Under the pieces are notes generated by a model. It ran no database searches. It saw nothing but the letters and a program-made list of their open reading frames with translations, and had not been told where the DNA came from. DNA of 64,000 nucleotides from Treponemataceae bacterium (GTDB lineage: Bacteria > Spirochaetota > Spirochaetia > Treponematales > Rectinemataceae), in the NCBI GenBank assembly GCA_963678065.2, contig CAXXVZ010000003.1, positions 1,856,001-1,920,000 of the forward strand, read 5' to 3'. The translations under genes were made by a program, and so were the position numbers. The first letter of the stretch is position 1; every line of letters starts with the position of its first letter. Below, piece by piece: positions 1 through 64,000 of the stretch.

Positions 1-138
1 TTCTCAGGCGCGTCGCCGAGGACGGAAAGATCGCGACCCAGCTCCTCGCGCGGCTGGCGGGACAGTAAAACCGATGGGACGGCAAAGCTGGCTGCCCAAT
101 GGAACAGTGCCAGCAAAGGCACAAAACAGTCAGCCCAT

Positions 139-176
139 GAAAAAAGCCGACGGGGACGATCCCCGCCGGCTTTTTC
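139..176. terminator. Bidirectional intrinsic terminator downstream of alaS
   Basis: AAAAAGCCG-ACGGGGA-CGA-TCCCCG-CCGGCTTTTT hairpin with A-tract and T-tract on either side. Confidence 0.75.
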
Positions 177-239
177 TCTTCATCGGGGCCCGTCACCGAC
201 TCCCGTTGTCGGACCCTGTTGCCGGGAAGAGCCCGGTCT

Positions 240-2063
240 TCAGCTCAGGATTCCGTAGATGCGCCTGACGCCGGCGCTCGACGACTGCTCTTTCTGGATG
301 CGGAAGCTGCCGAGGAGGCCTGTGCGCTCGATGTGCGGACCGCCGCAGACCTCCTTGGAGAAGTCGCCGATCGTGTAGACCTTCACGTTCTCCTCGTACT
401 TCTCGCCGAACAGCGCCGTGGCGCCCGAGGCCACCGCATCGTCGAGCTTCATCATAGCCATGGTGACGGGCAGATCCCGCTTGATCTGTTCGTTGACGAT
501 GGCCTCGACCCTCTCGATCTCTTCCTTCGTCATGGGCGCGGGGTGGGAGAAGTCGAAGCGCATGCGCTCGGAGGTGATGTTGGAGCCCTTCTGGTTGACA
601 TGCTCGCCGAGGACGTTCTTGAGGGCCCTGTGCAGGAGGTGGGTCGCCGTGTGGTACTTCGTGGAGATTTCGGAGTTATCCGCGAGGCCGCCCTTGAATA
701 TCTGCTCGCTGCCGGCCCGGGAGAGTTCCTGGTGTTTTTTGTAGGCCTCGTCGAATTCTCCGCGGTTGACGGCCAGGCCACTCTCGGCGGCGAGTTCCAG
801 AGTCAGCTCGATGGGGAAGCCGTAGGTGTCGTAGAGCTTGAAGGCGAGGCGGCCAGACATGGTTTTCATGGGGTTCTTGAGGAGGTTTGGCAGCATCTTG
901 GCAAACTCGTGCTCGCCGTTCTGCAGGGTCCCGAGGAATTTGGCCTCCTCGGCCGCGAGTTCTTCCATGATTCGCGCCCGATTCTCGACAAGCTCGGGAT
1001 AGGGAGCGGCGTAGTTGTCGATGACGAGGGCGGCGGGCTCGGAGAGGAAGGGCCGCTCGATGCCGAGCTTGCGGCCGTGGCGGATGGCGCGGCGGATGAT
1101 CCTGCGGAGCACGTAGCCCGCCCCCACGTTGGAGGGGGTCACCGCCTTGGGATCGCCCAGAATGAAGGTCGCGGTGCGGACGTGGTCGGCGATGATGCGG
1201 AAGGACTTGTCCACCTCGGGATCGTCGCCGTGGGCCTCACCTGCCGCGCTGTCCCCGGCCTTGTATTTTTTGCCCGTGATCGACTCGAGGAGGGCGAGGA
1301 CGGGCGTGAAGGCTTCGGTGTCGTAGACGGATTTCTTGCCCTGGAGCATGGCGACAGTGCGCTCGATGCCCATGCCCGTGTCGACGCAGGGAGCCGCGAG
1401 AGGGACGTATTTCCCCTCGGCCGACTTGTTGTACTGCATGAAGACGTCGTTCCAGACCTCGAAGTATTTGCCGCAGTGACAGCCGGGCTTGCAGTCGGGA
1501 CCGCAGGCTTCCTTCCCTGTGTCGACGAACATTTCCGAGTCCGGGCCGCAGGGGCCGGTTTCGCCGGCTGGGCCCCACCAGTTGTCCCCGCGCGGGAGAA
1601 AGTGGATGCGCTCGTCGGGGATGCCCTGCTTTTTCCAGATGCTCGCCGAGACATCGTCGCGGGGGATGCCCTCCTCGCCGGCGAAAACAGTCACCGAGAG
1701 CCTGTCCACGGGAATGCCGAGATATTCGGGCTTGGTGAGGAACTCGAAGGACCAGGCGATGGCCTCCTCCTTGAAGTAGTCGCCGAGCGACCAGTTGCCC
1801 AGCATCTCGAAGAAGGTGAGGTGGGAGGGATCGCCGACCGCCTCGATATCGCCTGTGCGGATGCACTTCTGGTAGTCGGTCAGGCGCTTGCCCGCGGGAT
1901 GCGGCTCGCCGAGGAGATAGGGAACGAGAGGGTGCATGCCCGCCGTCGTGAAGAGGACGGTCGGGTCGTTCTCGGGAATGAGGGATTTGCCGGAAATCTC
2001 GACGTGTCCCCTCGCCTTGAAAAATTCTATGTATTTCGTACGCAGTTCATGGATTGTAATCAT
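240..2063 (-). CDS. alaS: Alanine--tRNA ligase, short form lacking the C-Ala domain
   Basis: DPTVLFTTAGM, QKCIR, HLTFFEMLGNWS, DTGMGIER, IADHVR, editing motifs HTATHLLH and CGGPH. Confidence 0.97.
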   Translation of the reverse strand: MITIHELRTKYIEFFKARGHVEISGKSLIPENDPTVLFTTAGMHPLVPYLLGEPHPAGKRLTDYQKCIRTGDIEAVGDPSHLTFFEMLGNWSLGDYFKEEAIAWSFEFLTKPEYLGIPVDRLSVTVFAGEEGIPRDDVSASIWKKQGIPDERIHFLPRGDNWWGPAGETGPCGPDSEMFVDTGKEACGPDCKPGCHCGKYFEVWNDVFMQYNKSAEGKYVPLAAPCVDTGMGIERTVAMLQGKKSVYDTEAFTPVLALLESITGKKYKAGDSAAGEAHGDDPEVDKSFRIIADHVRTATFILGDPKAVTPSNVGAGYVLRRIIRRAIRHGRKLGIERPFLSEPAALVIDNYAAPYPELVENRARIMEELAAEEAKFLGTLQNGEHEFAKMLPNLLKNPMKTMSGRLAFKLYDTYGFPIELTLELAAESGLAVNRGEFDEAYKKHQELSRAGSEQIFKGGLADNSEISTKYHTATHLLHRALKNVLGEHVNQKGSNITSERMRFDFSHPAPMTKEEIERVEAIVNEQIKRDLPVTMAMMKLDDAVASGATALFGEKYEENVKVYTIGDFSKEVCGGPHIERTGLLGSFRIQKEQSSSAGVRRIYGILS

Positions 2064-2134
2064 GGCAGGCAGTGTAGAGCATGTCGCGGAAAAACGTCAA
2101 TTCGTGGATGCGGAAAGGACGATCCTGCAGTATA

Positions 2135-2162
2135 CTATAAACGAACGATCATTCATTTATAG
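2135..2162. promoter_or_regulatory. Palindromic TetR-type operator overlapping a TATACT -10 box upstream of the epimerase gene
   Basis: CTATAAAcgaacgatcattcaTTTATAG imperfect dyad; a TetR gene lies convergent immediately downstream of the regulated gene. Confidence 0.55.
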
Positions 2163-2185
2163 TATCGTGTCTCGGGAGGAAGTCC

Positions 2186-3349
2186 ATGAATGTCCTTGTA
2201 ACGGGAGCCCTCGGAAATGTGGGGACCAGCACAGTCCGCGCCCTGCTCGGGCGGGGCGACCGCGTGACAGTCTTCGAGGCCGACACCCGGAAGACGAGGC
2301 GGGCGGCGGAAAAGTTTGCCCGCTCGATCCGGCAGCGAGGCAGCGCGGGAAGCGGCTCCGCCCCGGAGGGACCAAGCGGGGGATGCCGCTTCGTTTTCGG
2401 CGATATACGGGACGAAAAGGCCCTGGTCCGGGCACTCTCGACCTCCTCCGATCTCGCGGATTTAGGCGGAATCGTCGGCGTCGACAGGGCCTTCGACGAT
2501 GTGGGTACCGCGGCAGGATGTGGCATGGTGGATGCTGTCTGCCACCTCGCCGCCGTCATTCCGCCCGCCGCGGACAAAGTTCCGGGTCTCGCCGATTCGG
2601 TCAACACAGGAGGAACCGCCGCCCTGATCGGCGCCTGTCGCGCGGCGGCCGACGCCGCTGGAGCTCCGGCGCCGAGGATAATCCTCGCCTCGAGCATCGC
2701 GGTGTACGGCGACAGACTCGGCTCGCCCATGATCCGGAGCGGCGACATCCCCGCCCCCGACGACGTCTACGGGCGGAGCAAGCTCGAGTGCGAGCGGATA
2801 CTGCGCTCCTCGGGCCTGCCCTGGACCATCTTCCGCCTCACCTACATCGTGTCTCCCGGCTGGATCGATCCCGACCCCATGCTCTTCGACATGCCAATCT
2901 CCACCAAGATCGAAATATGCCACACGGAGGACGCGGGAAGGGCATTCGCGGCCGCAGTCCACTGCCCGGAGACAGCCGGAAGAATCCTCGACATAGGCGG
3001 TGGAAGCTCATGCCGCACGGTATTCCGCTCCTATCTCGACAGAATGTTCAGGAGTTTCGGCCTGGGGAGCTCGGCCTTCCTTCCCGATGCGGCCTTCGCC
3101 AGAGGGAACTTCCACTGTGGCTGGTACGAGGACAGCGACGAGGTCGAAGCTATGCTCGGGTTCCGGACGAAGAACCTCGAGGACTACTATTCCGAGGTGC
3201 AGTGGAAGATGAGGAGACTCAGGTTTTTTGCCTCGCTCGTCGCACCGATCGTCCGGTGGCGGCTCCTCGCCCTGAGCCCTTACCTGTCTGCCAGGGGTTT
3301 TTCCCGACCGCCCGTACCGGCCTCCGCGAACGGCCTGCCCCGCCCTTAA
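2186..3349 (+). CDS. NAD-dependent epimerase/dehydratase (extended SDR)
   Basis: VLVTGALGNVG Rossmann motif, HLAA, SSIAVYG, YGRSK (YxxxK). Confidence 0.88.
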   Translation: MNVLVTGALGNVGTSTVRALLGRGDRVTVFEADTRKTRRAAEKFARSIRQRGSAGSGSAPEGPSGGCRFVFGDIRDEKALVRALSTSSDLADLGGIVGVDRAFDDVGTAAGCGMVDAVCHLAAVIPPAADKVPGLADSVNTGGTAALIGACRAAADAAGAPAPRIILASSIAVYGDRLGSPMIRSGDIPAPDDVYGRSKLECERILRSSGLPWTIFRLTYIVSPGWIDPDPMLFDMPISTKIEICHTEDAGRAFAAAVHCPETAGRILDIGGGSSCRTVFRSYLDRMFRSFGLGSSAFLPDAAFARGNFHCGWYEDSDEVEAMLGFRTKNLEDYYSEVQWKMRRLRFFASLVAPIVRWRLLALSPYLSARGFSRPPVPASANGLPRP

Positions 3350-3391
3350 GTCCGGGATGGTCAGCCGGAGGCTTCGGTTCGCGCGAAAGCT

Positions 3392-3964
3392 CTAGGGAAG
3401 GCTGAGGCCGAAGGCGCGCTCACTCGCCGCGACGATGAACTCCGTCACCTCCGCCTGCCCGATTCCGATGCCGGAGCGGCTTCCCAGGCTGACGACATCG
3501 AGACTTCCGAGCAGGATGACGGCGAGGGCCGTGCGTATGAAGGAGAGAGGCATATCGCGCGCCAAGTCCCCGAGGCCCCCGCCCACAAGATCCGCGAGCC
3601 TGTCCAGCTTGGCGCCGAGGGCGCCGGCCCCCGCCCCTTCCTTCAGCAGGATGGCGATGAGGTCGACATCGCCGTAGAGGGTGGGCAGGGCCTGCCGGAC
3701 GAGGAAACCGAGCCTGGTCCCGGGGTCATGGCAGGCCGAAAGGCCCGCTTCGAGATAGGATGAAAACTCCTCCCATCCCTCCTCGATGACGGCGACGAGG
3801 ATGTCGTCTTTGCCACGGAAGTAGGTGTAGACGCTGCCGACGGGAATTCCGGCCTCGGCCGCGAGGGCCGCCACGCTGGAAGCGGCGAAGCCATGCAGGG
3901 CGAAGAGCCTTTTCGCGGCCGAAAGGATTGCCCTTCTCCGCGATTCATCGGGGACGCGGGACAA
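3392..3964 (-). CDS. TetR/AcrR family regulator
   Basis: N-terminal HTH AILSAAKRLFALHGF...GSVYTYFRGKDDIL. Confidence 0.9.
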   Translation of the reverse strand: MSRVPDESRRRAILSAAKRLFALHGFAASSVAALAAEAGIPVGSVYTYFRGKDDILVAVIEEGWEEFSSYLEAGLSACHDPGTRLGFLVRQALPTLYGDVDLIAILLKEGAGAGALGAKLDRLADLVGGGLGDLARDMPLSFIRTALAVILLGSLDVVSLGSRSGIGIGQAEVTEFIVAASERAFGLSLP

Positions 3965-3967
3965 GGA

Positions 3968-4468
3968 TCACCCGCCCGTATATTCGAAGACGCCGAGAGT
4001 GCGGTTCTTCTCGACCCTGTCCCAGGGGAAAAACCTGCCGTTCATGGCGATGTAGACCCCTTCGGGCAGGAGCTGGACCGCCGCCACCGCCGTGCCGAAA
4101 TTGAAGAGCGCGTCCGAACCCTGGATCTTGAAGGGGACCATGGCTCCCGTGAGGACGATAGTCTTGCCGAGCCCGGCCGCGCCGAGAAGGGCCGCGGTCT
4201 TGGCCATGGTATCGGTGCCGTGCGTGATGACGATGCGCGTCTCGGCGGCGGAGCTGCAGGCCTCGAGGACGGAGCGCCTGTTGTCGTCCTGCATCTGGAG
4301 GCTGTCGATGAGCTGGTTTGTCTCCACGCGGATCGGAAGGGTCACGCGGACCTGTTTCAGAATCTCGGGCAGGTGCGACTCCTTGAAGGTGAGTTCGCCA
4401 CGGATCTCGTCGTAATGCTTGTCGAAGGTGCCGCCGGTAACGATGACCAGGATGGATTCGGTTGTCAT
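3968..4468 (-). CDS. Short asparaginase-domain protein
   Basis: VTGGTFDK, IDSL, THGTDTM, LTGAM motifs; start taken at MTTESIL. Confidence 0.85.
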   Translation of the reverse strand: MTTESILVIVTGGTFDKHYDEIRGELTFKESHLPEILKQVRVTLPIRVETNQLIDSLQMQDDNRRSVLEACSSAAETRIVITHGTDTMAKTAALLGAAGLGKTIVLTGAMVPFKIQGSDALFNFGTAVAAVQLLPEGVYIAMNGRFFPWDRVEKNRTLGVFEYTGG

Positions 4469-4585
4469 GGAAGGATTATGTATCGGTTTCCGGAAAAACA
4501 GCAAGTAAAAACGCCTTCTTACTCCTTCCGCCCGCGCCCTTCAGCCTCCTTTTTCCTCTGCCGCGCAAGGGACTTTGAGGAGGAC

Positions 4586-4613
4586 TTGACGTGGCCCCGA
4601 TAACCCGTACAAT
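4586..4613 (+). promoter_or_regulatory. Sigma70-type promoter for the SLT gene
   Basis: TTGACG-16 bp-TACAAT. Confidence 0.55.
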
Positions 4614-4668
4614 GATAAAGTGTGAGACGTCATAATTTTTAATTCACTTCAGGGAGTGAGTATATCGA

Positions 4669-5382
4669 ATGAATGGATGGAAACGACGATTCCGTGCGTG
4701 GCCGGTTTTTTTGATATGTATCATTCTTTCAATGACTTCTTGTGGAATGACCCGCCCCGAACCCCAAGCATCGAATGAAGAGACCATAAAACTTTCCTTA
4801 CTTTCCCCGGACAAATACCACAGCTACCTCATGACAAAAACCAAGGACGATGTAATATCAGAGTTATATTCCGACAAGAAAAGCGCCGAGAATGTCAAGG
4901 GGTTTTTCACGGACCTGACACGATCGGAGAAAGTCGCGACCGCTATCCTGGACAACTCGGTGAAGAATGCCGTTCCCGTCGACCTCGCCTTCGCGCTCGC
5001 CTTCGAAGAGAGCATGTTCCGCACGGATGCCGTGCACAGGAACGCGGGCTCGGTTGACAGAGGACTCTTCCAGCTCAATTCGAAATCCTTCCCCGCTCTC
5101 ACCGAGGCCCAGGCCTTCGACCCGCAAAGGAACGCGGAGACTGCCCTCGGCTACTTCGGATCCTGTCTCGAGAAGGGGAAGAATGAGGTCGCGGCCCTCG
5201 CGATGTACAATGCGGGGCACAACAGGGTCTCGGGGCCAGGGACACCCAGAACGACACTGGATTACATAGCGAGGATACAGAACTATCGGCAGAATCTCGC
5301 CGATCTTTTCGCCGCGAGGGTCACGGCCAGGAACGGGCTGCGTGGTTCGGTGAACCTGAGTCTCGCCTCCACCGTCTACTGA
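4669..5382 (+). CDS. Lytic transglycosylase (SLT domain) lipoprotein
   Basis: EES catalytic motif, GLFQLN, AMYNAG; signal peptide ending in MTSC. Confidence 0.85.
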   Translation: MNGWKRRFRAWPVFLICIILSMTSCGMTRPEPQASNEETIKLSLLSPDKYHSYLMTKTKDDVISELYSDKKSAENVKGFFTDLTRSEKVATAILDNSVKNAVPVDLAFALAFEESMFRTDAVHRNAGSVDRGLFQLNSKSFPALTEAQAFDPQRNAETALGYFGSCLEKGKNEVAALAMYNAGHNRVSGPGTPRTTLDYIARIQNYRQNLADLFAARVTARNGLRGSVNLSLASTVY

Positions 5383-6074
5383 ATCGCCTGCTTGGGCTTC
5401 GTCGGCCTGCCTGCGGCGGAGGCTCCCGCGGCGGAGGCGGTGCCCGCGACGATGCCTCCGGCAGCGCCTTTGGCGGCATCGGGGGCGGCGAACCGCCCGA
5501 CGATGAAGGCCACGACGGATTCCAGGCTCCGGGCATCGTTCTTGCCCAGCACCGAAATGCGGAATATGGCGGCCTCTATGAGGGCATAGATCATCTCGGC
5601 CGCAGGTTTCACGGGAAAACGATCGAATTCTCCCGAGTTCTGTCCCTCGATGATGAGGCCCGAGAGAATGTGCCGCAGGCGTATCGTCCGCCTCCGCACT
5701 CTCTCCTCCGCGTCTCCGCCGGAAGCCCGGATGTGCCGGAGATAATCGGTGACTACGCCGAGCAGCTTCGACTCGCGCGAGCAGACCTCGACAGCCATGG
5801 CAGTGATGGCGATGAGCTTCTCCGACTGAGTTTTCCCCGGGTCCACGCCGATGGTCTTGATCTCCGTTTCAAGCTTTTCGGTGAAGAGCTTGATGCTGAA
5901 GGCGAATATCTCTTTCTTGTTCTTGAAATACAGGTAGAGGATCGTCCGGGTGATGCCGCAGCGTTCGGCGATCTTCTGGAACGTTGTGTCCTCGTAGCCT
6001 TCGTTCACGAACACGTCGAGAGCTTTTTCCAGTATTTCCGTTTTGCGCTTATCGTGCGCCACCGCGACTGACAC
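5376..6074 (-). CDS. TetR/AcrR family regulator
   Basis: ILEKALDVFVNEGYEDTTFQKIAERCGITRTILYLYFKNK HTH. Confidence 0.9.
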   Translation of the reverse strand: MSVAVAHDKRKTEILEKALDVFVNEGYEDTTFQKIAERCGITRTILYLYFKNKKEIFAFSIKLFTEKLETEIKTIGVDPGKTQSEKLIAITAMAVEVCSRESKLLGVVTDYLRHIRASGGDAEERVRRRTIRLRHILSGLIIEGQNSGEFDRFPVKPAAEMIYALIEAAIFRISVLGKNDARSLESVVAFIVGRFAAPDAAKGAAGGIVAGTASAAGASAAGRPTKPKQAIQ

Positions 6075-6207
6075 TTTTACCCCCCATGTCTTTATGTAAG
6101 TATATCAGAGATCAATTCACGGCGGAAGCATGAATTCATCGCGGGTCTTGTCCGCTTCGCGGCCTGGGGGTATAGTTCGACCACACGACAGGCGGCAAGG
6201 AGTGTCC

Positions 6208-9200
6208 ATGGAAATGATCAAGGGAATGGTCGTTCGTCTGACCGCGCTCGAAGGCGACGGGCCCCTCGAGCCCCGCCCCGGCGACAGGATTATGGAATTC
6301 CATGTGCGCAAGACGATCAGGGAAGACTTGTCCATGGATCGGGCGCTGTTCAGGACGACGGGCAACGTCATCCTGCCCGACTTCCTCGCCTCCCGGACGA
6401 TGGCGGAGAGGATCAACCGCACGCCTTCCGTCAGCGCTCTCGCGAAGACCCCGGTCAGCGCGGGGCGGCTCAACGCGATGGCCCTGATCGACGAAGTCCT
6501 GCACGACATCGCGCGGATCTACCGCGAACAGGTCGCGCCCGAGGCATTCTCCGCCGCCCTCGACGAGATCGGCACCATCTTCGGGGGAAGTCGGCTCGAA
6601 GCCCTCCTTGTCGCCTTCACCCAGGCTTTCCCTCCGCTCGCCGTACAGGCTGGCTCCATGACCGCCTCGAGCTGGCTCGCCGGCTCCACGGCCGCGGGTA
6701 TCTCCAACAGGGAGCTCGCCCTCGAGGAACTCATCCTCATGCATCTGGCCAACGAGAACCCGGCCTTCTCTCCTTTCCGTTTCCTGTTTGACAACGGCGC
6801 CGTGAACGATGCCGCATCGGGCCCTGCTGTCCGGAGCCGGAAGTCCGGCCCCGGCTCTCTCGCCGCGGACCCGGCCTATTTCATGGCCTTCGATGCCCTG
6901 GAAAAAACCTTCGCCCACATGCCGCCTTTCGGCCCCGAAGGGCAGGACCTCCTCAGCCTGCTGCGCGCGCCCGCCGCGGCCAGCCCCGACTCGCTCACGG
7001 GCCAGCTCGAGTTCATGAGGAAAAAGTGGGGTTTCGTCGCCGAGTTCCGCAGTCTCCGCCTTCTCGGCGCCCTCGACCTCATGGCCGAAGAGGAAAAGCC
7101 GCGATTTCCCCCCGGCCCCGGACCGACCAAGGCCTACGAGTACCGCAGCGCCGAACCGGAATACGAACGCTACTCGTCCGATCTCCAGTGGATGCCCAAT
7201 GTCGTCATGCTCGCGAAGAGCACTCTCGTCTGGCTCCACCAGCTCTCGGTCAGCTACGGCAGACCCATCACGCGGCTCGACCAGATCCCCGACGAAGAGC
7301 TCGATGTCATCTCGTCGCGAGGGTTCACGGTCCTCTGGCTCATCGGGCTCTGGGAGCGGAGCGCCGCGAGCGAGCAGATCAAGAAGTATTGCGGTAATCC
7401 CGAGGCGGCGGCCTCGGCCTACTCCCTCTTCGACTACGAGATCGCGCAGGAGATCGGTGGCTGGGAAGCCCTCGGCAACCTTAAGGAGCGCTGTCAGGTC
7501 CGGGGCATCAGACTCGGCGCCGACATGGTGCCGAACCACACCGGCCTCGACTCGGCCTGGATCAGGGAGAGGCCCGAACTCTTCATAAGCTCGCGGATCT
7601 GCCCCTATCCGGGCTACACGTGGAACGGCCCTGACCTCTCGCGGGATCCGCGCATCGGGCTCTGGCTCGAGGACCACTACTACGACCGCTCGGACGCCGC
7701 AGTCGTTTTCAAGCGCCTGGACAGATGGACGGGCAGGGTCGACTACATCTACCACGGCAACGACGGCACGGGCATGGCATGGAACGACACGGCCCAGATC
7801 GACTTCCTGAACCCGGCCGCGCGCGAGGCGGTCAAGGAGCGCATCCTCCACGTGGCGAGGAGCTTCCCGGTCATCCGCTTCGACGCGGCCATGGTCCTCG
7901 CGAAGCGTCACATAAAGCGGCTCTGGTACCCGGAGCCGGGACGCGGCGGCGACGTGCCATCGCGCTCGGAGCACGCCATGTCCGCCGAGGCCTTCGATGC
8001 GGCCATTCCGGAAGAATTCTGGCGCGAGGTCGTCGACATGTGCGCGAAGGAGGCGCCCGACACCCTCCTTCTCGCGGAGGCCTTCTGGATGATGGAAGGC
8101 TACTTCGTGAGGACCCTCGGCATGCACCGCGTCTACAACTCGGCCTTCATGAACATGCTGAAGCGCGAGGAAAACGCGAAATACCGCGAGACGATCCGGA
8201 ACACCCAGGAGTTCGACCGCGAGATACTCAAGCGCTTCGTCAACTTCATGAACAACCCCGACGAGGAGCCCGCGATCGCCCAGTTCGGTTCGGGCGACAA
8301 GTACTTCGGTGTCTGCACGCTCATGGCTACCATGCCGGGACTGCCCATGTTCGGGCACGGGCAGGTCGAGGGTTTCTCCGAGAAGTACGGCATGGAGTAC
8401 CGCCGGTCCTACCGGGACGAGAAGCCGGACCAGGCCTTGGTCGGGCGGCACGCCCGCGAAATATTCCCCCTGCTCAAGCGGCGCGGCCTCTACGCCGGCG
8501 TCGACAACTTCCTTCTCTTCGACTTCCGCGACTCAGGCGGCGTCAACGAGAACGTCTTTGCCTACACGAACGGGACGGGGACTGACATACCGCGGCGCGG
8601 CGTGGAGGAGTCCTTCCGGCATCCGGCCGGAAAGCTCGACGGACCCGGGGCTCACGGGCACCGGAGCCTCGTCGTCTACAACAACGCCTACGCCAGGGCT
8701 TCCGGCTCGATCCGTCAGTCCTGTCCCTTCGTCGTCAAGCTCGATTCCGGCGAGAAGCGACTCGATACCGCCACGCTCGCGGAAGGCCTCGGCGTCGCCG
8801 GCGCGCCGGAAAGCTTCCTCGCGATGCGGGAGCTCCGGAGCGGACTCTGGTACCTCTTCAGCTGCCGCGACATCATCGCACAAGGCCTCGACTTCGATCT
8901 TGACGGATACGCCTGCAAGGTCTTCCTCGACCTCCACATCATCGACGACAACGAGAAGGGCATCTGCGCCTCCGTCTACGGCGCGCTGGGCAAAGGCGGC
9001 ATCCCGAAGCTCTCCGCGGCCTTCGCCGACGCGAAGAGGCCTTTCCTGTACTCCGCATTCGCCGCGGTCGTCCACGCGGGAGCCGGAGCCTGCGCGGCGG
9101 GACAGATCGACAATGCGCAGGAAATCGCGGATCTCCGGGAAAAGGCGCGGATCTTCTACGCCGAGTTCCTCGAATTCCTGCGGCGCGAGGCCTCGGAGCT

Positions 9201-9948
9201 TCCCGGCGGCCAGGCCGTAGCGGAAGACGCGTCCGCCGATGCCTGCGCCAAAGCGGTCGCCGCGCTGGAAGCGGGACTGGGCTTTCTCCGGACACAGGCG
9301 GCCGCCGGACAGGGGCCGGCAGTCGCGGCGGTCTCCAGAAAGACGGGGGCCTCTGTCGTCTGGAGCGTTCTGCAGGCGGCAAGGTTCCTTCTCGACGGCG
9401 AGCTCGCGAAGAACGCGTTCGCGCAGATCCTCGGCCACTTCGATTTCGGAAGGAAGGCGCAAGAAGTGCTCGACTTGATCTACTCTGAACAGGGAGAGGG
9501 AGGGCCGAAGCTCGACGCCCTCGCCTGGTGCATGAGCTATGCGCGCAGGCCGGGTCCGCGCGCGGAAAAAGCTGAGCCGGAGACGGGTGACCCGGCCCTT
9601 TCCCGGGCCCTCGAGCTTGCTGTCTGGGCCGAAGGGGACGAGTCCGCCGCCCGCTGCCTCGGGGTGAATGCCTGGGAAGGCGTGGAGTACTTCTCCAAGG
9701 AGCTCTTCGAAGAGGCGGTCGGCTACAGCATACTCCTCTCGGGGATAGAGGATGCGGTCCGGGAAACAGGGCCCGGAGCTCCTCTTTCTGGCTCCGCCGG
9801 CGACACAGCCAGTTCAGGGGCAGGAAAAGACGTTTTCGCGAAGGCCGTGGCGGAAATCCTCCTCGAAGCGGAGGCGGCGAGCGGCTTCAGAACTTCCCGT
9901 CTCCTCCTCGTGCTCGAGACGATGGCCGCGGGAAAGGGGATCGCCTGA
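6208..9948 (+). CDS. Large GH13 alpha-amylase family protein
   Basis: LWLIGLW, DMVPNH, IRFDAAM, LAEAFW, FMNNPDE GH13 regions; start codon uncertain. Confidence 0.85.
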   Translation: MEMIKGMVVRLTALEGDGPLEPRPGDRIMEFHVRKTIREDLSMDRALFRTTGNVILPDFLASRTMAERINRTPSVSALAKTPVSAGRLNAMALIDEVLHDIARIYREQVAPEAFSAALDEIGTIFGGSRLEALLVAFTQAFPPLAVQAGSMTASSWLAGSTAAGISNRELALEELILMHLANENPAFSPFRFLFDNGAVNDAASGPAVRSRKSGPGSLAADPAYFMAFDALEKTFAHMPPFGPEGQDLLSLLRAPAAASPDSLTGQLEFMRKKWGFVAEFRSLRLLGALDLMAEEEKPRFPPGPGPTKAYEYRSAEPEYERYSSDLQWMPNVVMLAKSTLVWLHQLSVSYGRPITRLDQIPDEELDVISSRGFTVLWLIGLWERSAASEQIKKYCGNPEAAASAYSLFDYEIAQEIGGWEALGNLKERCQVRGIRLGADMVPNHTGLDSAWIRERPELFISSRICPYPGYTWNGPDLSRDPRIGLWLEDHYYDRSDAAVVFKRLDRWTGRVDYIYHGNDGTGMAWNDTAQIDFLNPAAREAVKERILHVARSFPVIRFDAAMVLAKRHIKRLWYPEPGRGGDVPSRSEHAMSAEAFDAAIPEEFWREVVDMCAKEAPDTLLLAEAFWMMEGYFVRTLGMHRVYNSAFMNMLKREENAKYRETIRNTQEFDREILKRFVNFMNNPDEEPAIAQFGSGDKYFGVCTLMATMPGLPMFGHGQVEGFSEKYGMEYRRSYRDEKPDQALVGRHAREIFPLLKRRGLYAGVDNFLLFDFRDSGGVNENVFAYTNGTGTDIPRRGVEESFRHPAGKLDGPGAHGHRSLVVYNNAYARASGSIRQSCPFVVKLDSGEKRLDTATLAEGLGVAGAPESFLAMRELRSGLWYLFSCRDIIAQGLDFDLDGYACKVFLDLHIIDDNEKGICASVYGALGKGGIPKLSAAFADAKRPFLYSAFAAVVHAGAGACAAGQIDNAQEIADLREKARIFYAEFLEFLRREASELPGGQAVAEDASADACAKAVAALEAGLGFLRTQAAAGQGPAVAAVSRKTGASVVWSVLQAARFLLDGELAKNAFAQILGHFDFGRKAQEVLDLIYSEQGEGGPKLDALAWCMSYARRPGPRAEKAEPETGDPALSRALELAVWAEGDESAARCLGVNAWEGVEYFSKELFEEAVGYSILLSGIEDAVRETGPGAPLSGSAGDTASSGAGKDVFAKAVAEILLEAEAASGFRTSRLLLVLETMAAGKGIA

Positions 9949-10496
9949 TGAGCCACAGACCATTCGACATACGTACCTGGAACGACAATCCCTGGTCTAC
10001 GGTGGCGGAGCGCTGGATGCTCATAACCGCGGGAAACGCCGCTTCGTGGAACACGATGACCGCGTCGTGGGGTGGCTTCGGTCACCTCTGGAACAAGGAC
10101 GTCGCCTTCATTTTCATGCGGCCGACCCGCTACACGTTCGGATTCATGGAGGCTTCTGCCTCGTTCAGTCTCTGTTTTTTCGGCGAGGAGCAGCGCGAAG
10201 CCCTTGAGATCTGCGGCAGAGTTTCGGGACGCGACAGCGACAAGGCCGCCCTGACGGGGCTCGAGCCGACGACCTTCGCCTACCCGCCTTCAGCCCCGCT
10301 TCCGGGCAAGGCCGCCGGAGAAGACTGCGTCGTCGGCTTTGCCCAGGCGAAGATAGTCCTCGCCTGCCGGAAACTGCACGCACAGGATCTCGACCCCGCC
10401 TGCTTCGTCGATCCAGCGATCGCGAACCATTACAAGGCCATGGATTGGCATCGGTTCTACGTGGCCTCCATCGAAGCCGCGTGGAAACAAGACTGA
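9948..10496 (+). CDS. Flavin reductase-like protein
   Basis: WMLITAG...NTMTASWGG, RPTRYT, CGRVSGRD, WHRFY. Confidence 0.85.
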   Translation: MSHRPFDIRTWNDNPWSTVAERWMLITAGNAASWNTMTASWGGFGHLWNKDVAFIFMRPTRYTFGFMEASASFSLCFFGEEQREALEICGRVSGRDSDKAALTGLEPTTFAYPPSAPLPGKAAGEDCVVGFAQAKIVLACRKLHAQDLDPACFVDPAIANHYKAMDWHRFYVASIEAAWKQD

Positions 10497-10501
10497 AGGT
10501 C

Positions 10502-13306
10502 ATGCCGGAAACCCTCACCGGGGAAATACAGCGCCGCATCTCTGAACTCATCCGCGACCCCCTCGTCGACTTTGTCTTTCCCTCCCAGGTCGCGGCGGAG
10601 TCTCAGGCCCGCGCTCGCTGCCTCTCGGGACTCTCGGGCGCCGTAGAAAGTTCGAGGTTCCCGGGATGGGACAGTTTCAAGGAGAGCCTCTTCTCTCCGC
10701 GGGACGCCCGACGCCCGGCCAACAGGATAGCCCGCACGATCTGGGCGGCCCGCGTCCTCGAACGACAGAAAAAAGAGGCCTTCCTCGCCGTCCTGACGGG
10801 CCCGGGGGAACCTTCTCCGGCCTTCCTCTCCTGCATCGCCTCGATCCCTCCCCGACTCCGCGCCACGGTAGAATCCATCCGGGCGCTCGGAGAGTCCGGA
10901 AGAGGCGGACTCACAGGCGAGTCCACCCTCGTCTGCGCCGACCTCGAGTCGCTCTATAAGGATTATCGCGGATTTCTGGACGAGTGTTCCCTCTTCGAGC
11001 CGGACTGGCAGCGGACGAGATCGCCGGCGCGGGAGGGACGGCGGTATATTCTGTTCGCTCCCGAACTCATCGAGGATTTCGACGAATACCGGGACTCGAT
11101 AGCCGCCATGGAGAACGTCGAGGTCCTCAGTCTGGACCAGCTTTCTCCCCGCAGTGGCGGACCTTCCTTCGCCCTCGCCGCCTTCCCGAACGCCAGGGAG
11201 GAGATTCGCTGGGTCTTCGGGCGGATTTCCGCCCTCCTCGATGCGGGGGTCCGCCCGGAAGAAATCGCGGTCACCTCGACACAGCTCGAGAAGGCCGCGC
11301 CCCTGATTCTCCGTACGGCGAAGGAATGGGGCGTCCCCTGCGCGCTCAAATCGGGGACCAGACTCTCCGCGACGGCGTTCGGGCGCTTCCTCGTGGCGGC
11401 AAAGACCTGCCACAGCAGAGATTTTGACTTCCCCTCGATGCGGAATATCCTCCTCGACAAAGCCATCCCCTGGAAAAACAGGGACCTGGCCCGCGACCTC
11501 GTGCGCTTCGGCATCCAGTACCACATCCACTCGGGCTACGGCAGCGGGAAAGACAGGGTCGACATCTGGAAGGAGACCTTCCGGATCTGCGATCCGCGCT
11601 CGCCGCTTTCAGGTTTCCACGACGCGCTCACACGGGGAATCCGGGAACTCGCCGCGGCCGGGAGCTTCGCGCAGCTGCGGGAGAGGCTCATGAAATTCCG
11701 TCGTAACATCCTGGCCGAAACGGATGTGGAAGAGGCAGGGGAGCGCGAGGTGGAGCGGGTCATCGCGGAGCTGGGCAAGCTCTGCGAGACGGAGGCCATT
11801 CTCGGCCCCGCGGGGAGGGTCCCCGAGCCTTTCGGACTCTTTCTCTCCCACCTCGAGTCGGAGCCGTATGTCCCGCAGTCCGGAGACGGCATGGTGCCCG
11901 TGTACGCGTACAAGGTTTCCGCCCTCATGGCGGTCAGCCACCATTTCATCCTCGGCTGCTCCGAGGAAGCGACGAGGGTTTCCTTTTCCGGCGGAACCTT
12001 CCTTCCCGAAACCCTGAAGGAAATCCTGGGCCGGAAGGACAGGGACGCCTCGGCCTCCTTCATGGCGGCCTACACCGGGGACCCGGGCAGCCTCGCATGC
12101 TTCGCCACCGAGGATTTTTCCGGCTGGAGCGCGACGCGGGCGGATGCGGGACCCGCAATCCCGCCGGAGGACTTCGACGAAATCAGGGCGGCCGATCCCG
12201 TCCTCGGGGAAACCCGCGCCTGGAGATCAGGCCGCGCGGGCACCCTGCCCTCGCGGCTCTGCGCGTGGCAGATCCGGGCCATGTGTGGAGAGGATCCCGC
12301 GGAGAACCCGGTTCCGGAAGCAGGACAAAACAGGGAAACGGCGGCGATCCGCGGATCGCCGCCCCTCCTTTCACGTTCGGGCAGGGATTACTCCCGCGAC
12401 TGCGCCGGAGCCGCCATCCTCTCCGGAATCCTTTGCCGGAAGGAGAGCCCGGAAGGCTGGCTCCGCCTTTCCGCGAGCGGAGTGAAAGACTACCTGGCCT
12501 GTCCCTTCTCCTGGCTCCTGAAACGCGCCCTCCACCTTGAGGAGGAGCCCTCGGGTATGGGCTTTTTCGACAACATGCTGGCCGGGGAGATGGCCCACGC
12601 CCTCATACGGGAACTGTACGTGGAAATCGCCGCGGACGGTCCCTACGATCCCTCCAGGGCTCAGGTCTACAAGACCGCCATCCCTCATCTGGCGAGGAAA
12701 GTCCTCGTCGAGTTCTCGAAACGCCAGGGCCCCTTCCTCGAACCCATGTTCGAAGCCTATCTGCCCCTCCTCGCCGACCGCGTCGCTCGCCTCGTCGACG
12801 CTGAATCCGTCTTCGCGGGATGGAACCCAGGCGACTTCGAGATCGAGGGCGTGAAGGCCTATCCGGAAAACATGGTCACGCTCGAAGGGAGGGCCGACCG
12901 GATCGCTTTCCGGGGAGAGGTCCTCGCCATCGTCGATTACAAGAAAAAAACGGTCCCGAGGGCCGCGAATCTCGTCCTTTCCGCGGAGCCGGCAGGCGGG
13001 CTGGGCGACTGCCAGATCGCGGCCTACGTCAGGCTTTTCGAAGGCGGGGGCAGGCTCGTCGAGAGGGCGGCTTTCTACTCCATCGAAAACGCCGAGTGGT
13101 CGAACGTGATCGGGGAAGGCGGACTCAAGTCCCGCGGCGAATATGAGGCGGAACTCAGGGTCTTCGACTCCGACCTCGCGCGGGTGGCCGCGGCCATGCG
13201 CCAAGGCGATTTCCGGATATCCCCGCCGACGAGTCCGGGCGGCGCGGATTCATGCGAGAACTGCGAATGGAAGGCGGTGTGCAGAAGCCGCTTCGCGACG
13301 GAGTGA
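10502..13306 (+). CDS. AddB/RexB-like protein with C-terminal PD-(D/E)XK nuclease
   Basis: LSASGVKDYLACPF, GRADRI, IVDYK, QIAAY, terminal CENCEWKAVC Fe-S cysteines; lies directly upstream of an AddA-like gene. Confidence 0.8.
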   Translation: MPETLTGEIQRRISELIRDPLVDFVFPSQVAAESQARARCLSGLSGAVESSRFPGWDSFKESLFSPRDARRPANRIARTIWAARVLERQKKEAFLAVLTGPGEPSPAFLSCIASIPPRLRATVESIRALGESGRGGLTGESTLVCADLESLYKDYRGFLDECSLFEPDWQRTRSPAREGRRYILFAPELIEDFDEYRDSIAAMENVEVLSLDQLSPRSGGPSFALAAFPNAREEIRWVFGRISALLDAGVRPEEIAVTSTQLEKAAPLILRTAKEWGVPCALKSGTRLSATAFGRFLVAAKTCHSRDFDFPSMRNILLDKAIPWKNRDLARDLVRFGIQYHIHSGYGSGKDRVDIWKETFRICDPRSPLSGFHDALTRGIRELAAAGSFAQLRERLMKFRRNILAETDVEEAGEREVERVIAELGKLCETEAILGPAGRVPEPFGLFLSHLESEPYVPQSGDGMVPVYAYKVSALMAVSHHFILGCSEEATRVSFSGGTFLPETLKEILGRKDRDASASFMAAYTGDPGSLACFATEDFSGWSATRADAGPAIPPEDFDEIRAADPVLGETRAWRSGRAGTLPSRLCAWQIRAMCGEDPAENPVPEAGQNRETAAIRGSPPLLSRSGRDYSRDCAGAAILSGILCRKESPEGWLRLSASGVKDYLACPFSWLLKRALHLEEEPSGMGFFDNMLAGEMAHALIRELYVEIAADGPYDPSRAQVYKTAIPHLARKVLVEFSKRQGPFLEPMFEAYLPLLADRVARLVDAESVFAGWNPGDFEIEGVKAYPENMVTLEGRADRIAFRGEVLAIVDYKKKTVPRAANLVLSAEPAGGLGDCQIAAYVRLFEGGGRLVERAAFYSIENAEWSNVIGEGGLKSRGEYEAELRVFDSDLARVAAAMRQGDFRISPPTSPGGADSCENCEWKAVCRSRFATE

Positions 13307-13308
13307 CA

Positions 13309-16300
13309 ATGGCCGGATCGACGAAACCAGACAGAGAGCAGGACTCCGACCAGAGGGCGGCCGTCGCCATGCGTCGGAACGGCGCGGTCTCGGCCGGGGC
13401 CGGATCGGGAAAGACAACAGTCCTCGCGGCCCGCTACATCGATCTCATCGTCAACTCGGGCGCCGAGCTGCGATCCATCCTCACCCTCACCTTCACCCGG
13501 AAAGCGGCCGCCGAGATGTACTCGCGCATCCACGAAAGCCTGGTCCGCTCCGAGCTTCCCGCCGTCAGGGAGCAGGCCGCGCGCTTTCCCGAAGCCTCCA
13601 TATCGACGATCGACGCCTTCTGCGGAACGGTGACGAGGAGCTCGGCCGCGCGCTACGGCTACGCGCCCGACTTCACGACGGACGACGAGAAGGCGCGCAG
13701 CATCGCCGTCGACGAAGCCCTCGCCTATCTCCTCGAAAACCGCCGCGACCCCGCCCTGATGGAGCTCAACGCCCGGCTGGGTTTCACGACGGCCTGGAAA
13801 GAGCTCTTCGCCGATCTCGCGTATAGCCTGGTCAGCCCCTGCCCGGACGAAGACGGCGGCTTCCCCGGCATCGCGGCAAAAACAGCGACCGCCCTCGACG
13901 GGACGATCGCGGGACTCGTCGCCGCCTTGAGGGAACTCTCCGGGACGGTGGCGGGGGCCGCGGCGGCCATCGGAAAGCCGGGCAATGACTGCGCCCTCGC
14001 CATAGAATTTTTCGGATCTCTGCCCGGCAGACTGGATGAACTGCCGCCGACTCCGGCGACAGCCGTCTTCCGGGCCAGGCCTGCGAACTGCGGCGCGGCG
14101 GATCTTCTCTGCGAGATCGCCCGTGCGGCCGCGGAACTCGCGCTGAGAGGCTACGCCCGGAGCGACCCCGACCAGGCTATGGTCAAAGAAGCGGCCAAAA
14201 ACGCCCGGGATCTCGCACCCCGGCTCGGGGCCGCCGCCGCCCTGCTCGCGGATCTCGGCCTTCTGGAAGCAGTCATGCGGCACATGGACGCCTTCGCCCT
14301 CCGCTACCGCGCAGCCAAGCGCGCCGCGGGTGTCATGGGCTTCCGAGATGTCGCACTCTGCGCCACGCATCTGCTCCGTACCCGGCCCGATATCCGCTCC
14401 TGGTGGAAGGGGCGCTACCGCTACATCATGATCGACGAATTCCAGGACAACAACGCGGATCAGAAGAACCTCCTCTTTCTCCTCGCGGAGCGGCCGGAAC
14501 TCTCCTCTTTCGGCATCCCCCGAGCCGGGGACCTCGTCCCGGACAAACTCTTCTTTGTCGGCGACGAGAAGCAGTCCATCTACATGTTCCGGGGCGCCGA
14601 TGTCTCGGTCTTCCGCCGACTCGACCGCGAACTCGCCTCAGACGGAACCAGTCTCGCGACCAACTACCGGAGCGAACCCGCCCTCGTCGATTTCTTCAAC
14701 TCCGCCTTCGCGCGGATCATGGCGAATCCGGAGGCCGATTTCGAGGCGCGTTTCTCGGAGATAAAGCGGCGCCCGCCCACCCCTGGGCTCTCGCCGACCA
14801 TCCGCTACCTCCTCAGACAGAAACCGGGACAGGGCCGGAAGGACCCGGCCGAACGGAGCGAGGACGAGATTCTCGCCCACGGCATCGCCCGTTTCGTGCG
14901 CGAGCGCGTGGAGAGAGGCGACCTTCCCGTGGCGGACGGAAAAGGAGGAACGCGTCCCGCAGGCTACGGCGATTTCGCCCTGCTCATGCGCTCGACCTCG
15001 AACCAGCACCTCCTCGAGCGGTTTTTCCGGATTCTCGACATCCCCTACTCGGCCTCGGCGGTCTGCGGTCTGTTCATGGAGTCGCCGGTCAACGACATCT
15101 ACAACGCGCTCCGGCTCGTCCTTCTTCCCGAGGACAGGACGGCCTTCGCCGCCGTGCTGCGCTCGCCCCTCGTGCGCGTTTCCGACGACGCCCTCGTCGC
15201 CATCCTCTCCTCCATGGACAGGGACAAGCCGGTCTCCCCGGGGACCGCCTTCGGAACGGCGCCCGGAACAGGCTCGGGATTCGACCCCGGAGCGCTGTCC
15301 GCCGCCGACAGGGAACGTTTCGAGAGGGGAAAAGCCATCTTTGCGAAACTCGCGACAATGGCCGACCGCGTCCCGGCGCCCGAACTCGTCTCCTGGATCT
15401 GGCACGAGGCAGGCCTCCGCGCCGCCATCCTCTCCAAACCCGAGGCTCATCCCTTCCTCGAACACTTCGAGTTCGTCTTCGACCTCGCCTGCAGGGCAGA
15501 AGCCGCCGGCAAGAACCTCTCCGCCTTCGTCTCGGAGGACCTCGAACCCTTCATCGGCAGCATCGAGAAGAAGGACGTCGACGAACTTCAGCGGGACCAC
15601 GCGGAGGGCGTGAGGATCATGACGGTGCACAAGTCGAAGGGACTCGAGTTTCCCGTCGTCATCATTCCGTGGATGAACAACACAGGCGCCCGCGACAGTT
15701 CAGGCGAAGCCTGGTACGCCTCGGAGCGCGTGGGCGTGAGCGTCAACCTGAAGCCCTACGACAGGCCGAAAACGCCCTTCAGGAACATCTTCTTCGAGGA
15801 GGCGAAGGAGGCGCAGAAGGCAAAAAGGGCTGCGGAGACCAAGAGACTTTTCTATGTCGCCTGCACGCGGGCCATCTCCCACCTCGTCTTCGCCGGATTC
15901 GACTCTTCGAGGGCCGAATCCGGCGGCCTGTCTTTCCACAGCCTCCTCGCGGGCGGCGACGGGAAGAGAGGGGAAGATGGCCGCTTCCCCGCCCTCGAGC
16001 CCGAAGTCTCGCTCGAAACGATCCCCGGCCTCACGACCGATGAGTACAAGTCCCTCTTCCGGGGCACGGAGGCGCGGAAAATCGACGATTTCGTCCCCGC
16101 ATACCGCCGGGTCGCGCGTCTCGACAGGCAGTATTGCAGGACGACACTCAGCGCGACGGAACTCGAGGCAGCGCGGAGCGACGAACTCGCAGCCGGCAAA
16201 GAGGCCGGAAAACCCTCAGGACTCGACCAGGCCGGAAGGACGGGCCGACCCGCCGGGATCGCGTGGCCGGCGGCGCTCCTTTCCCTCGCCTGTCCGCAGA

Positions 16301-16878
16301 TGCCCTTCCCTCCCCTTCCCTACGAGACGGGAGAGGAAGCGGACGAGGAGGAGAAAGAGGGCACCGACTTCGGCCGTGTCTGCCACGCCGTCCTCGAGGC
16401 TCGGTACAAGGGCCTCGAAGCCTTCTCCCTTGTCACCGAGAGCCTCGCCGGAGGAGCAAGCCTTGCCCGCCTCGCCGCCATGAAGGCCGGGGCGCTGAGT
16501 CTCGCGGAGCGCTTCGCCGCTTCGGAGCTTGGCCGCGAGATCGCGGACTGCCCGCGGGTCGAAACCGAGAAGGATTTTCTTCTCGCCCTTCCGGGAGGCT
16601 TCCTCGTCAAGGGTCGGATGGACCTCTTTGCGCGAAAGGACGGCAGGATTCTGATCATCGATTTCAAGACCCACCGGCGCGCGGCTCAGGGAGCCTACGC
16701 TCTCCAGCTCTGGCTCTACCGCAAGGCGGCCGAATTCCTGTATCCTGATGACCTGATCGAAACCTGGCTCGTCTGGCTGCGCGGCCCCGTCGCAACCTGC
16801 GTGGAGGCCGCCTTCACCGACGGAGAGCTGGCGCGCATCGCTGCCAGAGCCTCGGATCGGGTTCCGGCGGATATGTGA
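13309..16878 (+). CDS. AddA-like UvrD helicase-nuclease
   Basis: AGAGSGKT, LTFTRKAA, DEFQD, VGDEKQSIYMFRGA, TVHKSKGLEF, YVACTRA, C-terminal GRMD..DFKT nuclease. Confidence 0.88.
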   Translation: MAGSTKPDREQDSDQRAAVAMRRNGAVSAGAGSGKTTVLAARYIDLIVNSGAELRSILTLTFTRKAAAEMYSRIHESLVRSELPAVREQAARFPEASISTIDAFCGTVTRSSAARYGYAPDFTTDDEKARSIAVDEALAYLLENRRDPALMELNARLGFTTAWKELFADLAYSLVSPCPDEDGGFPGIAAKTATALDGTIAGLVAALRELSGTVAGAAAAIGKPGNDCALAIEFFGSLPGRLDELPPTPATAVFRARPANCGAADLLCEIARAAAELALRGYARSDPDQAMVKEAAKNARDLAPRLGAAAALLADLGLLEAVMRHMDAFALRYRAAKRAAGVMGFRDVALCATHLLRTRPDIRSWWKGRYRYIMIDEFQDNNADQKNLLFLLAERPELSSFGIPRAGDLVPDKLFFVGDEKQSIYMFRGADVSVFRRLDRELASDGTSLATNYRSEPALVDFFNSAFARIMANPEADFEARFSEIKRRPPTPGLSPTIRYLLRQKPGQGRKDPAERSEDEILAHGIARFVRERVERGDLPVADGKGGTRPAGYGDFALLMRSTSNQHLLERFFRILDIPYSASAVCGLFMESPVNDIYNALRLVLLPEDRTAFAAVLRSPLVRVSDDALVAILSSMDRDKPVSPGTAFGTAPGTGSGFDPGALSAADRERFERGKAIFAKLATMADRVPAPELVSWIWHEAGLRAAILSKPEAHPFLEHFEFVFDLACRAEAAGKNLSAFVSEDLEPFIGSIEKKDVDELQRDHAEGVRIMTVHKSKGLEFPVVIIPWMNNTGARDSSGEAWYASERVGVSVNLKPYDRPKTPFRNIFFEEAKEAQKAKRAAETKRLFYVACTRAISHLVFAGFDSSRAESGGLSFHSLLAGGDGKRGEDGRFPALEPEVSLETIPGLTTDEYKSLFRGTEARKIDDFVPAYRRVARLDRQYCRTTLSATELEAARSDELAAGKEAGKPSGLDQAGRTGRPAGIAWPAALLSLACPQMPFPPLPYETGEEADEEEKEGTDFGRVCHAVLEARYKGLEAFSLVTESLAGGASLARLAAMKAGALSLAERFAASELGREIADCPRVETEKDFLLALPGGFLVKGRMDLFARKDGRILIIDFKTHRRAAQGAYALQLWLYRKAAEFLYPDDLIETWLVWLRGPVATCVEAAFTDGELARIAARASDRVPADM

Positions 16879-16888
16879 GACCCGGGCT

Positions 16889-17494
16889 ATGGCCCGCATG
16901 GAGACAAGAATGGAGCATGAGACAGCGCCGTCGCCGGAGCCGGAAGCGCCCGGACCCGAAAAGCCGACCCCATGGAAGCTTTTTCTGATTTTTACGGGCA
17001 TTTCCTCGGTGACGATCGGAGGAGGCTACGCCATCGTCCCGGTCATCGGCCGGGCGCTCGAAAAACGCGGCTGGATTCAGGAAGACGACTTCCAGGACCT
17101 GTTCGCGCGGGCCCAGGCCTTTCCCGGGCCGATAGCCCTCTCGACCGCCATCATTTCCTCACGGAAGCTCCTGGGGGCCCGGGGAGTCGTTCCGGCGATC
17201 GCCGGCGTCGTCCTGCCTCCCTTCGTGGCCCTCATCCTCGTGGGCTCCCTTCTCGGGCAGTTCGGAAATCTGCCCGTCGTGGCGCGCTTCCTTCATGGAG
17301 CCGGGGCGACCGTTCCCGGTCTCGTGGCGGCCATGCTCTGGCGCACGGCCAAAAGACGGAAATGGACAGCGTTCAGGGCAGGGGCGACAATCGCTCTGGC
17401 GCTTGCCCTCGGCCTCGCGCCGAAGATGAGCCTGCCGATCCTCCTCGGCGCCATCGCCCTTCTGTACCTGGCGGAGAAAACATGGAACTCCTGA
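16889..17494 (+). CDS. chrA: Short-chain chromate transporter subunit
   Basis: TIGGGYA and AQAFPGPIA motifs; hydrophobic. Confidence 0.8.
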   Translation: MARMETRMEHETAPSPEPEAPGPEKPTPWKLFLIFTGISSVTIGGGYAIVPVIGRALEKRGWIQEDDFQDLFARAQAFPGPIALSTAIISSRKLLGARGVVPAIAGVVLPPFVALILVGSLLGQFGNLPVVARFLHGAGATVPGLVAAMLWRTAKRRKWTAFRAGATIALALALGLAPKMSLPILLGAIALLYLAEKTWNS

Positions 17495-18012
17495 ATATCG
17501 TCTGGACATTTTTCAAGATCGGGATCGTGTCCTTCGGCGGAGGATGGTCCATCGTCGGACTGATCCAGAACGAAGTGGTCTCCCGCGGATGGGTGAGCGA
17601 TTCGGGCTTCAAGGCCTGGATCGCGATCGCCCAGTCGACCCCGGGCCCCGTCGCCCTCAACACGGCGACACTCGTGGGATGGAATCAGGGCGGTTTCGTG
17701 GGGGCAGTGCTCGCGACGCTTTCCGTCATCGCTTTCCCCGTCATGGCCATCCTCGCGGCCGGCTATGTCGGCAAAAAGATGAAGCCCGACGAAAAATCCC
17801 TCAACGAAGCCCTGAAGACGGGAAGTATGGCGATGATGCTGATGACGCTCTGGGCGCTCCGTCCCGACGCAGGGGACCCCTTCGCGATCGCCCTCGCCCT
17901 TCTGTCCTTCGCGGCGACGGCTTTCACCAAGATCAATCCGCTATGGGCCATCCTCGGGGCCGGAGCCCTGGACGCGGCCATCGGCCCGGCGATAAGCGCG
18001 ATTTTCAACTAA
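17482..18012 (+). CDS. chrA: Short-chain chromate transporter subunit
   Basis: FFKIGIVSFGGG and AQSTPGPVALN; start at MELLNIVW. Confidence 0.85.
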   Translation: MELLNIVWTFFKIGIVSFGGGWSIVGLIQNEVVSRGWVSDSGFKAWIAIAQSTPGPVALNTATLVGWNQGGFVGAVLATLSVIAFPVMAILAAGYVGKKMKPDEKSLNEALKTGSMAMMLMTLWALRPDAGDPFAIALALLSFAATAFTKINPLWAILGAGALDAAIGPAISAIFN

Positions 18013-18075
18013 AGAAGCCCGATCCGCGCCTTCCGGGCGCACCCTGAGCGCAGTGTGCTGCCAGGGTATGGGCAT

Positions 18076-19227
18076 TTACAAACGGGGCCGGACTTCGTCC
18101 CACTCCGCGCGCACGCGGGCGATGGCGGACACGAAGGCGGGAATGTCGACGAGCGACTTGGCCGGCGTGAGCTCTCCCGCATGCGCGCAGGCGAGGACGC
18201 GGGCCGCGTTCCCGGCCGCGAACTCCGCGTCGGCGTTGTCGAGGGCGAACTCGTGGCCCGCCGGGTCGTTTCCGGGAATATCGTAGCCTGTGCCGTCGCG
18301 CCAGAACCGGTCGTGGATCGAGCTCAGTTTTTCGTACAGCGCCTTTGCCCTGTATACCCTGACGCCGACGTTGGTGTAGCCGGGGCCTTCGGCCGTGAGC
18401 TTCCCCTGGAGCTTCGCGTGGCCGAAGGAGAGGGGCAGACCCGCGGCATCGAAGCGGATCGGGTATCCCGGGTTGTCGACGGGCGCCGCCGGCAGAAGAA
18501 AATCGACCCTCTCTCCGGCAGCGTTCAGCGCGTCGAGTGCGAGGAGGGAAGCCAGGGCGGTGAGGGGTGAATTGGCGTCGCCCCCGAAGTTGGCGACGAG
18601 GTAGTCGGCATCCTTCCAGAGCTCCCGGCATTGCCAGGCCGCGTCGCCGTGGCCGAGCGGCTTCCCGAATGGCGCTTCCTGGGTAAAAAACGAATACCGT
18701 CCGGGAGCGATCCCGAGCGGCTCCATGATCTCGGCCCTGATGCGATCCTCATATCCGCGGACGACGACGAGGTGGTGGCCGAGCCGGTCCACAGCGTCGA
18801 GGGAATAGGCCGCGACTGGTATCCGGCCTCCTTCTTCGCCGCCGGATTCCGGCCGGATACAGTCGCGCACGGGATAGAGGCCTCTCGGAGCTTCCGGATC
18901 GACGCCGGCCGCTGAAGCGAGCCCCTCATCCTGAGCTTGCCGAAGGGACTTCACCCAGCGCGAACCCGAGCCCGCGAGGAGGGTGAGGCAGACCGTCCGC
19001 GAGGCGAGACCGGCAGCATATACGCCGACCGAGGCCGGCAGGGGCCGGGAGGACAAGGCGCCGCCACCCGCCGCGCCGGCACCGCCGGAACCGTCGCCGG
19101 CAGTGCCGAGATTTCCGGAACCACTCCCCGCGGCGCCGAGCATTGTCTCGAGAGCCAGACGGGGAAGGTCCTTCCTGTGCGCGTAGGCCTGGCCATAGAG
19201 GCCGGAGCAGAGGGCAGACAGAGTCAC
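18076..19227 (-). CDS. Putative sugar-phosphate nucleotidyltransferase (GlmU N-terminal-like fold)
   Basis: LLAGSGSRW, Q...PLGHGDA, NFGGD and NVGV motifs. Confidence 0.55.
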   Translation of the reverse strand: MTLSALCSGLYGQAYAHRKDLPRLALETMLGAAGSGSGNLGTAGDGSGGAGAAGGGALSSRPLPASVGVYAAGLASRTVCLTLLAGSGSRWVKSLRQAQDEGLASAAGVDPEAPRGLYPVRDCIRPESGGEEGGRIPVAAYSLDAVDRLGHHLVVVRGYEDRIRAEIMEPLGIAPGRYSFFTQEAPFGKPLGHGDAAWQCRELWKDADYLVANFGGDANSPLTALASLLALDALNAAGERVDFLLPAAPVDNPGYPIRFDAAGLPLSFGHAKLQGKLTAEGPGYTNVGVRVYRAKALYEKLSSIHDRFWRDGTGYDIPGNDPAGHEFALDNADAEFAAGNAARVLACAHAGELTPAKSLVDIPAFVSAIARVRAEWDEVRPRL

Positions 19228-19230
19228 GTT

Positions 19231-20133
19231 TCAGTCCTCGGCGACGATGGGCTGCCGTGTAACCCGGTATTTCTTGACGAAACCGCAGGGCCGGTAGGTC
19301 ATCTTGGCCTGACGCAGTCCCTCGTCGCCGAGATCCTGTTCCCTGTTGATCGTCTTGAAATGCGAGGGCAGCCCCTGGGCGAAGGCCTGATTGATGAACT
19401 GGTAGATGCCTTTGTACCTGTCGCATGCTTTCTCGAAGTGGATGGCGAACATCCTTCCCTTGGCGACGGGCTCGCCCAGACACCAGCCGGCCGGCGCTCC
19501 GTCGACATAGTAGACGCAGCCGCGCATGCCGAGATCCTCGAAGAGCCCGATGGCTTCGCGCGAGGCGACATAGTCTCCGTCGGAGCCCTTGGCCTCGCGC
19601 CACTCGTCGAGGACCGCGAGGGCGTCGGCGGCATTGTCCTTGCGCAGGGGCTTCTGCTCGTAGCTGTAGGAATTGATGAAGGCGTTCACGAGGTTGCGCT
19701 TCTTGTGGTAAGCGCGCCCGGAGAGTTCGGCGAGATCGGTGCGCTCGTATATGTAGTCGAAGTTGTCGCGGTCTTCCTCCACGTGGTAGCCGCGCTGTTC
19801 AAGCTCGATCCTGTGGATCTCGGACTGGGATTCCGACATGTTCTTGAAATAATCGTGACCCGCCATGAGGTTGTCGAAGATCTCGCGATCGGGGAAGCAG
19901 CAGGGCAGGTAGAAAAAGGACTTACCCGCTTTCGTCCCCTCTACGACGGAGGAGCCTCCGGGAAGCAGGGAGACCCGGTAGTCGTAAACATGGCGGAAGA
20001 GGTAGAGATTCGAGAACGTGAGTTCGGAGATTCCGTCCTTCGTCATATTGAGAGCGGGATAGAGATCCGCGCGCATGTCGAGGTCTATGGCTGCGAATTC
20101 GGGGTATTGAGGTATTGGCATGCTGTATATCAT
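19231..20133 (-). CDS. DUF2156 / lysyl-phosphatidylglycerol synthase-like domain protein
   Basis: DRDNFDYIY, LSGRAYHKKRN, HFEKA, INREQDLGDEGLRQAKMTYRP. Confidence 0.85.
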   Translation of the reverse strand: MIYSMPIPQYPEFAAIDLDMRADLYPALNMTKDGISELTFSNLYLFRHVYDYRVSLLPGGSSVVEGTKAGKSFFYLPCCFPDREIFDNLMAGHDYFKNMSESQSEIHRIELEQRGYHVEEDRDNFDYIYERTDLAELSGRAYHKKRNLVNAFINSYSYEQKPLRKDNAADALAVLDEWREAKGSDGDYVASREAIGLFEDLGMRGCVYYVDGAPAGWCLGEPVAKGRMFAIHFEKACDRYKGIYQFINQAFAQGLPSHFKTINREQDLGDEGLRQAKMTYRPCGFVKKYRVTRQPIVAED

Positions 20134-20246
20134 AAGGATCGGAAAGGGGGTTCGGCAAGTGCGATCGTGTTCGGGCCCCGACTGTGCGGCGATTGCGAAG
20201 TCCCGGGAGCTTGCGCTCCCGCGGAAACGAAGGCATACTTTCCCGC

Positions 20247-21503
20247 ATGAAACACTTTTCCGAACTGCTCGCGCGTCGCTACACGCCTAAAATGGTGGAG
20301 CGATTCATCTCCTACGTCAAAATGTTCACCACAAGCAACCGCCACATAGAGGACATTCCCTCCACCGCGACACAGTGGGATCTGGCGCGCCTCCTCGTCT
20401 CCGAACTCGGGGCCATCGGAATCCGCGACCTCGAACTCGACGGGCACTGCTACCTCATCGCCAGGCTTCCTGCCAGTCCGGGTTGCGAAAAACGCCCCTG
20501 CATCGGCCTCATGGCCCACATGGATACCGCCTCCGATGTGACCGGCGAAAACGCCCGCCCCCGCGTCATTGCGGGCTACGATGGCGGAAGCGTGGCCCTC
20601 TCGCAGGAGTGGGTGCTCGATCCGGCCGACAACCCCGACCTCCGTGAGCACGTCGGAGACACGATCATCGTCACCGACGGTACGACCCTTCTCGGCGCCG
20701 ACGACAAGGCGGGCATCGCCGAGATCATGACCGCGGCGGAGTTCCTCGTCACCCATCCTGAAATCCGGCACGGCCCCATCGAGATCGTCTTCACGCCCGA
20801 CGAGGAGACAGGCAAGGGCATGAACCTCTTTCCCGTCAACAAGCTGAAATCGGTGGCCTGCTACACTCTCGACGGCGGAAAGGCCGCGGAAATCGAGGCG
20901 GAATGCTTCACAGCCTACTCCGTCCACGCCGAGTTCGCAGGGAAGGTCATCCACATCGGCGCGGCGCGCGGAAAGCTCGCCAATGCCGTGTCCATGGCCG
21001 GTTCGTTCATCTCGATGCTGCCCCGGAGCGAGAGCCCCGAGGCCACGGATGAGTGGTACGGATACTACTGCCCCATCGAGATGTCGGGCGGGCTCGAGAA
21101 GGCCGTCGTCGATATCTATCTGCGCGATTTCACCGACGCGGGCATGAATGGCCGGATCGCGGCGGTGAAAACCCTCGCGGCGGCTGTGGAGGCTCAATTT
21201 CCGCTCGGAAACGTCAAGCTCGACATCAAGAAACAGTATCTCAACATGCGCAAGAAGCTCGACGAGACCCCCGAAGTCCTCAACAAGCTCATGGACGCGG
21301 CCAAAAGGGCCGGAGCGGAGCCCTGCATCAAGCCGATCCGCGGCGGCACCGACGGCGCCCGACTCACCGAGATGGGCATCCCCACTCCGAACATCTTCAC
21401 GGGCGGCTACAACTATCACAGCCGCTTCGAGTGGGCCTCCGTCGCCGAGATGGCGCTCGCGGTCGACACCATCATCGAGCTCGTGCAGCTCTGGGCCGAG
21501 TAA
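20247..21503 (+). CDS. pepT: Peptidase T (M20B)
   Basis: AHMDT, TLLGADDKAG, FTPDEE, IRGGTDGARL, NYHSRFEW. Confidence 0.93.
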   Translation: MKHFSELLARRYTPKMVERFISYVKMFTTSNRHIEDIPSTATQWDLARLLVSELGAIGIRDLELDGHCYLIARLPASPGCEKRPCIGLMAHMDTASDVTGENARPRVIAGYDGGSVALSQEWVLDPADNPDLREHVGDTIIVTDGTTLLGADDKAGIAEIMTAAEFLVTHPEIRHGPIEIVFTPDEETGKGMNLFPVNKLKSVACYTLDGGKAAEIEAECFTAYSVHAEFAGKVIHIGAARGKLANAVSMAGSFISMLPRSESPEATDEWYGYYCPIEMSGGLEKAVVDIYLRDFTDAGMNGRIAAVKTLAAAVEAQFPLGNVKLDIKKQYLNMRKKLDETPEVLNKLMDAAKRAGAEPCIKPIRGGTDGARLTEMGIPTPNIFTGGYNYHSRFEWASVAEMALAVDTIIELVQLWAE

Positions 21504-22156
21504 GGCCGACAGGTCGACATCACGACGACCTCGGCCTCCGTGTGCTCCTTGATCCATTCGGGTGTGTAGGGTTCGAAGTATTCCAGCAGGTAGAACTTCC
21601 CTCCCATCACCTCGAAGTATCCCACGTCGGTGACGATGAGATTGACTTCGTGCGCGGCGGTCAGCGGCAGAGCGCAGCGACGCTTCAGCTTGGACGCGCC
21701 TGATTTTTCCAGATGGGTCGTCGCCGCGATGACGACGCGCGATCCCGCGACGAGGTCCATGGCGCCGCCCATGCCGGGCACCATTTTGCCGGGTATCTTG
21801 TAGTTCGCCAGATTGCCTTCCTGGTCCACTTCGAGGACGCCGAGGACCGTGTAGTCGACATGGCCTCCCCTTATGATGCCGAAACTCATCGCGGAGTCGA
21901 AGAAGGCCCCTCCGGGAAGGATGGTCACGGGCTGCGCGCCCGCGTTGGTCAGGTCGGGATCGTCGAAACCCTTTTCCGGCGCCGGGCCGAGTCCGAGCAT
22001 GCCGTTCTCGGACTGCAGGACAATGGTGACATCCTCCGGGATGTAGTTCGCGACCAGAGTCGGAAGGCCGATCCCGAGGTTGACGACATCGCCGGTCTTG
22101 AATATGCAGGCTATCCGCCTCGCGATCATCTCCTTGTTTTCGACATACTCGATCAT
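21416..22156 (-). CDS. atoA: 3-oxoacid/acetate CoA-transferase subunit B
   Basis: VNLGIGLPT, QSENG (catalytic Glu), GMGGAMDL; start at MIEYVENK. Confidence 0.85.
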   Translation of the reverse strand: MIEYVENKEMIARRIACIFKTGDVVNLGIGLPTLVANYIPEDVTIVLQSENGMLGLGPAPEKGFDDPDLTNAGAQPVTILPGGAFFDSAMSFGIIRGGHVDYTVLGVLEVDQEGNLANYKIPGKMVPGMGGAMDLVAGSRVVIAATTHLEKSGASKLKRRCALPLTAAHEVNLIVTDVGYFEVMGGKFYLLEYFEPYTPEWIKEHTEAEVVVMSTCRPYSAQSCTSSMMVSTASAISATEAHSKRL

Positions 22157-22839
22157 GCCTTCCTCCCCTTCGCCCGCACGAGGCAATCCACGAATATCGA
22201 GGGCGTGTGTACCTGGTCGGGATCGATGCACCCGACATCGACGATTTCCTCCACTTCGGCGATCACGAAGGAGCAGGCCATAGCCATCAGCGGATTGAAG
22301 TTGCGGGCTGTCTTCGAATACTGGAGATTGCCGACCCTGTCCGCCCTCTTCGCCTTGATGATGGCGACGTCGCCGGGAAGCGGCAGCTCGAGAAGATAGA
22401 CCTTGTTGCCGATCGTGAGGAGCTGCTTGCCCTCCTGGACCTCGGTGCCAAGGCCCGTCGACGTGAGGAATCCTCCAAGTCCGCAACCCGCCGCCCTGAC
22501 TCTCTCGGCCAGTGTTCCCTGGGGAACGAGGTCGACGACAGTTTCGCCGGCGTTCATCTGTCTCTGGGTTTCAGGGTTCGTGCCGATGTGGGAGACGATG
22601 ACCCGCGCGAACTGCCGGTTGACAACGAGCGGCGCGACGCCGGTGATCCTGCCCGATCGCGCGTCGAATATCGCGGTGTCGTTGCAGACCAAGGTCAGAT
22701 TCCGGACTCCGGAGGCCGCCAGGGCGGCGATCACGGCCTCGGGGGACCCGCATCCGAGAAAACCGCCGACGTGGAGGGTCATGCCTTCTTTGATGTGGCC
22801 CGCGGCCTCGGTGGCTTCGAGTATAGGTTTTTCGATCAT
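22153..22839 (-). CDS. atoD: 3-oxoacid/acetate CoA-transferase subunit A
   Basis: VGGFLGCGSP, PQGTLAERVRAAG, ARNFNPLMA. Confidence 0.85.
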   Translation of the reverse strand: MIEKPILEATEAAGHIKEGMTLHVGGFLGCGSPEAVIAALAASGVRNLTLVCNDTAIFDARSGRITGVAPLVVNRQFARVIVSHIGTNPETQRQMNAGETVVDLVPQGTLAERVRAAGCGLGGFLTSTGLGTEVQEGKQLLTIGNKVYLLELPLPGDVAIIKAKRADRVGNLQYSKTARNFNPLMAMACSFVIAEVEEIVDVGCIDPDQVHTPSIFVDCLVRAKGRKA

Positions 22840-22885
22840 GATACCTCCGTGAAGATGACGATATGGTCCGATGACGCAGAGCTTT

Positions 22886-23626
22886 TCACTCCCTCGCCTT
22901 TTCCGCCAGTTTCCGCGCGATGAACGTGGCGACATCGTCCGCGTAGCTGCCCTTGCCGAAGCCCGCGTCGTAGCCGAGTTCGACCGCGAGCTTGTTCGTG
23001 ATGCGGGGACCTCCCGCCACGCAGATGAAGCGGCCGCGTTCGCCCGCCGCTTCCAGGAGTTCGACGAACTCCGTCATGTTCCCGATGTGGACATCTTTCT
23101 GTGTCACGATCTGCGAGACGAGGATGGCGTCGGCTCCCACCTTGCGCGAGAACTCGATGAGTTTTTCGTTCGGAACCTGGGCGCCGAGGTTGAAGGCTTC
23201 CATCATCGCGTAGCGTTCGAGCCCGTAGTGGTGGTTGTATCCCTTCATGTTCATGATCGCGTCGATGCCGACAGTGTGCGCGTCGAAACCGGTGCAGGCT
23301 CCGACCACCACGACTTTGCGGCCGAGCTTTTCGCGGATGAAATCGTTGACCTCGTCCATCGACATCGAATCTGATTCCGAGACGACATCGGCTCTGACTG
23401 TCGACCAGTCGATGCCGCGCTCCGTCCTCGCGTAGGCGACGTAGAACGAAAATTCCTCCGATATCGCGGCGGAGTGGGTGATCTCGCAGTCGGCGAAGCC
23501 CCAGGACAGTACGAGAAGCCTCGCCGCCTCGCGGCCGCGGGCTCCGTCGGGGACGGGAAGGGTGAAGGACATCTGGACCTTCCCGTCATCCATGGTGTCC
23601 CCGTAGGGGCGAATGATTTCAGGCAT
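22886..23626 (-). CDS. kamE: Lysine 5,6-aminomutase beta subunit (B12-binding)
   Basis: PYGDTMDDGKVQMSFTLP, DAHTVGIDAIMNMKG (DxHxxG plus PLP lysine). Confidence 0.92.
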   Translation of the reverse strand: MPEIIRPYGDTMDDGKVQMSFTLPVPDGARGREAARLLVLSWGFADCEITHSAAISEEFSFYVAYARTERGIDWSTVRADVVSESDSMSMDEVNDFIREKLGRKVVVVGACTGFDAHTVGIDAIMNMKGYNHHYGLERYAMMEAFNLGAQVPNEKLIEFSRKVGADAILVSQIVTQKDVHIGNMTEFVELLEAAGERGRFICVAGGPRITNKLAVELGYDAGFGKGSYADDVATFIARKLAEKARE

Positions 23627-23628
23627 GA

Positions 23629-25332
23629 TCAGTCCTCCTTTCCGGATCGACCGGCTGGAATCGACGCGAAGCCGCCCTTCGAGTCCTGGCCGGGATTTCG
23701 CGCCAGGCCCAGGCCCGCCACCAGAGCGTCCTCGACGGGGTTGAAGTACGCGGGCCCCTTGCGCACGAGTCCCTCCAAGCCCTTGCCGCCGTCTCGCGGG
23801 CGCTTTACATCGGCGAACATCCCCCGCCCGATCGCCTCGAAAAGGCCGCATTCCACGATCTCGCCGAGGAATTCCACAGTCCTGTCCAGCACTTCGCGGG
23901 CGCGGGCGACGATGATACCCTCGGGCCTGAACTCGATCTCGTCGTAGAAAGATTCCATGGAGTTCATGATGTACTTCGCGTTCTCCACCGCGAGAAAGCG
24001 GTCCATCATGAAGGGCGTGTGGATGGCCTCCGTCAGCATGCCGAGGAGGTGAATGCCCTGGTTCGTCGCCTTGGAGGCGAAGTTGAACATCGTGTCCATC
24101 GCGAGTCCCTTGAATATGTCGCCCGACATGAATTTCGTCGGCGGCATGTATTTCAGGGGATGCTCGGGGAATATCTCGCGCGCCATCTGCGCCTGCGCGA
24201 GCTCGTAGAGGAATCCGTTCCGGAGGGAAGGGTCCATCTCGAAGGCGTGGCCGAGACCCATGAGCTTCGCGGGAAGGCCTGCCGCATACGCGAATCGCTC
24301 GTTCAGGAACTGGCTCGCGAGGACCGTGTAAGCCTTCTCCCAGGCATCGCTCGTCGTGAGGTAGTTGTCCTCTCCCGTGTTGATGATGATGCCCGCATAG
24401 GCGTTGATCATGCGGCTGAATTTCTGGTCGACGAAGGTGCGGTACATGTTGATGTCGCGGAAGAGGATTCCGTACATCGAGTCGTTCAGCATCATGTCGA
24501 GGCGTTCGAGGGCTCCCATGGCCGCGATCTCGGGCATGCACAGGCCCGAAGCGTAGTTCGTGAGGCGGATGTAGCGACCTTGTTTTTCCGAGACCTCGTC
24601 GAGGGCGCCGCGCATGATGCGGAAATTTTCCTGCGTGGCGTAGGTGCCGCCGAAACCTTCCGTCGTGGCGCCGTAGGGCACGTAGTCGAGAAGGCTCTGC
24701 GCCGTCGTCCTGATGACGGCGATGACGTCGGCGCCTCTCTCCGCGGCCGCCTTCGCCTGCTTCACGTCCTCGTAGATATTGCCGGTCGCGACGATGAGGT
24801 AGAGCATGGGTTCGGAGTTGCGGCCTTTCCAGAGCTCGAGCTTCTCCTCGCGGATTCCGCGGTTATGCGAAATCCTCGCGAGCCCGGCGTCCGCGAGCCT
24901 CTGCGCTTCCTCGCCGATGGAGTTGCGGTCGCCCAAGGGGAGAGAGGCTACCTTGAATCCTCCGGCGATTTTCGCGTTGAGGCCGGCCGGACCGAGACCC
25001 GTCTTCATGAGGGCGTTGACGTAGTAGAGAAGCGCCCCGTCCTCCAGCTTCTCCGCGGCGCCGATACCCCCCCCGCCGACGCCTCCATCGAGGGCGGCTC
25101 CGTCGCGCGCGGTTCCATCGTGAGTCTTCAGCTGGTCGACGACGAGGTTCGGGACGGGAACGCCGTCGGGATCGGCTCCGTCCGCCCCCACGATGCGCAG
25201 GGTGGCGCGCTCCACGGCCACCGAAGTGTAGCCGTCCACAAAATCCAGAACGGGAGCAGTCGCAATGGTGGCGAGCTCCCGCGCGCGCGCGATCTTTTCG
25301 TGTGACAGTCCCAGTTTTTCCTTCATGTTCAT
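23629..25332 (-). CDS. kamD: Lysine 5,6-aminomutase alpha subunit
   Basis: IVATGNIYED, RTTAQSLLDYVPYG, NYASGLCMPE, KYMPPTK. Confidence 0.93.
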   Translation of the reverse strand: MNMKEKLGLSHEKIARARELATIATAPVLDFVDGYTSVAVERATLRIVGADGADPDGVPVPNLVVDQLKTHDGTARDGAALDGGVGGGGIGAAEKLEDGALLYYVNALMKTGLGPAGLNAKIAGGFKVASLPLGDRNSIGEEAQRLADAGLARISHNRGIREEKLELWKGRNSEPMLYLIVATGNIYEDVKQAKAAAERGADVIAVIRTTAQSLLDYVPYGATTEGFGGTYATQENFRIMRGALDEVSEKQGRYIRLTNYASGLCMPEIAAMGALERLDMMLNDSMYGILFRDINMYRTFVDQKFSRMINAYAGIIINTGEDNYLTTSDAWEKAYTVLASQFLNERFAYAAGLPAKLMGLGHAFEMDPSLRNGFLYELAQAQMAREIFPEHPLKYMPPTKFMSGDIFKGLAMDTMFNFASKATNQGIHLLGMLTEAIHTPFMMDRFLAVENAKYIMNSMESFYDEIEFRPEGIIVARAREVLDRTVEFLGEIVECGLFEAIGRGMFADVKRPRDGGKGLEGLVRKGPAYFNPVEDALVAGLGLARNPGQDSKGGFASIPAGRSGKED

Positions 25333-25335
25333 TCC

Positions 25336-27090
25336 TTATCTGTTTTCTCCCGCCACTCGATCTTCTCCTGCCTCTCCTCCGTCGCGGCGCAGGGCGTAGA
25401 GCTCTCCCGCCCTTTGCACGATTCCGTCGTCGAGGCCGAGCAGGGAGGCTATCGTCACGGCGTCGGAGCCCTCCGGTCCCTCGCCTGTATCATCGATGAG
25501 GCCATGACGCATGAGCCCGTTGATTTTTCTGATCCGTTCCCCGAGAGGCAGATCCGAGGCGAGGATGCCCCGCGCCGCGTTCCTGTCGAGCCCCGGCACC
25601 CGCAGGTAACGCACGCCGGGCAGGCGCGCCACGCCTCTGAAATGGCTCGAGAAGAGGCAGAGCATGCCCGGTCGCTTCGTGAGAGCCTCCAGAGCCGCGG
25701 AAATAAGCGCCTCGGCCTCCGGAGAACTCGTCGTCCGCGCGAACTCGTCGAAGGCGAGGAGGACTCCCTCCCCCGGACAATCTGAGCTTTCCGATTCCTT
25801 CCACGCCTCGCAAAAACTGCGTATTTCGAATCCGAATCCCGAAAGCCCCTCTGCAGGACGCCGGGCCGATGGGCTGGAAAGGTTGCCGATGTAGTGGATG
25901 AATCGGCGGAAGCGCGCCGAGAACGATGTCGCCGGCACGAAAAATCCCGCCTGGGCGAGGATCTGGAAAAACAGCACGCTCTGGAGCGCGACGGTTTTTC
26001 CGCCCATGTTGGAGCCGAAGATGACAGCGCCCCTCTCCGACAGCTCGATATCGAGCGGAGTATACTCCGAGCCCAGGTTCCGGCATGTCCTCTGGCACGG
26101 CAGAAAGCATCCGCCGCGCAGCGAGTAGAGCGCAGGCTCCGCATCCCCGCTGAAGCGCGGCCTGACCAGTCCGTGGTCTAGGACAAGCCCCGCTCCCGCC
26201 CTGGCGATGTCGAACCGAGTCAGCGATTCTTCGTATTCCGAAAGCCGCCGGGCCTCGGCGCATACGGCCGCGGACAGGCGCGCTATGACCCTGTCCTCGC
26301 ATTCAGTCTCCCGCGAGGCGAGAGTCTCGCGCTCCGCCTCCAGCCCGAGCTCTTCGGGCAGTGGCTGAAGGCTGACCCTCCAGTGCGCGTCGTCATATGG
26401 CGATACCGCGAAGTTCCCTCTGTTTTCGAGAATCGAGCGGGGGAATCCGTGCGGAACGATCAGATAATCGCCCTGAGAAAAATCGAGGCCCCATATCTCG
26501 TGCACTTCGCCCGCAAAGCGCGCGCGCAGCTCCCGCAGAGCCTCGTCCACCGCGCGTATCCCGCGCCGCAGCTCGCCTAGTTCCGCATCCTGCGAATCCG
26601 CGATGAAAAAAGTCTCCGGGTCCGATCCGCCCTCGGAAAGCGCCTGCGCCAGAGCCTCCGACCCGAATCGCAGACCGAAATGGCGGGCCGTTTCTCCGTC
26701 GACGAGCATCGCCACGGCCCGGTAGTTCGCGATGAACTTCTTCGCCGCGAAGAGTTCGGTCAGTCCCAGTGCCCGCTCCGGCGCGGCTCGGCGGCCGGAT
26801 TCCGTGGCCTCCCCGGGCGCCTCAGAGCACAGGTCGGGAAGCCTCACGACGCGCCTCAGGTGCCACGCGATGCGGTCGAACCTCGCCCTGTCCTCCCCCG
26901 CGCGGCGCAGAAAAGCGAGCGCTGCCTCGGTGTCGTCCAACCTCGACTCGGCCTCATCGCGTGAGGCGCAGACGGGAAATGAGTCGAGCCAGTCCTTCCC
27001 GCGGGGCGTGAGCGGCTTGAGAAGGGAGAGGAATTCGTCGACGCCCGAGAACGCCCTGGCCTCCTCAGAACAGACCGGTCTTTCAGGCAC
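25336..27090 (-). CDS. kamC: MutS-like ATPase, putative 5,6-aminomutase reactivase
   Basis: GSNMGGKT, GLSGFGFE, DEFARTT; located between kamB and kamD. Confidence 0.75.
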   Translation of the reverse strand: MPERPVCSEEARAFSGVDEFLSLLKPLTPRGKDWLDSFPVCASRDEAESRLDDTEAALAFLRRAGEDRARFDRIAWHLRRVVRLPDLCSEAPGEATESGRRAAPERALGLTELFAAKKFIANYRAVAMLVDGETARHFGLRFGSEALAQALSEGGSDPETFFIADSQDAELGELRRGIRAVDEALRELRARFAGEVHEIWGLDFSQGDYLIVPHGFPRSILENRGNFAVSPYDDAHWRVSLQPLPEELGLEAERETLASRETECEDRVIARLSAAVCAEARRLSEYEESLTRFDIARAGAGLVLDHGLVRPRFSGDAEPALYSLRGGCFLPCQRTCRNLGSEYTPLDIELSERGAVIFGSNMGGKTVALQSVLFFQILAQAGFFVPATSFSARFRRFIHYIGNLSSPSARRPAEGLSGFGFEIRSFCEAWKESESSDCPGEGVLLAFDEFARTTSSPEAEALISAALEALTKRPGMLCLFSSHFRGVARLPGVRYLRVPGLDRNAARGILASDLPLGERIRKINGLMRHGLIDDTGEGPEGSDAVTIASLLGLDDGIVQRAGELYALRRDGGEAGEDRVAGENR

Positions 27091-28060
27091 AGCGGACCTC
27101 CGTCCCGACTTCGAGGGGATTGAAGGTCACGAGGCCGGCGAGCCCCGGATCGCCGAGAGCCGAGAGGAACTCGGCCCTGCCCAGGTTGCGCAGGATCACC
27201 GTGAAGCCGGCAAAATCCATGCCGCGGAACACCGACAGGCTGTGCCGCCTCGCGAAGGTGGCAAGCTCGCGCCACTCGAGGAAGACCTTCGTGAAATCCT
27301 CCACGACGACGGGAGCGCCATCTGCGCCGAGTTCCGCGGCCACGCGCGGCGTGAGCGCTCCCCGGATCAGGACCGGGGTCGACGCCAAACCCAGGGTCGA
27401 GGCCGGGATCGCGCCTTTCGGCAGGCCGGCCGCTTCGGCCCCCGGACGATCCGCCTCCGGGCCACCCTCCTCCCCCGCTTCCGTAAAGTCAGCGCGGGGC
27501 AGATGCGCGAGGAAATGCAGCCGCTTCATCGCGGCGACCTGCCTGTCCAGATTGCTCCTGTCCGCGCGCAGGACGTAGACGAATCTCGCCCCCTCGAACG
27601 CGGAAACCTGGGTTATGCGATTCATGGCGCCGTCCGCGAGGATGGTGTCGACGCCGAACTCCTCGCGCATGAGACGCATCGCGAGGGCCGCGTACTCGTT
27701 GCGCTCGGGCCCCACGAGAAGGACATCCCCGGCGCGCAGGACACGCGCGAGCACGAGCCTGCCGAGGGCGCCCGTCCCCGGCAGGGTTTCGAGGATTTCA
27801 AAGCGCGCCTGGGACGATCTGAGAAACCGTTCCGCGGTCAGCACCGTTTCGCCCGCAAAAGCCGGGATCCGCGGCCGCGATCCGCCCGTGAGCGCATCGC
27901 GGGCCTCCCCGTCGAAACCGATGCCGAGAATGCCGGGGCATTCCCCCTCCCCCCGGAGCGCACCAAGGACAGCGTTGAGGAAACTCGTCTTGCCGCATCC
28001 CTTTTCGGGACCGGTTATGAAGGTCGATCGTCCTCTGTATCCCGATATGTCGATTCCCAT
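27083..28060 (-). CDS. kamB: Putative lysine 5,6-aminomutase reactivase subunit
   Basis: GPEKGCGKTS, IGFDGE, LVGP, DGAMNR motifs; located after kamA. Confidence 0.7.
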   Translation of the reverse strand: MGIDISGYRGRSTFITGPEKGCGKTSFLNAVLGALRGEGECPGILGIGFDGEARDALTGGSRPRIPAFAGETVLTAERFLRSSQARFEILETLPGTGALGRLVLARVLRAGDVLLVGPERNEYAALAMRLMREEFGVDTILADGAMNRITQVSAFEGARFVYVLRADRSNLDRQVAAMKRLHFLAHLPRADFTEAGEEGGPEADRPGAEAAGLPKGAIPASTLGLASTPVLIRGALTPRVAAELGADGAPVVVEDFTKVFLEWRELATFARRHSLSVFRGMDFAGFTVILRNLGRAEFLSALGDPGLAGLVTFNPLEVGTEVRCA

Positions 28061-28149
28061 CGCGGCTCCGTAAAATCCGGAGAGGAACCCGTCCGTTCCC
28101 CTCCGCCGTGTGCGGGTGCGCGGCTCCGCCCGGGCGGAGCCGTCGGACC

Positions 28150-29433
28150 TCATTCCTCCGATCCGAAATGCTGCCTCGCGGCGCGCACGAGATTCTTCGG
28201 CTCGAGCACCTTCTCGTAACCCTCGAGCAGGCGCGCGACACCGCAGGTCGGCTTCAGGTGCGGCTCGAGTTCGCAGATCCTGCACTGCCCGCAGTCTTCC
28301 TCGTAGAAGTGGGGCTCGTCGTAGGTCGTGATGACGCCCTCGTAGTTGCGCAGGATCACCCGTTTCTCGTTCGAGGTGATGAGGTAGCTCGGCATGACGG
28401 GAGTCTTCCCGCCGCCGCCGGGCGCGTCGACGACGAAGGTCGGCACCGCCATTCCCGAAGTGTGCCCGCGCAGGTTCTCTATGATCTCGATTCCCTTGGA
28501 TACTGTCGTCCTGAAATGCGAAATCCCCCGCGAGAGGTCGCACTGGTAGATGTAGTAGGGTTTGACCCTGACCGCGAGGAGCTTCTGCACCAGCTTCTTC
28601 ATGAGGACGGGGCAGTCGTTGATGTCGCGCAGGAGAACCGACTGGTTGCCGAGCGGGATGCCCGCGTCGGCGAGCTTCGCGCATGCCTCGCGCGCCTCGG
28701 CGGTGATCTCCTTGGGGTGGTTGAAGTGCACATTCACGTAGAGAGGATGGTACTTCTTCAGCATGGCCGCGAGCGCGTCGGTCACGCGCATGGGCATGAC
28801 GACAGGTGTGCGCGTTCCTATCCTGATTATCTCGACGTGGGGAATGGCTCTGATTCTCGCGATGATCGACTCGAGCTTTTCATCGGAGAGGACGAAGGGA
28901 TCTCCACCCGAGATGAGTACGTCGCGCACGATGGGCGTGTTCCTGATGTACTCCACCGCCCTGTCGAAGTTCTCCTCCGGCATGTGGTGGTCCTCGGAGC
29001 CGACGAGCCTGCGCCTCGTGCAATGCCTGCAGTTCATGGAGCACATGTTCGTCACGAGAAGGAGAACCCTGTCAGGATAGCGGTGCGTCAGGCCCGGAAC
29101 GGGCGAATCGACATCCTCGTGCAGCGGATCGTCCTGATCCGAGGGGTCGTCGTGGGTCTCGGGAAGACGGGGAACGGCCTGGAGCCTGACGGGACAGACC
29201 GGGTTCGCAGGATCGATCAGCGAGGCATAGTAGGGCGTGATGGCCATGCGGAAGGACTTGAGAACCTCGGCCACGTCCGCCTTCTCCTTCTCGGAAAGCG
29301 GCAGAACCTTCGCGAGGGTGTCGACATCGCGGATGTTGTTGCGCATCTGCCAGCGCCAGTCGTTCCAGTCTTCCTGGCTGACATCCCGGTAGAGGGGAAT
29401 CCGCCGGTAATCGAAGGATAGATAGTCCTGCAT
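28150..29433 (-). CDS. kamA: L-lysine 2,3-aminomutase (radical SAM, PLP)
   Basis: HRYPDRVL, CSMNCRHC, DAPGGGGK. Confidence 0.95.
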   Translation of the reverse strand: MQDYLSFDYRRIPLYRDVSQEDWNDWRWQMRNNIRDVDTLAKVLPLSEKEKADVAEVLKSFRMAITPYYASLIDPANPVCPVRLQAVPRLPETHDDPSDQDDPLHEDVDSPVPGLTHRYPDRVLLLVTNMCSMNCRHCTRRRLVGSEDHHMPEENFDRAVEYIRNTPIVRDVLISGGDPFVLSDEKLESIIARIRAIPHVEIIRIGTRTPVVMPMRVTDALAAMLKKYHPLYVNVHFNHPKEITAEAREACAKLADAGIPLGNQSVLLRDINDCPVLMKKLVQKLLAVRVKPYYIYQCDLSRGISHFRTTVSKGIEIIENLRGHTSGMAVPTFVVDAPGGGGKTPVMPSYLITSNEKRVILRNYEGVITTYDEPHFYEEDCGQCRICELEPHLKPTCGVARLLEGYEKVLEPKNLVRAARQHFGSEE

Positions 29434-29437
29434 GGCC

Positions 29438-30295
29438 TCATCCTCTCAGTCTGAGATACGCCCTGACCTCGTCGGGCGTCGCGGGCTTCAGCCCCGCCTC
29501 GTTCGCGATGCGCACCGCGCGTTCCACGAGCTCGGCGTTGGACTTCGCGAGCACTCCCTTGGCGAAATAGACGTTGTCCTCGAAGCCGACCCTGATCCAT
29601 CCCCCTGAGGCGATGGCCCCGTACTGCGCCGGCAGGGATGATCGCCCGATGCCCATGACCGTGAAGTTCGCGCCCGGGGGCATGGCCCTGACGAAGGACT
29701 GGAGGCTGTCGACCGAATACTGCACCGATCCGGGAACATTGAACACGAAGCCGTAATGGAAGGGTTCCTCCAGGAGCCCCTCGTTCACGAGGATGCGACT
29801 CGCGTGGACGTGGCCGAGGTCGAAACACTCGAGAGTCGCGCGGACCCGGCGCGCCCGGAACTCGCGCGCGAACTCGCGCATCGTCGGCAGGGTGTTGACG
29901 ATGTAGTCGTTCCCGAAGTTGACCGTCCCGCAGTCGAGCGATGCCATCTCGGGTTCGAGGATGGCGATGGGCCGGAGTCTCTCCTCGGGAGTGTCGCCCA
30001 CGGCCCCGCCCGTCGTGATCTCGACGACGATATCCGTCTTGTCGCGGATGAGCGATATCGCGCGGCGGAAGACCTCGGGATCCTGGGTGGGCGCGCCGCG
30101 CTCGTCCCGGACGTGCAGGTGCAGGATCGCGGCGCCCGCCTCGCGGGCTTCGACTGCGGCCCAGGCGATCTCCTCCGGCGTGACCGGCAGGGCCGGATTC
30201 TGCGCCTTCGTCGTCTCGGCGCCCGTGCAGGCGCAGGTTATGACGATCTTCCCGTTCATGACGGCATTCGCGCTCATGGTAGTCGTTCCGCCCAT
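29438..30295 (-). CDS. kce: 3-keto-5-aminohexanoate cleavage enzyme
   Basis: ITCACTGAE, HLHVRD, TTGG, RVGFEDN; operon context. Confidence 0.9.
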   Translation of the reverse strand: MGGTTTMSANAVMNGKIVITCACTGAETTKAQNPALPVTPEEIAWAAVEAREAGAAILHLHVRDERGAPTQDPEVFRRAISLIRDKTDIVVEITTGGAVGDTPEERLRPIAILEPEMASLDCGTVNFGNDYIVNTLPTMREFAREFRARRVRATLECFDLGHVHASRILVNEGLLEEPFHYGFVFNVPGSVQYSVDSLQSFVRAMPPGANFTVMGIGRSSLPAQYGAIASGGWIRVGFEDNVYFAKGVLAKSNAELVERAVRIANEAGLKPATPDEVRAYLRLRG

Positions 30296-30306
30296 ATCTG
30301 CCTCGC

Positions 30307-31578
30307 TTAAACCGGATAGGCCCGGGCCGTGAGCTCGAGGCTCTCTTCGATCGCCCAGAGGGCCTTCGCGAGATCCTCCTCGGTGTGGCGGTAGGCGATA
30401 TACCAGTGATGGAAGGGCTGGATGAAGAGCCCGCGCCGTATAGTCTGCGTGTAGAAGTACTCGCGCCTCGCCTTGTAAGTCTTCTCCGCGTCCGAGGGCG
30501 CGGGGTCGAAAGTGAGGAAGGGCATGGGCGGTATGCCCGACACCGTCGCCGGCACGCCGGACTTCGCGACAATGCGCCCGAGATCCGAAAGGAATTTCGT
30601 CCCGCGCGCCCAGATGGCGTTGGGCACATCCTCGCGCTCGAGGATGTCGAGGCAGGCCAGGGCCGCCACCATCTCGAGGCTGTTCGGGAAGAAGGTCGAG
30701 CTGACGAAGACCTTCTTCTCGCAGACCGACATGATCTCGCGCTTTCCGGCCACGCAGGATATCGCGTAGCCGTTGGCCAGCGCCTTGCCGAAGGTCCCGA
30801 GATCGGGCGTCACGCCGTAGCGCTCCTGTGCGCCCCCGAGGGCGGCGCGGAAGCCGGTACGGACCTCGTCGAAGACGAGGACAGCCCCGTGTTTCGTCGC
30901 GAGTTCGCGCACCGCCTCCAGATACCCGGCGGGTGGCGCCTGGACGGGCTTGGCGAGGGCGTGTCCGACCGGCGTGATGATGACGCAGGCGACCTTCCCC
31001 GCGTGCTCGGCGAGCTTCGCCTCGAGCGACTCGATCTTCCCGTACTCGAACTCGTCCGTGAGGGCGAGAGTCTCCTCGGGAACGCCTCCGTGGTTCTCCA
31101 CGCACCAGTCGTGCCAGCCGTGGTAGCCGCAGCGCAGCACGATCTCGCGGTCGGTGTAGCCTCGCGCGATGCGCACCGCCAGCGTCGTGGCGTCCGAACC
31201 CGTCTTCACCGGAATGACCTGCTCGGCGCAGGGTATCATGTCGACAAGCCTCGCCTCGAGCTCGTTCTGCACGGCCTGGACGAGAGAGAAACAGAAACCC
31301 TTGTGCGTCATCTGCCTGATGACGGCCTCGTTTATTTCCGGCTCGTTGTAGCCGAGGATGATGGGGCCGTAGGCGCAGAGCATGTCGATGTAGTCGTTGC
31401 CGTCCACGTCGACGATGTGCCCGCCGTAGCCGCGGTCGATGAAGATGGGATACTCGCCCTGCACGAAATTGTAGGGCCTGCGGATACCCATGACGCCGCC
31501 GGGAGAGAGCCGTTTGGCCTCCTCGAACATGGCCATGGACTTCGTGAGTCTGAGTGCGGGAAATTCTTTCGCTGGCAT
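30307..31578 (-). CDS. kat: Class III aminotransferase, probable 3-aminobutyryl-CoA aminotransferase
   Basis: PGGVMGIRRPYNFVQGEYPIF, GYHGWHDW, FDEVRTGFR, FGKALANG; lies in a lysine operon that lacks kal. Confidence 0.8.
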   Translation of the reverse strand: MPAKEFPALRLTKSMAMFEEAKRLSPGGVMGIRRPYNFVQGEYPIFIDRGYGGHIVDVDGNDYIDMLCAYGPIILGYNEPEINEAVIRQMTHKGFCFSLVQAVQNELEARLVDMIPCAEQVIPVKTGSDATTLAVRIARGYTDREIVLRCGYHGWHDWCVENHGGVPEETLALTDEFEYGKIESLEAKLAEHAGKVACVIITPVGHALAKPVQAPPAGYLEAVRELATKHGAVLVFDEVRTGFRAALGGAQERYGVTPDLGTFGKALANGYAISCVAGKREIMSVCEKKVFVSSTFFPNSLEMVAALACLDILEREDVPNAIWARGTKFLSDLGRIVAKSGVPATVSGIPPMPFLTFDPAPSDAEKTYKARREYFYTQTIRRGLFIQPFHHWYIAYRHTEEDLAKALWAIEESLELTARAYPV

Positions 31579-31786
31579 GAAAACACCTCCGCCGCCACCG
31601 CGGCGTCGTCCGTACGATACCGCGATGGCGCAGCGACATGCCGGAAGGAGCAGTAGCCGCGGCCTCCGGATATCCCCACGCAAGGGAGATCCCGGGCGGC
31701 CCGGCACAGTTTTTCCGGCGGGTTTTGGCAGGGGGCCCCGCCACGATACCCCGAACGGGGCGCGGGCGATCCGTCCTGCCGGTCTG

Positions 31787-32827
31787 TCATTTCACGTAGT
31801 TCTTCTCGAACAGCTCCCGGAGGGCGGGGTTCTCGCGCAACTCCCAGAGGGTGATCTCGGCGTGGTCCTTCGTGTAGCCGTTGCCGATGATCATGGTCAC
31901 ATCCTTGCCGATGCCTTCCGCTCCCAGGGCCGCGCGCGTGAAGCTCGTCGCCATGGAGAAGAAGTAGACTATGCCCTCGTCCCGGACTGGCAGAATGCTC
32001 GCCATCTCCGTCCCCTGGATGTTGACGCAGTTGATGGAGAGATCGAATTCCTTCCCGCCGTTCGCCGCGAGAACCTTCTCCAGCATCTCGACGGGCTTCG
32101 TGGCGTCGCAGACGACGATCTCGTGGGCGAGGCGCAGGTCTTCGAGGACCTTCCTCGAGCGCTCGGAGTGGATGTTGGCGACGACGCGCCCGGTCGGTCC
32201 GACGCGCTTCATGGCCTCGTAGCAGCACAGGAGACCCGACTTGCCGCCGGCCCCGAGTACGAGGACCCTGTCCCCTGGCTTCACGAGCTTGGCCGCCTGG
32301 GCGGGGGCGCCGGCCACGTCGAGGGCGGCGAGGGCGAGGCCTTCGTCCATGTCGGCGGGAAGCTTCGCGTAGATGCCGGATTCGAAGAGGATGGCCTTCG
32401 CCTCCACCTCGACCCTGTCGATGTCGGTGTGGACCGCGAGGATTTTTTCGATCTTGAGCGGCGTGAGCGAAAGGGAGACGAGGCTCGCGATCTTGTCGCC
32501 GACCGCGAGGTCGCGCTGCGCGAGGGCCGATCCGATCTTCGCGACCCTGCCGATGAGCATTCCGCCGGAGCCCGTCACGGGGTTCTGCTGCTTGCCGCGC
32601 GAGGCGACGATGCCGAGGATGATCGCCTTTATCTTCTCGATATCCCCGCCCGCCTCCTCCTCGATCTGGGTGAAGCTGGCCGAATCTATGTTGAGTGCGA
32701 TGACGTCGATGAGTATTTCATTGTCGTAGACGACCGACATGTCGTTGTTGATTTTCTGCGCCGTCTGCGGCATCGCCCCGACCGGTTCGATCACCCGGTG
32801 CGTGCCGTACTTGTCTCCCATTGGCAT
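31787..32827 (-). CDS. kdd: L-erythro-3,5-diaminohexanoate dehydrogenase
   Basis: YGTHRVIEP, NIDSASF, NPVTGSGGMLIG, LDVAGAPAQ. Confidence 0.93.
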   Translation of the reverse strand: MPMGDKYGTHRVIEPVGAMPQTAQKINNDMSVVYDNEILIDVIALNIDSASFTQIEEEAGGDIEKIKAIILGIVASRGKQQNPVTGSGGMLIGRVAKIGSALAQRDLAVGDKIASLVSLSLTPLKIEKILAVHTDIDRVEVEAKAILFESGIYAKLPADMDEGLALAALDVAGAPAQAAKLVKPGDRVLVLGAGGKSGLLCCYEAMKRVGPTGRVVANIHSERSRKVLEDLRLAHEIVVCDATKPVEMLEKVLAANGGKEFDLSINCVNIQGTEMASILPVRDEGIVYFFSMATSFTRAALGAEGIGKDVTMIIGNGYTKDHAEITLWELRENPALRELFEKNYVK

Positions 32828-32915
32828 GATGCGCCTCCCTTTTTCGTTTCCGGACCTTGCGCGAAGGCCCGGCACTGTGCGCTCCCATAGTAAACTGTTT
32901 TAAGACCGACGTAAA

Positions 32916-32958
32916 GAAAAAACAAAGCTCCGTCCGCCCGGAAGCCGGACGGCGGAGC
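32916..32958 (-). terminator. Intrinsic terminator after the 33009-33602 gene
   Basis: GCTCCGTCCG..CGGACGGCGGAGC stem followed on the minus strand by TTTGTTTTTT. Confidence 0.7.
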
Positions 32959-33008
32959 ATCACCGTTTCATTGCCATTGAAAGAAATTGAAAGAAAATGA
33001 ACAATCCT

Positions 33009-33602
33009 CTATCTGAACAGCATGACCTTCCCGCCCACGAAAACCTTCAGGTTCTTGAGGGGATATGCCTCGAGGTCGTATCCGGATGAGGTGCGCGGAG
33101 TCCCGACGGGCATCATGTACAGTGTCTTGACAAAGAGCCCGAGCGAGCCGAGGTTTATCCCCACTCCGCCGCCCGCCTGCCAGTAGTCGCTCGCGAGAAG
33201 GGGGTTGGACAAGTCGGGGTCGTCCTCACGGGAAGCGTAGTCCCTCGCCATCCTTCCGACACCGAGCTCGAGGAAGGGGTCGATGAAGGCGCGGTAGCCG
33301 AAGGGATGTGCCTGGGCGTAGAGGTCCACGTCGAAGTCTTTCATCCTCACGGGCATCGAACCTATCATCTCGTTATAGTAGGAAACATTCAGCGAGGCAC
33401 CCAGTGCCATGCCTCCGAATCCGAGCTCGGCGAAGGGGCCGTAGAAGATGCCCTGACCCGACTTGAAACGCTCGGTAATTTCCCCTATGGACATGCGATT
33501 GTTCGCGTAGATCGCCCCCGTCGCTCCCAGAGAGATCTGGGCGAAGGCGGCCGACGATGCCGCGAGGGCGAGAATCAGCACTGTGGCCAATTTTCTGTTC
33601 AT
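33009..33602 (-). CDS. Exported protein, possibly an outer-membrane beta-barrel
   Basis: Signal peptide ending AFA; Gly/aromatic amphipathic strands. Confidence 0.5.
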   Translation of the reverse strand: MNRKLATVLILALAASSAAFAQISLGATGAIYANNRMSIGEITERFKSGQGIFYGPFAELGFGGMALGASLNVSYYNEMIGSMPVRMKDFDVDLYAQAHPFGYRAFIDPFLELGVGRMARDYASREDDPDLSNPLLASDYWQAGGGVGINLGSLGLFVKTLYMMPVGTPRTSSGYDLEAYPLKNLKVFVGGKVMLFR

Positions 33603-33852
33603 TCCTTCCTCCTGGATTGGGCAAGCCCTGCGGCCGTCCCTTCAGACTTATGATAGCACGCCGCGCGGCATCCGACAGGACAATCCGGAAAAAGCCTCTC
33701 CGTGACCCGCTTTCGGCCGAATGCCCATGGCCGGAAACGGAGTATTTCGCGTTCGACGAACGACTCGGTTTGGAAAGCTGCCCCGGGAGTGATATTATAG
33801 AAGCTGAGGCGCGGCAAAGAGTCCGCGCCGATCATTTCCCAGGAGGCTTCTC

Positions 33853-34830
33853 ATGAAGCGTGCCTTGTTTGCCCTGCTCGCACTCGCGGTTCTGGCGGCG
33901 GGAACCGTTTCCGCCCAGAGCAAGACATCACTCAACATTCAGTCGAACCAGACGGGAGCCCAGGTTTTCATCAACGACAGGCTCGTCGGCTACACCAACC
34001 CCAACTTTTCCTTCCTCGTCCAGCCAGGACGCTACGATGTGCGGGTCAGCAAGGACGGCTATCCCGACTTCAAGACCTCGGTCAGCGTCGGAAGTTCTCC
34101 CGTCACGATCATAGCGAACCTCGGTCCCGGCAATCCTCCCCCGACAACGACGACAATTCCGCTCCCCCCGCCTCCCCCGCGCTACAGTCTCACCGTAACG
34201 GCGAATGTTCCGGGAGCGCAGGTATTCATCAACGGATCCTACGCAGGAAATGCCCCATTCGGGACTTCCTTCGCTCCGGGGAGCTACTCGGTGTCCGTCC
34301 GCGCCGAAGGCTACACCGAGTTCAGGCAGAGTGTAGTCGTAAACGGTCACGTCACGGTCGCCGCCACCCTTTACCCTCTCGGATACGAAGTCTACATCGA
34401 CAGTCCCGGAATCCGCGGGGCCGATGTGTACCGCAACTCGACCTGGGTAGGCACGACTCCCTATCGGGACACCTGGGCGCCCGGCTACTACACAGTCACT
34501 GTCAAATCCCCGGGCTACAACGATTTCTACGACTCCTTCACACTCTCCGCCCCGAGACTCATCCAGGCCAATCTCCAGTCCGCGACCATTCCCTATGAAA
34601 TCCGCCTGCCCGAAGCGCTCTCCGAGCGCGAGAGCAAGGGGCCGAAGTGGAAACAGTTCAGGCTCTTCATCGACAGCGCCCAAGTCTACAGCACCTACGG
34701 CAGTCTCATTCCCGGACGCCACACCCTCACCCTCGAAATCGGCGGAATTTCTTTCGACTCGACCTTCCAGGTGCTGCAGGGCAAGCCCTGCGTCATAGAA
34801 CCCGGATTCACGGTCACCGTGACACAATAG
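33853..34830 (+). CDS. PEGA domain protein
   Basis: Signal peptide and three repeats of the GAQVFING..G..P...PG.Y.V.V...GY pattern. Confidence 0.85.
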   Translation: MKRALFALLALAVLAAGTVSAQSKTSLNIQSNQTGAQVFINDRLVGYTNPNFSFLVQPGRYDVRVSKDGYPDFKTSVSVGSSPVTIIANLGPGNPPPTTTTIPLPPPPPRYSLTVTANVPGAQVFINGSYAGNAPFGTSFAPGSYSVSVRAEGYTEFRQSVVVNGHVTVAATLYPLGYEVYIDSPGIRGADVYRNSTWVGTTPYRDTWAPGYYTVTVKSPGYNDFYDSFTLSAPRLIQANLQSATIPYEIRLPEALSERESKGPKWKQFRLFIDSAQVYSTYGSLIPGRHTLTLEIGGISFDSTFQVLQGKPCVIEPGFTVTVTQ

Positions 34831-34853
34831 CTTCCTGGAATAGTCAGGATTTG

Positions 34854-34885
34854 CGGCGGTCTGCCTTGCGCGGGCCGCCGTTTTC
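34854..34885 (+). terminator. Intrinsic terminator
   Basis: CGGCGGTCTGC-loop-GCGGGCCGCCG followed by TTTT. Confidence 0.6.
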
Positions 34886-34949
34886 ATGTACAAAACCTTT
34901 CTGGATATATATACTACAAGGCAGCATCGCAGGAGACACGAGGTGATGA

Positions 34950-35537
34950 ATGGCTGATTCCGTCGATTTCAAGGAGTACGAAGACCTCGTCACCGGAAGC
35001 GGCGGATACCGGGACATCGAAGTCGAGATGCTGAAAGAAACCCTCTCGTCCTGGAAGAAAAACCCCGACAACCCTTACACAATCATGGAAGTCCGTGACG
35101 GCCGGCTGCTGGCGGCCATCGCAGTCGCCAGCAGGATACCCTCCCGCGAGTACACCTTCGAGATCCGTTATCTCTGTGTCGACCAGGATTACACCTCCAC
35201 GAAGGTGGGCGAGCGCATTCTCCAGATGATCGACGAGGAATTCCTCTTGCGCCATCCCCAGGCACTCATCCAGTACGAGACTTCGACGCGGAAACTGGCA
35301 TCTGTCGGAATTTCGCTTCTCGAGGCCTCGGGCTACAACCTGATCGGGCATATCCCCGATTTCTATTCCCGCGGCGACGACTTCTACATGTTCTCGAAAT
35401 TCCTCTCAAGGGTGAAAATCGAGCCGGAAAAAAAGGCCGAGACCGAAAAGGCGGCCCCCCGTGCGCCGGCGACCGTGCAGTCCGCCCCGATGGTCGAGCC
35501 GCCGGATCAGGAATGTGATCCCGCTCAGGACGTGTAA
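34950..35537 (+). CDS. GNAT-fold acetyltransferase
   Basis: YLCVDQDY...VGERIL, GY...GHIPDFY. Confidence 0.65.
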   Translation: MADSVDFKEYEDLVTGSGGYRDIEVEMLKETLSSWKKNPDNPYTIMEVRDGRLLAAIAVASRIPSREYTFEIRYLCVDQDYTSTKVGERILQMIDEEFLLRHPQALIQYETSTRKLASVGISLLEASGYNLIGHIPDFYSRGDDFYMFSKFLSRVKIEPEKKAETEKAAPRAPATVQSAPMVEPPDQECDPAQDV

Positions 35538-35578
35538 GGAAAAAACCTCGGCTGAGCCCTTGCCCAAGGAGAAGCACC

Positions 35579-36475
35579 ATGATAATCGGAGCAATCGAAG
35601 CCGGCGGCACGAAATTCGTCTGCGGCCTCTTTGAAACCTCGCGGCCGGGAGAAAAACCCATACTCCTTTTGCGGACGAGCATTCCCACCACGACGCCATC
35701 CGAGACCATCGAGGCCTCACTCGCATGGTTCGGATCGGCCGGATACAGAGCCGAGCGCCTCGGAATAGGCTCATTCGGCCCCGTCGACCTCGATCCCGCG
35801 AGCCCCCGCTGGGGATACATAACTTCGACGCCCAAACCCTTCTGGCGCGACACGCCGCTCGCCACCTTTTTCCGGGACAGGCTCGACATCCCTGTCGCCT
35901 TCGACACCGACGTGAACGCCGCCGCCCTCGGCGAGGCCACGTGGGGCTCAGGAGTGGGGCTCTCCGACCTCATCTACATCACGGTCGGCACGGGCATCGG
36001 GGGCGGCGTACTCTCGGGAGGCAGACTCGTCCACGGACGCAACCACCCCGAACTCGGCCACATCAAGACGGGTCACCTTCCCGGCGACACGTACGGCGGG
36101 CACTGCCCCTTCCACAGAGACTGTCTCGAGGGCATGGCGGCAGGACCAGCCATCGGCGAGCGCTGGGGGGCGCGGGCGGAGAATCTGCCCGCCGACCACC
36201 CGGCCTGGGAACTCGAGGCGGGCTACCTGGCCCGGGCCTTTGCGGCCTACACATTCACGCTCTCACCGCGAGCCATCATCATGGGCGGCGGTGTCGGCAT
36301 GCGGCCCGGCCTCGCGGAGCGCGTCGAGACCCTCCTCCGGTCCGAACTCGCGGGCTATGTCGGCGACCTCCTTCCTCTCAGCGGCGAGGACTACGAGGGC
36401 TATGTCAGGCGGCCCGGCCTCGGACACGAAGCCGGCCTCTTCGGCTCCGCGGCGCTCACGCTTGCCCCGGCATGA
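35579..36475 (+). CDS. ROK family sugar kinase (fructokinase-like)
   Basis: IEAGGTKF, DTDVNAAALGE, TVGTGIGGG, HPELGH, CPFHRDCLEG. Confidence 0.9.
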   Translation: MIIGAIEAGGTKFVCGLFETSRPGEKPILLLRTSIPTTTPSETIEASLAWFGSAGYRAERLGIGSFGPVDLDPASPRWGYITSTPKPFWRDTPLATFFRDRLDIPVAFDTDVNAAALGEATWGSGVGLSDLIYITVGTGIGGGVLSGGRLVHGRNHPELGHIKTGHLPGDTYGGHCPFHRDCLEGMAAGPAIGERWGARAENLPADHPAWELEAGYLARAFAAYTFTLSPRAIIMGGGVGMRPGLAERVETLLRSELAGYVGDLLPLSGEDYEGYVRRPGLGHEAGLFGSAALTLAPA

Positions 36476-36660
36476 GGAAATTGTCGATCGCGGCGCGGTA
36501 CGGCTGGCGGGAAGCGTCTCGCCGGCTCGGAAAACCTCAAGAAACGCAGGTACTTGATCGGAAGCAGGTTTCATACCCCGCAACCCGCGGCGCTCTTTAA
36601 GAAGACGCAGCGAACTAGTTGATTTTCGTCCTGTTTCGCTGGTATAGTCTCGCGGTATTC

Positions 36661-36733
36661 GCCGAGATAGCTCATTTGGCAGAGCGGCGCACTCGTAATG
36701 CGCAGGTGTCGGGTTCGATTCCCGATCTCGGCT
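36661..36733 (+). tRNA. tRNA-Thr(CGT); integration site
   Basis: GCCGAGA/TCTCGGC acceptor stem, GCGCA-CTCGTAA-TGCGC anticodon arm, GGTTCGATTCC T-arm; CCA not encoded; upstream TTGATT..TATAGT promoter. Confidence 0.95.
36692..36733 (+). repeat. attL core (42 bp)
   Basis: CTCGTAATGCGCAGGTGTCGGGTTCGATTCCCGATCTCGGCT, identical to 46217-46258. Confidence 0.95.
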
Positions 36734-36802
36734 AACGTAATCAATTACGAGATAACGAAATACGCGGCTACCTGAAATCAGGCGCACGCGTTCCATCTCA
36801 CA

Positions 36803-36828
36803 CTATGAGACACTTCTATGAGATAGAA
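36803..36828 (+). repeat. Putative integrase arm-type sites (left)
   Basis: CTATGAGA at 36803 and CTATGAGATAGAA at 36816; the same 13-mer occurs twice near attR. Confidence 0.7.
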
Positions 36829-36842
36829 GTGAAAGGGACGCC

Positions 36843-38186
36843 ATGCGCACAGAAACGGCACAGTATTCCATTCATCGCAGAGGTGGTTTTTTCTACGTCC
36901 AATTCAAGAATCCAGAAACCCGCGAGTGGTCGACGCCGAAGTCTACTGGTACAAGTGACAGAAACACAGCTTTGCTTATCATCGCCGAATGGATGCGCGA
37001 TGGAGTACCTGTAGAAAAGACCGACACCCGCCGCAATCTTGCCGACATCTTCACTTCCGAATCTGCAATCGAGGCTGCACGCAAAGCACCACTGACGCCC
37101 GAGGAAGCTGCCCGGATCGTAGGCATCTTGCGGGATCGGGGGCTTGTCCAGGTTTCCGCAGTGCAAGTAGGACCAGGCTCCATCGATTTCACTTCATTCC
37201 TGGCTGATTTCTGGGATTATGATACATCTACATACGTCAAGGACCGGCTTTCACATGGTCAATCCATCGGGCGCCGCCACTGCAATGATATGGCATCCCG
37301 CGTCTCCGTTCACTGGAAACCTGTCTTTCAAGGCCGGAGCCTTGCGAGTATCACGAAAAAGGACATCCGTGATTTTTCGGTCATGATCGCCGGGAAGGGA
37401 CTTGCCACCGCAACGGTCAACAAAATCCTTATTACAGGAACATGTGCCTTGACCTGGGCGAAAGAAAACGACCTCATCCTCTCCGATCCTGGGGAAGGAC
37501 TTCGCAAGTTCTCCGGGGCAGGCAGACCCCGAGGCATCCTCGAAATGGACGAAGTTGCCGAGCTATTCAAGCGTGAATACTGGACTGACGATCGAACCTA
37601 TACCGCTAACATCGCCGCCGCGTTTACAGGAATGCGTGCAGGCGAACTTCTCGGGCTTAGAGTGCAAGACCTCAAGACTGACCGAATTGTCGTCACAAAC
37701 GCATGGGGAGGCGTGGATCATCTCAAGGATACGAAGAATCACGGCATCCGGCAGATCCCGTTGCCGCCCGCACTCCGCCGCGCACTTCTAGATCTTGCCG
37801 CGACCAATCCACATGGACCCGCGGGATACATTTTCTACGGAGCATTACCGGACAAACCAATGGACGAAAAGCCATTCCTCGATGATTTCAAGGCTGCATT
37901 CATCGCCATGCGCGTGAAGGGAAATGACGATCCGCAAGCCTGCGAGAAGGCCGAAGCCGAATTGAAAACACGAAACCTTCTCTTCCACAGCTGGCGACAC
38001 TTCTACAGCTCCCGCATGGCTGACAGCATCGACCTCAGGAAGCTATCAAATGCGACCGGACACAAAACACTGGAAACACTCGCTCAGTATGCGAGCCATG
38101 CGAAGAAGGATGACTTCGCCGAAATAGGAAAAGCTGTCGCAGCCCTCTTTGCGCCAGTCGTAGTCAGTACGCAAGCCGCAGGCTGA
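36843..38186 (+). CDS. Tyrosine recombinase / integrase
   Basis: TGMRAGELLGL (R), HSWRH (HxxR), GH...Y; adjacent to attL. Confidence 0.95.
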   Translation: MRTETAQYSIHRRGGFFYVQFKNPETREWSTPKSTGTSDRNTALLIIAEWMRDGVPVEKTDTRRNLADIFTSESAIEAARKAPLTPEEAARIVGILRDRGLVQVSAVQVGPGSIDFTSFLADFWDYDTSTYVKDRLSHGQSIGRRHCNDMASRVSVHWKPVFQGRSLASITKKDIRDFSVMIAGKGLATATVNKILITGTCALTWAKENDLILSDPGEGLRKFSGAGRPRGILEMDEVAELFKREYWTDDRTYTANIAAAFTGMRAGELLGLRVQDLKTDRIVVTNAWGGVDHLKDTKNHGIRQIPLPPALRRALLDLAATNPHGPAGYIFYGALPDKPMDEKPFLDDFKAAFIAMRVKGNDDPQACEKAEAELKTRNLLFHSWRHFYSSRMADSIDLRKLSNATGHKTLETLAQYASHAKKDDFAEIGKAVAALFAPVVVSTQAAG

Positions 38187-38199
38187 GGCAGACACCAGG

Positions 38200-38592
38200 A
38201 TGAACACACTCGAAATCATCCACGACAGGCTCAGTGTCGCACTTGATCGAGCCCGCATGATCCGTGCCGATTCGGTGGGCGAGCGGGAAGCCACATTTTC
38301 TGACGTGCGGGCTGATGGACTCCGGGAAGCTATCGAGCTGATTGCCGATCCCCGCAATCATATGGACAGCTTTAGAACGCACAGGCTCACGATCGACTTG
38401 TTGCTGACATTCAACACCATACTTGAGGGGCTTGAAAAAATCCCTGAACTGAGACCCGAAAAGACCGCAGAAGTCCGGGAACTCATTAAAGGACTTATAG
38501 AGGGAATGGCTGAATTGGTACCACGGGGGCACATGGTGTCCTTAAAATCATACACAGGAGAGAATCGACATGACACAGAAGGCGATGGATGA
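38200..38592 (+). CDS. Hypothetical helical protein of the element
   Basis: ORF with AGGA RBS directly after int; no family recognised. Confidence 0.55.
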   Translation: MNTLEIIHDRLSVALDRARMIRADSVGEREATFSDVRADGLREAIELIADPRNHMDSFRTHRLTIDLLLTFNTILEGLEKIPELRPEKTAEVRELIKGLIEGMAELVPRGHMVSLKSYTGENRHDTEGDG

Positions 38593-38869
38593 AATGGTTT
38601 ATGAACTGACTTTCCTTTCGGACACAGTGTACGGCTACGGGAGCATGATTCTTGAGGATCGCCGTGAACTTGCAGCTTTGTCTTTGCATACGGTATCGGA
38701 ACGCCTGGACGCTCTTGTTTCCATGTTGTCGAATGAGGACATTCCCCTTGAACTTCCTGCCGACCTTGGGGATGCAATCGAAAAGATGGCGAAGAGCGCA
38801 GGAAGATCGTACAAGGAGCAGATCATCATTTTGCTCACCGAATATGTCGCCGAGCGAAAGTCTGCATGA
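38570..38869 (+). CDS. Protein with a C-terminal Arc/ribbon-helix-helix-like segment
   Basis: LELPADLGDAIEKMAKSAGRSYKEQIIILL; GGAG RBS. Confidence 0.55.
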   Translation: MTQKAMDEMVYELTFLSDTVYGYGSMILEDRRELAALSLHTVSERLDALVSMLSNEDIPLELPADLGDAIEKMAKSAGRSYKEQIIILLTEYVAERKSA

Positions 38870-38928
38870 TCCGCCTTCCGGGCCGCAAAGTGCCCCGGAC
38901 AAGCATACAGGTGTTGAGGTAAAGCATC

Positions 38929-39453
38929 TTGAAACGACTTGACTATATTACTGATGGATGGAATATTGATATTATCATGAAGCATGAGAGTCCGAAACCA
39001 GTTGCCGCGAGAATAGTAAAGTATCTTGGAATGCCGCCGTCGAAGATTGCGAAGAAGTCCCCGTATATCCCCCTTTCCACCGAATCCATTATGAAGGCCA
39101 TGCGAACAGACGAGAATGAAGGCACCTTCGTCGATGGGATGGTGATAGATATTTTGCGAAGGGACTTGGGACCTCAGCGACGATACGACACAGATGGACC
39201 CAGGTTCGGGTATGTTCTGAAGCGGTCAGATTTTTGGACGGAAATGGACAGCCGACACCTTAAAGAAGCAGAAGTCTCCCGGCTTTTAGGAAGAAAACCG
39301 CGCTCGATACATTTATGGAATGACCGGACGAAAAAACCTAATGACTCACTTAGAATTACTGAAGAGGAATGGGGAAAGATTATGACATTCTGGACTGGAC
39401 AAACACAAAAAGTCAGAAAAGAAGAGGACCGAGAGGATAGTATACGAAATTAA
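38929..39453 (+). CDS. Hypothetical protein, possibly with a C-terminal HTH
   Basis: GAGG RBS and TTG start; LKEAEVSRLLGRKPRSIHLW resembles an HTH. Confidence 0.45.
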   Translation: MKRLDYITDGWNIDIIMKHESPKPVAARIVKYLGMPPSKIAKKSPYIPLSTESIMKAMRTDENEGTFVDGMVIDILRRDLGPQRRYDTDGPRFGYVLKRSDFWTEMDSRHLKEAEVSRLLGRKPRSIHLWNDRTKKPNDSLRITEEEWGKIMTFWTGQTQKVRKEEDREDSIRN

Positions 39454-39652
39454 GCGCACTCTAGAAGGCGCTTAGGCATTTTATGCCCGCAGATGCGGGA
39501 ACGGTGACACTGGGACTATGGCAACCCGGAAGGGTTAGTGACAGACCTCCCAGAAGGACACGGATCAAACCGTCTGTGTCGGGTCGAAAGGCTCTCCGAA
39601 TGGTCCCCTCACTTGTATGAGTAGAGGGGAAAACCATTTTCGGGGGCCACAA

Positions 39653-39868
39653 ATGGCACCATTCACAATTTCTCGGCAGTTTTATTCAAAGAAAGACCTT
39701 ATCGAAATCACCGGACAATCGCTTAGCACTATCGACCGCGGACTGCGAAATGGGAAAATCCCTTTCGTGAAAATCCCTGGCGGTAAAAATGTCCTCATTC
39801 CCGCTTCATTCATCGAAGCCCTTGAGGTTCGGGCCAGAGCACTCCCGACCGAGGGGGCTGCCGTATGA
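39653..39868 (+). CDS. Excisionase/AlpA-like winged-HTH protein
   Basis: YSKKDLIEITGQSLSTIDRGLRNGKIPFVKI pattern; 71 aa. Confidence 0.75.
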   Translation: MAPFTISRQFYSKKDLIEITGQSLSTIDRGLRNGKIPFVKIPGGKNVLIPASFIEALEVRARALPTEGAAV

Positions 39869-40050
39869 CCGCCGCAGATCGCACTATCGTGCACAGGGAA
39901 CTTGATCGCGCTTTCGACTCCGGATTGCCCTTCTATGGCGACGTTCTTTTTAAGCTCCAGATTCAAGGCGGAAAACTCCATCGGATCGAAACAACGGTTT
40001 CCCGTGCCGTTCTCGCCGAAACATTACGGATCGAAGGCGGCACTAAATGA
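39865..40050 (+). CDS. Small hypothetical protein
   Basis: ATGA coupling to both neighbouring genes. Confidence 0.6.
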   Translation: MTAADRTIVHRELDRAFDSGLPFYGDVLFKLQIQGGKLHRIETTVSRAVLAETLRIEGGTK

Positions 40051-40283
40051 TGCCCGTCGGCAAAAAGCCCTGCCCGAGGCATACGGACAGGGCTTCATGC
40101 ATTGAATCGGAACTGGATTGCATTTCTATTTTCGACAAAATACAAGAATCTGTCAATCTCATACCCATGGCCTCTTCCAAGTTCAATGAATATGGCGACC
40201 TCTTGACAGGATGCCAGCCCCGCGGCGATGTCCGCGCCTTACATGCAGTTGACAACCGCATGACGGTGAGAGGCCACGAATGA
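40047..40283 (+). CDS. Small hypothetical protein
   Basis: ATGA coupling to both neighbouring genes. Confidence 0.5.
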   Translation: MMPVGKKPCPRHTDRASCIESELDCISIFDKIQESVNLIPMASSKFNEYGDLLTGCQPRGDVRALHAVDNRMTVRGHE

Positions 40284-40588
40284 AGGCCGCACAGATTGTC
40301 CGCGCAGCTCTCGAAGCCCCGCCCGGAATGCTCCTCGCTGTTGACGCAAACGGTCCCTTCACGATCCGGGAATCGCAATTCCATAACGGGCCGGACGTTG
40401 TGGCCTATCAACAGAATGAACTTGCGGACTTGATTCGAGCTTTTTTTGGCCCTGACATATTCGAATACCCTGAAGCCGACGAAGCTCTCAAAGAATTTTT
40501 TTTATCAGATAGCTCCGCGAGGATCGCTGAACGCCGCCGGCGAGGGATTTCGTGGGACCGGGTTCCTCGAACCGGAGGCCGTTCATGA
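40280..40588 (+). CDS. Hypothetical protein
   Basis: ATGA coupling to both neighbouring genes. Confidence 0.55.
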   Translation: MKAAQIVRAALEAPPGMLLAVDANGPFTIRESQFHNGPDVVAYQQNELADLIRAFFGPDIFEYPEADEALKEFFLSDSSARIAERRRRGISWDRVPRTGGRS

Positions 40589-41511
40589 CCACAGGGCCCG
40601 TTGCCCGCATTCCCCTGTCTATCCTCGAAGACGCCAGCCTTCTCAAAGCCGAGGCATGGACTTTCATCGCACTCTACAGCTTCGCCGATGATCGTGGAGA
40701 ATGTTGGCCATCTCTAGATCGGATCGCTTCACGTGCACACCTCACTCGGCGATGTGTCGTAGATTCCCTTCGGAATCTTGAAAGCAAAAAACTCATCGAG
40801 AGGACCAGACGTTTCGAAAGGAATTCACGGGAACCAACTTCAACTCGTTACCGTGTTTTATGTAGGGAATCAGGTTCCCTAGGTAGTGAATCCAGTTCCC
40901 TACAGGTAGGGAACACCATTCCCTATGTAGGGAATGGCATGCACCTAGGTAGGGAACCAGGTTCCCCCGAACTAATCAATGAACTAAAGAAAGACACTCT
41001 GTCTTCGCCGTTGTCCTCGAAATCGAAGAAGGCAGTGAAGGAAAAGCCGGAGGCTCTATCACCTGACCAACTTGCCGCCTACCACGCTGCGGAATCCCGA
41101 TTTCAGGATACTGCAAAGACCGAGGGAGTCACGTGGAATCATCCACGACAAGGGAAAGCGCTTCGGTCCCTTGTCGAAGCCTACACAGACCGCCTTGCCT
41201 CCCTGCCGGGAATCGTTGAAACATTCCTGACACTCCGGGGCGGGAAAGAAACATTCTGGACAAAGCAGCCGCCGACCGCCTCCGCACTTCTTGCCCTTCT
41301 CGACCGAGTAGAAACCGAGGCCGCAAAGCGTCGACCACCTGCCCCGGATCGGAAACCGCTCCCAACTTGCCCAGTCTGTAGATCGACGTACCCTGTCGGA
41401 TCGCAGATCTGCCCTCGATGTGGATTCTTCCTGGATGACGCTAAAGGTCCGCGCGCTGAAACAGCCATCGCCGCTCACCGCACCCGTATCACGGAGAGGG
41501 GCACGGCATGA
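40585..41511 (+). CDS. Phage-type replication initiator (N-terminal winged HTH, C-terminal Zn ribbon)
   Basis: CWPSLDRIASRAHLTRRCVVDSLRNLESKKLI HTH; internal iterons; CPVC..CPRC; directly upstream of dnaB. Confidence 0.8.
   Translation: MTTGPVARIPLSILEDASLLKAEAWTFIALYSFADDRGECWPSLDRIASRAHLTRRCVVDSLRNLESKKLIERTRRFERNSREPTSTRYRVLCRESGSLGSESSSLQVGNTIPYVGNGMHLGREPGSPELINELKKDTLSSPLSSKSKKAVKEKPEALSPDQLAAYHAAESRFQDTAKTEGVTWNHPRQGKALRSLVEAYTDRLASLPGIVETFLTLRGGKETFWTKQPPTASALLALLDRVETEAAKRRPPAPDRKPLPTCPVCRSTYPVGSQICPRCGFFLDDAKGPRAETAIAAHRTRITERGTA
40862..40968. repeat. Five palindromic iterons, putative replication origin
   Basis: GTAGGGAA-N5-TTCCCTA-like units starting at 40862, 40883, 40906, 40927 and 40949. 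Confidence 0.8.
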
Positions 41512-42836
41512 ACAGCCATGAAAGCGCTCTACTCGCCGCCATTCTCGATCGCCCCAGTCTCATTGACTCCCTCGAAATCACACCAGGGCTCTTCCAAGAC
41601 TCTGACGCCCGCGCCATCCTCTCCGCGGTCGAATCGTGCCGTAACAATCAGATTGCTTCGGACCTCATCGCCATAGGCGACGCTCTCGGTATTGCAGGGC
41701 GTTCCGAAGCCGTGCAGACAGCCGCAGGCCTATCAGGGACAGGAATGCCGGTCTCCGCTCCATACCATACCGAACAGCTCAGGGAAGCCGCACGGCGCCG
41801 AGGGCTCGAAGCCGTCCTACGTGACGGCATTTCTGCACTAGCCGATCTTTCTCGTCCGACACGCGAAGTCCTCGAATCCATCGAATCAGGCGCGCTTGAA
41901 GCATTTCGGCAAGCCCCTGAGACTGAGCCACGGAGAACGGCCGACCTCATTCCTGACTGGCTTCGCGCCGTAGAGGGCCGTAAGCGTGACCGTGAGGCTG
42001 GGAGGGTGGACGGAATTGGGACCGGAATCTCGGCGCTCGATGGCATTCTAGGGCCGATGCGCCCTGGATCGGTGAACATCATTGCCGGCCGACCAGGATC
42101 AGGGAAGACCGCACTTTCTCTCGGAATCGCCCTGCATGCCGCGGTTGATGAAGGGCTCCCTTCTGCCGTTTTTAGTCTTGAGATGACGAGGGCCGAACAG
42201 CTCGACCGGATCGCCGCTGCTCGGTCCCGGTTTACTCTTGGAAAAATCCGTGGCGGATACCTTCAAGACTATGACTGGACGGACCTCCTCGCTGTCGGGA
42301 ATCGTCTTGCTTCAGCACCTCTCGCCATCTTCGACGGCCCACATGGACTCGGAACGCTTCGGAGCCGGATTCGCCGCGAGACTGCACGAGGATGCAGACT
42401 GGTAATCGTGGACTATCTCGGCCTCCTTGACTTGGGTGTAGGAGGAAGAATCCCGCGGTGGGAGCGCATCGGCGAAGTATCCCGCGACCTCAAGCTTCTC
42501 GCCCTCAATCTTCGGATCGTGATCGTCCTCGCTGTCCAATTGAACCGGGAGGCCGAGGGGAAACCTCCGACCCTCGCCGACCTCCGTGACTCAGGGAGTA
42601 TCGAACAGGACGCGGACAGCGTTCTTCTCCTCCATGTGACAGGCGAAGGCGATCCGCGTCCAGTTCAAGCGAACATTGCGAAAAACAGACACGGGCCGAC
42701 CGGGAAAACCGAACTGTCATTCGATGGGCCACATGTCCGGTTCATTGACCCCGCCTCGCCGATACCAACCGACACCCTCGACCTCGAAACGCCAAACCAG
42801 CCAGGACAACACCCACATAGGGAGGCTAGACGATGA
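41508..42836 (+). CDS. dnaB: DnaB-family replicative helicase (element-encoded)
   Basis: GRPGSGKT, FSLEM, IVDYLGL, QLNR, LRDSGSIEQDAD, KNRHGPTG. Confidence 0.92.
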   Translation: MNSHESALLAAILDRPSLIDSLEITPGLFQDSDARAILSAVESCRNNQIASDLIAIGDALGIAGRSEAVQTAAGLSGTGMPVSAPYHTEQLREAARRRGLEAVLRDGISALADLSRPTREVLESIESGALEAFRQAPETEPRRTADLIPDWLRAVEGRKRDREAGRVDGIGTGISALDGILGPMRPGSVNIIAGRPGSGKTALSLGIALHAAVDEGLPSAVFSLEMTRAEQLDRIAAARSRFTLGKIRGGYLQDYDWTDLLAVGNRLASAPLAIFDGPHGLGTLRSRIRRETARGCRLVIVDYLGLLDLGVGGRIPRWERIGEVSRDLKLLALNLRIVIVLAVQLNREAEGKPPTLADLRDSGSIEQDADSVLLLHVTGEGDPRPVQANIAKNRHGPTGKTELSFDGPHVRFIDPASPIPTDTLDLETPNQPGQHPHREARR

Positions 42837-43270
42837 ATTGCGGTACTTTTGATACATGTTCAGCCCCACTTTGCCCTCTCGATCCTACCAGCCTGGAAAA
42901 TTCGGTATGGTTTCCGGGAGAGGCGATATGCACCCGACAGGGAACAGAGTTCGCCAAAAAACAGCGGAGGCTCATGAGAAAAGGAATCAAGCACGATACA
43001 TGCTTCACTTTTACAATGATTGAGAGGCTATGGTCCATTTCAGTCGGTACGAGCGGTATCAACCCCGAGTACGAGAAAGCGGAAGTTGAACCTACATGGA
43101 TGAAGAATCATCCGCCAAAGCCCAAAGTGTCAAATGAGATTACCAAACGCCGCAGACAGACCATGGCAAACTTGCTCCTATCGAAAAAGAAGGCGGGAAT
43201 TATCGAGGCTACAGCACCTACCACCCCTTCGGACGTACTTTCTGTGCCTGGACCCGTCGGAGGAGCCTGA
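42833..43270 (+). CDS. Cys-rich hypothetical protein
   Basis: N-terminal CGTFDTCSAPLCPLD..C; ATGA coupling to dnaB. Confidence 0.6.
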   Translation: MNCGTFDTCSAPLCPLDPTSLENSVWFPGEAICTRQGTEFAKKQRRLMRKGIKHDTCFTFTMIERLWSISVGTSGINPEYEKAEVEPTWMKNHPPKPKVSNEITKRRRQTMANLLLSKKKAGIIEATAPTTPSDVLSVPGPVGGA

Positions 43271-43375
43271 AAGCTATATCTCATCACAAAAGGGAGAGGC
43301 TGTCTGACGACTGCCTTGTCCCTCGATTTACTGCGAAGGAACAGTCGATGCTGTTAATGGCATGAAGGAGAGACC

Positions 43376-44017
43376 ATGAACGATTTAATAGACGATAATG
43401 AGCTTTTAGCGCAGCCGCTATCTCGGTCTGAACAGCACTTCGTGGCTGAATACTGCATCAATGGGTACAACGCTACAAAGGCATATCAGTCTGCCCACCC
43501 AAAAGCTTCGCCCGAGACAGCCCGGTCGAATGGATACAGGATGCTGACAAAAGCTCACATCGTGAGAGCCATTGATGACTTTTGTATTCGGTCGGTGGAT
43601 GGCAGGCAAGCGATTCTGAAGAAAAGGATAGTCGATATTCTGGAGGTCCAGGCGTTCTACAAGATTACCGACATAATGGACATAAAGACTGGCCGGATAA
43701 AGATGACCAATGAGGAACTTGAGGCCGCAGGACTCACCGCAGTGATTGAATCGGTCAACGAGAAGAATACCAAGGATGCCAAGAGCATCGAATACCGGTT
43801 CTCCGACAGACTTGCAGCCATAGATATGCTGTGCCGAATTGTCGGTCTCTATGATACCAAACTCACAAGGGGAGGGCTGGGAGAGTCCGAGAATGTTGTC
43901 GGTGTCATTCTTGGAGTCGGAAAGATTCCAATCGAGGAATGGAACGCACGGGGGAGAGCAAAATCAGACGAACTGGCGAGTCAAGTATTGGGGAAATCCG
44001 GACTCCTCAGACCGTAA
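43376..44017 (+). CDS. terS: Terminase small subunit
   Basis: FVAEYCINGYNATKAYQSA...ARSNGYRML HTH and DRLAAIDMLCRIVGLY, typical of pac-type TerS; AAGGAG RBS. Confidence 0.8.
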   Translation: MNDLIDDNELLAQPLSRSEQHFVAEYCINGYNATKAYQSAHPKASPETARSNGYRMLTKAHIVRAIDDFCIRSVDGRQAILKKRIVDILEVQAFYKITDIMDIKTGRIKMTNEELEAAGLTAVIESVNEKNTKDAKSIEYRFSDRLAAIDMLCRIVGLYDTKLTRGGLGESENVVGVILGVGKIPIEEWNARGRAKSDELASQVLGKSGLLRP

Positions 44018-44029
44018 AGAGGGACAGCC

Positions 44030-44227
44030 ATGAAAGACCACCGATCACTACAGCCGGGAGGACCAAGTCGAGCGGAAATACTGCGAATGCAGATCATCGA
44101 CGAACTTGCCAATACCCTACCGGTTGCCTTCCTGGTGATACCCGAGACCCGGCTTGACCGCCTTGAGGATAATCTTGACCGGATAATCGGTGCAGCGTTC
44201 CGCGCTAAGGGAACCGCACGCCAGTAA
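44030..44227 (+). CDS. Small hypothetical protein after terS
   Basis: GAGG RBS; followed by a terminator. Confidence 0.5.
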   Translation: MKDHRSLQPGGPSRAEILRMQIIDELANTLPVAFLVIPETRLDRLEDNLDRIIGAAFRAKGTARQ

Positions 44228-44247
44228 TAGCTATGCATGAGAGTACA

Positions 44248-44273
44248 AGCTCCGGATCGCTTCGGGGCTTTTT
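44248..44273 (+). terminator. Intrinsic terminator ending the terS unit
   Basis: AGCTCCGGA-TCGC-TTCGGGGCT followed by TTTT. Confidence 0.65.
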
Positions 44274-44554
44274 ATTATCATTCCGGATTTCATTAATAAC
44301 AGAATGCCGTGCGTTTTTTCCGTTTCACTCGGACGTGGTTTACTACCAAGAAGGGAACCGGCGCAATTTCGTCCCTGAATAAAAGCCCTCCCAATCGACG
44401 TATAACGGAAGTAAAACACACAGATCCATATCATATCGCATGCGCTCCGAATACAGACTAAAAACGAGTGATCACACTCTGGCTGCAAGTTGAATAATGC
44501 TCTGTTTTCCGGAACTGACCTGATGTATTGTTTACTCATGTGAGGATAGACCAC

Positions 44555-45601
44555 ATGAAACGAATCATTGTAATTCTCTTTGCTTTGTTCTGCACGTTGC
44601 CTTTGGTTGCGCAAGAATGGTTCTTCGACCTGTGCAAGACAGGAAAACCAGAACAAGTTATAGCCGCACTGAAGGCTGGCGAGAAGGTTGATGCCCGAGG
44701 TGGCTACGGCTGGACTCCACTCATGTATGCTGCTGAATCCAACACACATGAGGTGGTCGCCGCGCTTCTGAAGGCCGGCGCAAAGATAGATGATCGGTCA
44801 GTGACCGGCATGACTTCACTTATGTACGCTGCTATGAGCAACAAACCCGAGGTGATCACCGTTCTTCTACGAGCCGGTGCAAATGTGGATGACAGGAGCA
44901 ACAATGGCGGGACCACCCTCATGATGGCTGCCTCATCCAACCATAACCCCGATGTGATAGCGGCACTGCTAAAGGCTGGCGCGAGAGTAGATGACCGAGA
45001 CGATGGCGGCAGAACCTCTCTCGTGAGGGCTGTTTGGATGAATACTTCCGAGATGGTTATGGCGCTGGTAAAAGCCGGTGCAAAGCTTGACAACCGAGAT
45101 GATGACGGCATGACACCACTCAGGTGGGCTTTCACCCCGAACGCGAACCCTGAGAATCTCACTGTTCTTCTGAAGGCTGGCGCGAGGGTAGATGATCGGG
45201 ACGATGATGGCATGACTCCGCTCATGTGGGCTGTTGTGATAAGCAATAAACCCGAGGTGGTCGCGGCGCTTCTGAAAGCCGGTGCGAGTGTGAAAGATCG
45301 TGATGAAAATGGCTGGACTCCACTCATGTATGCTGCTGAATACAATCATAACCCCGAAGTGATTACTGCGCTGTTGAATGCTGGGGCGAATGTGGATGAC
45401 AGAAAAGAGGATGGCGTTACCCCTCTCATGATTGCTTCCGCCAATACGAAGAACCCCGACGTCATCACGACGCTCCTGAATGCTGGGGCCAATGGGAAGG
45501 CAAAGGACAAAGGAGGCAAGACAGCCTTTGATTGGGCGAGGGGCAATGAAAAGCTCAAAGGAACCGACGCATACTGGGCGCTGAACAATTCCCGATACTG
45601 A
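44555..45601 (+). CDS. Exported ankyrin-repeat protein (element cargo)
   Basis: Signal peptide MKRIIVILFALFCTLPLVA; about 9 GxTPLMxAA...LLKAGA repeats. Confidence 0.92.
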   Translation: MKRIIVILFALFCTLPLVAQEWFFDLCKTGKPEQVIAALKAGEKVDARGGYGWTPLMYAAESNTHEVVAALLKAGAKIDDRSVTGMTSLMYAAMSNKPEVITVLLRAGANVDDRSNNGGTTLMMAASSNHNPDVIAALLKAGARVDDRDDGGRTSLVRAVWMNTSEMVMALVKAGAKLDNRDDDGMTPLRWAFTPNANPENLTVLLKAGARVDDRDDDGMTPLMWAVVISNKPEVVAALLKAGASVKDRDENGWTPLMYAAEYNHNPEVITALLNAGANVDDRKEDGVTPLMIASANTKNPDVITTLLNAGANGKAKDKGGKTAFDWARGNEKLKGTDAYWALNNSRY

Positions 45602-46076
45602 GGCCCACGGCCTTTCTTGATAGTATCTACATATCGGCTCGCGCCTCCATTCAACGCGCTATAGGTTGCATGCTGAACGCAAGGCCGCGCGTATGAAAAA
45701 CGTCTGATTTACTGCGACGGAACTGCCACAACAATGAAAAGAATTGAGGTTCGAGTATGAAACGACAGACAGGAAGGCAATGTCCTTACATCATAAAAAA
45801 GAGTTATCCGACTCATATGTGCGGACGATGGAATGGCGCTGTCCTGACAGAATAGCCTTGTGTTTTTTCCGTTCCGCCCCGGACGTGGTTTACTACCAGG
45901 AAGGCAATCGCTGAGATTCCACCCTGTAATCTACAAGGCGGGTTTGCCCCATAGCGAAGTTATTCCGCCCCTATTTGGGCATTCTACGGGATACATGGCC
46001 GTCTTTGTCTGCCTGAATCAATCCTGAGGCGATAGCGCGAATCCATATAATACGTGGTTATACGACGCCGTTTTTA

Positions 46077-46102
46077 CTATGAGATAGAACTATGAGATAG
46101 AA
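46077..46102 (+). repeat. Putative integrase arm-type sites (right)
   Basis: Tandem CTATGAGATAGAA x2. Confidence 0.7.
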
Positions 46103-46216
46103 AGCAACACGATATAAACTTTCTTGACATAATACAGTATGCAATAATATTGACAGACATCGATTTAGGGTTTAGGTTAATACGTAACGACATAGTGTGA
46201 AATGTTAATTTTCAGT

Positions 46217-46258
46217 CTCGTAATGCGCAGGTGTCGGGTTCGATTCCCGATCTCGGCT
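46217..46258 (+). repeat. attR core (3' part of tRNA-Thr)
   Basis: Exact copy of 36692-36733. Confidence 0.95.
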
Positions 46259-46422
46259 GATTGGCAGAAGAATGGAATCCCGCAGGAAACACCGATTCGC
46301 GCCGACAACTAAGCCTTGCCGGCCAGCTTCTCTTTCCTTTCAACTTTTTCCAAGAAACGGTCCAGATCGACGATAGCCCGCAGGTGATCGATGGCGTCGC
46401 GCGAGGCTTCTGTCGCCTCGGC

Positions 46423-47355
46423 TCATCCGCAGATCGTGGATCTACCTCCATCGTCCGCCCCGCGCAACAGGGAAAAAAACGGCACAGTGTACCGGCGCGT
46501 GCGAATCATGTCGAAGAAAATTTCTACCACTTCAGGATCAAACTGTCTTCCGCTGCAGCGGCTGATTTCCGCCACTATGTCCGAAGGCAGCATGGCCTTG
46601 CGGTAAGGTCGGTTGTTTATCATCGCGTCGATGCTGTCGGCGAGAGCGAGGATCCTACTCAGGAAGGGAATCTCATTTCCCCGCAGGCCGGGGGGATATC
46701 CGGCGCCATCCCAGCGCTCGTGGTGGGCTACGACGAAGTCCGCGAGCTCCGAGATGCCGCAGATTGACTGTATCAGCTTGTACCCGATCGCCGGGTGACG
46801 CCTGACCTCCTCCCACTCCTTGGGGCCGAGCGAGGTTGGCTTGAATATAATCTCATCGCTGATGCCTAGCTTCCCGACATCGTGCAGTATGCCCAGAGCG
46901 TTGAGGATCAACAGATCCCTCTGGGGCAGCCCCATCATCTTGCCCAAGTCCACACAAGCTTCGCTCACGCGGAGGGAGTGCGAGAGAATCGCGGGGAAAC
47001 GGCCCTGCAGGGCCTTGGTATAGGCGTAGACCGAATACATGTCGTCGAGAACTTCGAGCGTACACTCTTTTATGTCGAGCAGGCTCACCACCTTTGTGCA
47101 ATAACCCAGGAGGGCCACATCGCCCAAAGGCCCCGAGCCCCCAGTGTTAGTCAGGGCCTCCATGATCGCGTTCATCTTGATGATATCGACCTCGCGCTTT
47201 ATCCGAGCGGCGAGCCTATCGACGCGGGCATCGGTGCCCTGTATCGTCTTCTTGGGCTGGCAAACCACGTCCTCGCTGTTCGCTCCGCCGGGTTGCTTTG
47301 CGTCAATACACATGGCAGCTTCCTTCTCGCAATACAAAAAATGCCGTCGCATCAT
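46423..47355 (-). CDS. HD-GYP domain phosphodiesterase
   Basis: HSLRV, LHDVGK, HHERWDGAGYP, RPYR, GRQFDP. Confidence 0.9.
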   Translation of the reverse strand: MMRRHFLYCEKEAAMCIDAKQPGGANSEDVVCQPKKTIQGTDARVDRLAARIKREVDIIKMNAIMEALTNTGGSGPLGDVALLGYCTKVVSLLDIKECTLEVLDDMYSVYAYTKALQGRFPAILSHSLRVSEACVDLGKMMGLPQRDLLILNALGILHDVGKLGISDEIIFKPTSLGPKEWEEVRRHPAIGYKLIQSICGISELADFVVAHHERWDGAGYPPGLRGNEIPFLSRILALADSIDAMINNRPYRKAMLPSDIVAEISRCSGRQFDPEVVEIFFDMIRTRRYTVPFFSLLRGADDGGRSTICG

Positions 47356-47358
47356 TCC

Positions 47359-50040
47359 TCACTGGCCGGCGCATCCGCCAGCGCCGGTTTCCGACGTATC
47401 GTCGAAAGGCCTATACTCGAGGTCGGCCCCATCGACATATCCTCCATTCTGGGGAATATTGACCACTCTCGTTATGTAGGCGACCTTCTCGTCTGCGCTC
47501 TTCTTTGTGATACGGACTGTGTAAGGGCCGACCTTCAGGGCGGAGAAAACATAGTACCCATCGTAAGCCGAGCGGACCGATCCGATCACCGCGCCGGAAC
47601 TGTCAAGCAGCTCGACGCGGGCGCCCGCCAACTCACGCCTCACGCCCCCCTCCACGGCCCATATCGTGCCGGAGACCTCCCCCGTGATCCAAACGGGGAA
47701 ATCCAGCCGCGCGGCCGTGCCCGGATGGAGCACGCAGCTCAGGCCCTTGTCGGCAGGGACGAGAAGAAGATCCTCGAGCGTCGTCTCGTCGACCTCCACG
47801 TTGAGCGGCAGATTTGCGGACAAACCGCGTAAAAACGCGTTGCCCTTCGCGTCCGTCAACGACTCGGCGCCGCTATCGTTCACGATAAATCCGACGTCCT
47901 TGAGAGCATCTTCACCTTTATCCCATTTTCTGTTGTAGTTCGCGTCGAGGTAGACGCGGGCCGCGATGGAGCCTTGCCCCGCTCCGCTCCGCGAATCCAC
48001 AGCGATGGCTCCGCTCTTCGAATCGAAGGCGATACTCGTCGAAATCGATAAACTTACCGAAAACGCGTTCCGTGTCGTCCAGGTTCCCGTGAGGCCTAGG
48101 CGCAAGGGGCTCACATCCCGGTAGAGCGAGATGGACGCGGAGAGAAGATCGGAGGAAAGCGAATACGTGGCTGCTCCGGAGACTTTAACCGACAAGAATG
48201 GGCCGGCTTCCGCCGAAAAGGATAGGCTCTCGATCGCCGCTTCGGGATAGATGTCGTAGCCGCAGGAGGCTTCCAAATCCACTTCCCCAATCCGCGCGTT
48301 GGCCGTCGTCGATCCATCTGCGTAAAGTACCTGCGATGAAGGCCCATAATAATGACGGGAAAGGTTTAGTTCATTTCGGAGACGGATGGCCCTATACGAG
48401 TTATAGTTTCGCAAGGCAAAAAGATCGTATCGGCAACCTTCCCTGTACAGCGTCGATATCCAGGAGGAAGAGAGGGAAGCATAGAATTTATCCATTTTCA
48501 AACTTAATCCGTCGACGCGCAGAACGCTCCGCGTTTGGTAGGGCGGATCGCTCGATGAGGCGTTCGCCTTTTCCCATTTATCGTCGTAATAGGTACCGCG
48601 CCATGAGAGCCCAAGGCCAAGGAGTTGGGTGCGCAAGCCGAGGTCGCCGGCGAACCCTGAATGGCGCGCATCGTAGGCTGCCGATACGTCGAACTGGAGG
48701 CGGCTGAAATATCCAGCCATTCCCGCTTGGACATGGAGGTTACGACCGTCGGGAAAGACACCAGAGAGCGCCGACGACGAGAACGTGAGGTATTTCGAAA
48801 GCCCGTAGGTTGTCTGGAGGGCGAACTGTCCCCCCTCTTCCTCGGCCGTGGCTGAAGCCCGGTAGGATAAGGTACCCGGCGGCGTCATGTTCGATCCCAC
48901 GTTGTAAATATGTTCCTCGGTCTTCTTCTGACCGAGAGGGCCATGGAACTCGAGTCTGAGCAAGTTGGTCCCGAATACGAGGGGGATATCGGCGAAGGTA
49001 TAGGTACCGCTCGCGTCCGCCTTCCTAAAGTCGAGATAGGAATCGTTCCGGTAGAGCTCCACGTCCCAACCTGAGAGAAGAGGCCCCGAAAGCGTCTGGA
49101 GATCGAAGTAGGAGGGGCTCGTGAGAGCATAGTTCCCGACCGAAGCGCCATAACCCGAAGCCGAGGCGCCCAAGAGGGAGGGAAGAACTGCCGATACCTT
49201 GCCTATGGAAAACTCCGTTCCGCCCAGGGAACCGAAAAGCTTGCCGTCGGGGTCCACTCTGCGGAGCACCCCATAAAGGCTGGTGGGAACGAAGTTCGAG
49301 CCGTCCAGCTTGCCCGCGACGGAGAGTGAGCCGCTCATCCACAGGAGGTCGCCCGTCAGGAGGGCGCTGTAGGTCGGTCCACTCAGGCTGACGCCATTGC
49401 CGCTGGATGAAGAATACAGCGAAGCCCCGACCGAAAAATCGAGGTTGAAGCCATCGAGAAAGCGGTAGGGGTTCGCCGCCCGAGGAAAATATGATCGTTC
49501 CTCGACACCATAGCGCGTGGTCTTGCCGCCCCGCTGCTCGCGCTCGAGACGGAGCTGGATAGGGAGTTTCGTCCGCGGCAGGAGGACGACGGCAGCGTCG
49601 TAGCGGTCGGCCTGAATGGGGATGCCGAACCATTCGGAGAGGAGGGAAACCTCAACATAGATGTCGTCGGGGTGGGCCACGATGCGCGCCTCATCGTAGA
49701 GGCCGCGCTCACCCGCAACCCGCACGCTCCGCGAAACCATGTCGAGGGAAAATGCATGCGCTTCGTCCCAGAGGTAGCCCGAGGCTGTTCCTCGCCCGGG
49801 ATCGACGTCGAGACCACACTCGATAAGGCGGCAGACCGTCCCTAGCGGAATAAAGAGCCCCCGCTCCGTCACATAGGTTTCCAACTCTTGGGAGAGCAAC
49901 TCGCGATCGACGTTTAGGGAGCAGAGAAGGAGTTCGTCCTCGTTGGGCGCGATGAGTGTAAAACCCAGTGCTTGGGCCCCGATGCGCGGAAGAGAGCAGA
50001 GAAGAACCAATGCATAAACGGCCACACACCATCGCCTCAT
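47359..50040 (-). CDS. Usher-like outer-membrane protein with C-terminal carboxypeptidase-regulatory-like Ig domains
   Basis: Signal peptide; GWDVELYRN..GTYTFADIPLVFGTN plug-like motif; beta-rich; YLDANYN..D.GE; downstream of chaperone and pilin genes. Confidence 0.65.
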   Translation of the reverse strand: MRRWCVAVYALVLLCSLPRIGAQALGFTLIAPNEDELLLCSLNVDRELLSQELETYVTERGLFIPLGTVCRLIECGLDVDPGRGTASGYLWDEAHAFSLDMVSRSVRVAGERGLYDEARIVAHPDDIYVEVSLLSEWFGIPIQADRYDAAVVLLPRTKLPIQLRLEREQRGGKTTRYGVEERSYFPRAANPYRFLDGFNLDFSVGASLYSSSSGNGVSLSGPTYSALLTGDLLWMSGSLSVAGKLDGSNFVPTSLYGVLRRVDPDGKLFGSLGGTEFSIGKVSAVLPSLLGASASGYGASVGNYALTSPSYFDLQTLSGPLLSGWDVELYRNDSYLDFRKADASGTYTFADIPLVFGTNLLRLEFHGPLGQKKTEEHIYNVGSNMTPPGTLSYRASATAEEEGGQFALQTTYGLSKYLTFSSSALSGVFPDGRNLHVQAGMAGYFSRLQFDVSAAYDARHSGFAGDLGLRTQLLGLGLSWRGTYYDDKWEKANASSSDPPYQTRSVLRVDGLSLKMDKFYASLSSSWISTLYREGCRYDLFALRNYNSYRAIRLRNELNLSRHYYGPSSQVLYADGSTTANARIGEVDLEASCGYDIYPEAAIESLSFSAEAGPFLSVKVSGAATYSLSSDLLSASISLYRDVSPLRLGLTGTWTTRNAFSVSLSISTSIAFDSKSGAIAVDSRSGAGQGSIAARVYLDANYNRKWDKGEDALKDVGFIVNDSGAESLTDAKGNAFLRGLSANLPLNVEVDETTLEDLLLVPADKGLSCVLHPGTAARLDFPVWITGEVSGTIWAVEGGVRRELAGARVELLDSSGAVIGSVRSAYDGYYVFSALKVGPYTVRITKKSADEKVAYITRVVNIPQNGGYVDGADLEYRPFDDTSETGAGGCAGQ

Positions 50041-50925
50041 GCTTTTTCAGCCTCATACACACTGTCTTACCCGACGCCCTCACTCAGGCATTAATTACCT
50101 ACTCATTCGAAACTCAAGTATTTTATCCATCAGATAAGTTCTACACATATTCTTGTTCTTTTATGGTATGGGAATTTCCGCGCTCGCAAGGACAGGAATG
50201 ACTTTCCCCTTAGCGTTGTAGGTATCCAGATAGCGAAGCCGAAGCGTCCCCCCATGAAAAGTATCAACAAGCTCGGGGGGCAGGCTTATCGGAAAGTTTA
50301 CAATTCTACGCTTGTTGGTCGCATATACAGTGAGCCCTTTCTTTTTTTCTAAAATAATGGGAACTTGTCCTGGCTGTATGTACTCGACCACCAAGTCTCC
50401 ATACAGCGACTGATTACCAGCGCGTTCAATCACAAAACTGAGTGTTCTGTTTTCCGGATTTAATCCAGGAGCCAATGTAATACCAACTATAGAAGCGGTC
50501 ACGGCAGTGGCCCCAGACCTGATGATAACGGGGACTGCTATGCCATATATGGGGGTTAATTTGATACGTAGTCCTTCTTCATCTTTAGAAGAAGCTGCGT
50601 CGCTCGCTGTGTCCGGTATAACGCTCACGACGAGATTCGAGCGGTACTCCCCATCAAGGAGGTCCGCAGGACGCAAAAACTGAAGCCTTACAATCTGCTG
50701 CATTTTGGCCCCAAGCGCAATCCTTTTAGGAGTTACCCGGAGAAATTGATCCGCAAAACAATCATCAGGCCTCGCAGAGTCTGCTCTTACCAGTTCACCC
50801 GTCTCCGACATTCTAAAGTTTACGAAACTGACTGAATATGTTTTTTGGCTCGTGCTAGGATTTATAATGATAAGCTCGGCAATACGACTGCGTCCTTCAA
50901 TCACTAGTCTAGTAGTCTGTAACAT

Positions 50926-51585
50926 CTAAATCTTTTCATCGATAATTGGATATAGACGTCTCAGTTTCGTTCTTGCGTCATGCGTTGTGAATTGCCAATC
51001 AACGCCGCGCTGATTTTTATTCCTGCTCACATACCAGCTCGCAAGTTCAGAATTAAGATCATCGAGACAATCGATTTTCCTTTTTGCCAAACACTGCCGA
51101 CCAAGCGCAGAGAGTTCAATTTCGGCAATATTCAGCCAACTTCCGTGCTTTGGTGTGTAGTGGATTTCAAGTCGCTGGGCCAGCTCGAACGCTTTCCGTG
51201 GCGGAAATGAGTCGTATAACGATGAAACACCATGGGTATTCAAGTTATCCATTACGAGAACAATCTTTTCTGCTGTTGGATATTCAACCATGAGGAGTTG
51301 TTCGATATAGTGTGCCCAATCAATCCTGGTCCGATGTTCTCGAGCATCAGTGTAGCGCCAGCCCCTCAATGGTTCGGTAAAGAGAAAAATACTACAGGTC
51401 CCTTTACGGACATATTCGGAATCTTGTCGCTCCGGTTTTCCCTTTCTCATAGCGATATGTTGCCGTCGATCAGCCAATAGCTGGATCGGCTTCTCATCCA
51501 TGCATACCACTGGACGATTGACGTTATAAGGCCTGCTATATACTTCCAGAACATCTTCCATTGCGGCAACGAAACGACCATTGGG
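50926..51585 (-). pseudogene. IS630 transposase DDE portion
   Basis: [26 protein letters not shown]. Confidence 0.88.
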
Positions 51586-51649
51586 TGGACCTACCCCAAA
51601 CCAGTGGAGCATGAGTTAAGCCTCTCCGAGAATAAGGAGAGGAGAGGGT

Positions 51650-51904
51650 ATGGAAGACAAAAGAAGGAAGTACGCGGCAGAGTTCAAGAAAGAAGCACTT
51701 GAACACTTGGAACGGTCAGGCAGGAGTGCCCGGAACGTGGCCAAAGACTTGGGAATTGATCCTGGACTATTGTGCCGGTGGCGACGGGAGAGTCAGGAAA
51801 TACACAAACAAGCATTTACCGGACAAGGGAATGCACGTGATCAGGAAATGACCAGGCTGAAAAAGGAAAATGATGAACTTCGTGAGGCGAATGCAATACT
51901 AAAA
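51650..51904 (+). pseudogene. IS3 orfA, cut at its frameshift site
   Basis: RRKYAAEFKKEA HTH...ANAILK continues as KAVAIFS after 53271. Confidence 0.85.
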
Positions 51905-51919
51905 GATGATATGTTTCCC

Positions 51920-52145
51920 CTGGCGGTACAACGATCGTGGTAGGCTGGGTTCGACGGAACCCGGGAGCCGGCGGCAGGCAGTACGCGCTTTGTGGGGTAT
52001 GACCCCGGCTAAAAGATTATGCCCAGGCCGGTCGTCGAAAATCAGGGTGCAGGACGATGCTGCGGCAACGCCACTGCGAATAGAAGAATGTAGTACCACG
52101 TTGTATCGCTCAAAGACTTCCGGCTCCGATCTTTTTCCCGGGAGG
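51920..52145 (+). ncRNA. Candidate IS110 bridge RNA
   Basis: About 245-nt non-coding left end with multiple stems, e.g. 51922-51942 pairs with 52094-52110. Confidence 0.55.
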
Positions 52146-52151
52146 CTGCGC

Positions 52152-53255
52152 ATGGGGAAGGAAACAGGGCGTTTTATTGGCATCGACCTTTCGAAGAGGA
52201 CCTACGAGGCGGTTGCCATCGATGGAAAGACCGAATCAATCCAGCGGTGGAATGGCAAGCTCGATATTCGAGGCCGCCGCAGCCTTGCGGAAAGGGTTCG
52301 ACCAGGCGACACCATCGCGATGGAAGCTGGTACCTCCTCATTCCAGATAGCGAAGGAACTCATGGAGCACCCCGACATACAGGTCCTTGTCCTGAACGCG
52401 GCTGACCTGGCGGTGATCCATAAGTCGCTCAAGAAGTCGGACCGTGAGGACGCGCTCAAGCTCGCGCGACTTGTGCAAAAGTTCAATGCTGACGAATTGC
52501 CGACAGTGCCAGTGCCCTCGGATGAAGAGATGGATCGTCGGGCACTTTCGTCCCATGAAGACCGCTTTCGCAGGGATAGAACTCGCCTTATAAACCGTCT
52601 TCATGCGGTGTTTCTCCGATGTGGCATTCCTGACCATACCAAGGCCCAGCTTAAGAAGGCAGCCACGAGGGAACGGCTCATCGAAACCGAACTTGCCGGC
52701 TTCAGCAAGACGGAGGCCATTAACCTCCATCACATGATCTCGGAATATGAGCAGATCCTCGCCGGGTTGGTCGAAGAGATCGGGGCTTCGGTGATGAAGG
52801 GCGGGGAGTCTGCGCACATCCTCATGTCGCTCCCTGGCTTTGGCATCAAGACGACGATGGCCATCCTGGCATACGCGGGAGACATGCGCCGCTTTAGCGG
52901 ACCAGCCCAGTTGGTCAACTATGTTGGGTTGTCGCCACGGCTTCACGAATCGGGAGAACTTGAACGCAAGGGCTCAATCACGAAGCGAGGCAATGCGCAT
53001 CTTCGGGGCCTGCTTGTCCAGAGCGCCTGGGGACTTATTCGCAGTAAATGCTCAAACCCGCTCAAGTCCCACTATGAGGCAATGATCTCCAGAGGGAAAG
53101 CGCCTTCTATCGCGGTCGTCGCGACCGCCCGGAAGCTGCTCGAGATGGTCTATATTTTGCTCACACGAGGGGAACGCTACCGGTACACGGATGACATGAT
53201 ATTTGCTCTCAAGCTCAAGAGGTCAGGATTGGCAATTCTCGGAGCCGGAGGTTGA
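52152..53255 (+). CDS. IS110 recombinase/transposase
   Basis: FIGIDLSK, AMEAG, KSDREDA, YVGLSPRLHESG, ITKRGNAHLR; GGAGG RBS. Confidence 0.92.
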   Translation: MGKETGRFIGIDLSKRTYEAVAIDGKTESIQRWNGKLDIRGRRSLAERVRPGDTIAMEAGTSSFQIAKELMEHPDIQVLVLNAADLAVIHKSLKKSDREDALKLARLVQKFNADELPTVPVPSDEEMDRRALSSHEDRFRRDRTRLINRLHAVFLRCGIPDHTKAQLKKAATRERLIETELAGFSKTEAINLHHMISEYEQILAGLVEEIGASVMKGGESAHILMSLPGFGIKTTMAILAYAGDMRRFSGPAQLVNYVGLSPRLHESGELERKGSITKRGNAHLRGLLVQSAWGLIRSKCSNPLKSHYEAMISRGKAPSIAVVATARKLLEMVYILLTRGERYRYTDDMIFALKLKRSGLAILGAGG

Positions 53256-53330
53256 CAGGAAACATAGAAAAAAAGCCGTCGCCATCTTCTCGGTACCCCG
53301 AAGGGGGAATTAGCCCGAGTCTACCAGTTC

Positions 53331-54176
53331 ATGGTCGACCACCGGAGGCAGTGGTCGATACGGAAGATGGCGACATATCTGGAAGTCTCCGTTTCGGGGT
53401 ACTATGCGTGGAAATCGAGAAAACCAAGCCGTCACGCACTGCTGGATGCCGAATTGGTCAAGAAGATCAAAGCCATCCAGAAACAGCATCACCGGCGATA
53501 CGGGAGTCCGCGCATCCACGAAGAATTGCGCGATACAGGCTATGGAGTGTCGCGTAAACGGGTGGCCAGACTCATGCGGGAGAATGATCTGGGAAGCCTG
53601 CCGAAGAAGAAATACGTTGTCACGACAGACTCGAATCATGGAGAACCGGTAGCGGAAAACCTGCTTGACCGACAGTTTGACGTACCGCTGCCGGGTCTCG
53701 TCTGGGTTTCTGACATCACGTATTGCCCGACAACCGAGGGCTGGCTGTATCTGTGTGTCGTTATCGACCTCTGCACCCGTCACGTCGTCGGCTGGTCGAC
53801 CCGCGATGACATGACCTCCCAGATTGTGGTGGATGCTTTTGTCATGGCCGTTATCCGATATGGGTATAAGCCAGGACTTCTCTTCCACTCTGATCGGGGC
53901 GTCCAGTATTGTTCCACCGCATTGAGGTCACTACTGGCGGAGAGGAAAGGAATTGTTCAAAGCATGAGCCGAAAGGGCAATTGCTGGGATAATGCCTGTG
54001 CGGAATCCTTTTTCAAAACGTTGAAACGGGAATTAGAGACTCTGAATGGTACATATTCCAGAGAAAGGGTCCGTCATGATCTTTTCGAGTACATCGAGGT
54101 CTACTACAATCGGATCAGGCGGCATTCGCACAATGCGATGAAACCGCCGGTATCACAGGCGACGAGAGTGGCTTAA
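53331..54176 (+). CDS. IS3 orfB integrase-core transposase
   Basis: YGSPRI, WVSDITY, HSDRGVQY, GNCWDNACAESFF, YYNRIRRH. Confidence 0.92.
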   Translation: MVDHRRQWSIRKMATYLEVSVSGYYAWKSRKPSRHALLDAELVKKIKAIQKQHHRRYGSPRIHEELRDTGYGVSRKRVARLMRENDLGSLPKKKYVVTTDSNHGEPVAENLLDRQFDVPLPGLVWVSDITYCPTTEGWLYLCVVIDLCTRHVVGWSTRDDMTSQIVVDAFVMAVIRYGYKPGLLFHSDRGVQYCSTALRSLLAERKGIVQSMSRKGNCWDNACAESFFKTLKRELETLNGTYSRERVRHDLFEYIEVYYNRIRRHSHNAMKPPVSQATRVA

Positions 54177-54235
54177 CTACCTGTCCATTCGGTCGGGGCA
54201 AGTCCAGTGCTGGGGAGGAATACACCAGCATTTTT

Positions 54236-54703
54236 TCAAGTGAGGTTTAAATTCGTTTTTTTTAGTGTCCTGTTGATCGTCATTGGAGAAATGGCATTGA
54301 TAATTCCAAGTTCAACACATTTGTCTGCCAGAAGACGGACCGTCCATCGCGTATACCCTTCGGGAGGATTGCTGCAACACAAGGCGATGATGTGCGCTTC
54401 AACGTCACCAGTGACTTTGGGCGCAATAGGCGGCGTTGTCCGTTTCTTTCTCTGAAGAAAAAAATCAAGCGATGGGCTATGCAGGAAAGCGTCCTTGATC
54501 ACTTGTATTGTTTGTCTGCTCACCTGGTACATATTCGCGATTTGCCCATCATGCAGAGGTGTCCGATTATTCGAAGTATCCAAGGCAAGAACGATCTGTG
54601 CCCGCCTGGTCAGGCGGACACTTTTGGAACCACTTGATAAATACAATAGGAATCTGTTCCGCTGTTCCGAGGATAAAACGATCTTTTTCTTGGTCTTTGC
54701 CAT
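54236..54703 (-). CDS. IS630 HTH ORF with an A8 -1 frameshift site
   Basis: PPEGYTRWTVRLLA; CTAAAAAAAACG; the -1 frame continues NEFKPHLKKCWCIPPQH. Confidence 0.85.
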   Translation of the reverse strand: MAKTKKKIVLSSEQRNRFLLYLSSGSKSVRLTRRAQIVLALDTSNNRTPLHDGQIANMYQVSRQTIQVIKDAFLHSPSLDFFLQRKKRTTPPIAPKVTGDVEAHIIALCCSNPPEGYTRWTVRLLADKCVELGIINAISPMTINRTLKKTNLNLT

Positions 54704-54914
54704 ACCGCTACCCTCCTAATGGTACACCATTTAGAGGATAGCTCAAATATCATTTATTATAAACTATTAGATGTTACAGTGTACTAGTAGGTGCGACAGT
54801 GAGATCGGGGATACTCGAAACTTGATTTTCATTCTGTCCTTGTACGTTATTTAGTATGATAGACCCCATAAAAAAGGACAGCATCAACGCTCTCTTCCAC
54901 ATCCTCTTCTCCCC

Positions 54915-55409
54915 TCATTCATTTGACTGTATCGTTACTGAAAACGTACCAGTATATTGCCCAGCAGCTTGACCCGAATTAACATTCAAAGTAGCTCCAA
55001 CAGTAAATACACAGTGTCCATCTCCGCCGCATTGGCCAGAGTTGTTGACGCATGAAGAAGAAAAACCCGACACACTCATAGTCGCCCCGCCTGGGCCAGT
55101 CAACGTTACAACATCATCGGCAGGCAGAATAACACTGAAGGTTTGATTGCTTGTCCCTGTTGCCGTGAAAGACGCAGCGTAGCGTGCACTGCCTCCGCTC
55201 CTACTTACTGGATACAAGTTGTTAGCTGTATTTGAACCGTCCGGAGCAATGGTAAGAGAACCAGAAGTCAATTGGATCGCCATTGCCCCAAAATTTAGAC
55301 CACAGGTATTTGTCAATGATAAAGCTTCTGCAGAAAGATTCAGGACAAGGCTCGTAAGGAAAACTATGCAAACAGTAAATATTTTCATCTTCCTTTCCAT
55401 ACTTATCAT
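54915..55409 (-). CDS. DUF4402-like secreted pilin (second subunit)
   Basis: Signal peptide, LNFG, C-terminal VGATLNV..Q..GQYTGTFSVTI. Confidence 0.75.
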   Translation of the reverse strand: MISMERKMKIFTVCIVFLTSLVLNLSAEALSLTNTCGLNFGAMAIQLTSGSLTIAPDGSNTANNLYPVSRSGGSARYAASFTATGTSNQTFSVILPADDVVTLTGPGGATMSVSGFSSSCVNNSGQCGGDGHCVFTVGATLNVNSGQAAGQYTGTFSVTIQSNE

Positions 55410-55480
55410 ATGACTGACAATGCGTGGTCGGAGAAAAATGAATACCTCATATCTCCCCGACCGCGCCAGAAATGATAAAA

Positions 55481-56062
55481 TCAGTACTCGGTTGTGTTTA
55501 CAATAATGGAATAGGTTCCTGTATAAGTTCCAGTATTTTGGCTTCCATTTACATGAAGTGTCGCACCAATAACGAATGACACCGTCTGGATACCAGTAGA
55601 ATCAGCAACTTGATATCCAGAACTGGAAACTGAAGTAAGAGTACCAGAATCAAGAGAAGCATATGCTAAAAACGTATCAGCATACATAGAATTAGCACCG
55701 CTCGTTACAGGTACACGATCGCTTAAATAGACAAAATATGTCTTCAAGCCAGAGTTCGCAGGAACAGTCATGGTAAATTTGCCAGACGAAAGAGCATTGG
55801 CAGTTGTTACCTTGGTGCCACTTGCAACAGCCACTCCCCCCGTAGTCGCCACACTCACATTTCCAGACACATTATATGGTGCTAGAGTAATTGTCCCAGC
55901 AGTTGCACTTGGAATAATAAGCCCAAAATTCATCTGCGTTGCTTCGGTGAGGGTTTCACTCGTAATAACGCTTGCATTAATAGTGCCATTCCCCGCAAAC
56001 ACATTCCCCGCAGTGACGAGCAGCCCAACGGCGATCAGAAAGACGACGAAAGCTTTCTTCAT
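55481..56062 (-). CDS. DUF4402-like secreted pilin (probable major subunit)
   Basis: Signal peptide ending VFA, MNFG, C-terminal IGATLHV..Q..GTYTGTYSIIV. Confidence 0.75.
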   Translation of the reverse strand: MKKAFVVFLIAVGLLVTAGNVFAGNGTINASVITSETLTEATQMNFGLIIPSATAGTITLAPYNVSGNVSVATTGGVAVASGTKVTTANALSSGKFTMTVPANSGLKTYFVYLSDRVPVTSGANSMYADTFLAYASLDSGTLTSVSSSGYQVADSTGIQTVSFVIGATLHVNGSQNTGTYTGTYSIIVNTTEY

Positions 56063-56304
56063 ACGACGCTCCCTAAACCTCAATGACTGGACCTGCACAG
56101 GCAGGTCTCGATTTGGAGAAAATCTTCTCCGGAATCGCTAGAGCTACTATTCTTTCATTTGCAGCGCGGTTCTATTATGGATTGCACTAGTGTGAGGCAA
56201 AAAAAACATGAACCCTGCGTAGTGAAAAAGTTGAGGTTCATAAGCTAAAAAGAATGGACAAGCGGCATGGAGCCCCCCACTAAGGGGAATATAAGGCGCT
56301 CGGC

Positions 56305-56955
56305 CTACAACATCTCCAGCGAACTTATCCCGTGGGCAATGGCGTACTTCGTGAGTTCGGCTATACTCTTGAGGCCGAGCTTGTCGGATATATGCTTGCG
56401 GTGAGCATCCACGGTATTGACAGTCACGCGGAGCACAGCTGCTATCTCCTTGTTGCTCTTGCCCTCGGCTAAGAGCTGGAGTACCTCCCGCTCGCGGTCA
56501 GAGAGGATATCCCTGCTCGCTGACGACAATTTGTTTAGATTATCGAGGTAATCATCCAGCAGCATTTCCTGCAAAGGCTGACTGATATAGCGGTGCCCGC
56601 GGGAGACAGAGGTTATCGCTTCCATGAGTTCGTCGAACCCAGCCCCTTTGAGCACATAGCCAGACGCTCCAGCCATGAACATGCTCTGGGCAAACTGACG
56701 GTCGGCGTACATCGAGAGGGCGAGCACCTTCACCTCCGGCGCTCCCATCCGTATCTGCCGCGTCGCCTCGATGCCGTTGAGAGAAGGCATGCCAATATCC
56801 ATGATGACGATATCGGGCCGAAGTTCGAGCGCGAGGTGGACGGCGACGACACCATCCCCTGCCTCTCCGATTATTGTGCAGCCTCGTTGACCTTCGAGAA
56901 GCTTGCAAAGGCCATCCCTCATCAACTTATGGTCATCCACGACGAGGATCCGCAT
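56305..56955 (-). CDS. NarL/LuxR family response regulator
   Basis: ILVVDDH, MDIGMP, LSDREREVLQLLAEGKSNKEIA. Confidence 0.93.
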   Translation of the reverse strand: MRILVVDDHKLMRDGLCKLLEGQRGCTIIGEAGDGVVAVHLALELRPDIVIMDIGMPSLNGIEATRQIRMGAPEVKVLALSMYADRQFAQSMFMAGASGYVLKGAGFDELMEAITSVSRGHRYISQPLQEMLLDDYLDNLNKLSSASRDILSDREREVLQLLAEGKSNKEIAAVLRVTVNTVDAHRKHISDKLGLKSIAELTKYAIAHGISSLEML

Positions 56956-56989
56956 CAATCGTCTTCCTTTCCCCAGATCGGAAGTATAC

Positions 56990-58249
56990 TCAATTGATAG
57001 GCGCCACAAGGTCGATGCAGGTGCCATCGCCTATCCGGGAGACGATAGTCACCGATCCTCCTATGCCGCGCATGCGCTCTCTTACGCTGAAGAGCCCGAA
57101 ACCTCCCTCAGTTCCGTTGTTTTCGAGGCAGGAAACATCGAAACCGACACCATCGTCACTGAGGCGGATCGCTATCCGCTGGCCATCGCCGCGGAGGGAG
57201 AGCGTCATGCAACTCGCATTCGCGTGATGAAGGCAATTCCGCATCAACTCCTGGATGCAGCGGAAGACGAGTATCCCCCTGTCGTCGGGCAGTGGGGGAA
57301 TCTCCTCGGCGAGGAAAATGAATTCAATGTGATTCTCGCGGCAGATATTCTCCCCCTCGCAGCGGAGGGCGCTCGACAGGCCGAGCTTATAGAGCGCCGG
57401 TGGGCTCAGGTCGAAGATCATGGTGCGTATCTGGGCCATGGTCCGGTCGAGCAGTTCAGCGATTTGGCGGAATTCATCGCCGATCGCCGCGGAGGAATGC
57501 GCACGGGACGCAACATCGAGTGTCATCTTGAGCATGGCGAGATTCTGGCCTATTTCGTCGTGAAGATAGGAAGCAAAGCGTCTCCTCTCCCTCTCTTCGG
57601 TCTTCGTTATTTCCAGGGCGAGCATGCGGAGCCTATCCTCATTCCGGCTCTTCTCCCTGAGATCGTGCACGAGCAGGCAGATGAGGACCTGCGATCGGCG
57701 ATGCATCAGGCCGGAAAAAATCTCAAAGTCGAGGACCTCGCCGTCGGAGCCGTAATGTTTTAAGAAAAAGTGTTGTTGTTGGAGCGATGCGACCTTCTGT
57801 AGACCATCTCGTACTGAAGCCTCATCCAGGGGGTCAATATCGGATATCTTTCTACCCACGAGCTCACCGGAGGCCCTTCCGCAAAATTTCGCCGCCGCGC
57901 CGCTCACTCTCTCGATCTCCATCGTCTGTAAATCGACGACAAAGATCATATCTTTCGTCTCCTCCAAGATAGCGACGAAGCTTTCCTCATCGCACTGGAT
58001 GAAGGTCTGGCAGGAAGCGAGACTGCGCACGGCGTTGTTGGAGCTTTTCCCTCCTTCGCGCGAATCCGAGATAATGACATCGGGACCGATTTCATCCAGC
58101 GCGGCAGCGAACACCGACTGGGAATCAACTCGCCTACATTCGAACTCGAGGCCGGCAGCGCTCATGATCAACTTTGCTCTCTCTACCATTCCTACCATTC
58201 CTTGGTTTGCATCGACGAAAAGTACCTTGACTGTACCGAAGTAGGCCAT
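56990..58249 (-). CDS. Cytoplasmic PAS / HisKA_3 histidine kinase with a degenerate N-terminal receiver-like domain
   Basis: ERRRFASYLHDEIGQ, QELMRNCLHHA, DDGVGF, GFGL. Confidence 0.88.
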   Translation of the reverse strand: MAYFGTVKVLFVDANQGMVGMVERAKLIMSAAGLEFECRRVDSQSVFAAALDEIGPDVIISDSREGGKSSNNAVRSLASCQTFIQCDEESFVAILEETKDMIFVVDLQTMEIERVSGAAAKFCGRASGELVGRKISDIDPLDEASVRDGLQKVASLQQQHFFLKHYGSDGEVLDFEIFSGLMHRRSQVLICLLVHDLREKSRNEDRLRMLALEITKTEERERRRFASYLHDEIGQNLAMLKMTLDVASRAHSSAAIGDEFRQIAELLDRTMAQIRTMIFDLSPPALYKLGLSSALRCEGENICRENHIEFIFLAEEIPPLPDDRGILVFRCIQELMRNCLHHANASCMTLSLRGDGQRIAIRLSDDGVGFDVSCLENNGTEGGFGLFSVRERMRGIGGSVTIVSRIGDGTCIDLVAPIN

Positions 58250-58402
58250 ACGTACATCTGTCTTTTTGTGTAAGGTTTTATGATCTAGCTACCTTTTGAT
58301 TAGTAAAAAAATCAAGTTTATCAAGTATCTATGCCAATATCAACGTAAACCTATAATTCAAGTCTATCAGCTCCTAAACATTATATTTTTAAACATTTTC
58401 AT

Positions 58403-59797
58403 GAGGCTCTTTCAAAAGTCATGAGATGAACGAATTTTAATGAAAAGCGGGGACAGAACCTGTATGATGATGTTGCAACACAAACGTCACCAGGAGGAGC
58501 CCCCGCTGATGAAAACCATACCAGAAATACTGGGCGGAGCGCAAATACTTTTGCCGATTTCCTACGATATCCAGCGATGTTTCGAAGAATATCTCACCGA
58601 CGAGCATCGCTTTTTTATCGCCCTGCTCAGAGTCATTGAAGATGCTCAGCCACGGATTACATCACCATGTGCACGGACTGGCCGTCCTCCACATCGGAAC
58701 GAACCGATCATGCGGGCGTTTTTCGCCCGAACGGTATTCCACATAGCGACAGTCACGGACCTTAGGAACAGGCTGATCAACGATCCGAATCTGCGGAGGA
58801 TATGCGGCTTCACCTCCGTTCCAAGCTCTGCGACCTTTTCGCGTCGCTACGCGGAGTTTTCAAAAAAGACTCCGCTGATTCAGACTTTGAATACCATGGT
58901 GAAGGATTGTCATGACGGCCATATCGTCGGACACATAAATCGGGATGCGACGGAGATACGAGCACGAGAAAAACCTGTACCTGCCAAACGTGAAGCTGTT
59001 TCTTCCGTGACACCGCAACGGAAACGAGGTCGTCCCCGAAAAGGAGAAGTTCGGCCTGTGAAGGAGCCGACACAGATAGAAAAGCAAGTCGGCCAAAGCG
59101 TCAGGAAATCCTTGTCAGAACTATCCAAAGACTGTGCATGGGGATGCAAGAAGAACAGCCAGGGGAATAGGGAAACATGGAAAGGATACAAGTTGCACCT
59201 TGATGTCAGCGACACAGGATTCCCTATTTCAGCAGTCGTAACCGGCGCCAATGTTCATGATTCGCAAGTAGCGATTCCTCTGGAAAAGATAACAGAGAAA
59301 AAGGTCCGACATCTGTATTCAGTCATGGACGCTGCATACGATGCGGATCCCATCGCGACCTATATCCAGGGACGTGGGCGTGTTCCGCTGATTGATCGGA
59401 ATACGCGTCGTGGGACGGAACGGGAACCATTTTCGCCGTCACAGAAGGAGCGGTACACAATCAGGACAACGGTTGAACGTGCAAACTCGCATTTGAAGGA
59501 TTGGCTCATACCGGGTCAGATATTTGTACGGGGATTTGAGAAAGTATCATTCCTGCTCATGTGCGGGGTAGTGGTTCTGGCGGCCGTCAAGGCTTTGCAG
59601 TACTTCATCCTTCCCGAACTGCAGAAATCGTAACCGGGCAATCCGGCAGAACCGGATTTTGTAGGGGTAGTCCATCTTTTGCACTGAAAAGAGAGCCCTT
59701 TTTACTGCACATGTAATTTTTACTGTGCAAAAACGAAGCTTCAGTTACAATAACTCGCTTTTTTACAAAGCGGATTACGAAGTTTTGAAAAAGCCTC
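58403..59797 (+). mobile_element. IS5/IS1182-like insertion sequence
   Basis: IRs GAGGCTCTTTCAAAA and TTTTGAAAAAGCCTC; 4-bp target duplication TCAT. Confidence 0.88.
58440..59633 (+). CDS. DDE transposase
   Basis: RDAT, GYKLH, ANVHDS, MDAAYD, RTTVERANSHLK; true start may be downstream. Confidence 0.88.
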   Translation: MKSGDRTCMMMLQHKRHQEEPPLMKTIPEILGGAQILLPISYDIQRCFEEYLTDEHRFFIALLRVIEDAQPRITSPCARTGRPPHRNEPIMRAFFARTVFHIATVTDLRNRLINDPNLRRICGFTSVPSSATFSRRYAEFSKKTPLIQTLNTMVKDCHDGHIVGHINRDATEIRAREKPVPAKREAVSSVTPQRKRGRPRKGEVRPVKEPTQIEKQVGQSVRKSLSELSKDCAWGCKKNSQGNRETWKGYKLHLDVSDTGFPISAVVTGANVHDSQVAIPLEKITEKKVRHLYSVMDAAYDADPIATYIQGRGRVPLIDRNTRRGTEREPFSPSQKERYTIRTTVERANSHLKDWLIPGQIFVRGFEKVSFLLMCGVVVLAAVKALQYFILPELQKS

Positions 59798-59969
59798 TCA
59801 TGATAGAAACAATTAAGGATTCTTATAAACAGGTGCGTCGAAAACATGAATGCCTGTAAAGTATGGGCTGAAGCCTTTCTTGGATCTGCTTGTCGAAATA
59901 CTCTGTCTTCGGGCTCTGGCGGTCGCGGTATTCGCGAATCGCCTCCATGTTGAAAACCAGAATTCGGAC

Positions 59970-59998
59970 TTGACAGCCACTGCAAACCGGCTTACCCT
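59970..59998 (+). promoter_or_regulatory. Sigma70 promoter for the riboswitch-ATPase transcript
   Basis: TTGACA-17 bp-TACCCT. Confidence 0.55.
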
Positions 59999-60008
59999 TA
60001 AAAATTAA

Positions 60009-60089
60009 GAAGACCAGGTGGCGACACCGGGCCCTTTGGTGGGCAGCTCGTGATTAGCGGGACTTCCAAAAGAGCAAGACTGCTTTTTT
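60009..60089 (+). ncRNA. NiCo/czcD-like metal riboswitch followed by a terminator-like hairpin
   Basis: Four-way junction GAAG-AC-CAGGTG(GCGA)CACC-GG-GCCC(..)GGGC-A-GCT(..)AGC-GGGA-CTTC; then AAAAGAGCA-AGAC-TGCTTTTTT. Confidence 0.7.
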
Positions 60090-60104
60090 GCCAGAGGTCC
60101 CCAC

Positions 60105-62669
60105 ATGAAAGATTACTCTTCCATGCCCTCTCTCGTCGACATTGTACAATTCCAGAATCCTACCAACAAAGGCGAGAACCCGCATGAGATCGGCCAGACC
60201 GCGCTGCGACGCGAGTCGGTGACTGGCCTCTCCGAGACCGAAGTTTTAGAGCTCAGGCGCGAGGTCGGCGAGAATGTCCTTCCGCAAGCGAAGGGCCCTT
60301 CAGGCTTATCAGTTTTCTTTTCCCAGTTCAAAAGCCCGTTGGTCTACATCATTCTGACCGCCGCCATCATCTCCTTGATAGTCGGGGAGATGGCTGATTT
60401 CGCCATCATCATGGTCGTCGTCGTTATCGACGCTGTCGTCGGATACCTGCAGGAGTATCAGGCCCAGAAGACCTACACCGCGCTTAAAAATCTTCTCAAA
60501 CCCACGACGACCGTCATCAGGGACGGAGTCCGGCAGGAAATTGAACTGCGCGGGCTGGTGCCGGGTGACGTGGTGGTGCTCAATGCCGGCAAGCGCGTGC
60601 CGGGCGACGGACAGATCATTGAGGGCGTAAAGCTCTCGGTGGACGAGGCCATCCTCACAGGAGAGAGCGAGCCCGTGCGCAAGAAAGCCGAGCAAGGCTC
60701 TGACCGCGTGTTCATGGGCACCACCGTGGTGACAGGACGCGGCCTCATGGTCGTAAGCGGCACAGGCACAAAGACCGAGTTGGGCGCCATAGCCGAAAGT
60801 CTCAAGGAAGACGCGCAGGAGGAGACGCCGCTCCAGGTGAGGCTAAAGACCTTCAGCAAAACGCTCACCCTGCTGGTCATCGGAGTCACCGCGGCTATCC
60901 TGGCCGTCGGCCTACTCTCCGGCAGACCCTTCCTGGAGATGCTCCGCGTCTCCATAGTCCTGGCTATCGCCGCGATTCCGGAAGGTCTCCTCATCGCCGT
61001 CACTGTCATCCTCGTGATAGGGATGCGGAAGATTCTCAAACGCCATGGGCTCGTGAAGAAGCTCCTGGCTGTGGAAACCCTCGGCTCGGTGACGACGATC
61101 TGCACCGACAAGACGGGAACCTTGACGGAGGGGCGGATGCGCGTCACCCGCCACGAGTTGTCGGTTTCTGACCGCGCCTTGGAGACCATGGCCCTCTGCA
61201 ATGATATGGAGGGGCCCGTCGAGGCGGCGCTGTGGGAGTTCGCGGCGACCTTGTCGGGTGGGAACCAGCAGGCGATCGTCGATCGCGGCGAGCGCATCGC
61301 GGTGGAACTCTTCTCAAGCGAGACCAAGTATATGATCACCTCGAACAATATCGATGGAAGAGAGTTCGATTACCTGAAAGGAGCGCCCGAGATTGTCATC
61401 GGGATGTGCGACATGCCGCCAGCCGAGCGGGAGCGCCTGCATTCCCTGGCCGAAAGCTGGGCCGGCGAGGGGCTGCGCCTGATAGGCCTGGCCTCGAGGC
61501 CCCGGACTGACATCGAGGAGCGCAGCGGCTATGAATGGGCCGGGCTCGTGGCCATGGAGGACCCGATCCGCGAGGGGGTCCGGGAATCCGTGGAGATCGC
61601 CCATAAAGCCGGGATCCGCGTGAAAATGATCACCGGCGACTACCGAACGACAGCGGAGCGCATCGCGCGCTCTGTGGGCATACTTGAGGAAGGCGAGGAG
61701 GTGCTCGACGGGAGCGAGTTTGCGGGGCTTGACGACGCCGCGCTCGCGGAAAGGGTCGGCCGCACCGCGGTTTTCTCGCGGATCCGCCCGCACGACAAGC
61801 TTCGCATCGTGCGTGCCCTCCAGGCCAATGGGGAGATCACGGCAATGGTCGGCGACGGCGTAAACGACGCGCCCGCCCTCAAGCGCGCGAACATCGGGGT
61901 CGTGGTTGGAAGCGCGACGGACGTGGCCAAGGAGACCGCTGATCTCGTCCTTCTCGACAACAACTTCCGCACCATCGTGGCCGCCGTGGAGGAAGGAAGG
62001 ATCATTTTCCAGAACATCCGGAAGGTGGTCGCCTACACGCTGTCCAATTCCTTCGCCGAGGTGCTCACTATCTTCGGCGCCATGCTCCTGGGCTGGCCCG
62101 CTCCTCTCGCTGTGGCGCAAATCCTCTGGATTCACCTGATCTGCGACGGCCCTTCGGACATTGTGCTCGGCTTCGAGCCCAAGGAGGACGGCATCATGGG
62201 GGAAAAGCCGATGTCCGTGAAGGAACCGATCCTCAACTCCCTTGGCCTTTCCCTCATCGCGATAATCAGCGCCGCAAGCGCCATCGTGGCCCTTCTCCTG
62301 TTCGGGCACTCCTACAATGTCCACGGCAACATTGTGGAGGGACAAAGTACCGCCTTCGCTTTGTTCGCGGTGAACTCCATGATCTACATCTTCGCGTATC
62401 GCAGCATGCGCCGTCCCCTCTTCCGGAGCGGCAAACTGACCCGGAACAAACCGCTCATATTCACGGTTCTTGGGGGCCTCGCGCTCGCCTTCTTCCCCTT
62501 CATTGTCCCCTCGATCAAAAAAACGCTCGGTATCGGGTCTTTGCAACTGGGTCAGTGGGGCGTGGTTTTCGCTGTCGCGGCCGGGCTTCTCGCAGTTGTG
62601 GAGATTGGGAAGTTCGTGAGCAACCGCATTATAAACCGGCGTCGCGCGCGGGGAAACGCTGCTCTCTGA
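60105..62669 (+). CDS. P2-type cation-transporting ATPase
   Basis: TGES, IPEGL, DKTGTLT, KGAPE, MITGD, GDGVNDAPAL. Confidence 0.93.
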   Translation: MKDYSSMPSLVDIVQFQNPTNKGENPHEIGQTALRRESVTGLSETEVLELRREVGENVLPQAKGPSGLSVFFSQFKSPLVYIILTAAIISLIVGEMADFAIIMVVVVIDAVVGYLQEYQAQKTYTALKNLLKPTTTVIRDGVRQEIELRGLVPGDVVVLNAGKRVPGDGQIIEGVKLSVDEAILTGESEPVRKKAEQGSDRVFMGTTVVTGRGLMVVSGTGTKTELGAIAESLKEDAQEETPLQVRLKTFSKTLTLLVIGVTAAILAVGLLSGRPFLEMLRVSIVLAIAAIPEGLLIAVTVILVIGMRKILKRHGLVKKLLAVETLGSVTTICTDKTGTLTEGRMRVTRHELSVSDRALETMALCNDMEGPVEAALWEFAATLSGGNQQAIVDRGERIAVELFSSETKYMITSNNIDGREFDYLKGAPEIVIGMCDMPPAERERLHSLAESWAGEGLRLIGLASRPRTDIEERSGYEWAGLVAMEDPIREGVRESVEIAHKAGIRVKMITGDYRTTAERIARSVGILEEGEEVLDGSEFAGLDDAALAERVGRTAVFSRIRPHDKLRIVRALQANGEITAMVGDGVNDAPALKRANIGVVVGSATDVAKETADLVLLDNNFRTIVAAVEEGRIIFQNIRKVVAYTLSNSFAEVLTIFGAMLLGWPAPLAVAQILWIHLICDGPSDIVLGFEPKEDGIMGEKPMSVKEPILNSLGLSLIAIISAASAIVALLLFGHSYNVHGNIVEGQSTAFALFAVNSMIYIFAYRSMRRPLFRSGKLTRNKPLIFTVLGGLALAFFPFIVPSIKKTLGIGSLQLGQWGVVFAVAAGLLAVVEIGKFVSNRIINRRRARGNAAL

Positions 62670-62709
62670 AATGCCGGAAAACAATACGATATATCCGAAG
62701 GAGGCTATT

Positions 62710-64000
62710 ATGTCGTTGAAAACCAGCGTCGCTTCTACCGTTGCGGTCAGAAAGATCGTGCGACTCAAGAAAGATCCTCAGAAAGAACTTCCCGCCCTCG
62801 TCAAATGGGCGCATCGGCTTGACCTGTCAGGCCATCACGCAAAAATGCTCGACGGCGTCGCGTCCATAGCGGGCGATGAGACAAATAACTGGAACCGGAT
62901 GATCACGTCCATCATCCGCGAAATAGACTCATCCTTCCTTGAGAAGTTCATTGTCAACTTCGCCGTAAATGCCGCATTCGTATCGATCCGGAAAAGGCAA
63001 AAAATCATGGAGCGCGAAGGCTGCAATATCCCCTGGGCTATCCTCATGGACCCAACCGCGGCCTGCAATCTGCATTGCACCGGTTGTTGGGCCGCCGAAT
63101 ATCCGAAGACCGCGAACATGGATTTCGACCTGCTCGACCGCATTATCAAAGAAGGCAAAGAGCTTGGCATCTACATGTATATCTACTCCGGCGGAGAACC
63201 CCTTGTGCGCAAAGCGGACATCATGAAGCTCGCTGAAAAGCACAACGATTGCATTTTCTTGTCTTTCACAAACGCCACCCTTGTGGACGAAGAGTTTGCG
63301 AAAGAGTCAGCTCGCTTGGGCAACATCATGCTCGCCATCAGCGTCGAGGGGTTCGAGGCGGAAACCGACATGCGACGCGGCGAGGGAACATATCAAAAAG
63401 CCGTCGAAGCAATGGATATCCTCAAAGCCAAGGGCGTGCCCTTCGGATTCTCTACCTGCTATCACAAGTACAACACCGAAGTCGTCGGCTCCGAAGCGTA
63501 CATCGACTTCATGGTGGAAAAAGGAGCGCGCTTCGGCTGGTATTTCACCTACATGCCGCTGGGCAAAGACGCAAAGACCGAACTGCTCGCGACGCCCGAC
63601 CAGAGGGAATTCATGTACCGCCGCGTCCGGGAATTCCGGAACACCAAGCCTATTTTCGTGCTCGATTTCTGGAATGACGGCGAGTATGTCAAAGGCTGCA
63701 TCGCCGGCGGCAAGGACTACCTGCACATCAACGCCGCGGGCGACGTCGAACCGTGCGCATTTATACACTATTCGAACGCGAACATCCGCGCCATGAGCCT
63801 GCTCGATACGCTCAAACAGCCGCTGTTCCGCGAATACGCCGCCGGCCAGCCTTTCAACGACAATCTCCTGCGTCCCTGTCCGCTTCTGGACAATCCCGAA
63901 AAGCTTCGCGGCATGGTCGGGCGATCGAACGCTCATTCGACGCAGTTGCTCGACGAGGAAGATGTTGGCTCCCTGACGGCAAAATGCGAAGGCGCGGCCG
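62710..64000 (+). CDS. Radical SAM (SPASM-type) protein, truncated by the window end
   Basis: Read directly from the sequence: GGAGG RBS, MSLKTSV..., CNLHCTGC, SGGEPL, CIAGG..YLHINAAGDVEPC; no stop before 64000. Confidence 0.85.
   Translation, partial: MSLKTSVASTVAVRKIVRLKKDPQKELPALVKWAHRLDLSGHHAKMLDGVASIAGDETNNWNRMITSIIREIDSSFLEKFIVNFAVNAAFVSIRKRQKIMEREGCNIPWAILMDPTAACNLHCTGCWAAEYPKTANMDFDLLDRIIKEGKELGIYMYIYSGGEPLVRKADIMKLAEKHNDCIFLSFTNATLVDEEFAKESARLGNIMLAISVEGFEAETDMRRGEGTYQKAVEAMDILKAKGVPFGFSTCYHKYNTEVVGSEAYIDFMVEKGARFGWYFTYMPLGKDAKTELLATPDQREFMYRRVREFRNTKPIFVLDFWNDGEYVKGCIAGGKDYLHINAAGDVEPCAFIHYSNANIRAMSLLDTLKQPLFREYAAGQPFNDNLLRPCPLLDNPEKLRGMVGRSNAHSTQLLDEEDVGSLTAKCEGAA

Follow-up and report, generated by a model that had tools for sequence, protein, structure and literature searches.

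The window, a 64,000-nucleotide stretch of a Treponemataceae genome (assembly GCA_963678065.2), holds a 9,525-bp element integrated at a tRNA gene; all features are given in window coordinates and lie on the + strand. ARAGORN and Rfam (RF00005) place the integration target, tRNA-Thr(cgt), at 36661..36733, and its 3' part is a 42-bp sequence that recurs as a perfect direct repeat, the attL core at 36692..36733 being 100% identical to the attR core at 46217..46258, at a spacing of 9,525 bp. Just two copies of this core occur in the 5.27-Mb genome. Many islands of the same integrase family also use tRNA-Thr. Between the cores, a repeat search found a left arm-type repeat pair (36802..36828), which likely provides the integrase arm sites, and a right arm-type pair (46076..46102), whose position is matched in two other islands of the same genome; the arm 13-mer has four genome copies, three in the arms of this island and one in a sister island. 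Fourteen ORFs, all on the + strand, cover 85% of the unit. Island GC content is 52.6% vs 63.5% in the left flank, and the IS-rich right flank likewise has 52.7%. The perfect att repeats at tRNA-Thr, the 9,525-bp unit of co-oriented genes and the probable spirochaete host named in the original prediction were all confirmed, the host being assigned to class Spirochaetia by way of a same-order genome. The observations support an intact, self-contained element.

The first gene encodes a tyrosine integrase of 447 aa (36843..38186; PF00589, E 3e-14; phrog_1) with R-H-R-H-Y motifs, which we take to be the catalytic residues. Together with the 42-bp att cores and the arm repeats, this PF00589 protein gives the island the integrase and specific att site expected of a PICI. 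Next come orf2 (38200..38592, 130 aa; blastp E 4e-5 to locus L174 and E 0.01 to L119), a protein of unassigned function whose N-terminus resembles small ORFs 3' of other island integrases, and orf3 (38570..38869, 99 aa), with a weak match to Arc/ribbon-helix-helix repressors (phrog_582, E 0.002; under the Pfam cut-off). The product of orf4 (38929..39453, 174 aa) is possibly an HTH regulator, a lead given by ESM Atlas neighbours at 0.88-0.90 in several HTH clusters. The ORF predicted to be xis/alpA-like (39617..39868, 83 aa) proved to be Xis-like, with weak matches to HTH_17, phrog_66 and TIGR01764 (excisionase/HTH_17 models at E about 1e-3, below cut-off) and 40% identity to its sister-island counterpart, but not AlpA-like, since no AlpA model matched at E<=0.1. 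Across the 14 ORFs only the weak Xis/HTH_17 and Arc-like matches were obtained; the absence of AlpA, MerR or Stl matches and of a divergent regulator pair may set the island apart from PICIs. Three small coupled ORFs complete this part. The first, orf6 (39865..40050, 61 aa), probably belongs to a family of small post-xis proteins found in these islands (weak profile match, E 0.006-0.018, the profile having been built without orf6 before orf6 was scored); the family profile also matches two phage-like contigs. The second, orf7 (40047..40283, 78 aa), taken from the ORF list, has no family match, and orf8 (40280..40588, 102 aa) weakly matches the pre-rep ORF of the sister island (E 0.011).

The replication genes comprise rep (40585..41511), coding for an O-like initiator of 308 aa with a C-terminal zinc ribbon (HTH_36, E 4e-8; phrog_270; phrog_391), and a gene for a DnaB-type helicase of 442 aa with intact motifs (41508..42836; PF03796, DnaB_C, E 9e-59). 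Inside rep, the repeat search revealed an array of five iteron-like palindromes with a spacing of 21-23 bp (40859..40967), which likely constitutes the origin; the sister-island rep holds a similar array. No primase was matched among the 14 ORFs, so the primase-replicase module of PICIs is replaced here by an O-like initiator and DnaB, which is an analogous replication module. The predicted combination of a putatively iteron-binding initiator and DnaB is present, but as a variant and not a first, since DnaB helicase is already listed among the modules of tycheposons (bioRxiv 10.1101/2020.12.28.424599). The island DnaB is 46.5% identical to a phage DnaB, 38.6% to the host DnaB and 30% to that of the sister island, and its best match lies on phage contigs L094/L110, with the gene order rep-dnaB...terS-terL. 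The rep-dnaB-(ORFs)-terS order of the island mirrors these contigs, as would be expected if it were the deletion remnant of a temperate phage that lost its late operon after terS, kept its att sites and acquired the ankyrin gene later.

The terminase gene and its neighbours bear on this explanation in both directions. TerS (43376..44017, 213 aa; PF03592, E 1.4e-14; phrog_51) is of the SPP1/SF6 type, matching SF6 TerS by profile (E 1.4e-10) and by predicted fold (E 2.6e-4), and so appears similar to the SPP1/SF6 structures (PDB 3zqp, 3zqq, 4zc3, 2cmp); it differs from that type in having no TerL beside it, in an identity of 21-22% over the full-length structure and in a longer C-terminal tail. 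It supplies the small terminase subunit by which PICIs are recognised. The nearest TerS with known context stands directly 5' of terL on a 44.7-kb viral contig; for five closer relatives (P0002-P0006, P0002 being 71% identical) the contexts give no terL status. In line with a remnant, the TerS clade includes a phage TerS, and of 32 PF03592 sites elsewhere in the order 24 have terL within 3.5 kb. A class-wide search with a profile of the closest TerS returned three further matches, terL after every one. On the other side stand the genes flanking terS. The 145-aa product of orf11 (42833..43270) has five invariant Cys in the alignment of its homologues and is likely metal-binding; its predicted model is of low confidence (pLDDT 63), and neither a fold match nor an Atlas match was obtained. 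Homologues of orf11 occur in 4 of 68 integrase-family genomes, and those with context adjoin tRNA integrases, while orf13 (44030..44227, 65 aa) has one homologue among the 68, inside the 8.9-kb island L130. Among the loci fetched, both genes thus have homologues in tRNA-linked islands only, an observation that speaks against simple deletion from a phage. A linkage between the TerS homologue P0004 and the orf11 homologue P0160, suggested by contigs of the same length, was dropped, as it was not seen at locus L095. The original prediction had named closest homologues in full prophages, with terL after terS, as its refutation; this holds in part, in that the nearest context-known TerS precedes terL on a viral contig and the DnaB is closest to a phage DnaB, but not for the island-linked orf11 and orf13. 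An intrinsic terminator-like hairpin (44247..44280; 10-pair stem and T-run), the strongest of nine sites in a site count equal to chance, closes the backbone and operon, again unlike a remnant; promoter and terminator counts of the island showed no excess over chance.

Beyond the hairpin lies the cargo, an ankyrin-repeat protein of 348 aa (44555..45601; Pfam Ank) with an N-terminus that, judged by eye, is signal-peptide-like; it shares 55% identity with the product of an ankyrin gene in island L132. A repeat of about 62 nt upstream of the gene (44299..44360) is 84% identical over 64 nt to a second copy at 45847..45910 that has no long gene behind it. The predicted lack of visible gene decay agrees with the open frames, but the 0.6-kb stretch 3' of the ankyrin gene, where the longest ORFs do not exceed 56 aa and the sequence upstream of the ankyrin gene recurs, is the sole sign of decay. 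The second repeat copy possibly marks a lost cargo slot.

Neither Pfam, PHROG nor tblastn detected a remnant of terL, portal, capsid or tape-measure genes in the island; the best tblastn score against it was E 0.23, from a query set of 27 terL, portal, capsid, scaffold, terS and tape-measure proteins. The predicted absence of capsid, portal, TerL, tail and lysis genes was accordingly borne out: the complete-prophage set (terL, portal, capsid, tail and lysis genes) was not found between the att sites, and neither was the set of cf-PICIs (own capsid, portal, TerL and connectors). The island, at 9,525 bp and free of structural and lysis genes, also agrees with PICIs, which lack such genes and measure about 10-15 kb. 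No capsid-morphogenesis gene was matched among the 14 ORFs, five small ones of which have no assigned family; PICIs are described as having such a gene, although many SaPIs lack it. Thus no late-gene fragment speaks for a remnant, and just 9.5 kb is left, without the recombination and anti-repressor genes carried by the prophage-like locus L016. The sister island, which shares the int-xis-rep module, likewise gave no match to the structural queries. In the copy from groundwater run X6, 14 of the 17 listed island differences are synonymous vs 25-29% expected, a bias present in int and rep/dnaB that also runs against a remnant; for terS alone 3 of 4 changes are synonymous (p about 0.08, depth about 3), and island and host flank do not differ significantly (p 0.08). 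We therefore regard a deletion remnant as unlikely, even though members of the integrase family are also found on 36-kb elements that carry a complete head module (L144, L149).

Of 401 genomes of the order, 119 have a member of the integrase family. Among the 40 family loci fetched, 14 are att-bounded islands of 6.9-14.0 kb, so that the element is part of a larger pool of such small islands at tRNA genes. Twelve of them encode a primase, a helicase or an O-like protein, and five have a lone scaffold, protease and capsid, tape measure or Nu1-type TerS. The integrase family and small islands recur in the order, but rep was found in one of the 401 genomes, its own, which also has the sister copy. 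As rep is absent from all other genomes of this set, the exact backbone, found in its own genome only, is not established as a conserved family. A PF03592 TerS without TerL is present in three other spirochaete int-xis-replication islands, namely L048 (13.5 kb), L056 (12.1 kb) and L066 (whose right end was not located), at tree positions apart from the query TerS, and tape-measure genes are present in the related islands L048, L118 and L121. No recognised TerS was found in the sister island or in 13 of the 14 small islands, so the family spreads without it. This would suit a self-replicating integrative island that moves by transformation, in vesicles or through generalized or lateral transduction, and whose TerS serves to interfere with phage packaging (anti-phage) or to regulate by binding DNA. 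In tycheposons, a single backbone comes in both cargo and PICI-like forms (bioRxiv 10.1101/2020.12.28.424599), and the PLE satellite encodes a TerL inhibitor (bioRxiv 10.1101/2024.04.22.590561), both of which fit such a role. Nevertheless, the island TerS is full length, with a DNA-binding domain, an oligomer region and a C-terminal Trp common to a phage TerS, and the repeated capture of differing packaging genes fits helper hijacking; we consider the interference or regulator role improbable.

Our analysis suggests that the island is probably a PICI-like, TerS-type satellite packaged by a helper phage. The intact unit, the TerS without TerL and the pool of small islands agree with the satellite originally proposed, whereas the location of the nearest context-known TerS and DnaB on phage contigs counts against it. 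In SaPIs, TerS redirects the TerL of the helper; the surprise here consequently lies in host range and modular diversity. In the proposed cycle, a helper phage would lift a repression possibly exerted by the Arc-like or HTH ORF, Int and Xis would excise a 9,525-bp circle, and the O-like Rep would bind the iterons in its own gene and load the island DnaB. The island TerS would then bind an island pac site and, perhaps via its conserved C-terminal Trp motif, recruit TerL from a phage of about 43-47 kb that packages by the headful mechanism. Because no capsid-size gene was recognised, full-size helper heads may each take up a concatemer of some five copies; island DNA would enter these heads through the helper large terminase and re-integrate at tRNA-Thr.

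The suggested check for a helper prophage elsewhere in the genome did find one, the only prophage detected, with head genes present. It is laden with IS elements, and the genome gave no match to the PF10145 tape measure; the prophage looks defective and was rejected as a likely working helper. None of 141 CRISPR spacers matched any fetched locus at full length, searching viral contigs with the integrase, DnaB and P0012 gave no match, and named phages gave weak TerS and integrase matches only. A FlaA search gave no match anywhere, controls included, and so carries no information. The proposed search for attP/attB junctions was negative in the Logan contigs of four runs, contigs being prone to drop rare forms; in run X1 the depth is flat, at 29.7 for the island vs 29-35 for the flanks. 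Odd joints in X4 and X5 were chimera-like and were discarded as excision evidence. A conjugative element that acts in trans on an unrecognised oriT could also mobilise a unit with integrase, Xis and iteron replicon but no transfer genes, as with SGI1 and similar mobilisable islands (PMC7433901). We regard such mobilisation as very unlikely: family searches of the 14 ORFs upheld the predicted absence of a relaxase, PF02534 coupling proteins were not found in the genome (controls positive in 5 of 14), and TerS would be left unexplained.

The median PICI measures 9.5 kb, the size of the island, and encodes 15 proteins (PMC10085698), against 14 ORFs here. PICIs share with the island an integrase, an excision/regulatory HTH protein, a replication module, TerS, an accessory gene 3' of terS and the lack of structural and lysis genes (PMC10085698, PMC6092414). 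The former source assigns >99.9% of reported PICIs to Proteobacteria or Firmicutes and catalogued phage satellites almost solely to Proteobacteria, Firmicutes and Actinobacteria (PMC10085698), whereas the present host belongs to Spirochaetia. PICI-like tycheposons and VEIMEs resemble the island in a tRNA-targeting tyrosine integrase and swappable replication modules, and its family in a terS or capsid gene and in a backbone common to cargo and satellite forms; they differ in phylum and hallmark genes (orf11 and the small post-xis protein). Marine VEIMEs lack capsid genes and are packaged as concatemers (PMC9618062). EPIPs of Mycolicibacterium are likewise small satellites with TerS, and provide examples of satellites that carry a tape-measure gene, but their serine integrase, connector and tape-measure genes are absent from the island (PMC12822802).

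Our literature searches found no paper on a spirochaete phage satellite, although the SatelliteFinder supplement may list some; particle hijacking, known elsewhere, may be undescribed in this phylum. A broader reading, to which we give slightly less than even credence, is an undescribed satellite radiation in Spirochaetia, in which one int-xis-small-protein backbone swapped replication modules and repeatedly captured helper-hijacking parts, the island being the first spirochaete satellite, with a lambda-O-like replicon and an SPP1-type TerS packing concatemers into unmodified helper heads. If the island works, the TerS-type satellite lifestyle would extend to a phylum that branches deeply and for which genetic tools are few, and a candidate route of gene flow in spirochaetes would be at hand. 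A phage-type O/DnaB replicon could then replace the primase module, and O/DnaB satellites would score low in primase-based detectors. The parts to be counted as captured in such a radiation are lone TerS of two types, scaffold, capsid, TerS with TerL, tape measure and whole head modules.

The island at 36692-46258 of the window is probably a PICI-like phage satellite, and its anatomy was observed directly. A perfect 42-bp repeat, the 3' part of tRNA-Thr(cgt), bounds it at 36692-36733 and 46217-46258 and occurs just twice in the whole genome. Paired arm-type repeats lie just inside each end; their common 13-mer is present at four sites in 5.27 Mb, of which three are in the island and one is in a sister island of the same genome. 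The unit of 9,525 bp holds 14 co-oriented ORFs covering 85% of its length. Both the repeats and the co-oriented unit of the original prediction proved real. Family scans recognized an integrase, an O-like initiator, DnaB, TerS and an ankyrin protein, with weak matches for one Arc-like and one Xis-like protein, the latter being the ORF described earlier as xis/alpA-like. Five palindromic repeats are internal to rep, and a similar array was found in the sister rep; in lambda O the iterons are also internal to the gene. The motifs of integrase and DnaB are intact, and a hairpin with a T-run follows terS and orf13, a 65-aa gene. The original prediction noted no capsid, portal, TerL or tail genes, and queries with 27 structural proteins of related phages and islands likewise turned up no remnant there (best E 0.23). 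The island is real and intact, and likely functional. In addition, two repeat pairs surround the ankyrin gene (window 44299-44360 / 45847-45910 and 43325-43342 / 45706-45723), an arrangement of sequence that suggests a cassette whose upstream element is shared; no long gene lies behind the second copy of this element.

The island TerS resembles SF6 (SPP1-type) TerS both by profile and by predicted fold. PF03592 matches were present in 30 of 401 sampled genomes of the order, and among the 32 places other than the island, 24 had terL within 3.5 kb, two lay at a contig edge and six were without it. Three of these six are int-xis-replication-terS islands at tRNAs, namely L048 (13.5 kb), which also has a tape-measure-like gene and a short rep, L056 (12.1 kb), whose integrase is of the island's family, and L066 (right end not found). 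The other three are L065 and L073, of ambiguous type, and L069, which looks like a remnant and lacks a nearby integrase. The O-like rep was found only in the island's own genome among the 401, plus one Logan protein. In the TerS tree (56 rows), the island TerS joined P0002 (71%) within a supported 8-row set (95/87) including P0014, with two rows of this set, and L056 with L066, flagged as long-branch joins. Judging from sequence, the island TerS is phage-derived, because its clade-mate P0014 overlaps a TerL on a 44.7-kb viral contig; likewise, the available text of PMC9618062 places the TerS of marine satellites closest to co-occurring phages. A lone TerS was apparently acquired at least twice. 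The alignment of the nine nearest proteins shows an invariant C-terminal Trp; a role for it in TerL binding is a guess.

The kinship with P0014, the nearest TerS of known context, partly matches the outcome that was to count against a satellite, closest homologues in full prophages, but the genes on both sides of terS belong to the island pool. Specifically, homologues of orf11, the Cys-rich gene between dnaB and terS, occurred in four of 68 family genomes, those with context adjoin tRNA integrases, and three orf11-bearing islands measure 9.0-10.8 kb; orf13 has one homologue, within island L130. Descent of the whole island as a phage remnant, which we regard as unlikely, would agree with the phage-like rep-dnaB-terS order and with a DnaB that shares 46.5% identity with its counterpart on phage contigs L094 and L110, but it must account for these flanking genes, the clean operon end and the absent late-gene debris.

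The integrase family was detected in 119 of the 401 genomes (E<=1e-40). Among 40 loci fetched by score and contig size, 14 were att-bounded islands of 6.9-14.0 kb (three had short att cores of 16-17 bp, and in one a complete tRNA copy formed the boundary), five more measured 19.6-36.0 kb and 21 had no determinable bounds. The PHROGs scan covered 132 proteins from the 14 islands and one island of the own genome, a selection from ~210 candidate ORFs that omitted short and opposite-strand ones. Within the scanned ORFs, 12 of 14 small islands carried a replication gene (primase, helicase or O-like). In five of 14, virion or packaging genes stood alone; genes recorded were a scaffold gene on the opposite strand of a 7.6-kb island (L115:818-8445), tape measure in L118 and L121, protease and capsid only in a 7.0-kb island (L125:8637-15594) and a Nu1-type TerS in L133. 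Outside these 14, the larger member L140 has terL and tape measure. Many family members are without TerS, an observation favoring an improbable alternative in which the island TerS is a packaging-interference factor.

Two att-bounded elements of 36 kb (L144+L175 and L149+L176), whose integrase is of the same family, encode a complete head module (terS, terL, portal, protease, capsid), together with a D5-type primase and cargo of Dnd or type I restriction genes; tail genes had no match among their scanned ORFs, and they are cf-PICI-like. Spirochaete tRNA islands of ~12-20 kb (L048, L054, L118, L121, L140) share a tape-measure-like gene, some with terS or terS and terL, and their scanned ORFs gave neither a capsid nor a portal match; the long ORF of L054 matched no family. 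A family of 60-80-aa proteins without Pfam or PHROG match follows xis in most islands (e.g., L132:13801-14007) and is a candidate hallmark gene; it spans ~30 loci, two of them phage-like contigs, and island orf6 matches it weakly (E 0.006-0.018). In two 9-10 kb islands, related 210-aa ORFs after the primase (L119:13037-13666, L126:6238-6870), with no family match, occupy the slot of terS.

Of the five core PICI components named in the available part of PMC10085698, the island has integrase and TerS, lacks primase-replicase and capsid morphogenesis, and for the regulator shows weak Xis-like and Arc-like matches only. We therefore classed it as PICI-like rather than as a true PICI; in size it sits at the PICI median of that text. 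PICI criteria in PMC6092414 also include induction and packaging. Tycheposons, as far as the accessible preprint text goes (bioRxiv 10.1101/2020.12.28.424599), have one backbone with cargo and satellite forms, the same logic as the island family, and a listed DnaB helicase label, so DnaB in a satellite is not without precedent. The replication module is different, as proposed, in having an O-like initiator and DnaB in place of a primase, but not in the DnaB label itself. Spirochaetes are unmentioned in the available parts of these three sources and PMC9618062, and a search of titles and abstract starts, with most subscription papers outside it, found no description of a spirochaete satellite. 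The island is a novel form of a known kind of element in a host class for which that search gave no described satellite.

The sister island (L002/L003, tRNA-Lys, 26.2 kb, G000:C3:2357079-2383364) has the same int-xis-rep-dnaB layout, with two Xis-like ORFs and no terS. It also contains several IS elements, an ORF resembling reverse transcriptase and a large cargo protein of Calx-beta/CHAP type. Its integrase is 61% identical and split in two, its rep 55% and its DnaB 29-30%; rep gave dN 0.30 and dS 1.27, and synonymous sites in the N-part of the integrase have reached saturation. The search for a helper yielded a 73-kb att-bounded prophage at tRNA-Gly (G000:C3:806176-879122; L005, L008, L009) in which terS-like, terL, portal, scaffold, capsid, adaptor and Dit genes are open and some tail genes occur, but these genes are scattered among IS and large cargo ORFs and insertions break it up. 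Its TerS belongs to a different family from the island TerS, and no PF10145 tape measure turned up in the genome. The prophage TerL shares 61% identity with that of L096, and the TerS partnered with the L096 TerL is 36% identical to the island TerS, so TerL enzymes of plausibly compatible type circulate in the lineage. Conjugative mobilization is very improbable; nothing supports it, and a search of the genome for a T4SS coupling protein gave none.

For a PICI-like satellite, a helper phage would trigger excision, the island would replicate from its internal iterons with its own DnaB, and TerS would direct loading by the helper TerL into full-size heads; with a helper of 43-47 kb, the size of the viral contigs found, packaged DNA would be concatemers of ~5 units. 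Between 67 and 99% of the island's words were present in five runs from two studies. The suggested search for attP/attB joints found none in contigs of four runs, and depth in run X1 was flat across the island, which indicates that the integrated state dominates and nothing more, because contigs drop rare forms. Groundwater run X6 contained fragments of host flank, int, orf2, rep, dnaB, orf11 and terS; at depth ~3, 14 of 17 listed differences in the island, a part of all differences, were synonymous (expected 25-29%, p ~1e-6 to 1e-4), with 3/4 for terS alone (p 0.08) and 4/9 for the host flank.

Other elements were also noted. A 6.8-kb tRNA-Val island (L010:1596-8457; G000:C3:2340595-2347455) encodes an integrase and a DUF3631 protein, plus a lone major capsid gene on the other strand, and is a second satellite candidate in the genome. 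A 42.5-kb tRNA-Met island (G000:C5:1117930-1160485), whose integrase had no match to the island integrase query, carries the same arm-type repeats at its ends. A large CRISPR locus with >130 repeats (G000:C3:1140492-1152857) has two spacers matching the own genome, C5:1110621-1110654 fully and C3:1814423-1814456 at 97%. To the right of attR (window 46258-64000), the low-GC, IS-rich sequence holds an ORF of 893 aa together with small ORFs of secreted appearance, a set that, judged by eye, resembles a chaperone-usher pilus cluster.
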